Below, piece after piece: positions 1 through 51,914 of a stretch of DNA of 51,914 nt. How positions within the stretch are numbered: the stretch's first letter is position 1; each line of letters begins with the position of its first letter. This DNA comes from Octopus bimaculoides (Eukaryota), in contig NC_068997.1 of the NCBI RefSeq assembly GCF_001194135.2, positions 48,674,022-48,725,935 on the forward strand. Reading direction: 5' to 3'. A program made the translations under genes and the position numbers. The notes under the pieces are model-generated. The model searched no databases. It saw only the letters and a list, made by a program, of their open reading frames with translations, and was not told the DNA's origin.

Positions 1-382
1 ATATATATATATATATATAGATATATATGTATGTATATGTATATGTATATATTTGTGTGTGTGCTTGTGCTTGTCTCCCTACTATCGCATGACAACCGAT
101 GGTGGTGTGTGTTTACGTTCCCGTAGCCTAGAGGCTCGGCAAAGAGACCGATAGAATAGGTACTAGGCTTACAAAAATAATAGTCTTGGGGGCGATTTGT
201 TTGACTAAAGGTGGTGCTCCAGCATGGCCGCAGTCAAATGACTGAACCAATTAAAAGAATAAAATATATGTATATATACTATTAAACCTTGGGTGAGGCA
301 TTATGCCGGTAATAAACGAAATGTGTACATATGTTAATATATATATATATGGGTGTGCATGTATTATATGTATGTACATGTA

Positions 383-450
<68 letters not shown>

Positions 451-462
451 CATATATATATA

Positions 463-779
463 TATACATTTAAAAAGAGAGATTCAACACCGGAGTTTTA
501 TATCCATTTTCTTCATTCAATGTAAGCATTTCTTGTCGAGACAAGACCTCGTGTTTAACGGAAAATGGTATAGTTTTTTAAAAATTGATTTGTTCGATCG
601 ATTCATTATGTTTTCTTTTGGTTTTTTGTTCTAATGAAAATCATTCCTGATGACGTGTGAGACGATTAATATATTTAACTTATTAATGGTTAAATATAGT
701 CTAACACAGAAATGTTTACATTGAATGAAGAAAATGGATATAAAACTCCGGTGTTGAATCTCTCTTTTTTAAATGTATA
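463..779. repeat. Foldback/MITE-like element with ~70-bp inverted termini
   Basis: 463-533 is the near-perfect reverse complement of 708-779. Confidence 0.85.
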
Positions 780-805
780 AATTTGAAACTTTGGAAATAT
801 AAACA

Positions 806-990
806 ATGAGAACGATCCTTAAGGAATCTAATCTAATCCTTTCTGCGCTCAGAGAAGGGAAAGGCTCGTTAGTGCTCTACCAACATGCTCAGGCAGAACA
901 TGGAGGCTCGATTAATAGCATAGAGGTTAAAGTAGAAAGACCGAGACTCAATAGAAAACACGAATGGAACAGTAATACCCACCAATACAC
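806..990 (+). mobile_element. Possible Penelope-like GIY-YIG C-terminal remnant
   Basis: LYQHAQAEHGG...PRLNRKHEWN resembles the H..H / LN.K.EW tail of such nucleases; short. Confidence 0.3.
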
Positions 991-2734
991 CACACCACAC
1001 TACATGTCTAAAGATAGATGGGATGAGAAGTAAGAGGGAAAAAGAAAAAAAATCGTAAATAATACACAGAAACATACAGGGTAATACTCACACAATGGAC
1101 ATATATACACTTACCTGTGATACGTCTGAGAAATAGGGATAGATGTATATAAAAATAAATAAATATAGCCTCGGGCCGACCAAAGCATTGTGAGTGGATT
1201 TGGTAGACGGATTTGGTATTTAAAGTTAATGTAATTGGCATTTAGGATGATGATCGTGCTAATGACAGTTATTAAACCAGAAACGTGTGTCCTTGACTGT
1301 CTTATCTGCGGACAATAATCATATCCTTCTTATAATGGCATCTTAACTTTGGAGATTTATTGATTCTGGGGATTATTTTCTTATCTCAATTTGAGATACT
1401 CTTAAATGCTATTTGATAATTAAGACACGTCCTCCAGAAACAGAGCTAATTTTAATAAATCAAAAAATTACGTTGTGTTGCATTTGATAGACCTGTGTAC
1501 ATACATACATGCATGCATGCATATATACATACATACACATATTCATGCACACATGCATGCATACATACATACATACATACATGCATACATACATGCATCC
1601 GTATGTATATACATTCATACATACATGCATGCATACATACATGCATACATAAATACATACATACATGCATTCATATATACATGCATACATACATGCATAC
1701 ATACATGCATATATGTATATATATATACATGCATGCGTGTATACATACATACACGTTTATATGTACCCCACCCTGGTCTCTCTCCGTTACGATGACGTGT
1801 GTTACACGGGATCTCGTGGAACAGTCTGCTGGTGAAAGTCACGTGCAAGGGGCTGAGCGCTTCACAGACACGCCTAAACTTAACGTATTTCTCAGGGAGA
1901 TTCAGCGTGACATATAATGTTGCAAGCATGGCCCTTTTTGAATAACAATTACAACTCGTTTTTACCAGCTGAATGGACAGGAGTAAAGAAAAATAAAGTG
2001 TGTTACTGAAGGACACAACGTCTCACCACTAAGCTACGTGTTCTGCATGAATTTTGTTTTCTTTCTGAAGTCATATTTGTCAATGATCTGCTAGCTTAGG
2101 TCATCCGACACAGTCTAGTAATTCGTTACTCAAGAAAATCTAGACGTCACTCAATTTTTTGCGTACCTCGCCTTGCAGAATACGTTTTAATGTAGCTACA
2201 TGCTATTAGACGTTGTCCGCCTGGATGTCAAACTGGGAAATTTATAGCATTCAAATGTATTCGAAAGACGAGTTGGTAGTAGGTCCAACACTTTTGTTCC
2301 CGGGTCAGCTCAAGCAGTGTTGAAACAGATCTAAACAACAGATTTGTTCTGCCTGTATATTGGCGACTCGTCTTTCATATTAAAATATATTATAACAAGA
2401 ATTTTAAATAGAAATAGTTTAGCTAAACACGGTGGGATGTGTTCTTCAATGCCCTTCAAACAGGAATTTTTTGAAGACTTCATGTAGCTTGTGAAGTTAT
2501 AAATATATACATACATACATACATACATAATACATACATACATATATACATACACAGACATGCATACATACATACATACATACATACATACATACATACA
2601 TACATGCATAATACATAAAAAAATATCCTGTTGTTGATGTCGAAATTCCAGTGAAGGAGCCTTGGATCTAGGTTAGAAACCGGCTCTTTCTCTAATAGCA
2701 AGAAATCTTGAAATAAAAGTAAATAATGACATGA

Positions 2735-3300
2735 ATACAGACATTTTCAGCTAACATAGGAATGGAATTTGACCAGAAGAAATGTTTTTATTTAATTGTT
2801 GAACGGGGAAAATCAGTCTCTCAAACACAAAACCTGTGCTTCACTATCTCTCCTATTCCACACAAAGTATGCTACAAGTACCGTAGCATTGATGAAAATA
2901 TATCTTACCCAGATTTTGTGAATAAAGATAGAGTCACCCTAGAATATTACACCAGACTAAGTAAAATATGATAGTCTGAACTCTCCTCTTACAACACGAC
3001 AGTATCTCAAAATGCGGTGAAGGTGCTGGTTCCAACATTTGGGATACTTGCTTGTCTGTAGAAGAAATCCACTTCATAAACATTAAATCCCCCAAGATTC
3101 TAACACCAATTGGCAATCTCTACAAAAATAGTAATATCGACCGGCTCTACCTAAGAGGAGATAAAAGAGGTAAGGGGCTTGAGATCAGTGCAGACAACCT
3201 TCGAATGTCGCATAGTCTCTCTCAGACGTTACAACAACAGCAGCGAAAATGAATACATTAATTTAGTGTTGAAAAGTGAAGAAAACGATATCCTGCGTAT
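2735..3300 (+). mobile_element. Decayed RLE-type (R4/Dong-like) LINE, RT C-terminal part
   Basis: FSxxIGMEF..KC, VNKDRV..EYY.RL.KI, VLVPTFGIL, IDRLYL..RGKGL in broken frames. Confidence 0.78.
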
Positions 3301-4094
3301 ATACATACACACACACGACTGGCGTTCACACAGTTTCCGTCCACCAAATTCGCTCGCAAGGTGTTGGACCGCAAGGTGTTGGACTGCAAGGTGTTGGGTT
3401 ACTGTGGAAGACACGATAGAAAACGCTGCGCAGTGAGACTGAAACCAAAAGCTTGCGGTCTCAGAGCCAGTTATTTAACCACATAACCAAGCCCGCGCTC
3501 TTGTAGATTTTTTTTTCTATAATACATTTAGTACTTATTATTCCTCTATTATTTGTGGACAAAGTTCTTTCCACTCCGTTCATATAAACTATGTATGTAG
3601 CTCTTCATTTTTACCGCATAAAATTTTTCTGACACATTCCTTTATTTCTTATTTAAGATTCTTTTGTACCTTGAGGAGAAAACCTCAGTAGACATTTCCA
3701 ACTCATGCTCTTTGTATTTGATTTGTATCTTTTAATGTACATTATTCTTATTCAAACAACCGAGGCATTGAAATAGAAGGTCGCCTCTTTTCATTTTAAG
3801 TAAAGTAATTGAAGCCAAGCATTATTAATCTGTGTTAATATTCTTTTTTGTCTCTTCGCTATCTCTATCGGCTTCACATATACGATCAACTAAGCCATTA
3901 TATCAAAATGTCCTATGGTTGTATTCCGCATGATTACCGTATAGTTATGTTAATTTCCCTATTCAGTATTTTAACTTACCTAATTAGTATATAATTTTTC
4001 AAAAGAACTATATCCTCTCAAAATAATGACTACGAGGTAATAGGTGCTTGAGACTAACATACACCGGAAAATATAATGGACGAAAACGAGAAGG

Positions 4095-4827
4095 CAAAAT
4101 ATCCTCTGGGACTGACTTCCAGACAGAAAGAGAAAAGGTTGATAGATATGGAGACCTGAGAATTGAGATCACCAAGGTGTGGCAGTTCCGAAAGTCAACC
4201 ATAAAGGTTGTCCCTGTTGTCATCGGAGCATTGGTTTCAATACCACCCAACCTGAAGAAACGTCTGAAGACTTTAGAGTTACCATACAATCTTGGTGAAT
4301 TACGAAAATCGGCTTTACTTGGAACTGCATGCATATTACGTAAAGTACTGTCTGTCTGATGTGCTTGTTGTGACTTGACAGATAGTACAAACCCCTGATA
4401 GTCACAATAGCTTAACTCTACGACATCACGATATTGGATACTGTGCGACGTCTTCAGTAATTATAGTAAAAATGATGAAAAGCTAAATTGCTTACTAATT
4501 GATCCATTTGTCCGTTTGTTTCCAGAATTTTAAAGGCTGAAGACAAAAATTTAAAAGCATATAATCTCTCTAAATTTGATATTGAATGAATTCAGTGTAT
4601 GAAAACTGTGCATTAGGAACTGCGAATAATGATATAGACAAATGGTTAAAGGAGACTGGAACAGAATTGTCCTTCCAGAAAATGTTTGCCTCTTAGGGCC
4701 AGGAAAGATTATCAGAGGAGGGTTTTAAGCACTTGAAAGTCTATTGAAAGCTTATAGATATCGAAGGTTAAGGAAGTAACTCGCAACCCACATCAATTCT
4801 ACCAGAAATAAGAACAAACCTAAGTCA

Positions 4828-4862
<35 letters not shown>
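4095..4862 (+). mobile_element. Two 3' ends of RLE-type LINEs (~4095-4440 and ~4620-4862 with (AAT)n tail)
   Basis: EKVDRYGDLRIEI...VVPVVIGAL...KSALLGTACILRKVL is a typical RLE C-terminus. Confidence 0.72.
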
Positions 4863-4864
<2 letters not shown>

Positions 4865-5143
4865 GCCCGGATGCAGTTCCAGGCAGTGGCTCTCATGGCT
4901 TCTGATCTTAATTGATTGGAAGTGGTATCATGTACATTGTTTTGTCTTGGTATAAAAGATGGGCTACAGCAAATATTCTGCTCAATACCACAGATTTGCT
5001 TGTCAGTTGTTTGACCTTAACCAGTTGAGCATATCCCTTGGTAGCTGACGATATGTGCATCTCTGATCATGAGCAAAAGTAGTGAGGGAGCATTATAGCC
5101 ATGTGTTGAGAGGAATTCTTTGGGGTTTGAATAATTCACCTTT
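4863..5143 (+). repeat. Unclassified interspersed repeat (other copies ~22195-22495 minus and ~23625-23820 plus)
   Basis: Shared atgtgcatctctgatc..gagca...gtagtg.gggagcat.atag.catgtgttgagagg. Confidence 0.8.
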
Positions 5144-5507
5144 NNNNNNNNNNNNNNNNNNNNNNNNNNNNNNNNNNNNNNNNNNNNNNNNNNNNNNNNN
5201 NNNNNNNNNNNNNNNNNNNNNNNNNNNNNNNNNNNNNNNNNNNNNNNNNNNNNNNNNNNNNNNNNNNNNNNNNNNNNNNNNNNNNNNNNNNNNNNNNNNN
5301 NNNNNNNNNNNNNNNNNNNNNNNNNNNNNNNNNNNNNNNNNNNNNNCATGCACTGTTTATCTTGATATGAGATCACCATGTCGCACACATATGGTTGTGA
5401 TGCATGTGCCTGGTGTACCCTTATCAGACGGGTAGTCATGATGGGTATACTGGGCTTCGTATATTTTACCCCAGTGTTACTTTGATGGCATGTACTGCTC
5501 TCTCACT

Positions 5508-5524
5508 CAATAATAATAATAATG

Positions 5525-5600
<76 letters not shown>
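5508..5600. repeat. (AAT)n microsatellite, one of many (TA)n, (CATA)n, (GT)n, (CT)n, (CTAT)n and (TAT)n tracts in the window
   Basis: Directly visible. Confidence 0.95.
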
Positions 5601-5601
<1 letters not shown>

Positions 5602-6796
5602 TTATTTTATTCACGAAAAATATAAATCGTATATGCAAATGTTTTAAAAAGTTGTGAAAAAATTATTTAACAGAGAAAAATAGTAAATACATTGTATTAT
5701 AAAAACTTTTAAAACTGTAAACCACCGCGAAATGAAGGTATATATACATAGAAACATATATAAATATATAGAAACATACCTACATATATATATATGTATA
5801 TATATATATATACGTATATACTCCTTTCTATTTACATATATATATGAGCACATACACACGTACACACACGCGCGAGCACACACACATATATATATACAAT
5901 ATACATTATATACAACTATAAACGGAATAATTAAAATACATATTAAGGGAGCCTAACGCGGGTGACGAGCTACCGCTTCGTTTCCCTTCAAACTAGGATT
6001 TGATGCAACCAAGATTACCAGCGAGCACTTTTTTTTGCATTGACCGGAACAAGTTTACTAGTGTGTTAACGAGTTTTTTTTTTTTTTTTTTTTCACAAAT
6101 AGTTTGTCACCCGAATGTATTTTGAACCCTTCTGTCCTTTTTCCCGTCCCGCCAATTTGCACTAGTCTTCATTATTTTATTTCAGTTATCCATCATTTAC
6201 ATCAACAAATCATCGATGCTTCACCACCACCGTGAAATTCCTGTCCCGGGAAATGACACCCTCTCCTTTTCAAATACCCTATTTGCTTTCTCTGGGGATA
6301 GACATTTAATGTTTCGTGGCACGTTTTGTTAGCTTTTTGCCCTGTCCTCGACAAAAAAGCTTCGCTGCTATTTCTTGAAGATCAGGGGACCACGTAAAGA
6401 CACCCCCGTTGACTCGCTATTGCTGATGGTGTTTGATGGTGATAGTAGTGGTAGTGGTGATGGTGTTGGTGGTGGTGATGGTGTTAGTGGACGTGGTGGT
6501 GATGGTGCTGTTGGTGATGGTGGAGGCAGCGTGGTAATGTTCTTTGTTTAGCAAGGAAAAACCTTAAGCGACAAACGTCTTTAAACCTTGACTGCTCTTA
6601 CATATTAGGTCTGTTTAAGACTACTTCTACATTTTTGAGACGGTAGAATGCAATGAAAGTGTTAGGAATTTGACAACTCTTTCTTGCAGAAGGCACAAAC
6701 ATGTTGAAGCTCTCTCCGGTGTTGATGAAGATAGTTGGTGATGAAAGCTCTGGTTGGTTAATTCATCCGAAACGATGAATATAAGTATCACAGTAA

Positions 6797-6874
6797 TTAG
6801 TTCATTTTATTTGGAACAAGAGGTATGTTGCTACACGTCTGCATCTGTGCTTTCCGGACCCGTACAGATTTTCT
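6797..6874 (-). CDS. Probable terminal coding exon ([25 protein letters not shown])
   Basis: Acceptor after ~30 nt of pyrimidines (ttttcttctttttctttag|AGA); phase 0 matches the preceding exon; TAA at 6797-6799. Confidence 0.58.
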   Translation of the reverse strand, partial: RKSVRVRKAQMQTCSNIPLVPNKMN

Positions 6875-9055
6875 CTAAAGAAAAAGAAGAAAAAAAACAA
6901 AGAAAATTTAATAAAACCAGTAATGGCTCCTAATTTAGGCACAAAAACAACAATTCTGAAGCGGGGGTCAGTCAGTCGATACCTTTGAAGGAAGGGAGTT
7001 AGTTGCATGTTTGTCGCCCATACTTAAGGGATAAATCACTGATTAAATCGGGTTAGAGTATCCCCAAACCTCTACCACTCGCTGTTTTTGTACTGGAGTC
7101 CCGTGCATCAAAAGGTAAGTAATAAAGCTACTGGTGATGACATGTCAGCGTGGACCTAAAATGCACGAAGTGGGTAGGACGTGAGTGGAGTTGAGGGACA
7201 GTTCGGAGCATCAAAATAATAATGATGAAGCTATAAGCTTGGGAACAAGAGATGCAGGGATGCGGTAGGGGGTGGGAGGTGAACGTGTACAGGCGTACCC
7301 CCTGAAGTTTTTAGAGAACAATATAACTGCTTCGTGCATCCTCCTGAAAAACTTAATCACTAAAACAAACAAGAGTTGACTGATTCGAAACAATATTATT
7401 GGACTTATCAGATTCGATTCATGGAAAAGTGTAATAATAAAATTTCTACTATAGGCATACGGCCTGAAATTTTCGGGGAGGAAATAAGTCGCTTAAATCG
7501 ACCCCAGTGTTCGACCAGTATTTATACCAGTGATATGGTACAATGCAAGAGGTATGTAGTTCCTATGGTGTAAAATAAATGTGCATACTCGAGGAGGAGA
7601 TAGAGACACTTCAATGAAATGTGGTTTGGGATATTTATTTTTCATACATACGAGGCCATTAACTCACTCGCAGACAAGCATGCAGCACAAACATGCATTA
7701 ACAGAATGATGTATAATTACAAACACAAACATCATATATATACCGTAAATCATCGAGTATAATCCGCATTTTTTTCCCCAAAATTTAAAGGTCAAAATCC
7801 CTAATGCGTACTATATACGAGGTTAAAAATAAAAAATATTTTCTAAGCAATGTCCGAGTCTCTATTTGCTGTCCGGTAATGTTTATTCAGACACATTTTG
7901 TGATGCCGGGCGCGAAAATACCTTAAGATAATACCTTAAGCTAGATTTATTTTTCACTGACGTTATTACTGTTATTTCTTTATTTTCTGCAAACAAAATG
8001 CACAAAAATGCTACACGTTTGCATTATGTTATATATACAATAATAATAAAGGACGTTACCGTATATATGTTTACAAACCAAGGACGTTATATAGACCTCC
8101 TTGACTCAAGTTAGAGAAGGGGTGCGTATTATACACAAGGTTTAGGCTTTTCAGAGGTACAGTCTCCCAAAAATCCCCTGCGTATGATACTCAAGGGTGG
8201 ACTATACTCGAGGGTTTACGGTATATATATATATATATATATAAATGTGATATACTTACACTATCTTTTCTTTTACGTGATTTGCTTTTGATAAATAAAC
8301 CTTTAAATTTGTTCATGAAAGTCTGGAAAGAAAGAAATTAAATATTTAAGGTGAAGCAAGAGCGGATTAAGAAAAACACAGACACATATCTATATAAAAG
8401 GAATAGAAAAAGTTCGAACACCGGTTATGGCATTCAAACTTCGTTTCTACGGCTAACTTGTGAAGTCAGGCCAACTACGACAGCAAAGAGACACCAGAAG
8501 TGTAAACGTTCAAAATGGTAAAGAAGACACGTGTAAAATGTTGACAGAGATCTCATTGTAAATATATGTGTGTGTGTGTGTACAAAACTTCAAAGTTTCG
8601 GCCTGCAATCGTTAGTCAGAGTGAAATTCGACGACGGGTTGTGGGCCGAAACCTCGAAGTCACTATCATCCCTGTTATTGTAAAAGTAAAATGAAAATGT
8701 GGTGTGCAAAACGTATTGTGAAATTCTTCAGTTTTAATGTTAAATTGTTAGTTTTACAACGCGATAGAAATATAAACATAAATGTGTTTGCGCATGTGTG
8801 TGTGCGCACGTATACATTGTAATAGAAAACGTGTCATTAATATTTTCTCGCTGTCATAGAAACAGAACACTTTAAGCCCCACCACCACCCACACACACAC
8901 TCTACCACCACCACCACCACCACCACCAGAATTTCGCATTCAGCTATAAAAACATAAAATTATGAAATGAATACTTACTTTTTCTAATTCAGCTGAATAA
9001 AAAAGAGAAAAGAAAAATTTTAACATAGTTTTACTTTTACATGTTTGCCTATGAA

Positions 9056-9108
<53 letters not shown>

Positions 9109-9426
9109 ATCTCTCTATCTCACTCATATAAATATATATGTATGTATGTATGTATGTATGTGTGTGTGTGTGAGTGTGTGTGTACAAATATATGTGACAG
9201 AGTCAATACCTATTGACGAGGTATCAGAAATTTAAAAAAATGTCAATGGGTGGAAATCGAACCGGTGTATGTGCTAATTAATAAGGCATTAAAGCAGAAT
9301 AAATTTCCTAAGATACAACAATATGTGTGTGTGTTTGTGTGTGTGTGAGTGTATTTACACAAACACACACATATACACATATATGCACATATACGTAAAT
9401 ATACATATGAATATATACATATATAC

Positions 9427-9457
<31 letters not shown>

Positions 9458-9474
9458 CATATATATATACATAC

Positions 9475-9511
<37 letters not shown>

Positions 9512-10498
9512 TACATATACATATGAAACAGGAAGAAACAGTGAGAGAAAGTTGGGGCGAAAGAGTACAACAGGGGTCTCCACCACCCCCTGCCGGAGCC
9601 TCGTGGAACTTAGGTGTTTTCACTCAATAAACGCTCTCAACGCCCGATCTGGGAATCGAAACCGCGGTCATCTGACCGTGAATCCGCTGCCCTAACCACT
9701 GGGCCATTGCGCTTCCACAAAATAAAAGCACCCTTTTAAAGCCTAGCCAGGCTTATGGGCCCGGTTTCCCGGTTTCAATGGCGTATGTGTTCCCCAGCTG
9801 GACGGGACACCAGTCCATCGCAGTGTTACTCCTTTTTGCCAGCTGAGTGGACTGGAGCAACGTGAAATGAAGTGTTTTGCTCAAGAACACAACGCGTCGC
9901 CCGGTCCAGGAATCGAAACCACAGTCTTACGATCATGATGCTGACACCCTAACCACTAAGCCACGCGCCTCCACTGTCTGAATTATACAGCGATGTCCTT
10001 TTCTTTTTTANNNNNNNNNNNNNNNNNNNNNNNNNNNNNNNNNNNNNNNNNNNNNNNNNNNNNNNNNNNNNNNNNNNNNNNNNNNACGTAATCAACAATA
10101 GATCAGTATATATAATTTTCAAAACAAATAAGTAAATGAAACTGAAAAAGAGAGTGAGGAAATAAAACAAAATAAATAGATAAATAAAAATTCATCGATT
10201 ATGTCACCGCTGTGTGGTAAGAAGTCTGCTTCTCAAGCATATGGGTCTAGTTTCTGTACGACCGCGTGGAAAATTGGGCAAGTGTCTGCTCCTATAGCCC
10301 CGGGTCGACCAAACACTTGTGAGTGGATTAGGTAGATGGAAACTGAAAGAAGCATCTCTGAATGTTTATATATATATATATATATATATCAGTCGCCATG
10401 ATTAACCGCTAAATTCACTAGCTTTTTTTAAAATTTTCCCTCTGTTTATTCCCTCGTGTTCCTCTGTGTTACATCTCTCTACCTCTACCCATCCAGCA

Positions 10499-10532
<34 letters not shown>

Positions 10533-11246
10533 ACATCCATCCATCCACGTATTTATATATGTATGTCTAAAAAGTAATGTTCGCTACTACTTGAATATGG
10601 CTGGTCCATATGGAACGACGTTACAATTATCTTTTAACCGTAAAAGAACCTCTTTTCCGGCTGGTTAACGACAATCAGTGTGTCCGATATTTTGCAATAT
10701 ATCCAACTGCAGAAGATGTTCTCCTGGGGTTAAAGAATAGTAGTAACGTCGTTCCATACGTGACAGCCATGTTGAAGTGGCAACAAACATTACTTTTCAG
10801 TAGAGTTAATACTTTCATCTCTTATAGTGATTTTAGAACTAGCTACTTTGTTTATGTATGTGTATGGATTTTGCTTTGTATTTAGTTTGCAAATGTGTTG
10901 AAACGAATTTTGTTATAATTGGGAAAGTCATCATGCCAATCGATGGTAATGAAAACGCACGTTGGTTCAATTTCACATCTTTATTTTCCTTCCGTTGGTT
11001 AGTTATTTAATCAACTAAGTAATCGCTTGCTTGTTGTAGTAGAAAGTATGTCATTGACAATGTCGTGAATAGCGAGGAAAGGACTTGGACAAAATCTGGT
11101 TCATTGATGAACCGACTGATTAAGCATTCGATAAGTTAGTTGGTTGACAAATAATAAAGAATAATAAACAAGTGAAAATGAATCAGCGTGTGTGTTTATT
11201 ATTTGCCTAATGACCCTCACAAGAATCAATACATACACATACATGC

Positions 11247-11283
<37 letters not shown>

Positions 11284-13290
11284 TGTGTGTGTGAGTGTGT
11301 GTGTGTGTATGAGTGTCTTGTTTGTGTTGTGTATCTTCTCTACTACTTCTTCATAACCGGTATTTGTTTGTTTACGTTTAGGAAACAGCAGTTCGGCAAG
11401 AGACCGAGAAAGTAAGTAGCGAACTTTAAAGATGACATATGTACTTGGTTTGATTTGTTAGACTAAAGCCCTACAAGGCATTACTCCAGTGCAGCCACAG
11501 CGCGATAACTTAAACAAGTAAATAGTACATATCATTCACACACTTTTTCCACAATGATGTTTTGTTCTTCACTTTCATACATTGAAGTTCAATATGACTG
11601 TAACGTCCACAATATAGTTACTACCTTACAAACTAATAACGACAAGTAGGAACATAAATATTTTGGTATCATTAGAATGGAGGAATCAGAAACAGCTCAG
11701 TGGAGGCGAAGTTTTGGGGGTTTTTCTCTCTCGTCACTACCGCAATATTAACAGCCCACAACACCTCAATCACATCATTAAGCAGCTATCATCCTTCGAC
11801 TACCTTGGAATTTTGATCACAGAAGACGCAAAATATGTGAAGGAGATAAAAAGACGAATAGTACTGGCAAAGTCTGCGTTCTCAGAATTGTATAACATCT
11901 TGAGAAACAGTACTCTGAGCATCAAGATCAACATCTGTATATTGAACTGCTATGTCTACCTTGTGTTAATGTATGGAAGTGAAGTATGTTTTAGGGCATC
12001 AGAATTGAGAAGGCGTTTGTAAAAATGGTTCTTAAAGAGACTATTGACGGTAGCATGGACAGATAATTTATCTGATGAAAAAGTGATGATCCTGGCTGCG
12101 GTAAGTAAGAAACTGCTATGTAAGATAATAGCCAAGTACTGAGATTTCTAGCTTGTGTGATGAGGAAAGAGGGTCTGGAGAATTTAGTGACGGTCGGACA
12201 GATTGAAGGGAAAAGAAGCAGAGGTAGGAGGAGGCTGCTATGTAAAGTTTGATGAATTGGTTCGAAGAAGGAGGTGTTAAGTATCAGAAAGTGGAACTGT
12301 TACAGAAACAAAGAATAGAGAATTGTGGCAGGACATGATTGCCTATGTCCTATATTCTGGACAAGTCACATACAAGAAAGATAACACTAATATACACTCT
12401 AAACTAAGATAAAATGTTAAAAATAACACTTACTGATGATCTGCGTCGCGATGCACTTGCTAAAACGAATATAAAGAACAGCATATCAAATATATATAGT
12501 TACATACAAACAAGTTTTAAGATCACATCAAATATGTTTAGCAAATATTTCGCTTCTAAAGAGGCAATTTTCAATGCAGTTTGCCGCGAAGAAAAATTTT
12601 CGATTTATGTAAAAGGTATTAAAACATTAATAGTAATTTCATAGTTCCATATATTGACAGGACAATGCATTTCAGAGTGACCCATGTGACCCGAACAATG
12701 CATTTCAAGCTTTATAGTTATCGCCATTACCGGATACCAAGAGAGACATAACTTTCCAAGTCATAACTTCCTTAGAGACAAGTAGTAGAAATTATTCACT
12801 GACTTCGTGCGACGCTGCCAGTTTTGAACAGATCCTATAGTAGGCAACCGAAGCAATGTTGTGAAATAAACAAATATTTAGAACGGTGCAAATGTGTTTG
12901 GGACTTGTTATGCTTCTATATATTTTTATTATTTGCGTACTTTGTTGATTCTGTCCACGACATAGACACGCATACACATGTACAAGATGACATGTAACAA
13001 CACATGTCATCTTCGATTACGGTCACATTGAAACGGATATATCATAGGTTGCCTGAAGCAAGTTATACAGGCTTTTGTTTTTGCGTGGTTTAAAAAGGTT
13101 AGTGGTTTTGTAATATATACATTACATGATAATTTGTAGTTACACAAACGTAAGACACTAGATAATTGGTTTAATATGCATTTATAGCCAGAAGCCATTA
13201 CATCGACTATTATACTTAACACGAAACAAACTGCATAGAAAAACATTTGAAAAACACGTTGATTACAGATTGAATACCTTTACACACACG

Positions 13291-13331
<41 letters not shown>

Positions 13332-14503
13332 GTATATATATATATTAACGTCTATTCTTCAACCGTTGCTCAGATTCCTTCCAGGCGTTTCTTGAACTTC
13401 AGTTCTGANNNNNNNNNNNNNNNNNNNNNNNNNNNNNNNNNNNNNNNNNNNNNNNNNNNNNNNNNNNNNNNNNNNNNNNNNNNNNNNNNNNNNNNNNNNN
13501 NNNNNNNNNNNNNNNNNNNNNNNNNNNNNNNNNNNNNNNNNNNNNNNNNNNNNNNNNNNNNNNNNNNNNNNNNNNNNNNNNNNNNNNNNNNNNNNNNNNN
13601 NNNNNNNNNNNNNNNNNNNNNNNNNNNNNNNNNNNNNNNNNNNNNNNNNNNNNNNNNNNNNNNNNNNNNNNNNNNNNNNNNNNNNNNNNNNNNNNNNNNN
13701 NNNNNNNNNNNNNNNNNNNNNNNNNNNNNNNNNNNNNNNNNNNNNNNNNNNNNNNNNNNNNNNNNNNNNNNNNNNNNNNNNNNNNNNNNNNNNNNNNNNN
13801 NNNNNNNNNNNNNNNNNNNNNNNNNNATATATATATATATATAATTACTAAATGAATAAATATTAGAAAATATTTATATAGATATTATTCTTAATTATTA
13901 TTTTTAGTAAAATGAATAATAAACAATAATAATACAGGTGGCAAACAAGCAAATGACGATAAATGGCAAATTCAAAATTTTATAATTAATATATGATTAT
14001 AATAGGGCACACATGGTGCCAGCATTGTTGTAAAAACCAGTGTCGAAAAATTACCTAAGAAACCCACGAACTACTGGAAAAATTAGAAGCACAACAGAAA
14101 TCAAAGCCCGAGCAAAGGAATTAACTAGCATCTCGATAGAGAGTCGTAGAATGAGGAAATAGATATTCCTGGATCAATTGATTTCGAAGTTTGAGAGTTT
14201 GCCTCCCTTAATTCTCATCAGCAGGTGTCAATATATACCTAAGTCTCGCTATTTACCTAGGGTTATATATATATATATATATATATATGCACATATATTC
14301 TTTTATTCTTAATTGTTGCAGTTATTTGACTGTGGCCGTCCCGGAGCACTGCCTTTAGTCGAACGAATCGACCTCAGGACTTATTCTTTGTAAGCCTAGC
14401 ACTTATTCTATCGCTCCCTTTTGTCGAACCACTAAGTTACGGGACGTAGACACACCGACATCACTTGTCAAGCGATGGTGAGGGGATAAACACAGACACA
14501 CAA

Positions 14504-14538
<35 letters not shown>

Positions 14539-17500
14539 AATATATATATATATATATACGAGGGCTTCTTTCAGTTTCCACTCACAAGGCTTTGGTCGGC
14601 CCGAGATTATAATGGAAGACACTTGCCCAAGGTACTACGCACTGGGACTGATCCCGGAACCATGTAGTTGGGAAGCAAGCTTCTTACCACACAGCCACAC
14701 ACACACACNNNNNNNNNNNNNNNNNNNNNNNNNNNNNNNNNNNNNNNNNNNNNNNNNNNNNNNNNNNNNNNNNNNNNNNNNNNNNNNNNNNNNNNNNNNN
14801 NNNNNNNNNNNNNNNNNNNNNNNNNNNNNNNNNNNNNNNNNNNNNNNNNNNNNNNNNNNNNNNNNNNNNNNNNNNNNNNNNNNNNNNNNNNNNNNNNNNN
14901 NNNNNNNNNNNNNNNNNNNNNNNNNNNNNNNNNNNNNNNNNNNNNNNNNNNNNNNNNNNNNNNNNNNNNNNNNNNNNNNNNNNNNNNNNNNNNNNNNNNN
15001 NNNNNNNNNNNNNNNNNNNNNNNNNNNNNNNNNNNNNNNNNNNNNNNNNNNNNNNNNNNNNNNNNNNNNNNNNNNNNNNNNNNNNNNNNNNNNNNNNNNN
15101 NNNNNNNNNNNNNNNNNNNNNNNNNNNNNNNNNNNNNNNNNNNNNNNNNNNNNNNNNNNNNNNNNNNNNNNNNNNNNNNNNNNNNNNNNNNNNNNNNNNN
15201 NNNNNNNNNNNNNNNNNNNNNNNNNNNNNNNNNNNNNNNNNNNNNNNNNNNNNNNNNNNNNNNNNNNNNNNNNNNNNNNNNNNNNNNNNNNNNNNNNNNN
15301 NNNNNNNNNNNNNNNNNNNNNNNNNNNNNNNNNNNNNNNNNNNNNNNNNNNNNNNNNNNNNNNNNNNNNNNNNNNNNNNNNNNNNNNNNNNNNNNNNNNN
15401 NNNNNNNNNNNNNNNNNNNNNNNNNNNNNNNNNNNNNNNNNNNNNNNNNNNNNNNNNNNNNNNNNNACCTAAAGCACCACGAAGCTCCGGCAGGGGATGG
15501 TGGCGAACCCTGCTGTACTCTTTCACCACAACTTTCACTCTTCTGTTGTGCCTGTAATTCAAAGGGTCAGCCTTGTCACACTGTGTCACGCGGAATATCC
15601 CCGAGAACTACGTTAAGGGTAGACGTGTCTGTGGAATGCTCAGCCACTTACACGTTAATTTCACGAGCAGGCTGTTCCGTTGATCGGATCAACTGGAACC
15701 CTCGACGTCGTAAGCGACGGAGTGCCAACAACCTCTAAACCAATGTGAAAGTCGAAGTTTGAAAATTCAGTACTTTTACGTAACACGATACTCGATTCGT
15801 GCAAGGAAGCAATGATTTCCAACTCTCCCTGCCCCAAGAACAGCGCACAAAACAACTACAGTACATTACAATACCAACATCATAAAAGTCTGAAAATAAT
15901 ACTTACTAGAGTGTTAGCCCGGCCACCTGAAACAGATATATATACATACATATATCAACTTATAAAGACATACGTGATTATACACATACACACACATATA
16001 TATATATGCGTATGTGTTTATATAAATAAATATATACATATATAAGAATAAAGGATAAAATTTCTTCAAAAAATGTATCGGTGGCCAGCATATAAAAAAT
16101 AGATCATATATATAATTATAATTGAAGGCATAGAAAAAAATTTCTAGCCTCTATGCAAAAAATAGACGCTAAATCGTCTCAACACTTAAAAATTCACAAA
16201 GTTACACACGTGTTGAAATCGAGGGTGCAGGCTAACGGAAATTAATAACAATATAGATAGCCTTGGATTAACTAATTTCTGGATTTGCCCCATGGCTTTT
16301 CTTTCTTTAGCAGGACACATATTTATACATACCCACAGGAAAGCAAACACAAATCCATACCTTCTTATCTTTTTATTGCCCACGAGAGGACAAACAAGGA
16401 CAGACAAAGGGATTAAGTCGATTACATCTACCCCAGTGCGTAACTGGTACTTATTTAATCGACCCCGAAAGGATGAAAAGCAAAGTCAACCTCGGCGGAA
16501 TTTGAACTCAGAACGTAACGGCAGACGAAATACTGCTAAGCATTTCGCCCCGTGGGTTAACGTTTCTTATTTCTTTATTGCCCACAAGGGGCTAAACATA
16601 GAGGGGACAAACAAGGACAGACAAAGGGACTAAGTTGATTACATCGACCCCAGTGCGTAACTGGTACTTAATTTATCGACCCCGAAAGGATGAGAGGCAA
16701 AGTCAACCTCGGCGGAATTTGAACTCAGAACGTAACGGCAAACGAAAATACTGCTAAGCATTTAGCCCCGTGGGGTAACGTTTCTGCCAGCTCACCGTCT
16801 TCTTACCACACAACCATATAAATACCCCAGATACTTCCAACACTAAATTTCGTAGCTTACCTCGGCATATGCGTCTTCGGTCGTAATAGCACATAGGCAG
16901 CTATGCTGCCACTGCGACCGAATACGCTCGTGTTGAGGTAAGCTGCGAAATTTATTGTTGCGGGTATCTGGGGTATTTATATGTAGTTATGGTGACTTTG
17001 CATTTGTTGATTCAACAATGTGGAGAAAAATATTAAAATAACTGTGGTCTCTTTGTTTCAACAATATTATATATGAGAAGGCATCTTGCTTAAAACGTTA
17101 ATACGTTTTGATGCTTGTTAGTAATGTCTTATAACAGAAAAGGTCTACTTACTTATTCTTGATTGGCAGTTCATATAATCCTTTAAAAGAGAAACAGACA
17201 GTGGAATATATTTACTTATTGTTAAAACGAGATGTAATATTAATTTCAGGCGAATTCAGAATATGCAAAGAAGAATATAAGAAACAAAACAATTAAATCA
17301 TGACAGAGTTATCACCTTTAAAAAAAAGTCAGATTTACTACACCCTAATGCCAGATAGATAGATAGATAGATAGATAGATACATACATACATACATACAT
17401 ACATACATACATACATAAATACATACATATATATTTCGTTTTTGGATTTGGTCTGCAAGATTCTTTATGTGAGTTCGTGTGTTGAAGCATATTCTGTTGC

Positions 17501-19749
17501 GTGGGGAGAGTCATTCTCTTTTGGTGCCTTATAATTTAACACACTCACCGTTAAAATTTCCATGTGTTTCTTTTTTTATTTTTCTAAAATTTTCGTTGCG
17601 TCTTGCAACCTTTTCAATAGTTTTGAAACTCAAAACTATTGAAAAGGTTGCAAGACGCAACGAAACTTTAAAAAAAAATTAAAAAAAGAAGCAAGTGGAA
17701 ATTTTTCCGATGAGTGTGTTAAATTACAAGGCACCAAAAGAGAATGACTCTCCCCAGACACAATAGAATATACATACATATAGATATATAACTACGAGGG
17801 GATACCCAAAAGTAACCGGAAATGTTCACTGTGGGACAAGCCCATTATTGTTTAGGCTTTTGCCGCGAGAAGCCAGTTGATGAGACCCTCAAGCATCAGT
17901 CTGCCGACTTGCGTCATTGTTTGGGGTTGTACTACAAAGTGGAGCGCCTTTATTTTACAGTTCTTCTCCCCTGTTCGTCGAATTTTGCGATGACTGAAAC
18001 GAAGGAACAGCGTGCTTCCATGGAACTCTGACCATAACCCTGACCCTAAGTTGGTCTCTTGCCTTTTAAAACCCTCTTTCTTCTTCTCTTTCTAATCTAC
18101 AGTCTATTCTGAAGAAGGACTCTCCCCGAAGCAACAAAACAATTAACTGCTCCCGTAAACTTACTCTGTCTATTTTACCTCCTATTTTATCTTTTTATTC
18201 TACGGTATATACATAATGAGTAGGCGTATTTACAGGTAATTAGTGATCAGGTTAGAGGGGGATATCTAGAAATCCAACGTCAAACAAAGGTGGAAGAAAT
18301 TCAAACAAACACGAGTTGGCTATAAGCAATGTACCGGTCGACTAATAGAAGTACGTTAAATAATGGATGAACAGGCGGTTGTTAAAGGCATCAAATCATT
18401 TATGAAATAGTTATGCAGAATAAAGAAGTGAGTATAAATAATATTAAGGAGGAAACAGGAACATCAGGAGAGCGAAAGTTCACTGTAGACTTCATGTGTA
18501 TGATGATATTCTGAAAGTCAATACTTTAATATTACGGATAAAAATATGAAAGAATCCGTAAAGTTCTAGGTACTTGTTGTTCATAGACAGGAAGATACAA
18601 GGCGCACTTCTAAAGGTTTGAAACATTTTTGAGAGAGGCATTTATTGATTTCAAAGAAGTACAAAACTCTAATCTCCTTCGAAGTAGGATTCTCTGACTT
18701 CAATGCACTTTTTGTAGGGATTCAGCCATGATGTAAAATGGTGCTAGGTATTATATATGAAAGTCCGCCATATTATTGCTATAGTCAGCGTTTCAACATT
18801 AAGAACATCGTACACGGAGGCTTACAGTGAATATGCCTTGCATAGTCTAATTGCGAACAGCAGGTTAATTAGGGATACTATAGGGATGAACTTAAATACT
18901 TTATTACAGCTTAGCGCTTTACTGTGGCTATTGTCACACTAGAAGTATCGTATACTCCTACTACAACCTTTCGAAAATATTGAAAATAATACTCACATTT
19001 TCGGTTCCGTCATCTCCGCTCGGTAGAGCTGAAAAAAAAAGAAGAAATACATAAATATATCAAATACACACTATAACACATTCAGTTCTATGGATAAATA
19101 TATTTCGTGTGACAGGCTAAGTCATGAACTTTACAACCTTTATGGTTTCTACGGCTGGATTCCTTTCCCACGCCAATCATTTTACAGAATGTGTTATGTG
19201 CTTTTATCTGGTACCACACGAGCGTTTTTATGTGGCACCGGCACGAATGCTTTTTACGTGGTACTGACAGAAGACTCTTACAGGCCAATCACCTTCACCT
19301 GGGAGAGTGGGCTTAGCACTTCTGCCGTGTGGTACGGGTCTTCTTGGGAAGACCAGGTGGTGCAGCAAAGCGATAGTAATTAGTTCTTAATATATGCAGT
19401 AATTGTATCATTTTTGAGATAGATTGCCATGGCCTTTATGGTGTATGTCTTTGACATCTCTGTTCGTAGAGTGAGCGCTTAGCTGGCGCGAAGTATCTAG
19501 GACGCTTGTGGACGACACTCGTGTGCAAAAGATTTGATGGTGTTAACTATATAGAAATGGGTTTCAATAGAGGTAGATGTTCTTAGCTCGAGGTCTGCTT
19601 TAAAGAATCATCGAACCTCTATTGAAACCCATTTCTATATAGTTAACACCATCATATCTTTTGCACACGAGTGCAATTGAGTACTGGGGTCGATGTGATC
19701 GATTATCCCCTCTCCACAGATTCTAGCCATTGTGCTTATAGTAGAAAAG

Positions 19750-19785
<36 letters not shown>

Positions 19786-22530
19786 GAAGTTGCAGCCAGA
19801 AGAACATAGTTATTGAAATTGAAATAATATTTTTGTCAGATACACGAGGACAAGTTGAGTGTCTCATACTAGGACCATGCTTACAGGGAATAAAATAAAT
19901 AGTACGCAAGATATGCATTTTTCTTTACAAAAACAGAAACGAAGGGCTGAAAAAGAAAAACAGTAGGAAATTTTGGACGCTTACACTGCCATTTCTTCTC
20001 CCTGGCATAAACTATTCTTCTACTTTCAAGTGTAGGGGCAGATTTTCTATCGACTGGAAAAGAAATAGTAAGGAATTTTTAAAAAAAATCTGTTATATGC
20101 AACAGAAGCAGTATTAGATTCAAATAGATATTTGTGTATCATACTTAATGTAAATACATCGCGAAAAATCAAATTTACAATCTTGTAGTATATAGCTTGC
20201 ATTACAGACATGAATTCTCTGAATTTCATGTCGGTATTAGGTGTAGAGAGACATTGGGGCCAATTTGTTTGATGATCTTTTTCGCAATTGATTTCCAGTT
20301 TGCTTTATAGAAGTCCAGATTGGTTAGATTTTAAATGCTTTACGTAGGCTGCATGTCTGCGGGTTTCTTTAGTCTATAAATGCTCAGCTCTATTATATTG
20401 TAATCCGAGACTAGCGTCGGTGTCTTTCATTTTCTTCGCCAACGAAATGCAGAAAAGGTATGATATACGGCTAATTACTTCTAAAGTGTATATGAGAAAA
20501 AAATGAACTAACGTGAAGCGTTAATTTGCTCAATGGTTAATATATTATAATTTAGAATGTTTACTTACATATACCGGGACCCTAGAAACGAAAAAAATAT
20601 ATAACAAAGAATATATTAATTTGCAGCGAGGTCAGCGAAAAATAACCGAAAAAAAAAAAAGAAAGCAAAACAGAAAACAAAATAGAAACCGAAACTATTG
20701 ACACAATTTAAATTAATTCTTTCGTTTTTAAAAATTTGATGTATTATGGGATGCGCAAAATATATTTCCCTTGTATCCATGTATTATAATTAATACACAT
20801 TCCCATTTAATTTTGACCTCAGGAGTAGCTAAAAGCAGAGCTTTATATAACTTTCAACGAAACAAGGTACATGCGACGATCACGTGCTACACACCTGCAT
20901 TCCAGGCACAGCTGTAAATAGCAGAAGTGAGCTAGAACATTAAACCTTAGTACACATGCACTGTAGAGATCAAGGTCAATTTTTGCCCACGATGGGCTTC
21001 ACTGCACGTGTTTTAGTTTCGTTACTATGGCAACAGCGAGGATAGTTATTGAACAGTCCTCGTATATATATATTTATACGGTGAAACTTAATTTAATTAT
21101 AAATTTTGCTGAATTGAATTTAATTGAGTTTTTACCTGTAAATTTGGATTTTTATCCTTAATATTATATATATATATGTAATGGATAATAAAACAAATGG
21201 TTTACACCTGGTAGCTTACAGGTAAAGCACGGTCACTTTCAGAGTGATCGTTAGGTAAATAACAAATGAAAGAAAGACAGAAGAGAAGTCGATGCTAGAT
21301 GTGTCGAAACGATTGTTGTTATTAATAATATATTCTCGTATATACTCCATCTTCTGCCTTTCATTCGTNNNNNNNNNNNNNNNNNNNNNNNNNNNNNNNN
21401 NNNNNNNNNNNNNNNNNNNNNNNNNNNNNNNNNNNNNNNNNNNNNNNNNNNNNNNNNNNNNNNNNNNNNNNNNNNNNNNNNNNNNNNNNNNNNNNNNNNN
21501 NNNNNNNNNNNNNNNNNNNNNNNNNNNNNNNNNNNNNNNNNNNNNNNNNNNNNNNNNNNNNNNNNNNNNNNNNNNNNNNNNNNNNNNNNNNNNNNNNNNN
21601 NNNNNNNNNNNNNNNNNNNNNNNNNNNNNNNNNNNNNNNNNNNNNNNNNNNNNNNNNNNNNNNNNNNNNNNNNNNNNNNNNNNNNNNNNNNNNNNNNNNN
21701 NNNNNNNNNNNNNNNNNNNNNNNNNNNNNNNNNNNNNNNNNNNNNNNNNNNNNNNNNNNNNNNNNNNNNNNNNNNNNNNNNNNNNNNNNNNNNNNNNNNN
21801 NNNNNNNNNNNNNNNNNNNNNNNNNNNNNNNNNNNNNNNNNNNNNNNNNNNNNNNNNNNNNNNNNNNNNNNNNNNNNNNNNNNNNNNNNNNNNNNNNNNN
21901 NNNNNNNNNNNNNNNNNNNNNNNNNNNNNNNNNNNNNNNNNNNNNNNNNNNNNNNNNNNNNNNNNNNNNNNNNNNNNNNNNNNNNNNNNNNNNNNNNNNN
22001 NNNNNNNNNNNNNNNNNNNNNNNNNNNNNNNNNNNNNNNNNNNNNNNNNNNNNNNNNNNNNNNNNNNNNNNNNNNNNNNNNNNNNNNNNNNNNNNNNNNN
22101 NNNNNNNNNNNNNNNNNNNNNNNNNNNNNNNNNNNNNNNNNNNNNNNNNNNNNNNNNNNNNNNNNNNNNNNNTGATCTCATATCAAGATAAACAACTCAT
22201 GACCTTGCAGGTGGGGCCCAGTTAGAATTTTCTTCAGGTCGAGTAACCCGTCCCGCTCAAAAGGTTCCTGAATAAGATTTGTTTAAGGATGTTGAGCAAA
22301 ACACCCATGTTTCCAAAGGTGAATTATTCAAACCCCAAAGAATTCCTCTCAACACATGGCTATGATGCTCCCCCACTACTTCTGCTCATGATCAGAGATG
22401 CACATATCATCAGCCACCAAGGGACATGCTCAACTGGTTAAGGCCAAACAAGTGACAAGCAAATCTGTGGTATTGAGCAGAATATTTATTATTATTATTA
22501 TTTAGCCCTTGTGGCCAATAAAACGAATTA

Positions 22531-22587
<57 letters not shown>

Positions 22588-24609
22588 TCTCCCGTCGCTA
22601 CGTTCTAAGTTCAAATTTCACCGAGGTCGACATTCGGGATCGATTAACTAAGTACCAGTTACGCACTGGGGTCAGTGTAATCGACTTACTACCTCCCCGC
22701 AAATTTCAAGCCGTGTCCCTATTGTTATTATTATTATTAGTATTATTATTATTAGTAGTAGTATTATTATTATTAAATCTGCATACTTGTTACAATCCCT
22801 TGTCGAGAAACACCCAGTGCAAGTGAAGGATAAGTGATGTTACAGTATGACTGAAAGTTTAGGAAAGGAAAATGGCAGGACCAGTAGCGAAATATCTTCA
22901 TGTAATATAGCACAGACATTTAAATTGATAAGGTTTTTCTAAGGATGTGGGCGCTACTTGTTAACACAAACTTTTGGACTTCTCTAAGACATGGTTCTCC
23001 TGGGATATTATCTATATATTTCGGGCGTCCCTTTCTTATCATACCTAGGGTACCCACAATAACAAGAACAGTTCTCTACATGTTTTGTATTTCAATTTCC
23101 AGGTCCTTATATTTACTTAATTTGTTACATTCATTTACAGATACACTTGTTATCAGTGGGAACACTTGCTTCTATTAGCATACAAGTATTTTCTTCCCTG
23201 TCTTTAATGACTATGTCTGGTCGATTAGTCTAAATCGTTCTGTCGGTGTTGACTGGAAAATTCCAGAGGATAGTGACATTTTTACCTTCAACGACTGGCT
23301 CAGGATAATGTATGCTAGTAAGCAGGAGTGTTGATTTTGTAGTGTCTACATATTTTCCGATGTCCTACTGTCCTACCCCATCGCGGCTATTTTTCTATTC
23401 GTTTGGTGTAAGTAAAGGCATCTTGAAACGGGATGGTCTATTATTTCGTCAAATGTATCGCAGAATCTGCATTTACAGTCAGAACCGTTTGGAAAAACGT
23501 TAGCCTGCTGGTTTTTGGTAAGCAAGCTTTGATATTTTGCTGTCAATTGCTTTCAGTCCTGAGCTTCTCAGCTACTGATGGATTGTTGCTTGGTCTACAT
23601 TTTGCAAAGATTCAGCGCTGAGCTACTGAAATAAATACCTCGTTGTGTCGTATGTTCCGCTCAGTAACACAAATTTGCTTGCCAGTTGCTTGACCTTAAC
23701 CACTTGAACATGTCCGTTAGTGGCAGACAATATGTGCATCTCTGATCCTGAGCAGGCGTAGTGGGGGAGCATCATAGGCATGTGTTGAGAGGGTTTCTTT
23801 GAGATTTGAACAAATGTAATAAAAGCAAAGTTTGAAGGAAATATTAGCCATTTTTCATCCTTTCTAGGGGAAAGCAAATAGGAAATAACAGTTGCAACCA
23901 AAGAACAAAAATCGTGTTCCACAGTATTATCAGTTACTTATTTCGTTCTTGTAATTGATCTGCACGATTCTTAATGTGAACACGTGTGTTGAAATATATT
24001 TGGGTGTATCTGAGGAGGGTCATTATGCAAATAATAAACACACATCTCAGGTTCTATTCGCGCTTCTATGTACTTTTTAATCTGTCAATTGGTTAAATAT
24101 CAAACCAATTGTTTGTTTAATCGTTCGGTTGCTTAATCAATCAGCTAAATTTGTTAAAGCCATCGTCATTACTGACCTCGCCAATGTCATGCCCACTTAA
24201 ATCCACATCTGTCTCAAATCCGAGCGCGCGCGCGTATGCGTTTATTTGCATAATGACCTCCCAAGATACAACAAAATTAGTTACTTAAGCTAGCAGGAAA
24301 ATTATTTCTGTCAACTTACTGTTGAGGATGTTGTCTTTTGCGACAGAATTTGTGATTTCTTTGGGAGAGTTTTTCTCTGAATAGAGATACAAATTTTCCA
24401 AGAAGTTGTCCATCATTACATCTGGGGTTACCATTGTCAACATTGATGTGAATATTGCTTCGGGACTGCCTTCACGATGAATGCAGAATGTCTTCCGTCC
24501 ACTGAGACCTTCTAAATAACAAAAAAAAAATCACTCAGTATGAAAAGATGGTATACATCGAACACAATTAAATTTGTAGGAAAATAGAGCACAAAAACAT
24601 AATATTAAC

Positions 24610-24640
<31 letters not shown>

Positions 24641-26279
24641 GTAGTAGTAGTAGTAGTAGTAGTAGTAATAATAATCCTTTTTTATTAAAGGCACAAGGCC
24701 TGAAATCCGGGGATGGAGAGAGGACTAGTCAATTACATCGGCACCGGCGGTGTTTCACTCGACTCGAAAGGATAAAAAGTAAAGTCGACCTCGCTGAAGG
24801 TTGAACTCAGAATGCAAGAATGGACGACGTGCTGCTAAGTACTTTGTCCGGCAAGCTAACGATTGTGCCAGATCGTCGCCTTTAACAACAACAACAACAA
24901 CAGCGATAATAATAATAATCCTTTCTATTGTAGGCACGAGGCCTGAAATTTGTGGGGACGGGGATAGTTGAAGGTATCGACTACGGTACTCAACTGGAAC
25001 TTAATTTATCGACCCAGAAAGGATAAAAGGTAAAGTCGATCTCGGTGGAATTCGAACTCAGAAAGTACAGACAGACGAAATACCGCTAAGATTTATGCTC
25101 GGCGGGCTAACGATTCTACCAGATCACCACCTCAATAATAATTTCTACTTGAGGCACAAAGCCATGAAAATTTGGGGGGAAGGGGGCTAATCGATTACAT
25201 CAACTCCAATGCATAACTGGTACTTATTTCATTGACCCCGAAAGGATGAAAAGCAAAATCGACTTCGGTGGAATTTGAACTCAGAACGTAGCGACAGACG
25301 AAATATCGCTAAGCATTTCACCCGGCGTGCTAACGTTTCTGTCAGATCGCTGCCTTAATAATGATAAGTAAAATGGCAATTTTGCAAAAAGAGAGACCGA
25401 TAGAATAAGTACCAGATGTGGAAAAAAAAAAAGCATTGAGGTCAATACGTTTCGACCAAACTCATTCAAGGTGGTGCACCATTATGACCGCCGTCAAATG
25501 ACTCTAACAAGTAAAAGATAGCAGATTAATGGTAGAAATGAAGATTCGGATGTACAGATGAGTAAAATCGAAGAGACTAACTCTGACTTGTTATCATAGA
25601 GGTTTTCACCTGGACACATAAACGCGGAGTGATTGAAGATATAGATGAGATAATGGAAGCCGTATTACGTACTATAATTTACTTACCCGGCATTTCAGCA
25701 GAGAAAATACTGGAGGTCACCTTTTGGGCTGGTATAGCTTCTTCAATTTCGTTTACTTTAACATGAATCTTCTCATCGACATCTATGTTAAATATGATAA
25801 AAATCGTCGACTGGCCCTTTGAAGAAAAAAAGTCGTACGTGTATATGCAGGAGTATATATGCAGATGTAGGCGTGACTATGGGGTAAGAAGCTTGCTTCC
25901 CAACCACATGTTTCAGGGTTTAGTCTCACGGCGTGATACCCTGGGCAAGTGTCTTCTGCTAGGAGCCTCGAACTGACCAAAGCTTTGTGAGTGGATTTGG
26001 CAGACGGAAACTGAAAGAAGCCCGTCGTATATGTGTATATGTATATATGTATATACCTATGTGTGTGCGTCTTTGTCTGTATTTGACCCCAACACAACTT
26101 GACAACCGGTGTTGGTATGTTTACATCCCCGTAACTTAGCGGTTCGGCAAAAGTGAGCTGTAGGATAAGTACCAGGCTTAAAAAAAGAATAAGTGTTGGG
26201 GGTCAATACATTCAACTAAAAATTTCTTCAAGGCGGTGCCCCAGCATGACCGCAGTCAAATGACTGAAACAAGTAATAT

Positions 26280-26321
<42 letters not shown>

Positions 26322-29300
26322 NNNNNNNNNNNNNNNNNNNNNNNNNNNNNNNNNNNNNNNNNNNNNNNNNNNNNNNNNNNNNNNNNNNNNNNNNNNNNNN
26401 NNNNNNNNTATTATATATATATATATATACACATATATAATTTAATTCATAACCATTTTTATTTACTTATTTTTATGTTTCCGCAACCCTAACTGGCACT
26501 TCGTCGGTTACGACGACAAGGGTTCCAGTTAATCTGATCAACGGAACAGCCTGCCCTTGAAGTTAACCCACAAGTGGCTAAGCACTCCACAGACATTCGC
26601 ACCCTTAACGTAGTTCTCGGGGAGATTCAGTGTGACACGGAATATAAAAATGCTGGCCCCTTTAAATTACAGGTACAACTCATTTTTGCTTTCTGAGTGG
26701 ACTGGAGCAACGTGAAAACATGTGACTTGTTCAAGAACACAGTGCACCGCCGGGAATCGAACCACTAAGTCACTCTGCAACCCTAGGATTCTTAAGGCCC
26801 GTTACGTAGTTTCCGTATTTTCTAAGTGACTGCAATTTCAGCAAAGCCCATGAACGGAACACCGATTCCTTGCCGGGTTCAAGGCTAACAATTTTTTCGG
26901 TCGAGTCAAATCGATTACATCGACGCCTAAAACTGACTGGTACTTAATTTTCTCGACTCCGATGAGTTGAAAGGCAAATTTGATCTCAGAATATAAAGCA
27001 CCAGAAGAAATTCCGCAAAGCATTTTGTCCGACGTGCAAACGATCCGGCCAATTCAAGGGATTATGTGAGATGCACTATTTTGTGTTCTCTTATAGTTTA
27101 TTGTGATTTAATGGAAACAGATTAACGTCCGCGCAGTATTTACAATCTTTTTTGATGGACCTAACATGCTTTCAAATTTTGGTAAAAGGTCATCGGTTTT
27201 AAGGGCGTGATAAGGCGATTACATGGAACCCAGTATTTAACAAGTACATATTGTGTCGATTCTGAAAGGATGATAGGTAAAGTCGACCTCGGCAGGATTT
27301 GAACTTAGAATGTAAAAGAGTCGGAAGAAATACCGCTAACCGTATCGTCCAACACGTTAACGATTCTGCCACGTTGCCGTCTTTATCCTGGAAATAATAT
27401 AGTTTGTATACTCAGCGGGGAGCTGGCAGAATCCTCAGCACGTCGGACAAATGCTTAGCGGCATTTCGTCCGTCCTTGCGTTCTGATTTCAAATTTCGCC
27501 GAGGTCAACTTTGCCTTTTATCTTTTCGTTTCGGAGTCGATAGAATAAGTACCAGGTACGCACTGGGAACGATGAAATCGACTAACCCCCTTCCCACAAA
27601 TTTCAGGCCTTGTGTCTTTAATAGAAAAGATTATTAAGGCGGCAATCTGGCTGACTCGTTAGCGCGCTGGAGAAAATGCTTAGCGACATTTCGTCCATCT
27701 TTATGTTTTAAATTCAAGTTCCGCCGAGATCGACTTTACCTTTCGTCCTTTCGGGATTGGCTCGATGTAATCAGCTACCCACTCATCAGAGGTTTCTGGC
27801 CTTCTGCCAAAATTTGAAACCAATATATTGCTTGTATATTAGTGTAGCCAATTTTGTTTTTTAGTCAGGAAGACAACTATTTACAACTTCTCAGCAACTG
27901 GTGAGAAGAATGTATCGTCCAACCAAGAAATAGTCCACATTCTTACCACAGATTAGACTCCGATAAAGGTCCACCCTTCGGGTGCCAAGCAGTGATGTTA
28001 AAATGAGCGACCGATCAAGTCAACCAAATACGACATGGTGGAATTTGAACTCAGAATGCAGAGATGAAACGCAACAAATATTGCAACATATTCTGCTCAA
28101 ACATTGTTATATTTCTGCCGATTCACGTAAAAGTGAAAAGCAAGTCGACCATGGCGGGATTTCGACTCAGATCATTGAGTGCCTGATTAAATCTTCTGTT
28201 TTAACGACTCCACTGATTTGTCGTCTAAATCTTTCTGTGGTACATGTGACTACACTCAGAACATTTGTAATCGTTTTACTACGCTTGCCATCTCTGCTTG
28301 TAGATGCGCTCTGATTAATTCTTGTATATTTGACTTCTGTTCGTGCATGTCTTTTTTGTCACTGGTTATTAGATTTGATATCTGTTCATGTTTCTCATAA
28401 GAATTTTGGTGATGCATTTTTCCCGTGTTACTTTCTAGGTGGAGGGCCTAAATTTGAAAACAGAATGGTCTAAGAACACTAAGATAAATAGTTAAACAGT
28501 AAAACAACGGTGAATAATATCAGCAAAATTACAACTTACAATAATGAACAGGCGACACCAATGTCATCTCAATGATTAGCCAGAGATGACTTTTAAAATG
28601 AGAACATCTGAAATAAATTCGACAGCTCTCACAAACGAGAATACTAAAATGAACCCGATCGCTCTTAAAAATTAAGTATTAAAAAAACGGTAGAATGATA
28701 CAAAATCCTTGTCCGGTTTTGGATCGATTCCAAAATTGAATCAGTTCGTGCCAGTCACAAGGCCAAACATCCCTGAAAGTTTCATCCGAATACGTTCAGT
28801 GATTCTTGAGATAACTTGTCCACGGACAAACAAACAAACAAAGACGTCCGCAAACAATACCTCCGCCTTAGCGAAGCCGGATGTAAGCAAAAAAGAAATA
28901 GAACGAAGACAAAAAGCAGAAAAAAAAACACTAGAAAATAAAAGGTTTTTATGTTTATTTCTTTCTATTCAAACTGTCTACTTACCGGGTATAATATCTC
29001 TGGTACAACATCAATGCATATCAATCGGCCATCCATGTGCAAGTACTCCTCTTCCTCCTCAACAAATTGATCGCTTGCAAAATATTCGTAATCTTCAATG
29101 ATGCAGAGCAGTAGTTCACGAACGTTTTCTGGCGTTGACTTTAATTCTACTACATTTGAAATGTTGAACAGAAACTGCTGAAGACAAGACTTAATTTTGA
29201 CATTCGAATAAAATATGTTGAAAAATCCGAAATTGGATTCATTTGCTATCAAAATTGGTTGAAGATTATACTCCATGCCCGGCGATAATATAATGACCTT

Positions 29301-32300
29301 CACTAAATACTCTGCCAGCATACATTCTGTCAGGTTTGAAGAGAGCACCATAGTTGTATTCACATCGTAGTGCTTATCAAACATATTCTTTAAATAATCT
29401 GACCAGCTCTGCCCATCGTTGTCGTAAATGAATAAGATTTTTACTGAAATAGAAATAATATTTTACTCGTTATATTTAATATAGAAATAAACGTTTACAT
29501 ATTTATACTGGAATGAAACATACCGATGGATTTGTATGAAATTCCTGCTCAACATTTGCTGAAATTTGTGTCGTATGAATTAATCTGGGTTCATGACGTA
29601 ACAACGTAACGTGTTTTATTTAATTTATATTTAACAAATATGTTTAGAAAGATATAAAACTCCTAATTTATTGTGGAGACAATAGAGTATTAGTGTTGGG
29701 ATAATGATTGTTTCTGATTTAGATACAAGATCAGGAAATCAAAGAAGAGGTGGTACTCGTCATCATCGTCGCCACCACTTGACTGGAACTTTTTTTAAAG
29801 ACCCCGAATGGATGGAATTCAAAGTTGATCTCAGTGAGATTTGAACTCAGAACGTCAACAACACTATACAGCATTTTCCGGCGATCCATTGATTTTTGAA
29901 TGATCGCTTCGTAAGTGTGACATAATAATGACTTGTAATTTTTGGCCACAAACGCCAACAACTTTGAGAGGAATGATTAGTTGATACAATGAGATAAAAC
30001 TGATTCAGATCATAAGAGTCAGAAGACATTTTGCAACGATCAAACGCTTTTCTCATCAGTCTGTCATATGTTTGGGATAATAAATCTTGCTGATTGTCAA
30101 CACGAGATGAGCCATTTTGAGTGGAGATGGCAAGTCGATTGTATTGACAGGCACTTTATTTTATCGACCGCGAAAGGATGTAAGGCGATCTCGGTGGATT
30201 TTGAACTTAGAACGCAAAGAGCCGGAAGAAATATTGCCAAGCATTTTGTCCAATGTACTAATGATTCTATGTGGGGGCACATGGCCTGATGGTTAGAGCA
30301 GCAGACATGCAGTCGAGGGATCGCAGGTTAGAATCTCAGACCGGGCGTGTACATGTACGTGTTTATGAGCGAAACCCCTAAGCTCCACTCGGCTCCGGCA
30401 GAAGGTAATGCCGAACTTCTTCTGACTTTTTCGTCACATCCTTCTCACTTTTTCCTCCTGCATCTAGCAGTTCACCTGAGACGGGCCGACGTCTCGTCCA
30501 GGTGGAGAATCTATACGTCAATGAAGCTGGGAAACTGGCCCCTATGATCCAGGCATGGCTCGAGAATATNNNNNNNNNNNNNNNNNNNNNNNNNNNNNNN
30601 NNNNNNNNNNNNNNNNNNNNNNNNNNNNNNNNNNNNNNNNNNNNNNNNNNNNNNNNNNNNNNNNNNNNNNNNNNNNNNNNNNNNNNNNNNNNNNNNNNNN
30701 NNNNNNNNNNNNNNNNNNNNNNNNNNNNNNNNNNNNNNNNNNNNNNNNNNNNNNNNNNNNNNNNNNNNNNNNNNNNNNNNNNNNNNNNNNNNNNNNNNNN
30801 NNNNNNNNNNNNNNNNNNNNNNNNNNNNNNNNNNNNNNNNNNNNNNNNNNNNNNNNNNNNNNNNNNNNNNNNNNNNNNNNNNNNNNNNNNNNNNNNNNNN
30901 NNNNNNNNNNNNNNNNNNNNNNNNNNNNNNNNNNNNNNNNNNNNNNNNNNNNNNNNNNNNNNNNNNNNNNNNNNNNNNNNNNNNNNNNNNNNNNNNNNNN
31001 NNNNNNNNNNNNNNNNNNNNNNNNNNNNNNNNNNNNNNNNNNNNNNNNNNNNNNNNNNNNNNNNNNNNNNNNNNNNNNNNNNNNNNNNNNNNNNNNNNNN
31101 NNNNNNNNNNNNNNNNNNNNNNNNNNNNNNNNNNNNNNNNNNNNNNNNNNNNNNNNNNNNNNNNNNNNNNNNNNNNNNNNNNNNNNNNNNNNNNNNNNNN
31201 NNNNNNNNNNNNNNNNNNNNNNNNNNNNNNNNNNNNNNNNNNNNNNNNNNNNNNNNNNNNNNNNNATGTGTGTGTGTGTGTGTGTGTGTGTGTGTCTTCG
31301 TATCTATGTTTGTCTCCCACCAACACTTGACGACCTGTGTCGGTTTGTTTACGTTCCCGTAACTAGTGGTTTGGCATTAGCCCAACAAAATAAGTATGAG
31401 GCTTTAAAAATAAAGTTCTGCGCTCGATTCATACGTCTGAAAATTCTTCCAGCCGGTGCCCCAGTATGGCCATAGTCTAATGACTGAAACAGGTAAAAAA
31501 AAAGTTTCTAAAGGGGAGAAAAATATAATTGAGTTTTATCTTAACGAGAAAGCGATCAAACAGCCGGGTGGCTATGTCAGGAATGAATTTAATAGCATGA
31601 AGCAGGTCCAGTTAAAAACATTCACAGATAGAAAGAAAGTTCAAGATGAGAGATGACACGGACTCCGAATTAATATTACAAGAATGCGAGAAGTGCAATA
31701 TTTAGGAAGAATTGCCAAGGGAGCTTCTATGCGAATAATCGATGTATAGAACCTAAAATACAAACAAGAAAAAATGCAACAAGAAAAGACAACAACGTGA
31801 GAACGTAGTACATGCAAAATGTTAATGAGACGTTCAGAGAAGAAAAGAAATATATACGTGGTTTGATCAATAAGTATCCGGGCTCTTGCCATAGCAATGA
31901 AGCTAAAGCCGGCAGAGTGAATCCGCTTGGCGGATATTGACCTTAAACACGGCTGTGCTTGTGCGCTAAGTTTTAACCTTCTAGCTCACTTCCGCTCTTT
32001 CTTGGAAGGAATGTGTGTAGAGTGTGATCGTCGCATTGAACATGACAGAGAATGTTGAGCAGAGAATCTGCATCAAATTTTGCCAAAAGCTTGGTGACCC
32101 CTGCTCAGAGGCCTACGCAAAGTTTTCAAAAGTTTTCATCGTTCTTGACACAATCAAAGAGATCTTGCGCAACTGAAACCCGGGTGTCTTTTTGGTCAAC
32201 TGAAAGCAGTTTTGGCACAAACTTGGCAGACACGTGTTTGATACCCAAATCTTCAGTGATAATAGACTGAACTGAACAGTAACTAATCTGCATATCCTCT

Positions 32301-35300
32301 GATAACTCACGGATGGTGATTCGACGATTTCCCCTAAAAAAAACTGCACACACATCTGTGATGTTTTTCTCAGTTCTGCTGTTTGTGGGTCTCCCAGAAC
32401 AATCGTCAATATCGCCATCTTTTCGGCCATCTTCGAAACGTCTGAACCAGTCGTACCCTTGTGTACGGCTCATACACTCCTCTCTATACACTTTCTGCAA
32501 ATTTGCGTAGGTGTCATGGCAGGTGTCACCACGAAAACTTTCTCTGTTGTAGTCAGTGCGACAATCACATGCTGGACAGATTCCTTTCAAACACTGTAAA
32601 CAGCGGAAGTGAGCTAGAACGTTAAAACTTCGTGCGCATGCACAACAGTGTTCAAGGTCAAAATCTTGGTTGTATACAATATATCCTCTTTTTTGCATAT
32701 TTATCGCATGATAGCAACTCCAACAGTTGAATTTGGTAAAATCCAAGCCCAGTCGGTCATAAGTTTCCTCTTTTTGCAAGGCGTCGGAAATCTATGGCAA
32801 GATGAAGGAAGTTTTAAAGGATGGCTGTCCATCTTGTTCCACAGTGAAATTCTGGGTGTCAAAGTTTCGAACTAGTCATTTCGACGTCACAAATGAACCC
32901 CGGTCCGGACGTTCAACTTCTGCGACCTCAGAGTGCAAAACCGACGCTGTGCGCATTATGATTCTGGAGGACCGTTGAATTTCAGTTAACGTCATAGCAG
33001 AGACTCCGGGGATTTTCCGCGAAAGAGTTGGCTGTTTCATGCACAACATTCTGGACATGAGATAGCTTTCTGCAAAATGGATGCCGAAATGCCTGAACGC
33101 AGATCAGAAGCGCATCAGAGGCGGTTTTGGACCGGTTTGCAGGATGAGAAGCTGATTTTATGGCTCGTTTAGTCACCAAGAATGAAACATGGTTACAACA
33201 TTATGATCCCCAGACCAAGCAGCTATCAAATGAGTGGCCCTTCTCCCAGCAGTTCACCACGTCCCAAAAAGTTTTGAATCCAGAAGTCAGCTGGAAAGAT
33301 CTGGGACAAAGACGGAGTACTCATCATAAAATACCTGCAAGAAGGTCGCACCATCAACACAAAATACTACATATCTAAGTTGGACGAACTACATTAAGCT
33401 TTGAGGCAGAAACGCCGCGGAAAGCTGAGCCGTGGTGTTTTGTTTTCGCAGGACAATGTTATCAGCACACACAGCACATGAAATTCTACGGAAAATACGC
33501 AACTTTGGCTTTGAATTTGCAGACGACCCACTTTACTCTCCTGACTTGGCCCCCTCTGAATATCACCACTTTCCAGAACTATAGAAACATCTCAAGGGAA
33601 TGAAATTTCACTCCGATTCGGAAGTGATTGCTGCTACAGAGGCCTGGTTGGGGGCGCAACCTTCCGAGTTCTTTTTTACAGGGCTTAGAAAAGCTGAAGA
33701 AACCAATGCAATAAGTGTGTGAATCTGAGGGAGGAACATGTTGAATAAAATCATAATTAACTGATCTTTCGGTATTTTCTTTTATCCAAAGCCAGGACGT
33801 TTATACATACATACATACATTATATATANNNNNNNNNNNNNNNNNNNNNNNNNNNNNNNNNNNATATATATAAATTATACATTGCAGAAAATTACGTTAC
33901 CGGCCAGCTATCTCATGGCTGGCCGGTAACGTATGTTTCTGCAATATATGGATAATTTATCCTCATCACGCTATTTATTAGCATTATCACGCGTTTGAGA
34001 ATGAAAAAAAATTTTTTTTCTCTATCTTTCAATACATCTCAACGCTTCTAAAGCAAACTTTGTTTGTTTACTTTCATCGTAAGTTATGTATATATATATA
34101 CATCGACTACTAAGCAGTGCATAGTATGTGGTTACGTATTTTATTTGCTTTTTCTGCAGTCAGTATATTCATTGTAAAAACTAGGTTGCTATATACTTTG
34201 ACACACGCCTTACACACACATAAACAAACACACACATATGTCTCTTTATACACATACCTAGTTAACACCAAAACAGGTATATAATGTTAATGCACATGTT
34301 TTGTTGCTTGTATTAATAATAGACAAGGTTATTTTTCTGTTGCTGTTTTACTAAAAGTCGGTTTAGATCGAAGTAGTTTTCTTTCTTTTTCTTTTTTCTT
34401 TTCTGTCTTTTTACTGGGCTACGTTGTCGATTGTAGTATTTCTACTTCTTTCAAGGCGGTGAGCTAGCTGATTGGTTATCTCGCCGGGCAAAATTTCTTA
34501 GCAACGTTTCTTCCTGTTTTAGATTCTGAGTTCAAATTCCGCCGTGGTCGACTTTGCATTTCATTCTCTCGGGGTCGATAAAGTAAGTACCAGTTGTGCG
34601 CCGGGGTCGATGTAATCGACTTACATACATACTCGAAATTGTTGGCCTTGTGCTAGAATTTGAAATCATTATTTCATGTAGCTTTGAGTCAGCTAGATGG
34701 CAGAATCGTTAGCATTCCCGACAAAATGCTTAGCGGTATTCCGTCTGCCTTTAACGTTCTGAGTTCAAATTCTGCCGCGGTTTACTTTGCCTTTCGCGAT
34801 AAATAAAATAAGTTCCAGATTAGTAATGAGATCGATGTTATCGTTGACTAACCCTCTTTTTACTGAATTTCAGATTTTATACCTAAGATAGAATTATTTC
34901 TTCTTGCTTAATATTTTTGCTGTTTTCTTTCTTTTGTTTTTTCTTTCTTCACTTTTTTTTTTTTTGAGAAAGTGAATGCGTTTGAGAGTGATTTTGCTGG
35001 TATTTCTAGCAGACAGGTCCAGAGTCTGCACAGTCAGAGAGTGGTGGTGGATATTACACACAAAATTGCTATTAGTCTGAATAATCTTGAGGCATATTTG
35101 AACCTGCAAGAAAGCCTTTCACCGTGTTTATCATGGAGAAAATTTCTCGATGTTGATAAAAGAGGTGTAAATCGATTGAATCATGTCACAGTGTCACCTA
35201 ACCAAACTGTCTGATGCATAGCAATGCACTGGATTTCGGAGTAATTATTTCTTCTCCAGTGACAGAAACCAGACAAGTCAGCTCAGTGAGCTAACACCAG

Positions 35301-35849
35301 GGATTATATTTACGGATTATATTTGCAGTGAGCCGCCGATTAACACTACCTGTCATTGAATGAAAACAGGAATATAAAAAGAGAGATATGGTCTCTCATG
35401 TCATTTCGTAGCACCGCCCTCTCTGGTTTCTAAATATATAAATATAATCAATTATATCGAAGGGTTATAGAAATATTAGAAATTTCTACCACCAGTGGCC
35501 TAGCGTGTAAAAATTTAGTCCATAGATTATATATTTTTCTTCATGTAAATACAGTGTACATTTAAACACATAACAGGTATCCGTNNNNNNNNNNNNNNNN
35601 NNNNNNNNNNNNNNNNNNNNNNNNNNNNNNNNNNNNNNNNNNNNNNNNNNNNNNNNNNNNNNNNNNNNNNNNNNNNNNNNNNNNNNNNNNNNNNNNNNNN
35701 NNNNNNNNNNNNNNNNNNNNNNNNNNNNNNNNNNNNNNNNNNNNNNNNNNNNNNNNNNNNNNNNNNNNNNNNNNNNNNNNNNNNNNNNNNNNNNNNNNNN
35801 NNNNNNNNNNNNNNNNNNNNNNNNNNNNNNNNNNNNNNNNNNNNNNNNN

Positions 35850-35905
<56 letters not shown>

Positions 35906-36486
35906 AACTCTGAACCTTTCTCTTCCACCGAAACGTGACTCGTTTTCAGGTTATTACGACAGAATAGTTTTGTATATGGTCATAATGTACCTAACAAGAA
36001 CAGCAAATATAAAAATATAAAGCTTAATATTATCTTATATAATATATCGCATATATTGTTGTTTAGAGCACAATTTATATTTATTTATGTCTTTTTCAGA
36101 TATCGCGTAATCCCAACTATACTACACAAAGTGGCCTTCCTGAATCGGTAATGTGTAATTTTAAGAAAATTTAGCTATTTCAAGCAGGAAAAGTCAGTAC
36201 ATCAAGCCTCCCTCAATGTGATGGACCTCTGTCGTCCTATGATGAGGATTCAGTTGGTCGATCACCTGATTTACCTGCTCTTGTTTTAACACCCAAATAG
36301 TCAAATATTCTAAAGACACGAATAAGTTTAACATGATTCTCAGACCGAATCAGCGGGACGCAGTATGTGTGACAATGCTCTGCCGTTCGAGTTAAGAATT
36401 CAATGCGTCCGACAGGCTTCAGTACATTTTCCGTCAAACTAGACGATCATGATGCTGACACCCTAACCACTAAGCCACGCGCCTCC

Positions 36487-36531
<45 letters not shown>

Positions 36532-37253
36532 TATATATGCCGACCAAAAATCTTGTGAATGGATTTGGTAGACGGAAACTGAAAGAAGCCCGTCGTATAT
36601 NNNNNNNNNNNNNNNNNNNNNNNNNNNNNNNNNNNNNNNNNNNNNNNNNNNNNNNNNNNNNNNNNNNNNNNNNNNNNNNNNNNNNNNNNNNNNNNNNNNN
36701 NNNNNNNNNNNNNNNNNNNNNNNNNNNNNNNNNNNNNNNNNNNNNNNNNNNNNNNNNNNNNNNNNNNNNNNNNNNNNNNNNNNNNNNNNNNNNNNNNNNN
36801 NNNNNNNNNNNNNNNNNNNNNNNNNNNNNNNNNNNNNNNNNNNNNNNNNNNNNNNNNNNNNNNNNNNNNNNNNNNNNNNNNNNNNNNNNNNNNNNNNNNN
36901 NNNNNNNNNNNNNNNNNNNNNNNNNNNNNNNNNNNNNNNNNNNNNNNNNNNNNNNNNNNNNNNNNNNNNNNNNNNNNNNNNNNNNNNNNNNNNNNNNNNN
37001 NNNNNNNNNNNNNNNNNNNNNNNNNNNNNNNNNNNNNNNNNNNNNNNNNNNNNNNNNNNNNNNNNNNNNNNNNNNNNNNNNNNNNNNNNNNNNNNNNNNN
37101 NNNNNNNNNNNNNNNNNNNNNNNNNNNNNNNNNNNNNNNNNNNNNNNNNNNNNNNNNNNNNNNNNNNNNNNNNNNNNNNNNNNNNNNNNNNNNNNNNNNN
37201 NNNNNNNNNNNNNNNNNNNNNNNNNNNNNNNNNNNNNNNNNNNNNNNNNNNNN

Positions 37254-37292
<39 letters not shown>

Positions 37293-38192
37293 CAGTTTGC
37301 AATGTTTAAACCGAAAAGATAATTGTCACTAAATGTAGCTAGGAAGTTAGAAAACACGTACATTGCTAGAAATAAGAGCTAAACCACTCTAATGTTATAG
37401 TTAAGGCACATGAATGAAACGATATGCACTAACAGGGATCATAATCGTCCGAAAAGGGCCGATCGAGTATTAATCTTAATCGACACTTTTCGCAGGTTTA
37501 CCGTCCTTGTTAGTGCATATTTTTGCATTTATGTACGTGAATTACAGGATTAGATCTGTTTAGCTCTTATTTCTAGCAATGTAGGTGTTTTGTATATGTA
37601 TATAGCGTTGCTACTTCTAACGGTCACTTGGCTATGTAACATCTTAGCTCGTAAGTTACCTCATCATTTCGCATTTGTCTTGCTTTTATATGTTAATTCC
37701 CTGAAGATAAATATATGTGGAATTCCAGCAGCTCTTACTTCTTTGGAGGAGAGCACACATATATTTTGAAACATGTGTAGGAATTAAAGGAACTTTTATT
37801 TATATGCATTTGGCTCCATTTATTGTTTTTATTCATANNNNNNNNNNNNNNNNNNNNNNNNNNNNNNNNNNNNNNNNNNNNNNNNNNNNNNNNNNNNNNN
37901 NNNNNNNNNNNNNNNNNNNNNNNNNNNNNNNNNNNNNNNNNNNNNNNNNNNNNNNNNNNNNNNNNNNNNNNNNNNNNNNNNNNNNNNNNNNNNNNNNNNN
38001 NNNNNNNNNNNNNNNNNNNNNNNNNNNNNNNNNNNNNNNNNNNNNNNNNNNNNNNNNNNNNNNNNNNNNNNNNNNNNNNNNNNNNNNNNNNNNNNNNNNN
38101 NNNNNNNNNNNNNNNNNNNNNNNNNNNNNNNNNNNNNNNNNNNNNNNNNNNNNNNNNNNNNNNNNATGATATATACATATATAGATATAAAT

Positions 38193-38223
<31 letters not shown>

Positions 38224-38278
38224 GTATACATGTATACATGTATAATATATATTATATATATATGTATATGTATATATG

Positions 38279-38342
<64 letters not shown>

Positions 38343-38631
38343 TTTGTATCTGTGTTTGTATCCCATCTCCGCTTGACAACCGGTGATGTGTTTACGTCCC
38401 CGTAAGTTAGCGATTCGGCCAGCCGATATATAGATAAAATATGTATCGGCCTTGTAATCTGCAATGAAATATAAGTAATGGGCGTGATTCGTTCGACTAA
38501 AACCCTGAAACCCTAAAATATCAATAAACAACATAGACCAAAACAAAACAAACTGACCGACTGACCACGAAAGAAACGATAATGAACAGGGTATTACACT
38601 TACCGTCTTTTCTATCGTTTGACATGGCCAT
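6797..38631 (-). CDS. PIK3AP1-like: Spliced gene model: TIR + DBB adaptor of the BCAP/BANK1/Dof family (span includes introns; exons listed separately)
   Basis: Four large exons with GT-AG sites join in frame (phases 1, 0, 1). The translation resembles, from memory of the family, the BCAP N-terminal TIR (DILIVYSPDAEEWCQYL ~ [17 protein letters not shown]; VVVLLS ~ VKVIILS) and the start of DBB (VVQPDRIRCGAETTVYVIV ~ [17 protein letters not shown]). Family-level call only, not an orthology assignment. Confidence 0.72.
7743..8221. mobile_element. Tc1/mariner-superfamily (Tc2/pogo-like) MITE
   Basis: TIRs CCGTAAATCATCGAGTATA / TATACTCGAGGGTTTACGG with TA on both sides; no ORF. Confidence 0.72.
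8260..8322 (-). CDS. 63-nt exon ([21 protein letters not shown], phase 0 to 0)
   Basis: tttctttctttccag|ACT...AGT|gtaagt; only phase 0 is open. Confidence 0.68.
8979..8992 (-). CDS. 14-nt micro-exon (ELEK, phase 1 to 0)
   Basis: tttttcttttctcttttttattcag|CTGAATTAGAAAAA|gtaagt; very long pyrimidine tract. Confidence 0.6.
9527..9718 (-). mobile_element. SINE family A, 5' half
   Basis: Reverse complement of the family A head. Confidence 0.85.
9730..9973 (-). mobile_element. tRNA-derived SINE, family D (V-SINE-like core and tail)
   Basis: A box TGGCTTAGTGG, B box GGTTTCGATTCC, core ttgagcaaaacactt...ctccagtccactcagctg, GATGGACTGG..CCCGTCCAG. Head fragment also at ~36440-36486. Confidence 0.8.
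10569..10797. repeat. Diverged foldback with ~70-bp inverted termini
   Basis: aaaagtaatgtt...atggaacgacgttac...ttaacc / ggttaa...gtaacgtcgttccat...aacattactttt. Confidence 0.75.
11770..12385 (+). mobile_element. RTE-clade LINE 3' fragment
   Basis: [11 protein letters not shown]...[13 protein letters not shown]...YGSE, then [11 protein letters not shown]. Confidence 0.85.
12434..12459 (-). CDS. 26-nt micro-exon (frame ambiguous: KCIATQII or SASRRRSS)
   Basis: ttctttatattcgttttag|CAAGTGCATCGCGACGCAGATCATCA|gtaagt. Confidence 0.52.
14055..14073 (-). CDS. Candidate 19-nt micro-exon (VRGFL if entered in phase 1)
   Basis: cttctaatttttccag|TAGTTCGTGGGTTTCTTAG|gtaatt; begins with TAG, so it is a stop if entered in phase 0. 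Confidence 0.35.
14295..14700 (-). mobile_element. SINE family C, full length
   Basis: Reverse complement of the same two modules around a microsatellite. Confidence 0.85.
15470..15733 (+). mobile_element. SINE family A, 3' part (5' part in the gap)
   Basis: Near-identical to 45925-46195. Confidence 0.85.
15907..15926 (-). CDS. 20-nt micro-exon (GRANTL if entered in phase 1)
   Basis: atctgtttcag|GTGGCCGGGCTAACACTCTA|gtaagt. Confidence 0.52.
16362..16798 (-). mobile_element. Tandem pair of SINE family B (Deu/Nin-like central domain)
   Basis: Two copies of ttctgagttcaaattccgccgaggttgactttg...catcctttcggggtcgat...agtaccag. Confidence 0.85.
16805..16993. repeat. Long imperfect hairpin, 4-nt loop
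   Basis: About 77-bp arms with 14 mismatches, counted by hand. Confidence 0.85.
17153..17180 (-). CDS. 28-nt micro-exon (DYMNCQSRI, phase 0 to 1)
   Basis: tctgtttctcttttaaag|GAT TAT ATG AAC...A|gtaagt. Confidence 0.58.
17489..17771. repeat. Palindrome with a perfect 36-bp core and 3-nt loop
   Basis: 17591-17626 is the exact reverse complement of 17630-17665; outer arms diverged. Confidence 0.9.
17795..18031 (+). mobile_element. Mariner 5' fragment (TIR + MTETKEQRA)
   Basis: TA|CGAGGGGATACCCAAAAGTAACCGGA followed by a typical mariner N-terminus. Confidence 0.65.
18997..19028 (-). CDS. 32-nt micro-exon ([10 protein letters not shown], phase 1 to 0)
   Basis: tttcttctttttttttcag|...AAT|gtgagt; fits the preceding exon. 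Confidence 0.65.
19516..19673. repeat. 59-bp inverted repeat (1 mismatch), 40-nt spacer
   Basis: 19516-19574 versus 19615-19673. Confidence 0.9.
19985..20053 (-). CDS. 69-nt exon ([22 protein letters not shown], phase 1 to 1)
   Basis: ctatttcttttccag|...CAGT|gtaagc; only the phase-1 frame is open, which is the phase required. Confidence 0.65.
20190..20450 (-). mobile_element. Possible LINE remnant (endonuclease-RT linker)
   Basis: [11 protein letters not shown] and NWPQCLS...KFREFMSVM in broken frames. Confidence 0.35.
20569..20581 (-). CDS. Candidate 13-nt micro-exon (GPGI, phase 0 to 1)
   Basis: tttttttcgtttctag|GGTCCCGGTATAT|gtaagt. Needs an unseen phase 1 to 0 exon upstream to be in frame. 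Confidence 0.5.
20845..21062 (-). mobile_element. Mariner 5' TIR and leader fragment (same family as 31857)
   Basis: Reverse complement starts TA|CGAGGACTGTTCAATAACTATCC and shares the ttgaccttga...ttctagctcacttc leader. Confidence 0.7.
22780..23620 (-). mobile_element. RLE-type LINE 3' half (zinc knuckle + endonuclease)
   Basis: Reverse strand, broken frames: [13 protein letters not shown]...[35 protein letters not shown]; (TAA)n runs at the 3' side. Confidence 0.8.
24320..24511 (-). CDS. PIK3AP1-like: Coding exon, 192 nt, end of DBB-like region ([41 protein letters not shown]...DNILN)
   Basis: ttttttttgttatttag|AA GGT...AAC A|gtaagt; phase 1 to 1; 63 open codons. Confidence 0.82.
24680..25362 (-). 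mobile_element. Three consecutive family B SINEs
   Basis: Repeated gaaaggat..aaag.aaagtcga.ctcg..gga.tt.gaactcagaa units. Confidence 0.8.
25687..25816 (-). CDS. PIK3AP1-like: Coding exon, 130 nt, DBB-like ([43 protein letters not shown])
   Basis: ttttttcttcaaag|GGC...CCG G|gtaagt; phase 0 to 1, matching both neighbours; open frame. Confidence 0.82.
25868..26277 (+). mobile_element. SINE family C (CORE-like) with an internal (TA)/(TG) microsatellite
   Basis: aagaagcttgcttcccaaccacatg...ctgggcaagtgtctt...gaaactgaaagaagcccgtcg-[microsatellite]-...ccagcatgaccgcagtcaaatgactgaaac. Confidence 0.85.
26490..26780 (-). mobile_element. Chimeric SINE: family D core + family A tail
   Basis: ctccagtccactcag core followed by the family A gagaactacgttaaggg...ccgttgatc...gtcgtcgtaaccgacg tail. 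Confidence 0.7.
26860..27815. mobile_element. Cluster of family B SINEs (two minus, ~26860-27385; two plus, ~27410-27815)
   Basis: Same core in both orientations. Confidence 0.75.
28545..28885 (+). mobile_element. Non-autonomous Helentron/HINE-like element
   Basis: aagtttcatccgaat...(CAAA)n...AACAATACCTCCGCC-TTAGCGAA-GCCGGATGTAA terminal stem-loop; no ORF. Confidence 0.45.
28986..29443 (-). CDS. PIK3AP1-like: Coding exon, 458 nt: TIR domain, acidic linker with YLHM, start of DBB
   Basis: tttctatttcag|TA AAA ATC...TAC CCG|gtaagt; 152 open codons; contains most of track ORF 28965..29384. Confidence 0.88.
30270..30475 (+). mobile_element. Diverged SINE family A head
   Basis: ggcacatggcctgatggttagagcagc...gctccggcagaagg. 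Confidence 0.6.
31857..32133 (+). mobile_element. Mariner 5' end (TIR + [18 protein letters not shown]), same family as the inverted copy next to it
   Basis: TA|CGTGGTTTGATCAATAAGTATCCGG TIR-like start; leader similar to the reverse complement of 32500-32660. Confidence 0.8.
32124..32665 (-). mobile_element. Mariner 5' half (HTH region through KFVPKLL), second family
   Basis: ORF 32126..32779 C-terminal part: WFRRFEDGR...SGRP...[10 protein letters not shown]...[15 protein letters not shown]. Confidence 0.88.
32690..33805 (+). mobile_element. Decayed mariner (DD34D-type) transposase copy
   Basis: Broken frames give SAKWMPKCL (WVPxxL motif), VTKNETW..HYDP, QDN and [10 protein letters not shown]; many stops and frameshifts. 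Confidence 0.9.
33870..33960. repeat. Short hairpin with a 28-bp stem
   Basis: attgcagaaa.. tacgttaccggccagc / gctggccggtaacgta.. tttctgcaat. Confidence 0.85.
34455..34865 (+). mobile_element. Tandem pair of family B SINEs
   Basis: ggcggtgagctagc... and gctagatggcagaatcgttagc... heads with the shared core. Further single copies near 7440, 22600, 28010, 29780 and 30130. Confidence 0.78.
37351..37591. repeat. Foldback/MITE-like element with 26-bp perfect terminal repeats
   Basis: TACATTGCTAGAAATAAGAGCTAAAC / GTTTAGCTCTTATTTCTAGCAATGTA, plus inner atatgcactaaca / tgttagtgcatat. Confidence 0.8.
38604..38631 (-). CDS. PIK3AP1-like: First coding exon (MAMSNDRKD + phase 1); whole exon 38604-38654
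   Basis: Minus strand: ttctacag|TGATTTAGGGATACAACGACGAAATGGCCATG...GACG|gtaagt. In-frame TAG upstream of the ATG; phase-1 end matches the next exon (G+TA = Val). Confidence 0.7.
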
Positions 38632-39257
38632 TTCGTCGTTGTATCCCTAAATCACTGTAGAACATATAAGTGTTTTCGTTTGCGAAATTATTTATTTCAC
38701 AGAGGAAATATCTTCTGAGTCTGTAGCAATCTGTATAAAATATCCAGTGTTATTCAACATAGTACCTGTAACGATAATAATTAACATGTTTTTCCACTTT
38801 TTAATGGTATTTACCCGTGACGTCACTTGTTTTCTTCAAAGAAAAGAAAATTGGGTTTTTCCTTGTCTACATCATTCATACACAAGTACGTACACGCACA
38901 CCTACACACTCGCACAAGCACAAATGAATAACACCCTTACATATGCATTCACGTCGGCATGGCCCTCACTAACACCAAATTTATCCGAAATTCCCCTTTT
39001 CATGCACCATAGACATATAACTATAGATTAGATAATGTAACTAAAGATTAGATAATATAATGCTATAGAGATTTGGGAAAAAACATGAACCTGCTGAAGT
39101 AGAACACAAGTATTAAAAAGAATAACACCATACATAGATTCACACGCATTGAAGTTCTCATCACATGTACGTCAGCATGACTCCTTCTCTCTCTCTCTCC
39201 GTCTCTATCCTTCTCGCTCACTCTCTCTCTCTCCCTCCCTCTCTCTCTCTCTCTCGC

Positions 39258-39329
<72 letters not shown>

Positions 39330-39912
39330 CCTACCTACTTGCATGATGCCAGCTTTCATGCAGAAAACGCAAGCTTTCTGATTAGGTAAAGATTGATCAA
39401 AATTTAAACCTCAGTAACAATTTTCTGCAATTTTTTCTGGAACAAGTATATAACAAAATCGGATTTAACGTGGAAAATTATTTCAATATACCAAATATGG
39501 AAACTTAGACGCAATTCTAAAATCGTACAATATGTGACACCAACAGGGAAGACCCTACAAAAGTAGAGAAACAGGTAGTGATAGGACGTCTCACACGCAC
39601 ACACACTAGACTATCTACATACTAGACTATCTACAACATAAATATATACATCAAAATACACAGATGCATACGTACAGACAATATACGTATATAGGGATAT
39701 ATTTGTAAGGCATAAATACATGCACGAATACACATGTATACATATACATATATATACGCAATCATGTTCGTATACGAAGATTATTCAGCGTTCGAACAGG
39801 CAAGAGTAACTTAAATTTATGGATGGAGGTAGTAAGGGTTGAGAAGGGTAACGTATAGATAAAAAGAGGTTACTAATGCAGAAAGGGAGAAAGTATGGTT
39901 TTCGTGAAGAAA

Positions 39913-39944
<32 letters not shown>

Positions 39945-40177
39945 AAAAATTGCTGAGTGTATAATAGCAAAAATTGGGCAAAATACATTAAAAAAAGAAT
40001 CCCATATATCGAACCATCCATAAAAACGGTTAAATTTGTTTGCAAAATATCTTAAAATAAATGAAAATAAAATAAAATAAAGTAAAATAAAATAAAAAAA
40101 CATACACAAACATACATATATGTATACATACGTACAATGCGTACAAGCATTCATGCATATATACATGCAATACAGGC

Positions 40178-40247
<70 letters not shown>

Positions 40248-40594
40248 ACAGGGAATGTAGTGGAACCTGTAGTACCCTACTTTGGGATTAAAAGCTACAC
40301 CAACCATCTCGTCCTTCCCATCAAGAATAAGAACTAAATATTAATATAAGTATTCAATAGCTTACAATATTCCAATATGGTGCTAATCGCTTCAGTGATC
40401 TGCAGGATGTACATATGGAGGTGTTAAAAAAAAAAATAACAAAAGAAAAAAACGGAAACATGATAATATTTGATATAGCACTAGCGGGGTTATCTAAGTA
40501 TATACATGCAATTTGCCATACGGAGTTCTTTCCCTTAAATTATTTCGTTTAATATATGTATATATGTATATTTAATTGTAAAGTAATGAGCATA

Positions 40595-40885
40595 TCTACA
40601 CTGATACATACATACATACATACATACATACATACATACATACATACATACATACATGGAGATTCATACATACATACATACATACATACATACATGGAGA
40701 TTCATACATACATACATACATACATACATACATGGAGATTCATACATACATACATATATACATACATACATGCATGCAGATNNNNNNNNNNCATGGAGAT
40801 TCATACATACATACATACATACATACATACATGGAGATTCATACATACATACATATATACATACATACATGCATGCAGATTCATA
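40595..40885. repeat. Minisatellite of CATGGAGATT + (CATA)n units
   Basis: Five catggagatt anchors separated by (CATA)n; includes a 10-N gap. Confidence 0.8.
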
Positions 40886-41244
40886 CATACGTGCATACAA
40901 ATATGCAGACATGCAGACAGAAAAGCAGGTAGACAGACAAGACCGGTTATCTTTGTTAGGGACAGATAAAAAAATATGTACAAAGGTTTTTCAGAAAGGT
41001 AAGGCAACCAGCTAACATAAACAACGTTACAGCTACAATCTGTCGGTGGAAGAGCAAAGTTTAAAATGTGAACTCACTTTGTTATCTGCATTCCATACAT
41101 GTCGCATAGTATCTTTGTTTGCAACCAGCTCTTTATTTACGAGAAGACTTTAAACTTGTTAAAAATAGAAGTGAACATACATACATACATGTATACGTGC
41201 ACGCAAGCATAAACACATGCTGCATACATACTAACATATTCTAT

Positions 41245-41715
41245 TTCCTAAAACGAAGGTGGGAGAGGTATGCAGTGATANNNNNNNNNNNNNNNNNNNN
41301 NNNNNNNNNNNNNNNNNNNNNNNNNNNNNNNNNNNNNNNNNNNNNNNNNNNNNNNNNNNNNNNNNNNNNNNNNNNNNNNNATATATATGGAAGATACTGG
41401 AAGGACTGGTACCAAACTTTGGAATAAGGAGCTATACCAGACCACGAACGGGATGGCACTGTGCTGTCCCCATTGTACCGACTGTTTCATCTCGGACAAG
41501 GACGATGTACCGCAATAGCTTAGGTTTCAAGGACCCACAGCTGTTTAACTGCCTACCGAAGTATCTGAAGAGCCTCCATGGAGTGGATGTAGACGTTTCC
41601 AAACGTGAACTTGACCTCTAGCTCGCCGAGATCCCGGATGAGCCAATATCGAGGCAAGAAACTCAAAAGAGGGCAGTAATATCGAACTCCATCCTTCACC
41701 AAAAGCCGCTCCGAT
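41245..41715 (+). mobile_element. L2/CR1-group LINE 3' fragment split by a gap
   Basis: RRWERYAVI...WKILEGLVPN...PQLFNCLPK...LD..L.EIPDEP. Confidence 0.7.
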
Positions 41716-42714
41716 AAAGGTGGAAAGTGGAAAGGTGATCACAATGGCGGTGCTCCAGCATGGCCACAGTCATTGGGCTGAAACATATAGCAGAATAAAA
41801 GAATACATACATACATACGCATACTTATATTTATACATACGTACAAGCATTTATGCATATATACATGCATGCAGGCGTATATATATATATATATATATAT
41901 ACATGCATGCACGTATACATACATAATGCATACATGCATATGCATTCATATTTACATACATACATGCATACATGCATGCATACAGGCGTACATACAAGCA
42001 TACGTAATCCATACGGGCGTACATACATGCATACATACATGCATATATACAGGCGTACATACATATATNNNNNNNNNNNNNNNNNNNNNNNNNNNNNNNN
42101 NNNNNNNNNNNNNNNNNNNNNNNNNNNNNNNNNNNNNNNNNNNNNNNNNNNNNNNNNNNNNNNNNNNNNNNNNNNNNNNNNNNNNNNNNNNNNNNNNNNN
42201 NNNNNNNNNNNNNNNNNNNNNNNNNNNNNNNNNNNNNNNNNNNNNNNNNNNNNNNNNNNNNNNNNNNNNNNNNNNNNNNNNNNNNNNNNNNNNNNNNNNN
42301 NNNNNNNNNNNNNNNNNNNNNNNNNNNNNNNNNNNNNNNNNNNNNNNNNNNNNNNNNNNGTATGTATGTATGTATGTATGTATGTATTATGTATGTATGT
42401 ATGTATGCATGTATGTATGTATTATGTATGTATGTATGTATGTATGTGTGTAGATTTGTATTTTTTGTTTTGTGCACGTATTTTCATGCATATACTAGCA
42501 TGTCTGGACAGGCTCACATATACTTGATAAACGAATGGAAAATTTTATCTGTATGTATGTGTATGTATTTATGTATGTATATATGTATGCATGTGTATGT
42601 ATGTATATATATGTGTGCGTGCGCATGTATATACGTGTGTATGTATGCATGTTTGTATGTATGTGTATGTATGTATGTGTTTATGTATGTATGTGCGTAT
42701 GTATGTATATATGT

Positions 42715-43185
42715 CTTTCAGTTATTGTCTTTTACTTATATCAGGCCTTTGTCCACGGCCATGCTGGGGGCAAGCCTTGAAGAACTTTTGTTGAATGAAT
42801 CCAACCCAATCTTTGTTTTTAACCACCTACTTATTCTATCGGTCTCTTTGGAAGAACCTCTAAATTACGGGGACGTAAACACATTAACACTGGTTGTGAA
42901 GCGGGTTTCACACACACACACAGACACACACAAACACACACACACACACACAAACACACACGCAAGTACACGCACATGCACGCACAGATCTACATATACA
43001 GAAGCACGCACATGTATATATTTATATATGTAACATGCTTCTTTCAGTTTCCGTCCACTAAATTCACTCACAAGGCTTTGGACGGCCCAAGGCTATAGTT
43101 GAAGACACATGGCCAATGTGCCACGCAACGAAAGTGAACTTGGAATCATGTGGGTGGGAAGCGAATCTCTTATCTCACAGCGACG
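42715..43185 (-). mobile_element. SINE family C, diverged full length
   Basis: Same modules. Half copies at ~60-265, 3330-3490, 10205-10372, 11320-11520, 31290-31495 and 38335-38520. Confidence 0.75.
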
Positions 43186-43329
43186 CTGTGTATGTATGTA
43201 TGTATGTATGTATGTATGTATGTATGTATGTATGTATGCATGCATGCATGTATGTATGTATGTATGCATGTATGTATGTATGTATGCATGTATGCATGTA
43301 TGTCTCTTCTATTTTTTAATCATTATAAA

Positions 43330-44190
43330 TCTTCCACAGCTCCATTTTGGGATGTAGTTAACATAAACAAATTCACATTTGGAACTTGAGAAAAGTCTTG
43401 CATATTTTTACTCTCCCACTCACAGACTGGACTTGTAATGTACGAATCAGCCAGTCAGTTTCTCTTTCTGAAAATCACAGTTTATCCAGATTCTCCTTTA
43501 AACATTTACTAACAAAACCTAATGCTCCAATTATTATTGGTATGAATATGAATTCAGAGTCTGGATATAGACGCTGGAGGTTTCGAAGCAGTTGTCCATA
43601 GATATCCTCTTTTTCTTTGATTTTCAAAGAGATATTTATATCTGCAAGGCAGCTGACCTCTATGATGGTACATACCTTTTCCCCTCTGTCCCTAACAACA
43701 ATATCCGGCCTGTTATGCTTTCGTTTGACAGAAGTTTTGATGGGAATATTCCACCAGTATTTCTGGAGATGGTGTTTATAAATATCCTTTTGAACATGCA
43801 TGTCAATTGGTTTCTATAAAATGCCAGCTTCTTGTACCAATATCCAACTATTAGGTCCCTTCTAGGTGCCTTCCCATTCTGCTGTTTGCCTACTGCTATA
43901 GCGAAGGTTTCTGCATCAATTGTGTATGTTTTACTGTCAGTGTTGATGCAGTATTCTCTCTCAATTGTATTTAACCATGATGCATTCAGGTGGAAATCCC
44001 TATTTTCGTTCCAGAATGATTGTAGATATTCGGAGGGAGCTTTCTTAGTGGTAATATTTTTCCTTCCTCATCTCTCTGTACAACGCTTGTGGGTTGGAAG
44101 CAAACTTGTGATTGATACTGGCTCACTCAAAAATTCGCATGCGATAGCGGAGTTTCTCTCTCATTGTCCTCGATTTATGTTTTAGAGTGA
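43330..44190 (-). mobile_element. Internally deleted RLE-type LINE
   Basis: Pre-RT segment (KAPRRDLIVGYWYKKL) joins directly to the RLE (YWWNIPIKT...NRPDIVVRD...IIEVSC). Confidence 0.8.
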
Positions 44191-45084
44191 CTAGCTTTCA
44201 CTCAAGAGCTCGGTGTGAAGAGTTACCATAAAAATTTCGTTAACGTTTGTATGTATGCATGTATGTACGTACGTACATACGTACGTACGTATTTACCTAC
44301 GTACGTATGTATGTATGTATGTATGTATGTATGTATGTATGTATTATGTATGTGTGCATGTATGCAGGTACATATGAATGTTACATATTAAACTTCATTC
44401 TCTGCTGACATGTTGTCGCCATAATGTCTTTTTGTGTTAGCTGGCTGCCTTACTTTTTTGAAAACCTTTGTATATATTTTTTGTTATTTGTCCCAAATAA
44501 AGATAACCTGTATCGTCTGTCTATCTGCCAGTTTGTCTGCATGTATGTCTGTATGCCTGTCCGTCTGTATGTATGAATGTGTATGTATGTATATGTGTGC
44601 ATGTATGTACGCACGTATGTACGTATGTATGTACGTATGTATGTATGCATGTGTGTATGTATGGATGTATGTATGAATGTGTATGTATATATGCATGTAT
44701 GTATCTATGTATGTATATATATGTATGTATGTGTGTGTATACGTTAGTATGTATGTAGTATGTGTCTATGAATGCATGTGTGCATGTATGTATGGATGGA
44801 TGGATGGATGTATGGAGGTGTGTATGTATATATGTACGTGTGTATCAATGCATTTATGTATGTACGTACATATGTATATATGTATGTGTGTATGTATGTA
44901 TGTATGTGCGTATGTATGTACGTATGTATGCGTGTATGTATGCATGTTTGTGTGTATGTATGTATATATGTATGTATGTATATTCATCTCTATTTTTAAT
45001 AAGTCTAAAGTCTTCCTGTAAATAAAGCATGTAGATAGCAAATGACATTTTGAACTTCAATCTACCGCTGACAGATTGTCGCCG

Positions 45085-45720
45085 TAATGTTCCAAGGTGC
45101 AACCAAGAATATAGACTGTCGTATTTCCGTGGAAGATATCCCCGATGTGATTAGCAGCTGCTCAAAAATGTCATCAAGGTACCACCTCCCTATGCAACAT
45201 GGCGGTGTTCCAAAAACAATATGTAATGCCATTCGGAAAAAATAAAGACTGCCTCGGAATAAATGTAGAGAATCGTCTTGTTATTGAATGCGTAGGCAAA
45301 TATCAACACAAAGAATACTGGTGGAACATTCCCATCGAAATTTCTGTCAAGTGTAAATATAACAGGCCGAATATTGTTGTTGAGACAGATAAGATAAAGT
45401 AAATACCATCATAGAGACCTGCTATCCTGCAGATGCGAATATCTCTGAAAATCGAAGAGAAAGAGGATGACTCAAGACAGCTGCTTCGAAATCTCCAGCT
45501 TCTATGGCCGGTTTACAAATTTACATTTGTAGCAATAATAATAGGAGCGCTTGGTATTGTAAGTAAATGCCTAACTGTCAGTCTGGATAAACATGGATTT
45601 TCAGAAAAAGAAATTAACCAACTGATTCGCACATTACAAATACGATCTCGAAGCAGGACACTAAGACTATGCAAAATTTTTCTCAGGCTTAAAATGTGAC
45701 ATTGTTTTCGTTAAATACAT
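45085..45720 (+). mobile_element. RLE-type LINE 3' end (same family as 43330-44190)
   Basis: VISSCSKMSSRY, EYWWNIPIEIS...NRPNIVV, IIIGALGIVSKCL. Confidence 0.8.
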
Positions 45721-45828
45721 TCCAAAGATGGAGATCTGTATATTTGTTAGAAACTAGCTGCTTTAGAGGAAGGATTTAAATGATTAAATACAGCAGTGAC
45801 ATACATACATACATACATACATAGTGAC

Positions 45829-46198
45829 AGTGGAGGCGCAATGGCCCAGTGGTTAGGGCAGCGGACTCGCGGTTTCGATTCCCAGACCGAGCGTTGAGTG
45901 TTTATTGAGCGAAAACACCCAAAGCTCCACGAGGCTCCGGCAGGGGATGGTGGCGAACCCTGCTGTACTCTTTCACCACAACTTTCTCTCACTCTTACTT
46001 CCTGTTTCTGTTGTGCCTGTAATTCAAAGGGCCAGCCTTGTCACACTGTGTCACGCTGAATATCCCCGAGAACTACGTTAAGGGTACACGTATCTGTGAG
46101 GTGCTCAGCCACTTGCACGTTAATTTCACGAGCAGGCTGTTCCGTTGATCGGATCAACTGGAACCCTCGACGTCGTAAGCGACGGAGTGCCAACAACA
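45829..46198 (+). mobile_element. Full-length tRNA-derived SINE, family A, with 10-bp TSD
   Basis: A box TGGCCCAGTGG, B box GGTTTCGATTCC, (CAA)n tail; ACATAGTGAC at 45819-45828 and 46199-46208. Confidence 0.9.
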
Positions 46199-46724
46199 AC
46201 ATAGTGACTGAAGAGCCGGCTGATGGAAAGAAGGGAGTGTGGGGGTATGCCTAACAGCTTCTGATAACCAAAGCTGTACTGTCTGAGGTAAAAAAGCCAC
46301 AAAAAAAAAACGTATCGTAGGAGCCTTGCAACAGTATGGTTTGATTACAGGAAGGCATTTGATTCTATTCCCCACGCATAGCTGTTGGAGTGTCTCCATT
46401 TAGCAAAAATGCCTGCTACCTTAATTTCTTCCATTGAAAGGCTCACAAAGACCTGTACCACAATCCTCACATTTAGAACAGGCAGTGGAACAATCGTTTC
46501 CAATTCCATAAAGATTTCAAAGGGAATATTCCAGGGAGATAGGGTCTCTCTACTTCTGTTCATTTTGGCGTTAAACCCATTATATTTTCATTCCTGCTAT
46601 AAAAAACAAATGGCTACATGCTAGGGTGTGCAACATCAAGAGATATTAATGTAACCCATAATTTTTTTGTGAATGACCTTAAGATCTATGCTAACAATGT
46701 TAGCAATGCCAAAAAAACAACTGG

Positions 46725-46851
46725 AATTAATAACATTTTCAGCTGACATAGAAATAGAATTTGTCCAGAAGAAATGTTCTTATTTCAATTAATAACATTT
46801 TCAGCTGACATAGAAATAGAATTTGTCCAGAAGAAATGTTCTTATTTCAAT
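46725..46851 (+). repeat. Perfect 62-bp tandem duplication inside a LINE
   Basis: aattaataacattttcagctgac...cttatttc occurs twice, period 62. Confidence 0.9.
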
Positions 46852-47399
46852 GTTGAACAGGTAAAATCAGTCTCTCGGACAGAAAACATGTCTCACTATC
46901 TCTCCAGTACCACACAACGAATGCTGCAAGTACCTTAGCATGGATGAAAATATATCATACCGAAGTACTGTAAATAAAGATAAAGTGATCCAAGAATATT
47001 ATCCCAGACGAAGGAAGATATGGCAGTCTGAACTCTCCTCTTACAACACGACAATATCTCAAAATGCAGTTCAAAAATGCAGTGAAGGTGCTGGTCCCAG
47101 CATTTGGGATAATTGCTGGTCAGTAGAAGAAATCCACTTCATAGGCATTAAAACCCCCAAGATTCTAACATCAATTGGCAATCTCTACCAAAATAGTGAT
47201 ATCGACCGGCTCTACCTAAGAGAAGATAGAATAGGTAAGGGGCTTGTGATCAGTGCAGACAACCTTCGAATGTCGCATAGTCAGTCTCTCTCAGATATCA
47301 CTAGCTAACAACAGCAGCAAAAAAATATACACATTAACTTAGTGCTGAAAAGTGAAGAAAACTATTTTGTACGTATTGGAGGTGAGCTTCTCGGGTGAT

Positions 47400-47655
47400 A
47401 TCTTTCCTGATGACTTCATATGCAACCCCAAATCAGCCATCCTTGAACTTCTCGGCATTAAGACCTGAAATGTAAGATTTTCTCAACCATGATGGTGCAG
47501 GCTCATATCATTCTATGTTGAATGCATTCATATGGCCGCAGTTTGTCAAGGACTAAATCTACCCACATTATCATGGATCACCAAGCACCCATAAACAGCT
47601 GTTGGACTTATGATACCTTTCTTTAACCGCTTTAAATTTCTCTATCGTTTGTGCT
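47400..47655 (-). mobile_element. Probable RTE-like LINE remnant
   Basis: Reverse strand PTAVYGC, reminiscent of the RT C-terminal 'P.L.YG.E' motif; heavily decayed. Confidence 0.4.
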
Positions 47656-48706
47656 CTGTATAAGATGGACCCATATATATATANNNNNNNNNNNNNNNNN
47701 NNNNNNNNNNNNNNNNNNNNNNNNNNNNNNNNNNNNNNNNNNNNNNNNNNNNNNNNNNNNNNNNNNNNNNNNNNNNNNNNNNNNNNNNNNNNNNNNNNNN
47801 NNNNNNNNNNNNNNNNNNNNNNNNNNNNNNNNNNNNNNNNNNNNNNNNNNNNNNNNNNNNNNNNNNNNNNNNNNNNNNNNNNNNNNNNNNNNNNNNNNNN
47901 NNNNNNNNNNNNNNNNNNNNNNNNNNNNNNNNNNNNNNNNNNNNNNNNNNNNNNNNNNNNNNNNNNNNNNNNNNNNNATATATGTGTGTGTGTAGATTCG
48001 TACACGCAGAAATCAAACGAAAATTACTCAGAATTTAGACAACTGAGTACTGCTGGTGGCATATAGCTTCGGAGAAAACATGAATGCAGTGTACTGAACA
48101 AAATACCAAATAAATTCTTGTTTATTTGAGATTATCTCTGCTTCAAAATTGTGTTGATCAATCGCCTTGTGCCATTTTTGGTACCAACTCCAATTGATAA
48201 AAGGAGATAATCTGAAGTATTAAACATTCCCAAAAATTGACATTCCATTAAGAATAAGACAATCTGACTGTGTAGACACGAGATGACGGCTGTGAGCATG
48301 TTTTTCTGCCTCAAATGGCGTCGTCGATACAGCATTTATCTTACCTTATCTCCAACAGAGCAGACATTTATCCAATAGATTTAAATAAAAATTCTTTAAA
48401 GTAAGGTTCTGATTTATATGAAAATATATGATTATTTTATTTAAAAAAAATTTTCTAGCATGGACTTTTGTTATAATATTTAACAATTAAATGTATAAAT
48501 AAATATAAAACGTATATGTATAGCGTATATCAAGTGTATATGATGTCTGTATAAATAGTTTCTTTTTGTAATATTCGTTGAATATTAAACCTATCAACAT
48601 TGCTACATGCATATGTTTATTGCGTATAATTTATTTTGTTTCTTCTTTTGCTTTCGTTGCTTTTGCAAGGTAAGCAGGTGTAACGGAAAAAGTGCTGTCG
48701 TAACTT

Positions 48707-48790
48707 TTATGGTCTTTCATTTATTCTCTTCGGTAAAATTGGTGGCACTATATTATCTAGATACGAGCTTATCTTTTGTCTGTTGATGAG
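48707..48790 (-). CDS. Probable terminal exon of the upstream gene (LINRQKISSYLDNIVPPILPKRINERP*)
   Basis: ttttccttatttgcag|CTC; phase 0 matches; TAA at 48707-48709; minus-strand AATAAA at ~48616-48621. Confidence 0.55.
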   Translation of the reverse strand, partial: LINRQKISSYLDNIVPPILPKRINERP

Positions 48791-49420
48791 CTGCAAATAA
48801 GGAAAAATGCATAATTATCCCACATGGTTAATATAAATTGTTTATGTAAACTAAATACAAAATTTATGCACGTATATTAAAGAAGAATGGCTCGACGATT
48901 TTGATATCATACGATTATTGCTATTCCATTTCGTTTATTTTTACATGATGTTTGATATCCTTCAATAATGTATTATAATTTCTCTCGTTATTTTGATTGT
49001 TTTACCCGAAATTTTTCTCCATTGTGGTTAGAGGTTTTCAAAACTATAAATGATAACCATTGGACAAATTTGCGTTATCTCTCTTAAGCACTTTTTTTGG
49101 GGAAATTTCAACATTTGCCTCCCAAACATTTAGAGACAAACCTATCACTTATTGACAAAATATTTCTGTCAGCTCATCTCCGTTGTGGCAACCGTAAGTC
49201 ATCCGGTATTCATGAGAATCGGTTTCTTAGTAGACTCCTTAGAAGATGTCCATGTTAGCACAACCACACACTATACTGTGGAGTGTACAACATTATGGAT
49301 AGAGGATTGAATCATACTCTCTCTCCCTCTTTCTGTCTGTCTGTTTATCTCTCTCTCTAAATATCAATATATATACATACATACATACATACATATATAT
49401 ACATACATACATATACATAC

Positions 49421-49453
<33 letters not shown>

Positions 49454-49639
49454 CATACATACATATATATATACATACATACATACATGCATACATACAT
49501 ACATGCATACATACATACATGTATACATACATATATATATATATAATATAAAATGAAGAGGAGGGAGAAGAGGAGAAAATAGGAGTGGAGGAGGCGGCTG
49601 AAGAAAACACGAAACAATATCCAAGAATGCTGTGCTTAC

Positions 49640-49684
49640 TTTTTGGTGATTACTTCGTTGATTTCTGATTCTTATTTGTGGAAC
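49640..49684 (-). CDS. Exon of the upstream gene (VPQIRIRNQRSNHQK)
   Basis: ttgttgtttgtttcag|GTT...AAA|gtaagc; 45 nt; only phase 0 is open. Confidence 0.6.
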
Positions 49685-49977
49685 CTGAAACAAACAACAA
49701 ACCAAAGTTATTTGAAAATTGTTTTTTATGATGTAAAAGAAAATGTCTTTTAATTAACAATTTCTTGAATTATTATTGAAAAAGCAAACGGATCGGGCGT
49801 CAGCTTTATCGCAGAAACATTTTATTTGTTCGACCCATACTCTTAATTCCGGGACACTGGGTGTCCAAGAATTATCTATTTTAATGAAATCGGAATTATG
49901 TATTTCAATGAAATCAGGCAAATTTTAAAACAACTGATACATTTTTATACGTATTTTTTTCTTATGAATTGATAAGA

Positions 49978-50302
49978 AGTGGAGGTGCAATGGCCCAGTG
50001 GTTAGGGCAGCGGACTCGCGGTCGTAGGATCGCGGTTTCGATTCCCAGTGTTTATTGAGCAAAAAGCACCGAGGCTCCACGAGCTCCGGCAGAGGGTGGT
50101 AGCGAACCCTGCTGTACTCTTTCACCGCAACTTTCTCTCAGTCTTTCTTCCTGGTTCTGTTGTACCTGTATTTCAAAGGGCCAACCTTGTCACACTGTGT
50201 CACGCTGAATCTCCCCGAGAACTACATTAAGGGTACACGAGCACGCTGTTCCGTTGATCGGATCAACTGGAACTCTTGTCGTCGTAACCGACGGAGAGCC
50301 AC
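49978..50302 (+). mobile_element. SINE family A copy with internal deletions
   Basis: High identity to 45829-46198; A and B boxes present. Confidence 0.85.
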
Positions 50303-50420
50303 TTATAAGATTAGGGTATAATCATTAAAATGATTATATTAGTGGTCTAGCACATCAAAATGGCCGTATAGGTAACATTGATTTTTTTACGTATATAATT
50401 ATAAAAATACAATTATAGTT

Positions 50421-50730
50421 AACAATTGCAGCGTGGAAGGTGTTTATAAGCCATTTAAAATAACACACAAAAACCGTTAGATTCACTTCAACATTTAAAT
50501 TTAATTTGTCAAAATATTTTCGTCGCTTTGAGACCGCGACCTGTTCACTGACAAAATTCTGTGCTGCATTACAGCACAGAGATGCAGCACAGAATTTTGT
50601 CAGTGAACAGGTCGCGGTCTCAAAGCGATGAAAATATTTTGACAAATGAAATTTAAATGTTGAAGTGAGTCTAACGGTTTTTGTGTGTTATTTTAAATGG
50701 CTTATAAGCACCTTCCACGCTGCAATTGTT
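50421..50730. repeat. 310-bp near-perfect palindrome
   Basis: Arms 50421-50569 and 50582-50730, 12-nt loop, few mismatches. Confidence 0.92.
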
Positions 50731-51179
50731 TTCGTTCCAACACACGATCTCAGATCAGGTCACGTGCTATGCAAGTACATCTCCGTAATTATAGTTAAGG
50801 ACTACTGGAAATGACAAGCGCCTATGCTAGAAGTAGATTTCAAATATCTACAATCCACTCTAAAATAAGTTCCCTATATTCAACCCATTGTGATACTAAA
50901 GTAAATAGATTTATAAACCTTACGTCAAAACTTCATCGAAAATTTTCAATATATAATGCGTCTTTATCCCTGCAAATTTAAAATCTACCCTTTGCGTTCC
51001 GTAACACGTTTTGTAGCATTTCAGGTAGTTATCTCCTGAATTGCTAACTGAATCCGTTCTTGAAGTTCAGCTAAACTGTTTCTCTATCCTGGGGCTGGAG
51101 GTAGAGAAAATGATTGCAACCGAATTGTAAAAAAGCTGTCGTGGACATGCATACACACTCATCCATCCAACTATCCAAC

Positions 51180-51400
51180 CCACCTACAGGAGGACGAGTA
51201 GGAGAAAGAGAGGAGGAAATGTAGTAGGAAGGTGGAGAGGGGGAAGTGTAGGAAGGGGAAGATGAGGAAGAGGAGGGAGAAAGGAAAGAAGAGGAGGAGG
51301 AGGAGGAGGCAGGAGAAAAAGAAGAAGAAGAAGAAGAAGAAGAAGAAGAAGAAGAAGAAGAAGAAGAAGAAGAAGAAGAAGGGGAGGAAGTGGAGGATGT
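51180..51400. repeat. Polypurine tract with (GAA)n/(GAG)n
   Basis: Directly visible; source of low-complexity ORFs. Confidence 0.9.
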
Positions 51401-51449
51401 GGTGGTTGAACAAAATACGAATCGAAATATCCGAGGATTCTGTACTTAC

Positions 51450-51503
51450 TCCTCGATAATCAACATATTGTCCTATTTCAGCTCGCCTTCTTGAATAGGA
51501 TAT
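51450..51503 (-). CDS. Exon of an upstream minus-strand gene (ISYSRRRAEIGQYVDYRG)
   Basis: ttcggtttcag|ATA...GGA|gtaagt; 54 nt; only phase 0 is open. Confidence 0.6.
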
Positions 51504-51649
51504 CTGAAACCGAATGATTTGAAAATTTTTTCTGTGTTCTTTATGATGAAAAGGAAAATGTTCTTTAATTAACGATTTCACTAATTGTCTTCATCAGGTG
51601 TCTTGGGGAAATTTCGAACCTGGGTTCTCATTTCTAAGGTATTTTTCGG

Positions 51650-51715
<66 letters not shown>

Positions 51716-51914
51716 TCAGTAGTTTTATTTTTATAACGTGCTTTCACTTCACTACCGAGCGAAGCTCTGTGCGCCTTGGGTATGTGCTGTGGTTTGCTGT
51801 GGTGCTCTTATGTTTACTGTATTGAAAGTGTTTTGCGTAGAATGTGTGCAGTACCCAGTAGTGCAATTTTCTGTATGTTATATATATTTGTAAGTCCTGC
51901 TATTTTTGTTATGT

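Follow-up and report, generated by a model that had tools for sequence, protein, structure and literature searches.

The question raised by this locus is whether many very short exons in a row encode the C-terminus of a cephalopod adaptor-like protein and, if so, whether those exons are combined in more than one way. The window, which is the whole stretch of 51,914 nucleotides analysed here, is identical in sequence to Octopus bimaculoides chromosome CM046617.1 (GCA_001194135.2), and a newer assembly record (L001) matches it at 100% identity with the same gaps present. The gene it contains is LOC106871447, on the minus strand. A preliminary description had proposed both a micro-exon tail and its combinatorial splicing; our analysis supports the first and does not support the second. 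We consider it probable (roughly 0.85) that the segments serve LOC106871447, an adaptor-like gene of cephalopods, as genuine coding micro-exons in a fixed-order chain.

All nine segments were located on the minus strand as previously described, with the same sizes (13, 69, 32, 28, 20, 19, 26, 14 and 63 nt), each with a pyrimidine tract and AG followed by a GTAAG or GTGAG donor (GTAATT for the 19-nt segment). The acceptor of the 28-nt exon is an unusual AAG, and none of the read segments touches an assembly gap. Exon 4 has its 3′ end at 24320, leaving one base over; a ~250-bp element with terminal inverted repeats is found at 24262–24014, just past that exon. The chains from exon 4 through the 69-, 32- and 28-nt exons, and from the 14- and 63-nt exons to the terminal exon, are open when read directly from the sequence. 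Between them, a route through the 28- and 19-nt segments and another through the 20-nt segment alone are both open as well, and the joining of 28-20-19 produces the TAG that had been reported.

The public O. bimaculoides gene model includes none of the micro-exons. The RefSeq protein XP_014773406 (P0001), a 280-residue product listed under four accessions, derives its C-terminal end from read-through of the exon-4 donor into a TAA at 24287–24285 and is a truncated model; it probably ends there because three exons of the gene sit in assembly gaps.

A profile search identified the O. sinensis gene LOC115221096, whose 430-residue product (XP_029647171.1; P0024) aligns over 99% of the reconstructed full-length protein of O. 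bimaculoides at 61% identity, and the corresponding O. vulgaris protein is CAI9735091 (431 residues); both proteins are computed gene models. Mapping of the O. sinensis protein onto its own locus (L002) gave exons of 192, 92, 13, 69, 32, 28, 20, 28, 23, 31, 17, 63 and 66 nt plus stop, with canonical splice sites, and the gapless O. vulgaris locus (L006) gave identical exon sizes. The O. bimaculoides locus is colinear with that of O. sinensis, with 22 kb of alignments in the chain. Judged by this colinearity, by exon boundaries and by whole-protein similarity, LOC106871447 is the orthologue of LOC115221096, the gene in all three octopuses sharing a plan of 16 exons with the same domain order (Table 1). 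A literature search found no paper describing either orthologue, and their records are named ‘uncharacterized’ or ‘hypothetical’.

Eight of the nine segments (all except the 19-nt segment), together with the terminal exon, are orthologues of annotated exons with conserved splice sites, which bears out the proposal that a run of very short exons makes the C-terminus. Exon sizes are identical between O. bimaculoides and both orthologues for the 192-, 13-, 69-, 32-, 28-, 20- and 63-nt exons. The 13-nt exon matches its O. sinensis counterpart at 12 of 13 nt, with the AG and GTAAGTAA shared, and is present in O. vulgaris too; the 69/32 junction is also used in a second O. vulgaris isoform, and the AAG acceptor of the 28-nt exon is kept in all three species. 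Compared with the other two octopuses, O. bimaculoides has an extra codon in its 26-nt exon (the donor is the same and the acceptor has moved by one codon), lacks one codon in its 14-nt exon and has three more in its last exon, so that the length differences (+3, −3 and +9 nt) are all multiples of three. Read in the frame of its orthologues, the O. bimaculoides tail is free of stops over 108 codons, with an omega of 0.56 as compared with 0.51 for exons 2–4. The tail is under moderate purifying selection, with its frame held between species. Conservation of sequence is not enough to tell the exons apart, because the introns are themselves 80–93% identical between O. bimaculoides and O. sinensis.

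Table 1. Exons of LOC106871447 and related segments, in window coordinates
Feature	Position	Strand	Remarks
Coding exon 1	38604..38631	-	MAMSNDRKD + 1 nt; translation matches P0001 exactly; GTAAGT donor
Exon 2, TIR-like domain	28986..29443	-	Matches P0001; tblastn matches from P0002 to P0006; Pfam TIR_3 sub-threshold
Exon 3, first half of DBB-like beta-sandwich	25687..25816	-	Foldseek match of modelled domain to 6SWS
Exon 4, 192 nt	24320..24511	-	True donor 24320, phase 1 end; length and boundaries shared with the O. sinensis and O. vulgaris orthologues
Exon 5, 92 nt, predicted inside assembly gap	21369..22172	-	KIKLGTKFNPFGNLDSKTMGNFLENVTKIL, with the family NPF motif; inferred, not seen
13-nt exon	20569..20581	-	Phase 0: GGT CCC GGT ATA T = GPGI(F)
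69-nt exon	19985..20053	-	Orthologue of O. sinensis 69-nt exon (DRKSDPTLESRRKVYSKNKKWL); identical splice sites
32-nt exon	18997..19028	-	Orthologue of O. sinensis 32-nt exon (SEPERDSNDEN)
28-nt exon	17153..17180	-	DYMNCQSRI, conserved tyrosine motif; O. sinensis orthologue VYINSQPRI
20-nt exon	15907..15926	-	SGRANTL after 28-nt exon; 17/20 nt as in O. sinensis exon (SGRSNTI)
19-nt segment, outside annotated coding chain	14055..14073	-	Absent from O. sinensis and O. vulgaris models; TAG start in true phase
28-nt exon (G[RG]EKPEKKQ), predicted inside assembly gap	13409..13826	-	Inferred from synteny
26-nt exon	12434..12459	-	True frame (A)SASRRRSS; orthologue of 23-nt exon (AADRRKSS) in O. sinensis/O. 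vulgaris
31-nt exon (DGASNLEKRN), predicted inside assembly gap	10011..10085	-	Inferred from synteny
14-nt exon	8979..8992	-	(x)ELEK; one codon less than the orthologous 17-nt exon (SDAENK), with the same splice sites
63-nt exon	8260..8322	-	Hydrophobic + polybasic; 53/63 nt as in O. sinensis exon
Last coding exon	6797..6874	-	TAA ends at 6797; orthologue of last exon in O. sinensis and O. vulgaris

Three exons of the orthologues (92, 28 and 31 nt) have no readable counterpart in O. bimaculoides, and synteny places each of them in an assembly gap. For the 92-nt exon, the O. sinensis block at L002 28503–28817 aligns up to 22173, the edge of the gap, and exon 5 lies 403 nt beyond that block. Around the hidden 28-nt exon the synteny blocks stop at 13928 and restart at 13384, and O. 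sinensis has 2.1 kb between the same two blocks, with the exon at L002 44167–44194. For the 31-nt exon, the intron sequence flanking it upstream in O. sinensis aligns to 10112–10088, abutting the gap, and the predicted exon start is ~56 nt past this flank. A search throughout the read window found no exon-5-like sequence, and the hidden 28- and 31-nt exons had no match anywhere in it. Since three coding exons are placed inside gaps in this way, frame continuity across the gaps is unreadable in this assembly. The predicted exon order is exon 4-(92)-13-69-32-28-20-(28)-26-(31)-14-63-end, in which the exons in parentheses are those placed by synteny.

The phases of these exons bear on how they could be used. 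Of the 11 internal tail exons only the 69- and 63-nt exons have lengths divisible by three, and the other nine do not, so the frame would not survive free skipping. A single full-length protein is annotated in O. sinensis, and in O. vulgaris a full form is accompanied by one frameshifted variant without the 13-nt exon (CAI9735092). Considering these isoform numbers, and because the phases alternate between 0 and 1 so that loss of a single exon would shift the frame, inclusion would be essentially constitutive, with the twelve short exons of the tail joined in a single fixed order.

Three adjacent pairs of exons (28+20, 28+23/26 and 31+17/14 nt) each sum to a multiple of three, and of all 66 pairwise comparisons of acceptor contexts, those among the first exons of these three show the greatest similarity. 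The tail might consist of tandemly duplicated two-micro-exon modules that could be skipped as units to vary its motifs, with the 13-nt exon as a possible on/off switch, because its skipping gives a frameshifted, truncated protein as in CAI9735092. We regard this elaboration as unlikely. If true, it would amount to frame-safe, module-level combinatorial splicing, unlike that of schistosome micro-exon genes, in cephalopod-specific BCAP-like immune adaptors.

A decidedly improbable explanation is truncation or decay of the O. bimaculoides copy, with its 92-, 28- and 31-nt exons lost, the protein ending soon after exon 4 as in the RefSeq model, and the remaining micro-exons being relics or 3′-UTR exons. 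The 280-residue RefSeq product with its four accessions, the inverted-repeat element after exon 4, and the fact that sequence for exons 5, 11 and 13 is nowhere readable in the window would all fit such a history. However, all three missing exons project into unread gaps rather than into read sequence, and the tail exons that can be read keep their frames, their splice sites and a pattern of multiple-of-three indels, with an omega close to that of the N-terminal domains, which is unlike relics.

The fixed-order chain also accounts for the two middle routes on which combinatorial splicing had been based. According to that proposal, a 28+19 route and a 20-nt route are interchangeable and give alternative peptides, in the manner of neural micro-exon programmes or schistosome micro-exon genes. 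Both are open in the read sequence, but this frame equivalence is an artefact of the gaps: the orthologous models carry one linear chain that joins the 28- and 20-nt exons and omits the 19-nt segment, and a frame-fixing route is unneeded once the two gap-hidden exons are counted. The earlier reading needed the 19-nt segment only because the hidden 28- and 31-nt exons had escaped it. That reading also assigned the 20- and 26-nt exons the frames VAGLTL and SKCIATQII, which mismatch the orthologues, whereas the alternative frames SGRANTL and (A)SASRRRSS match. Its phase chain from exon 4 through the 69-, 32- and 28-nt exons is indeed open as read, although the clean junction between exon 4 and the 69-nt exon is a coincidence, since the hidden 92-nt exon and the 13-nt exon add up to 105 nt, or 35 codons. 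Conservation in other octopods, proposed as a check, held for eight of the nine segments, which are kept as exons with their splice sites, and failed for the 19-nt segment, which is in neither the O. sinensis nor the O. vulgaris gene model. The AG and GTAATT of this segment persist in O. sinensis, within a block that is 84% identical as a whole, like ordinary intron; it opens with TAG in the orthologous phase and lies outside the annotated coding chain. Other observations in favour of alternative splicing are the annotated O. vulgaris isoform that skips the 13-nt exon and a neighbouring paralogue for which three or more isoforms are annotated in O. sinensis. Against it stand the exon lengths discussed above and the positions of TGC: none of the eight exons that could be read has one in the ~20 nt before its AG (one is found at ~−23, upstream of the 26-nt exon). 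Interchangeable middle routes are largely refuted by orthology, and we judge them very improbable.

We scanned for acceptor/donor pairs 10–75 nt apart with a simple weight matrix (acceptor ≥9.5 bits and donor ≥5 bits, thresholds set after the candidates had been seen), and found nine strong pairs on the minus strand of 6797–24320 (15.5 kb read), where ~1.2 would be expected from the six pairs in the window's other 78 kb of strand-sequence. The minus-strand excess persists across thresholds; the existence of the nine segments is confirmed and exceeds chance. An origin of the segments by chance, as splice-like motifs between genes or within introns, has next to no probability and is refuted by orthology: AT-rich sequence does yield many GTAAG and pyrimidine-AG matches, and similar-scoring non-exon pairs lie nearby (such as 19946–19885 and 19298–19282), but the excess is confined to one strand, the exons correspond one by one to those of two annotated species, and the tail is homologous to a cuttlefish cDNA tail.

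Relatives of the LOC106871447 protein were found in cephalopods only, and C-terminal tail motifs are common to the distant ones. A profile built from three tail sequences gives the O. bimaculoides tail 16.9 bits, whereas none of 5000 shuffles exceeds 12.4; the 63-nt exon fits the tail profile of cuttlefish-type relatives, and a tblastn match from the distant relative P0005 starts exactly at the first codon of the last exon. Relative P0003 reads as an unbroken ORF on RNA-seq contigs, among them contigs from a larval run of Sepia esculenta (PMC10466719). The spliced tail peptide had no match among 5.8 billion protein clusters.

In an AlphaFold model residues 10–232 are folded and the tail is of low confidence (pLDDT <50 over most of it, with short helices only in residues 251–407), in agreement with the disorder that had been suggested. 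Modelled residues 150–232 have as their best domain-level PDB match the BCAP DBB structure 6SWS (E 2.9e-5, TM to target 0.61–0.69), generic TIG/Ig domains scoring nearly as high (2CXK, TM 0.68), and Pfam DBB gave no match at E≤1 to 10. The N-terminal domain is modelled as an alpha/beta, flavodoxin-like fold, as in TIR domains; the best 50 fold matches do not include the solved structure of the BCAP TIR. The sole TIR model matched, just under threshold, is Pfam TIR_3 (the BCAP-type TIR), which scores 12.5–23.4 bits against a cut-off of 26.1, over the first 40–60 residues only, in P0001, P0002, P0024, P0005, P0025 and P0004.

A resemblance to BCAP is retained, in a TIR-like N-terminal domain followed by a DBB-like beta-sandwich, and the predicted likeness to BCAP (PIK3AP1), BANK1 and Dof (Stumps) extends to a disordered tail with tyrosine and proline motifs. 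Unlike that family, the octopus protein has no Pfam match for ankyrin repeats or a coiled coil after the DBB-like domain, no Pfam DBB match and no conserved YxxM (PI3K p85 binding), YYEM occurring in P0004 only; the conserved tail tyrosine reads YMNC in O. bimaculoides, YINS in O. sinensis and O. vulgaris, and YESI in P0003. BCAP is ~800 residues long, as compared with only ~430 for the octopus protein, and we know of no micro-exon tail in BCAP-family genes. The product would be a small cytosolic adaptor-like protein with a mostly disordered tail of ~160 residues. Candidate linear motifs on its short exons are NPF (exon 5), an acidic tyrosine motif across the 32/28 junction, a hydrophobic-polybasic stretch (63-nt exon), and RKSxRVRKAQ with PxxP (last exon), and could allow docking onto endocytic, SH2/SH3 or membrane partners. 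The family, undescribed and apparently cephalopod-restricted, combines TIR-like and DBB-like domains with a tail that bears motifs, and is relevant to invertebrate innate-immune signalling.

For the public gene model, the correction is that LOC106871447 is the orthologue of a gene for a ~430-residue protein whose last third comes from twelve short exons. Assembly gaps and micro-exons jointly mislead annotation and readers, as in the early RefSeq stop and the frameshifted O. vulgaris isoform.

The exons of schistosome micro-exon genes are symmetric (multiples of three) and combinatorially skipped, make up most of the coding sequence, and encode secreted products (PMC10399815). The octopus gene resembles them in its run of many very short exons, which encode a disordered, fast-evolving region and are of a kind often missed by annotation pipelines. 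It differs in having only two symmetric exons among the 11 internal ones, in a protein that starts with a TIR-like domain (a 458-nt exon) and has no signal peptide, in a tail of about one third of the protein (~160 of 430 residues), and in the one full-length isoform annotated per species. Neural SRRM4/eMIC micro-exons, which neurons include, are isolated, mostly in-frame cassettes with a UGC near the 3′ splice site (cf. PMC8797185). The octopus exons are like them in their lengths of 13–32 nt and in their long introns with conserved flanks, and unlike them in forming a contiguous chain whose members are singly mostly out of frame and, where read, have no UGC in the ~20 nt before the AG. With nine 13–32-nt exons among ten consecutive short exons, separated by kilobase introns and with identical boundaries in three octopuses, the chain provides an unusual natural system in which to study the recognition of very short exons away from the neuronal programme. 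Recognition across introns of 1–4 kb may rely on the near-consensus GTAAGT donors, long U-rich tracts and conserved intron flanks that accompany these exons.

The minus-strand gene of the window is LOC106871447. Its RefSeq product in O. bimaculoides (P0001, 280 aa; XP_014773406 and three more accessions of identical sequence) spans positions 38631 to 24285 and thus crosses a perfect A/GTAAGT donor at 24320, so that the C-terminal end of this model is translation past the donor into the following intron. A preliminary description made from sequence alone had proposed that coding continues from exon 4 through nine short segments (13, 69, 32, 28, 20, 19, 26, 14 and 63 nt) to a terminal exon, with two alternative routes through the middle. 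On direct reading, the nine segments and the terminal exon all had the described positions, lengths and splice signals. One base is left hanging at the end of exon 4, the joins from exon 4 through the 69-, 32- and 28-nt segments and from the 14- and 63-nt segments to the terminal exon are open, and so are both middle routes (28 plus 19 nt, or 20 nt alone), while joining 28-20-19 produces a TAG.

The exon plan was established from orthologues. With exons 2 and 4 as query, the initial search returned only P0001 and a 340-aa protein of O. vulgaris (P0002). An exhaustive HMMER search with P0001 added four distant relatives (P0003 to P0006, 27-29% identity), whose C-terminal tails are similar to the proposed 63-nt and terminal exons, and a profile built from these relatives identified the product of O. 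sinensis LOC115221096 (P0024, XP_029647171, 430 aa), whose alignment extends over 99% of the proposed full-length O. bimaculoides protein. When P0024 was mapped onto its own locus (a gene span of 47.6 kb), the 192-nt exon 4 was followed by coding exons of 92, 13, 69, 32, 28, 20, 28, 23, 31, 17, 63 and 66 nt plus stop; all acceptors of these tail exons are AG (AAG in two) and their donors are GTAAGT, GTAAGC or GTGAGT. The O. vulgaris protein CAI9735091 (431 aa), which falls in the 90% cluster of P0024, has exactly the same exon sizes on a gapless locus. Two independent annotations, from NCBI (O. sinensis) and from the genome project (O. vulgaris), share the chain, which is indirect support at transcript level: given how annotation pipelines work, they would seldom place 13-nt exons without transcript alignments.

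The O. bimaculoides and O. sinensis loci are colinear across 22 kb of alignments. Each of the 13-, 69-, 32-, 28-, 20-, 26-, 14- and 63-nt segments and the terminal exon aligned to an O. sinensis counterpart, with identical acceptor and donor positions that include the unusual AAG acceptor of the 28-nt exon. Three exons differ in length between O. bimaculoides and O. sinensis (in that order 26 versus 23 nt, 14 versus 17 nt, and 78 versus 69 nt for the last exon), each time by a multiple of three. In the orthologous frame the O. bimaculoides tail contains no stop in 108 comparable codons, and the 26-nt exon reads (A)SASRRRSS. Omega is 0.56 for the tail (dS 0.37) and 0.51 for exons 2-4. Comparison with this frame upheld the frames originally assigned to the 69-, 32-, 28-, 14- and 63-nt and terminal exons, and overturned those of the 20-nt (VAGLTL) and 26-nt (SKCIATQII) exons. 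The 19-nt segment does not belong to the annotated coding chain: it is missing from both orthologous models and carries a TAG at its start in the true phase. Its AG and GTAATT exist in O. sinensis, inside a block that is 84% identical, like ordinary intron.

Three exons of the orthologous plan, the 92-nt exon 5, the 28-nt exon 11 and the 31-nt exon 13, were sought in the read portion of the window with O. sinensis exon-plus-flank queries, which gave only simple-repeat matches and a 25-nt flank match adjoining the gap edge at 10088. All three project into assembly gaps (see table; the O. sinensis interval matching 13928-13384 is 2.1 kb). The runs of N are shared by the GCA_001194135.2 copy of the locus (chromosome CM046617.1), which is 100% identical to the window. 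Once the hidden exons are included, the phase series is 1, 0, 1, 1, 0, 1, 0, 1, 0, 1, 0, 0 and the entire chain closes. The junction from exon 4 to the 69-nt exon had looked clean because 92 and 13 nt add up to 105 nt, which is divisible by three; a frame correction between the 32- and 26-nt exons, for which two solutions had been found, was needed because the hidden exons were uncounted. The RefSeq model of O. bimaculoides probably stops short because exon 5 is unread. True loss of the three exons from a decaying O. bimaculoides copy fits poorly, as all tail exons that can be read keep intact frames, splice sites and omega.

Positions of features in the window (O. sinensis locus L002 where stated)
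Feature	Position	Strand	Remarks
92-nt exon 5, projected	gap 21369-22172	minus	403 nt past the synteny block ending at 22173, the gap edge
Hidden 28-nt exon, projected	gap 13409-13826	minus	flanking alignment blocks stop at 13928 and restart at 13384
Hidden 31-nt exon, projected	gap 10011-10085	minus	upstream intron flank aligned to 10112-10088; start ~56 nt further
Fourth gap	14709-15466		counterpart is an O. sinensis intron without annotated exon
Putative module first exons	L002 40555, 44167, 51025		28/28/31 nt
Putative module second exons	L002 41966, 47559, 52835		20/23/17 nt
Putative module exons read in O. bimaculoides	17180-17153, 15926-15907, 12459-12434, 8992-8979	minus	
Paralogue 45-nt exon (VPQIRIRNQRSNHQK)	49684-49640	minus	strong splice sites
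Paralogue terminal exon (LINRQKISSYLDNIVPPILPKRINERP, then stop)	48790-48707	minus	84% identical to P0006
~250-bp element with 21-nt terminal inverted repeats (GGGAGGTCATTATGCAAATAA / TTATTTGCATAATGACCCTCC)	24262-24014	minus	directly downstream of exon 4
221-codon open frame	32791-32129	minus	within the large exon 1-exon 2 intron; Mos1/mariner transposase HTH_48 match, E 3.4e-6

Splice signals in the window itself were counted with a simple weight matrix as strong acceptor/donor pairs spaced 10-75 nt. Nine such pairs lie on the minus strand between 6797 and 24320, where about 1.2 would be expected from the six found in the remaining 78 kb of strand-sequence. The excess is strand-specific and persists across thresholds; it backs the exons without being decisive, and is only supporting because the thresholds were set after the candidates had been seen. 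Recursive splice sites (AG/GTAAGT) were dismissed by eye, since GTRAGT does not open any of the exons, the one exception being the 20-nt exon with its weak GTGGCC. Conservation could not be used to separate exons from introns, because introns are 80-93% identical between the two species. In the region 6797-20581 the tail exons are less conserved than their adjoining 60-nt intron flanks (272/349 = 78% versus 875/1052 = 83%, per-exon counts summed between O. bimaculoides and O. sinensis), and identity reaches 90-98% in several of the downstream flanks. Possible causes are selection on splicing signals in the flanks, or rapid change in the tail itself.

Further indirect transcript-level support comes from P0003, an uninterrupted 379-aa ORF on RNA-seq-assembled contigs of 1.6-1.9 kb, one source run of which is SRR20545811 from Sepia esculenta larvae (PMC10466719). 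A profile made from three tails of this kind scored 16.9 bits against the O. bimaculoides tail, over the 63-nt and last exons, compared with a maximum of 12.4 among 5000 composition-matched shuffles. The significance of the tail homology comes only from this profile test; when the window was searched by tblastn with the distant relatives, the sole tail match was a weak one in the last exon (E=2). The spliced tail peptide matched nothing among 5.8 billion protein clusters.

P0002 is a shorter isoform of the O. vulgaris gene whose longer product is CAI9735091. It can be reproduced from O. sinensis sequence when exon 5 runs on for 15 nt (VSLFS), as far as a GTAATT donor, and splices straight into the 69-nt and then the 32-nt exon; the frame is shifted after the first of these joins, and the protein ends in the 28-nt exon. 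A further model, another indirect line at transcript level, thus uses the 69/32 junction, and omission of the 13-nt exon has an annotated example. On the O. vulgaris locus the same entry (CAI9735092) uses a GTAATT donor 15 nt beyond the normal one and skips the 13-nt exon, giving a frameshifted, truncated protein; the form could be genuine and act like a switch, or it could be an artefact that the 13-nt exon produced in annotation or alignment. We considered whether the peptide that follows exon 4 in P0002 (SKIKLG...FNPF) is intron read-through, with the O. bimaculoides sequence past 24320 as its decayed copy, and rejected this reading: in both O. sinensis and O. vulgaris the peptide is encoded 3 kb further downstream, by a 92-nt exon of its own.

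Pfam gave only sub-threshold TIR_3 (BCAP-type TIR) matches, in the first 40-60 residues of six family members (12.5-23.4 bits against a cut-off of 26.1), and P0001 had no match among PDB sequences. An AlphaFold model of P0024, built on a 12-sequence alignment, contains a confident alpha/beta domain (residues 10-135) and a beta-sandwich (residues 150-232), followed by a tail in which pLDDT stays under 50 over residues 251-278 and 300-407. Foldseek matched the N-terminal domain to flavodoxin-like folds, and the best domain-level match of the sandwich was the DBB dimerisation domain of BCAP (6SWS, E 2.9e-5, TM 0.61-0.69). The modelled architecture thus resembles a miniature BCAP-type adaptor, with a TIR-like domain, a DBB-like domain and a motif-bearing tail. 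Unlike BCAP, BANK1 and Dof, however, the protein lacks ankyrin repeats, a coiled coil and a conserved YxxM; it is not assigned to that family, and its relatives were found in cephalopods only. Of the original proposal, the part on a disordered tail, encoded by micro-exons, of a BCAP-like adaptor is supported, and the part on combinatorial routes is not.

Alignments of the tail revealed several short motifs, whose functions are predicted from sequence. Exon 5 carries an NPF or DPF (KFNPFG; GLFFNPFSE and GLYVDPFSK in relatives), the classic type of EH-domain or AP-2 ligand. An acidic tyrosine motif crosses the junction of the 32- and 28-nt exons (TEN/DYMNC, DEN/VYINS, DENIYESI, EDNYYEMI), the 63-nt exon encodes a hydrophobic-polybasic stretch, and the last exon encodes RKSxRVRKAQ and then a PxxP-type motif. 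Residues 411-430 of P0024, encoded by the last exon (6874-6797 in O. bimaculoides), are modelled as a short helix with pLDDT 85-88, which hints at possible packing of the conserved RKSxRVRKAQ...PxxP terminus on the folded domains.

Runs of micro-exons that encode disordered regions are known, the best case being the schistosome micro-exon genes. LOC106871447 differs from these in that its exons are not symmetric, its product is not secreted and micro-exons make up only the tail; it differs from the neuronal SRRM4-type programme in lacking UGC near the 3' splice sites and in not consisting of isolated in-frame cassettes. A search of the literature on micro-exons in cephalopods, BCAP-like TIR proteins in molluscs and micro-exon genes outside schistosomes yielded nothing on LOC106871447 or on cephalopod micro-exon chains. 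Database models of O. sinensis and O. vulgaris already contain the chain implicitly; its recognition, the corrected O. bimaculoides model and the definition of the family are new.

Part of the tail resembles three tandem modules of two micro-exons each, with pair sums of 48, 51 and 48 nt, all multiples of three. Of 66 exon pairs compared, the three with the most similar acceptor contexts (0.64-0.72; mean 0.44) are those formed by the first exons of the three modules (ttctcttt[t/g]a[a/t]ag). The introns on the donor side of the second exons resemble each other too, less clearly. Alternative splicing at the level of modules, with the 13-nt exon as a switch, is possible.

The final two coding exons of an adjacent paralogue, the orthologue of O. 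sinensis LOC115230293 and O. vulgaris CAI9735093, also lie in the window and show that its tail, too, is made of short exons. In O. sinensis this paralogue has at least three annotated isoforms that differ by cassette segments, such as an insert of 18-19 residues (PEPHSRKRAEMRQNIDYRG). Among the repeats, the element at 24262-24014 looks, from its sequence, like a MITE, and the open frame at 32791-32129 is a transposon remnant. Inspection by eye showed another long palindromic element at approximately 17720-17520 and, in the introns between micro-exons, repeats like tRNA-derived SINEs (for example ...tggcttagtggttagggtg...ggtttcgattcc...) at 16800-16400 and 9990-9640 on the minus strand.

Follow-up and report, generated by a model that had tools for sequence, protein, structure and literature searches.

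In mammals, BCAP (PIK3AP1) ranks as one of the TLR adaptors and has been described as regulating TLR signalling negatively (PMC6811498). The TIR-DBB fragment of the human protein suffices to repress MAL/MyD88-driven NF-kB, for which dimerisation mediated by the DBB domain is needed, and CAMTA1 and NF-kB p50 are among the structural neighbours of this DBB domain (PMC7128310). Further DBB-containing adaptors are BANK1, which also carries a TIR domain, and Drosophila Dof (stumps/heartbroken), the invertebrate member, which signals through Grb2 (PMC5241739, PMC7128310). Dof couples FGF signalling by this route (PMC6937578); BCAP binds p85 via YxxM motifs. The literature searched gave no account of a BCAP-like adaptor in molluscs, cephalopods included.

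The window analyzed here is a stretch of 51,914 nucleotides from Octopus bimaculoides (contig NC_068997.1, positions 48,674,022 to 48,725,935 of the forward strand). It holds a real, intact, protein-coding gene, NCBI LOC106871447, the 5' half of which is the subject of this study. A first-pass annotation had proposed four exons with canonical splice sites that join in frame behind an upstream in-frame stop, and this could be confirmed. The acceptors read cag, aag and tag and the donors GTAAGT, the join comprises 808 nt encoding 269 aa plus one base in frame, and a TAG is located in frame 6 codons 5' of the ATG. Over its full length, the joined peptide matches the NCBI model of O. bimaculoides (P0001) with 100% identity, and it shows 74% identity to the orthologs of O. 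sinensis and O. vulgaris, excluding a chance ORF. The description of the gene as hidden has to be dropped, since NCBI already models LOC106871447, listed as "uncharacterized" and without a recorded domain. A protein of about 270 aa from four exons was too short an estimate as well: the full ortholog in O. sinensis has 430 aa from 16 coding exons, 13 of which can be seen in the window with the gene end at ~6797 (Table 1).

Table 1. Coding exons of LOC106871447, gaps at expected exon sites and exons of the tandem paralog, in window positions.
Feature	Position	Strand	Remarks
Coding exon 1	38604..38631	-	ATG at 38631; MAMSNDRKD + 1 nt; GTAAGT donor; upstream in-frame stop; same exon used in O. sinensis
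Coding exon 2	28986..29443	-	aa 10-162: entire TIR-like domain, acidic linker with YLHM, first predicted TIG strand
Coding exon 3	25687..25816	-	aa 163-205: predicted TIG strands; AF2 strands E166-203
Coding exon 4	24320..24511	-	aa 206-269: final predicted TIG strands and first post-TIG helix
Assembly gap, expected site of coding exon 5 (31 aa, conserved G-x-x-F-N-P-F)	21369..22172	.	O. sinensis position
Coding micro-exon 6, 13 nt	20569..20581	-	AG and GTAAGT sites; length equal in O. sinensis
Coding exon 7, 69 nt	19985..20053	-
Coding micro-exon 8, 32 nt	18997..19028	-	acidic run ahead of conserved Tyr; GTGAGT donor
Coding micro-exon 9, 28 nt	17153..17180	-	holds conserved Tyr (E-N-D-Y-M-N)
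Coding micro-exon 10, 20 nt	15907..15926	-
Assembly gap, expected site of micro-exon 11	13409..13826	.	O. sinensis position
Coding micro-exon 12 (SASRRRSS)	12434..12459	-
Coding micro-exon 14, 14 nt	8979..8992	-
Coding exon 15	8260..8322	-	polybasic [21 protein letters not shown]
Coding exon 16, last	6797..6874	-	[25 protein letters not shown]; stop TAA 6799-6797
Tandem paralog LOC106868210, last three coding exons	51581-51447, 49684-49637, 48793-48710; stop ~48709-48707	-	tblastn of P0010, P0007

Exon sizes are conserved in comparison to O. sinensis, down to the 13-nt micro-exons, and the joined exons 6-10 encode, in frame, [54 protein letters not shown]. The O. sinensis locus (L001) is gap-free within the gene and collinear with the window across every gap, with the same junctions. 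The order of the exons and the reading frame are therefore secure; for the introns of the window, only estimates of length can be given. Exon 5 of O. sinensis (L001 29220-29311) directly follows L001 28817, which aligns to window 22173 at the gap edge; no match was found for it in the window. Exon 11 (L001 44167) is placed between collinear blocks ending at window 13928 and 13326, and the micro-exon was likewise unmatched in the window. Exon 13, also not found there, should lie between 9524 and 10139, where the gap 10011-10085 is located. All six N runs within the 5' half are intronic (26322-26408 in intron 2, the other five in intron 1), and introns 1-3 of L001 revealed no extra coding exon. 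The splice donor at 24320, conserved in O. sinensis and used there, is passed over by the NCBI model P0001, which continues into the intron. The NCBI models of both O. bimaculoides and O. vulgaris are truncated, for which assembly gaps and intron read-through account. The exon map thereby corrects the O. bimaculoides gene model, whose entry ends at the intron read-through because exons 5, 11 and 13 lie in or adjoin gaps. An Rfam scan of the window gave no match.

The gene belongs to a small, fast-evolving family, the named or traced members of which come from octopus and Sepia; in this analysis, the short TIR-DBB version of the adaptor came up only in octopus and in sequences of cuttlefish/squid type. 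The last exons of a tandem paralog are located in the same window, which is 100% identical to the locus of P0010 (L006). A third, degenerate copy at window 746-967 was rejected as a chance match, the tblastn signal being weak (E 0.02-1), obtained with one query only and accompanied by nearby stop codons. Public run assemblies (one run being Sepia esculenta larval RNA-seq; homolog transcripts also come from SRR276660xx and SRR8281677) contain homologous contigs of 1.6-1.9 kb, whose ORFs are uninterrupted and continue without a break over the sites at which the octopus exons are joined. When 1.84 billion representatives were searched exhaustively with HMMER, only 8 family members came up and, at E<=0.001, no protein of the BCAP, BANK1 or Dof type, indicating that the octopus family is no close relative of either BANK1 or Dof. 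With the family profile, a word-index search returned octopus proteins only. Database entries of the gene and its relatives are labelled 'uncharacterized' or 'hypothetical', with no domain recorded.

Convergent evidence, rather than Pfam's own threshold, supports the assignment of the N-terminal domain (~aa 10-135) as a TIR domain of BCAP type, as the first-pass annotation had suggested. The sole Pfam match of the peptide is TIR_3 (PF18567; E 6.5e-5, aa 12-66), the model that Pfam assigns to the retrieved BCAPs. Its score of 23.5 bits is under the curated cut-off of 26.1 bits, and only the first half of the model is matched (positions 2-63 of 129); 8/10 cephalopod family members match it. The general TIR models (PF01582 TIR, PF13676 TIR_2) were unmatched: TIR_3 was the only model reported for the peptide at E<=10, and the family scan, with a limit of E<=1, added no other. 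The Pfam scans likewise gave no death, SAM or ARM domain. Among 177,635 PDB sequences, the best match of the family profile is 5for_A, the TIR domain of BCAP (E 0.0017), followed at E 0.15 by the next one; phmmer with the single peptide found no match among the PDB sequences. In a comparison by hhalign, the TIR part alone matches the vertebrate BCAP alignment with P 2.8e-5, and with a BCAP-TIR HMM (filters off) nine out of ten TIR-bearing members rank above all 2,200 shuffled decoys. The significant sequence signal is confined to the first ~47 residues, the C-terminal half of the domain alone giving no significant profile match to BCAP. For residues 10-135, AF2 predicts five strands alternating with helices (pLDDT 80-94). 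A Foldseek search with this domain listed flavodoxin and response-regulator folds, with 5FOR absent from the top 50. The joined peptide combines a TIR match with a predicted N-terminal fold of flavodoxin-like type, and so does not show the outcome that the first-pass annotation had named as refuting it, namely neither a TIR nor a DBB hit together with a fold of another type.

The BCAP proteins used for these comparisons were retrieved database entries (P0024 and the rest) carrying Pfam TIR_3 and DBB; a human BCAP N-terminal sequence served as bait only, to collect the vertebrate set.

For the DBB domain, which had also been claimed, the fold could be supported but not the sequence. PF14545 (DBB) was unmatched at E<=10 by whole proteins and by fragments of domain 2, hhalign of domain 2 alone against vertebrate BCAP gave P 0.22, and a BCAP-DBB HMM did not separate the family from shuffled decoys. 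One homolog showed a weak Pfam TIG match (E 0.097). The structural model, in contrast, points to a seven-strand TIG/Ig domain followed by helices (~aa 150-300), the closest solved structure being the DBB domain of BCAP. This AF2 model was built from 14 cephalopod-family sequences only, without any BCAP sequence; a model from the three octopus orthologs alone reached pLDDT 29 and was discarded. Residues 150-245 are predicted with pLDDT 80-88 as seven strands (E152-232) in an Ig fold, then three helices of low confidence (235-251, 262-274 and 286-309; pLDDT 36-73). In a Foldseek search of 350,542 PDB chains, ranks 1-4 are occupied by chains A, B, C and E of 6SWS, the BCAP DBB structure, with E values of 3e-6 to 8e-5 and target-normalised TM-scores of 0.62-0.71. 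They are followed by the TIG domains of RelB/p50, CAMTA1 and p65, and the best 6SWS E value is ~65-fold better than that of the next non-BCAP TIG. Over both domains, hhalign of the family against vertebrate BCAP gave one collinear alignment of 205 columns with P 1.5e-4, compared to P 0.4-0.6 for reversed controls. A resemblance by eye between the post-TIG 'NPFSECFCQ' of P0004 (Sepia esculenta RNA-seq) and 'NPVEFMCQAF' of BCAP was rejected, as hhalign gave P 0.34 and aligned it elsewhere.

Similar to BCAP, the octopus protein thus appears to combine a TIR_3-type N-terminal TIR domain, a linker and a TIG fold with C-terminal helices in equal order and spacing, with 5FOR as best PDB sequence match and 6SWS as best structural match. 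It resembles BCAP also in being apparently cytosolic (no signal peptide or transmembrane segment was seen) and in having tyrosine motifs in disordered regions. The linker between the TIR and TIG domains is short, acidic and disordered, and in all three octopus orthologs it contains EEEEEYLHM, a YxxM motif. The tail is encoded by micro-exons and predicted to be disordered (residues 300-407 of the full-length ortholog). A single acidic tyrosine motif is conserved in it, [DE]-N-x-Y-x-[NS], which reads ENDYMN in the window, NDENVYINS in O. sinensis, and NDENIYESI or SEDNYYEMI in homologs of decapodiform type. The tail ends in a polybasic stretch and a conserved I/V-P-x-L-P peptide; this polybasic, micro-exon-encoded tail with its terminal IPxLP distinguishes the octopus protein from BCAP. 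With 430 aa compared to 805 aa, it also lacks the ankyrin repeats (no Ank-family Pfam match in any member, the length being too short), proline-rich regions, coiled coil and conserved YxxM array of BCAP, which has four YxxM motifs, and its likeness to the DBB domain is undetectable by sequence. BANK1 and Dof, compared by description only, are both long and contain ankyrin repeats, whereas the octopus protein is short and has none. The second domain shares its predicted Ig-type fold with TIG/IPT factors (EBF1, NF-kB/Rel, CAMTA1, NFAT5). In contrast to these, no DNA-binding domain (RHD, COE, CG-1) was found in the Pfam scans and the TIR domain is located in front, which is the architecture of an adaptor. 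In its domain content, the folded part corresponds to the engineered human BCAP TIR-DBB (residues 1-311; PMC7128310), with the difference that the latter is a laboratory construct and the octopus sequence a natural gene; a functional equivalence would follow by analogy only.

These findings make it probable that the protein is a truncated variant of the BCAP/BANK1/Dof kind, with the TIR-DBB core standing alone. Membership in this family, as originally proposed, therefore holds for the TIR domain and the DBB-like fold, but the protein is no canonical member, being without ankyrin repeats and YxxM array. That the flavodoxin-like and Ig-like domains are evolutionarily unlinked to BCAP, BANK1 and Dof appears improbable. 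On this reading, the likeness to TIR_3 would amount to one beta-alpha unit (I-L-x-I-Y-x-x-D-x-x-x-W-x-x-Y-L) of convergent or chance origin and the 6SWS match to a generic TIG fold. The restriction of all significant sequence signal to the N-terminal end, the nil sequence signal for DBB, the absence of BCAP-family proteins from the exhaustive search, and the flavodoxins that, without TIR domains, make up the listed structural neighbours of the N-terminal domain are in accordance with it. Yet the TIR domain of BCAP was singled out by three independent searches (24,736 Pfam models, the PDB sequences and the decoys), the best TIG match among all chains is again BCAP, and domain order and spacing are as in BCAP with a collinear hhalign alignment. 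Two independent coincidences on one protein are unlikely, which counts against an origin apart from BCAP. Very improbable is the view that the locus is a decaying duplicate, i.e. a pseudogene or a non-functional, fast-evolving copy, with the NCBI model describing a dead gene. In comparison to O. sinensis, dN/dS is fairly high (0.50 at dS 0.26; 0.62 in domain 2), the coding identity is 86%, a value that many intron blocks reach as well, and two of the NCBI models are truncated. The truncation has the technical origin described above, though, and all 13 visible exons are intact with splice sites and frame conserved. Seven micro-exons (13-32 nt), for which quick loss would be expected without selection, have been kept, three octopus species retain an intact ORF, dN/dS is well below 1, and homologs are transcribed in cuttlefish.

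An alternative that accepts the same protein and fold differs in function, and we regard it as unlikely. Here, the protein would be a positive, Dof-like adaptor downstream of receptor tyrosine kinases (FGFR-type) or other tyrosine-kinase-coupled receptors, recruiting Grb2 or PI3K upon phosphorylation of the tail motif (Y-x-N in octopus, the Grb2 SH2 consensus) and of the acidic, octopus-only YLHM (YxxM, the p85 SH2 consensus), with the TIR domain as an interaction surface only. The conservation of the acidic tail tyrosine motif across octopus and decapodiform-type homologs, the linker motif shared by the octopus orthologs and the precedents of Dof-Grb2 coupling and BCAP-p85 binding speak for such a role. 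Short tyrosine motifs are, however, expected by chance, YxxM is missing in Sepia-type homologs and in the linker of the paralog, and a single conserved tyrosine has to be set against the four YxxM motifs of BCAP. Moreover, neither a kinase-binding region nor ankyrin repeats are present.

The protein of LOC106871447 is probably a dimeric TIR adaptor or regulator. Its TIG/DBB-like domain would dimerise the protein, and the paired TIR domains may then engage TIR receptors or adaptors (TLR, IL-1R-like, MyD88-type), modulating the assembly of the TIR signalosome. This modulation would most likely take the form of a restraint, since MAL/MyD88-driven NF-kB is repressed by the human TIR-DBB fragment on its own (PMC7128310). 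Through its tail, the protein could gain a phosphotyrosine docking site and, possibly, an affinity for membranes. More tentatively, coleoid cephalopods may carry lineage-specific, tandemly duplicated minimal TIR-TIG adaptors, a natural counterpart of the inhibitory TIR-DBB module of BCAP without its ankyrin and PI3K-docking parts; the role of these adaptors would be to cap TIR signalosomes as dimers. The TIR-DBB pair might then be an ancient stand-alone unit predating vertebrate BCAP and BANK1, with a DBB domain that has diverged past sequence recognition.

With this gene, a candidate regulator is added to the TIR signalling toolkit of cephalopods, and a natural minimal TIR-DBB protein would be at hand for testing the model of dimerisation-driven inhibition by BCAP. 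The comparison also suggests that the DBB fold can outlast its sequence signature, which bears on tracing the origin of the BCAP/BANK1/Dof family.

The peptide joined from the minus-strand exons of 24320-38631 matches P0001, the 280-aa 'uncharacterized protein LOC106871447 [Octopus bimaculoides]', with 100% identity along the entire peptide. The gene is thus already modelled by NCBI, rather than hidden as the first-pass annotation had assumed. Two further octopus proteins, P0002 (O. sinensis LOC115221096, 430 aa) and a hypothetical protein of O. vulgaris, each share 74% identity with the peptide; a Pfam domain is recorded for none of the three. The window is 100% identical to GCA_001194135.2 chromosome CM046617.1. 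What existing annotation lacks is a functional assignment and a complete gene model. The proposed in-frame joining of four exons into about 270 aa behind an upstream stop could be confirmed: together they comprise 808 nt (269 codons plus one base), with cag, aag and tag acceptors, GTAAGT donors and an in-frame TAG six codons 5' of the ATG. All six N runs within 24320-38631 are intronic: intron 2 contains 26322-26408, intron 1 the remaining five. At the orthologous O. sinensis locus, where the gene is free of gaps, the same exons are spliced directly to one another, and collinearity with the window is kept over each of its gaps. Frame and exon order are therefore secure, and intron lengths are the sole uncertain feature of the exon 1-4 structure.

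P0001 ignores the donor at 24320 and ends inside the intron (…NILN followed by 11 further residues); this donor, correctly placed in the first pass, is used by the O. sinensis model. On its own genome P0002 comprises 16 coding exons, those of the tail mostly micro-exons of 13-34 nt. Thirteen of the 16 lie in the window, where size (with one exception), frame and splice sites are conserved. Exons 6-10 join in frame to encode 54 residues, and 50 residues are read from the joined exons 14-16. Exons 5, 11 and 13 gave no match in the window; the collinear positions of the former two are the gaps 21369-22172 and 13409-13826, and that of exon 13 is the interval 9524-10139, containing gap 10011-10085. 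The window's micro-exons (13-32 nt, canonical splice sites) encode nearly all of the disordered tail over about 14 kb (6797-20581, minus).

Intron 1 also contains a mariner-type transposon remnant: a 217-aa ORF (32126-32779, minus) whose Pfam match, HTH_48 (E 3.4e-6, above cut-off), is the HTH domain of Mos1/mariner transposases. Many copies of dispersed intronic repeats (about 170-400 nt) are found in the window as well as at the O. sinensis locus; one of them ends only ~40 nt before the exon 3 acceptor. (TACA)n and (ATGT)n microsatellites are abundant in the window, often adjoining assembly gaps.

Coordinates of LOC106871447 coding exons and neighbouring features in the window
Feature	Position	Strand	Remark
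Exon 1	38631-38604	minus	contains ATG at 38631
Exon 2	29443-28986	minus	flanking splice sites canonical
Exon 3	25816-25687	minus	flanking splice sites canonical
Exon 4	24511-24320	minus	donor at 24320
Exon 6	20581-20569	minus	conserved with O. sinensis
Exon 7	20053-19985	minus	conserved with O. sinensis
Exon 8	19028-18997	minus	conserved with O. sinensis
Exon 9	17180-17153	minus	conserved with O. sinensis
Exon 10	15926-15907	minus	conserved with O. sinensis
Exon 12	12459-12434	minus	conserved with O. sinensis
Exon 14	8992-8979	minus	3-nt size difference from O. sinensis, the one such case
Exon 15	8322-8260	minus	conserved with O. sinensis
Exon 16	6874-6797	minus	last exon, stop included
LOC106868210 (P0010), last three coding exons	51581-48707	minus	same strand as LOC106871447
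Dispersed repeats	16384-16801, 24913-25356, 25870-26284, 27211-27757, 34453-34857, others		intronic

The suggested BCAP-type TIR domain is supported by several profile comparisons, but with reservations. TIR_3 (PF18567), the sole Pfam family reported for the peptide (E 6.5e-5), matches aa 12-66 to model positions 2-63 of 129 with 23.5 bits, below the curated cut-off of 26.1 bits. It is matched by 8 of 10 family members and is the Pfam assignment of the vertebrate BCAPs, which were retrieved with a human N-terminal sequence as bait, carry TIR_3 plus DBB, and were then aligned. Among all PDB sequences the family profile matched 5for_A (BCAP TIR) best, at E 0.0017, with the next at E 0.15. With hhalign, cephalopod family and vertebrate BCAPs aligned in a single collinear stretch of 205 columns that spans the TIR and reaches the beginning of the DBB (P 1.5e-4, probability 52%); the TIR part alone gave P 2.8e-5 over 47 columns, compared to P 0.4-0.6 for reversed-sequence controls. 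A BCAP-TIR HMM (filters off) scored 9 of 10 TIR-bearing members at 10.5-22.7 bits, whereas none of 2,200 shuffled decoys exceeded 8.9. AF2, supplied with 14 cephalopod-family sequences and no BCAP, predicted strands 12-16, 39-43, 57-62, 83-88 and 104-109 alternating with helices (pLDDT 80-94), the pattern that would be expected of a TIR, a flavodoxin-like fold. Significant signal at the sequence level comes exclusively from the first beta-alpha-beta unit; tested by itself, the C-terminal half of the domain gave none against BCAP. In Foldseek, 5FOR lies outside the top 50 for this domain, the listed neighbours being flavodoxins and response regulators.

The DBB assignment held for predicted structure, but not for sequence. 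PF14545 (DBB) had no match at E<=10, isolated domain-2 fragments included, and Pfam gave weak Ig-type hints, e.g. TIG at E 0.097. Domain 2 alone falls in the correct BCAP part (191-252) with hhalign at P 0.22, and a BCAP-DBB HMM did not separate the family from decoys. AF2 predicted seven strands (152-232, pLDDT 80-88), followed with lower confidence by helices 235-251, 262-274 and 286-309. Ranks 1-4 among 350,542 PDB chains in Foldseek were 6SWS chains A, B, C and E, the BCAP DBB (E 3.2e-6 to 7.7e-5; target-normalised TM-scores 0.62-0.71), ahead of TIG domains of RelB/p50, CAMTA1 and p65. Since the AF2 alignment contained no BCAP sequence and 6SWS, released in 2020, postdates the AF2 training structures, this match is not circular. 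The BCAP DBB consists of a TIG fold plus C-terminal helices, and its structural neighbours include CAMTA1 and NF-kB p50 (PMC7128310).

When 1.84 billion representative proteins were searched exhaustively with the octopus profile (HMMER), only eight reached E<=0.001, none of them a BCAP, BANK1 or Dof protein. Three groups were obtained: octopus orthologs, octopus paralogs (P0007, P0010, P0011; about 29% identity), and P0004, P0005, P0006 and P0009 from run and genome assemblies (170-460 aa, 28-33% identity). P0004 is an ORF on 1.6-1.9 kb contigs of several runs, including SRR20545811, larval RNA-seq of Sepia esculenta; family members are therefore transcribed, and the family extends beyond octopods at least to cuttlefish. 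Being uninterrupted across the positions of octopus junctions 2/3 (LYP/G) and 3/4 (LP/E), this ORF gives indirect transcript support for the octopus splice model. P0005 and P0006 (31% identical to each other) come from one run series (SRR27666070-80, L007-L011), so several paralogs probably coexist in at least one non-octopus species. The last three coding exons of LOC106868210 lie about 10 kb upstream of the LOC106871447 ATG on the same strand; the genes thus form a head-to-tail tandem pair. Most of the TIR exon appears to be missing from the NCBI paralog model (259 aa).

Our results show that the product of LOC106871447 is of cytosolic type and combines a BCAP-type TIR with a DBB-like TIG domain, followed by a disordered tail. 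That the gene is a decaying duplicate is less likely; dN/dS of 0.50 at dS 0.26 (exons 1-4 versus O. sinensis) points to a constrained yet fast-evolving gene. Convergence of unrelated domains on a BCAP-like look is likewise less likely, given the collinear TIR-to-DBB alignment and the 6SWS ranks. In the main rival reading, the protein would act positively, like Dof, and use its tyrosine motifs in RTK-to-Grb2 or PI3K signalling (PMC6937578). In the tail, the family shares one acidic tyrosine motif (NDENVYINS, ENDYMN, NDENIYESI, SEDNYYEMI), and the three octopus orthologs carry EEEEEYLHM, an acidic YxxM of p85 SH2 consensus, in an octopus-specific insertion of the TIR-TIG linker (aa 138-146, exon 2). 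EEEEEYLHM is missing from Sepia-type homologs and the paralog, the protein has no YxxM array, and motifs so short can arise by chance.

Residues 300-407 are predicted to be disordered. The C-terminal 60 residues, strongly basic with 16-17 K+R in most members, end in a conserved [IV]PxLP peptide; AF2 pLDDT exceeds 80 for the last ~20 (P0002 410-430, exon 16), after ~100 disordered residues. The basic stretch and its end may serve for docking, either within the molecule or to a partner. Neither ankyrin repeats nor proline-rich regions nor a coiled coil were detected in family members. The DBB sequence signature, ankyrin repeats and YxxM/proline-rich regions of BCAP/BANK1/Dof thus lack a counterpart, and the protein is therefore a truncated variant of this kind rather than a member; of the divergent member first proposed, the TIR-DBB core remains. 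Most probably it descends from such a core, and we infer by analogy that it may work like one. In BCAP, DBB dimerisation of the TIR is required to repress MAL/MyD88 signalling, for which the TIR-DBB fragment suffices (PMC7128310). Correspondingly, the octopus protein would dimerise via its TIG domain, the paired TIRs could bind and modulate TIR signalosomes, and the tail might provide a phosphotyrosine docking site and perhaps membrane affinity.

The octopus TIR-TIG finding overturns nothing known. It corrects a truncated O. bimaculoides gene model, gives a function-level annotation to a family previously labelled 'uncharacterized', and suggests a natural minimal TIR-DBB regulator.
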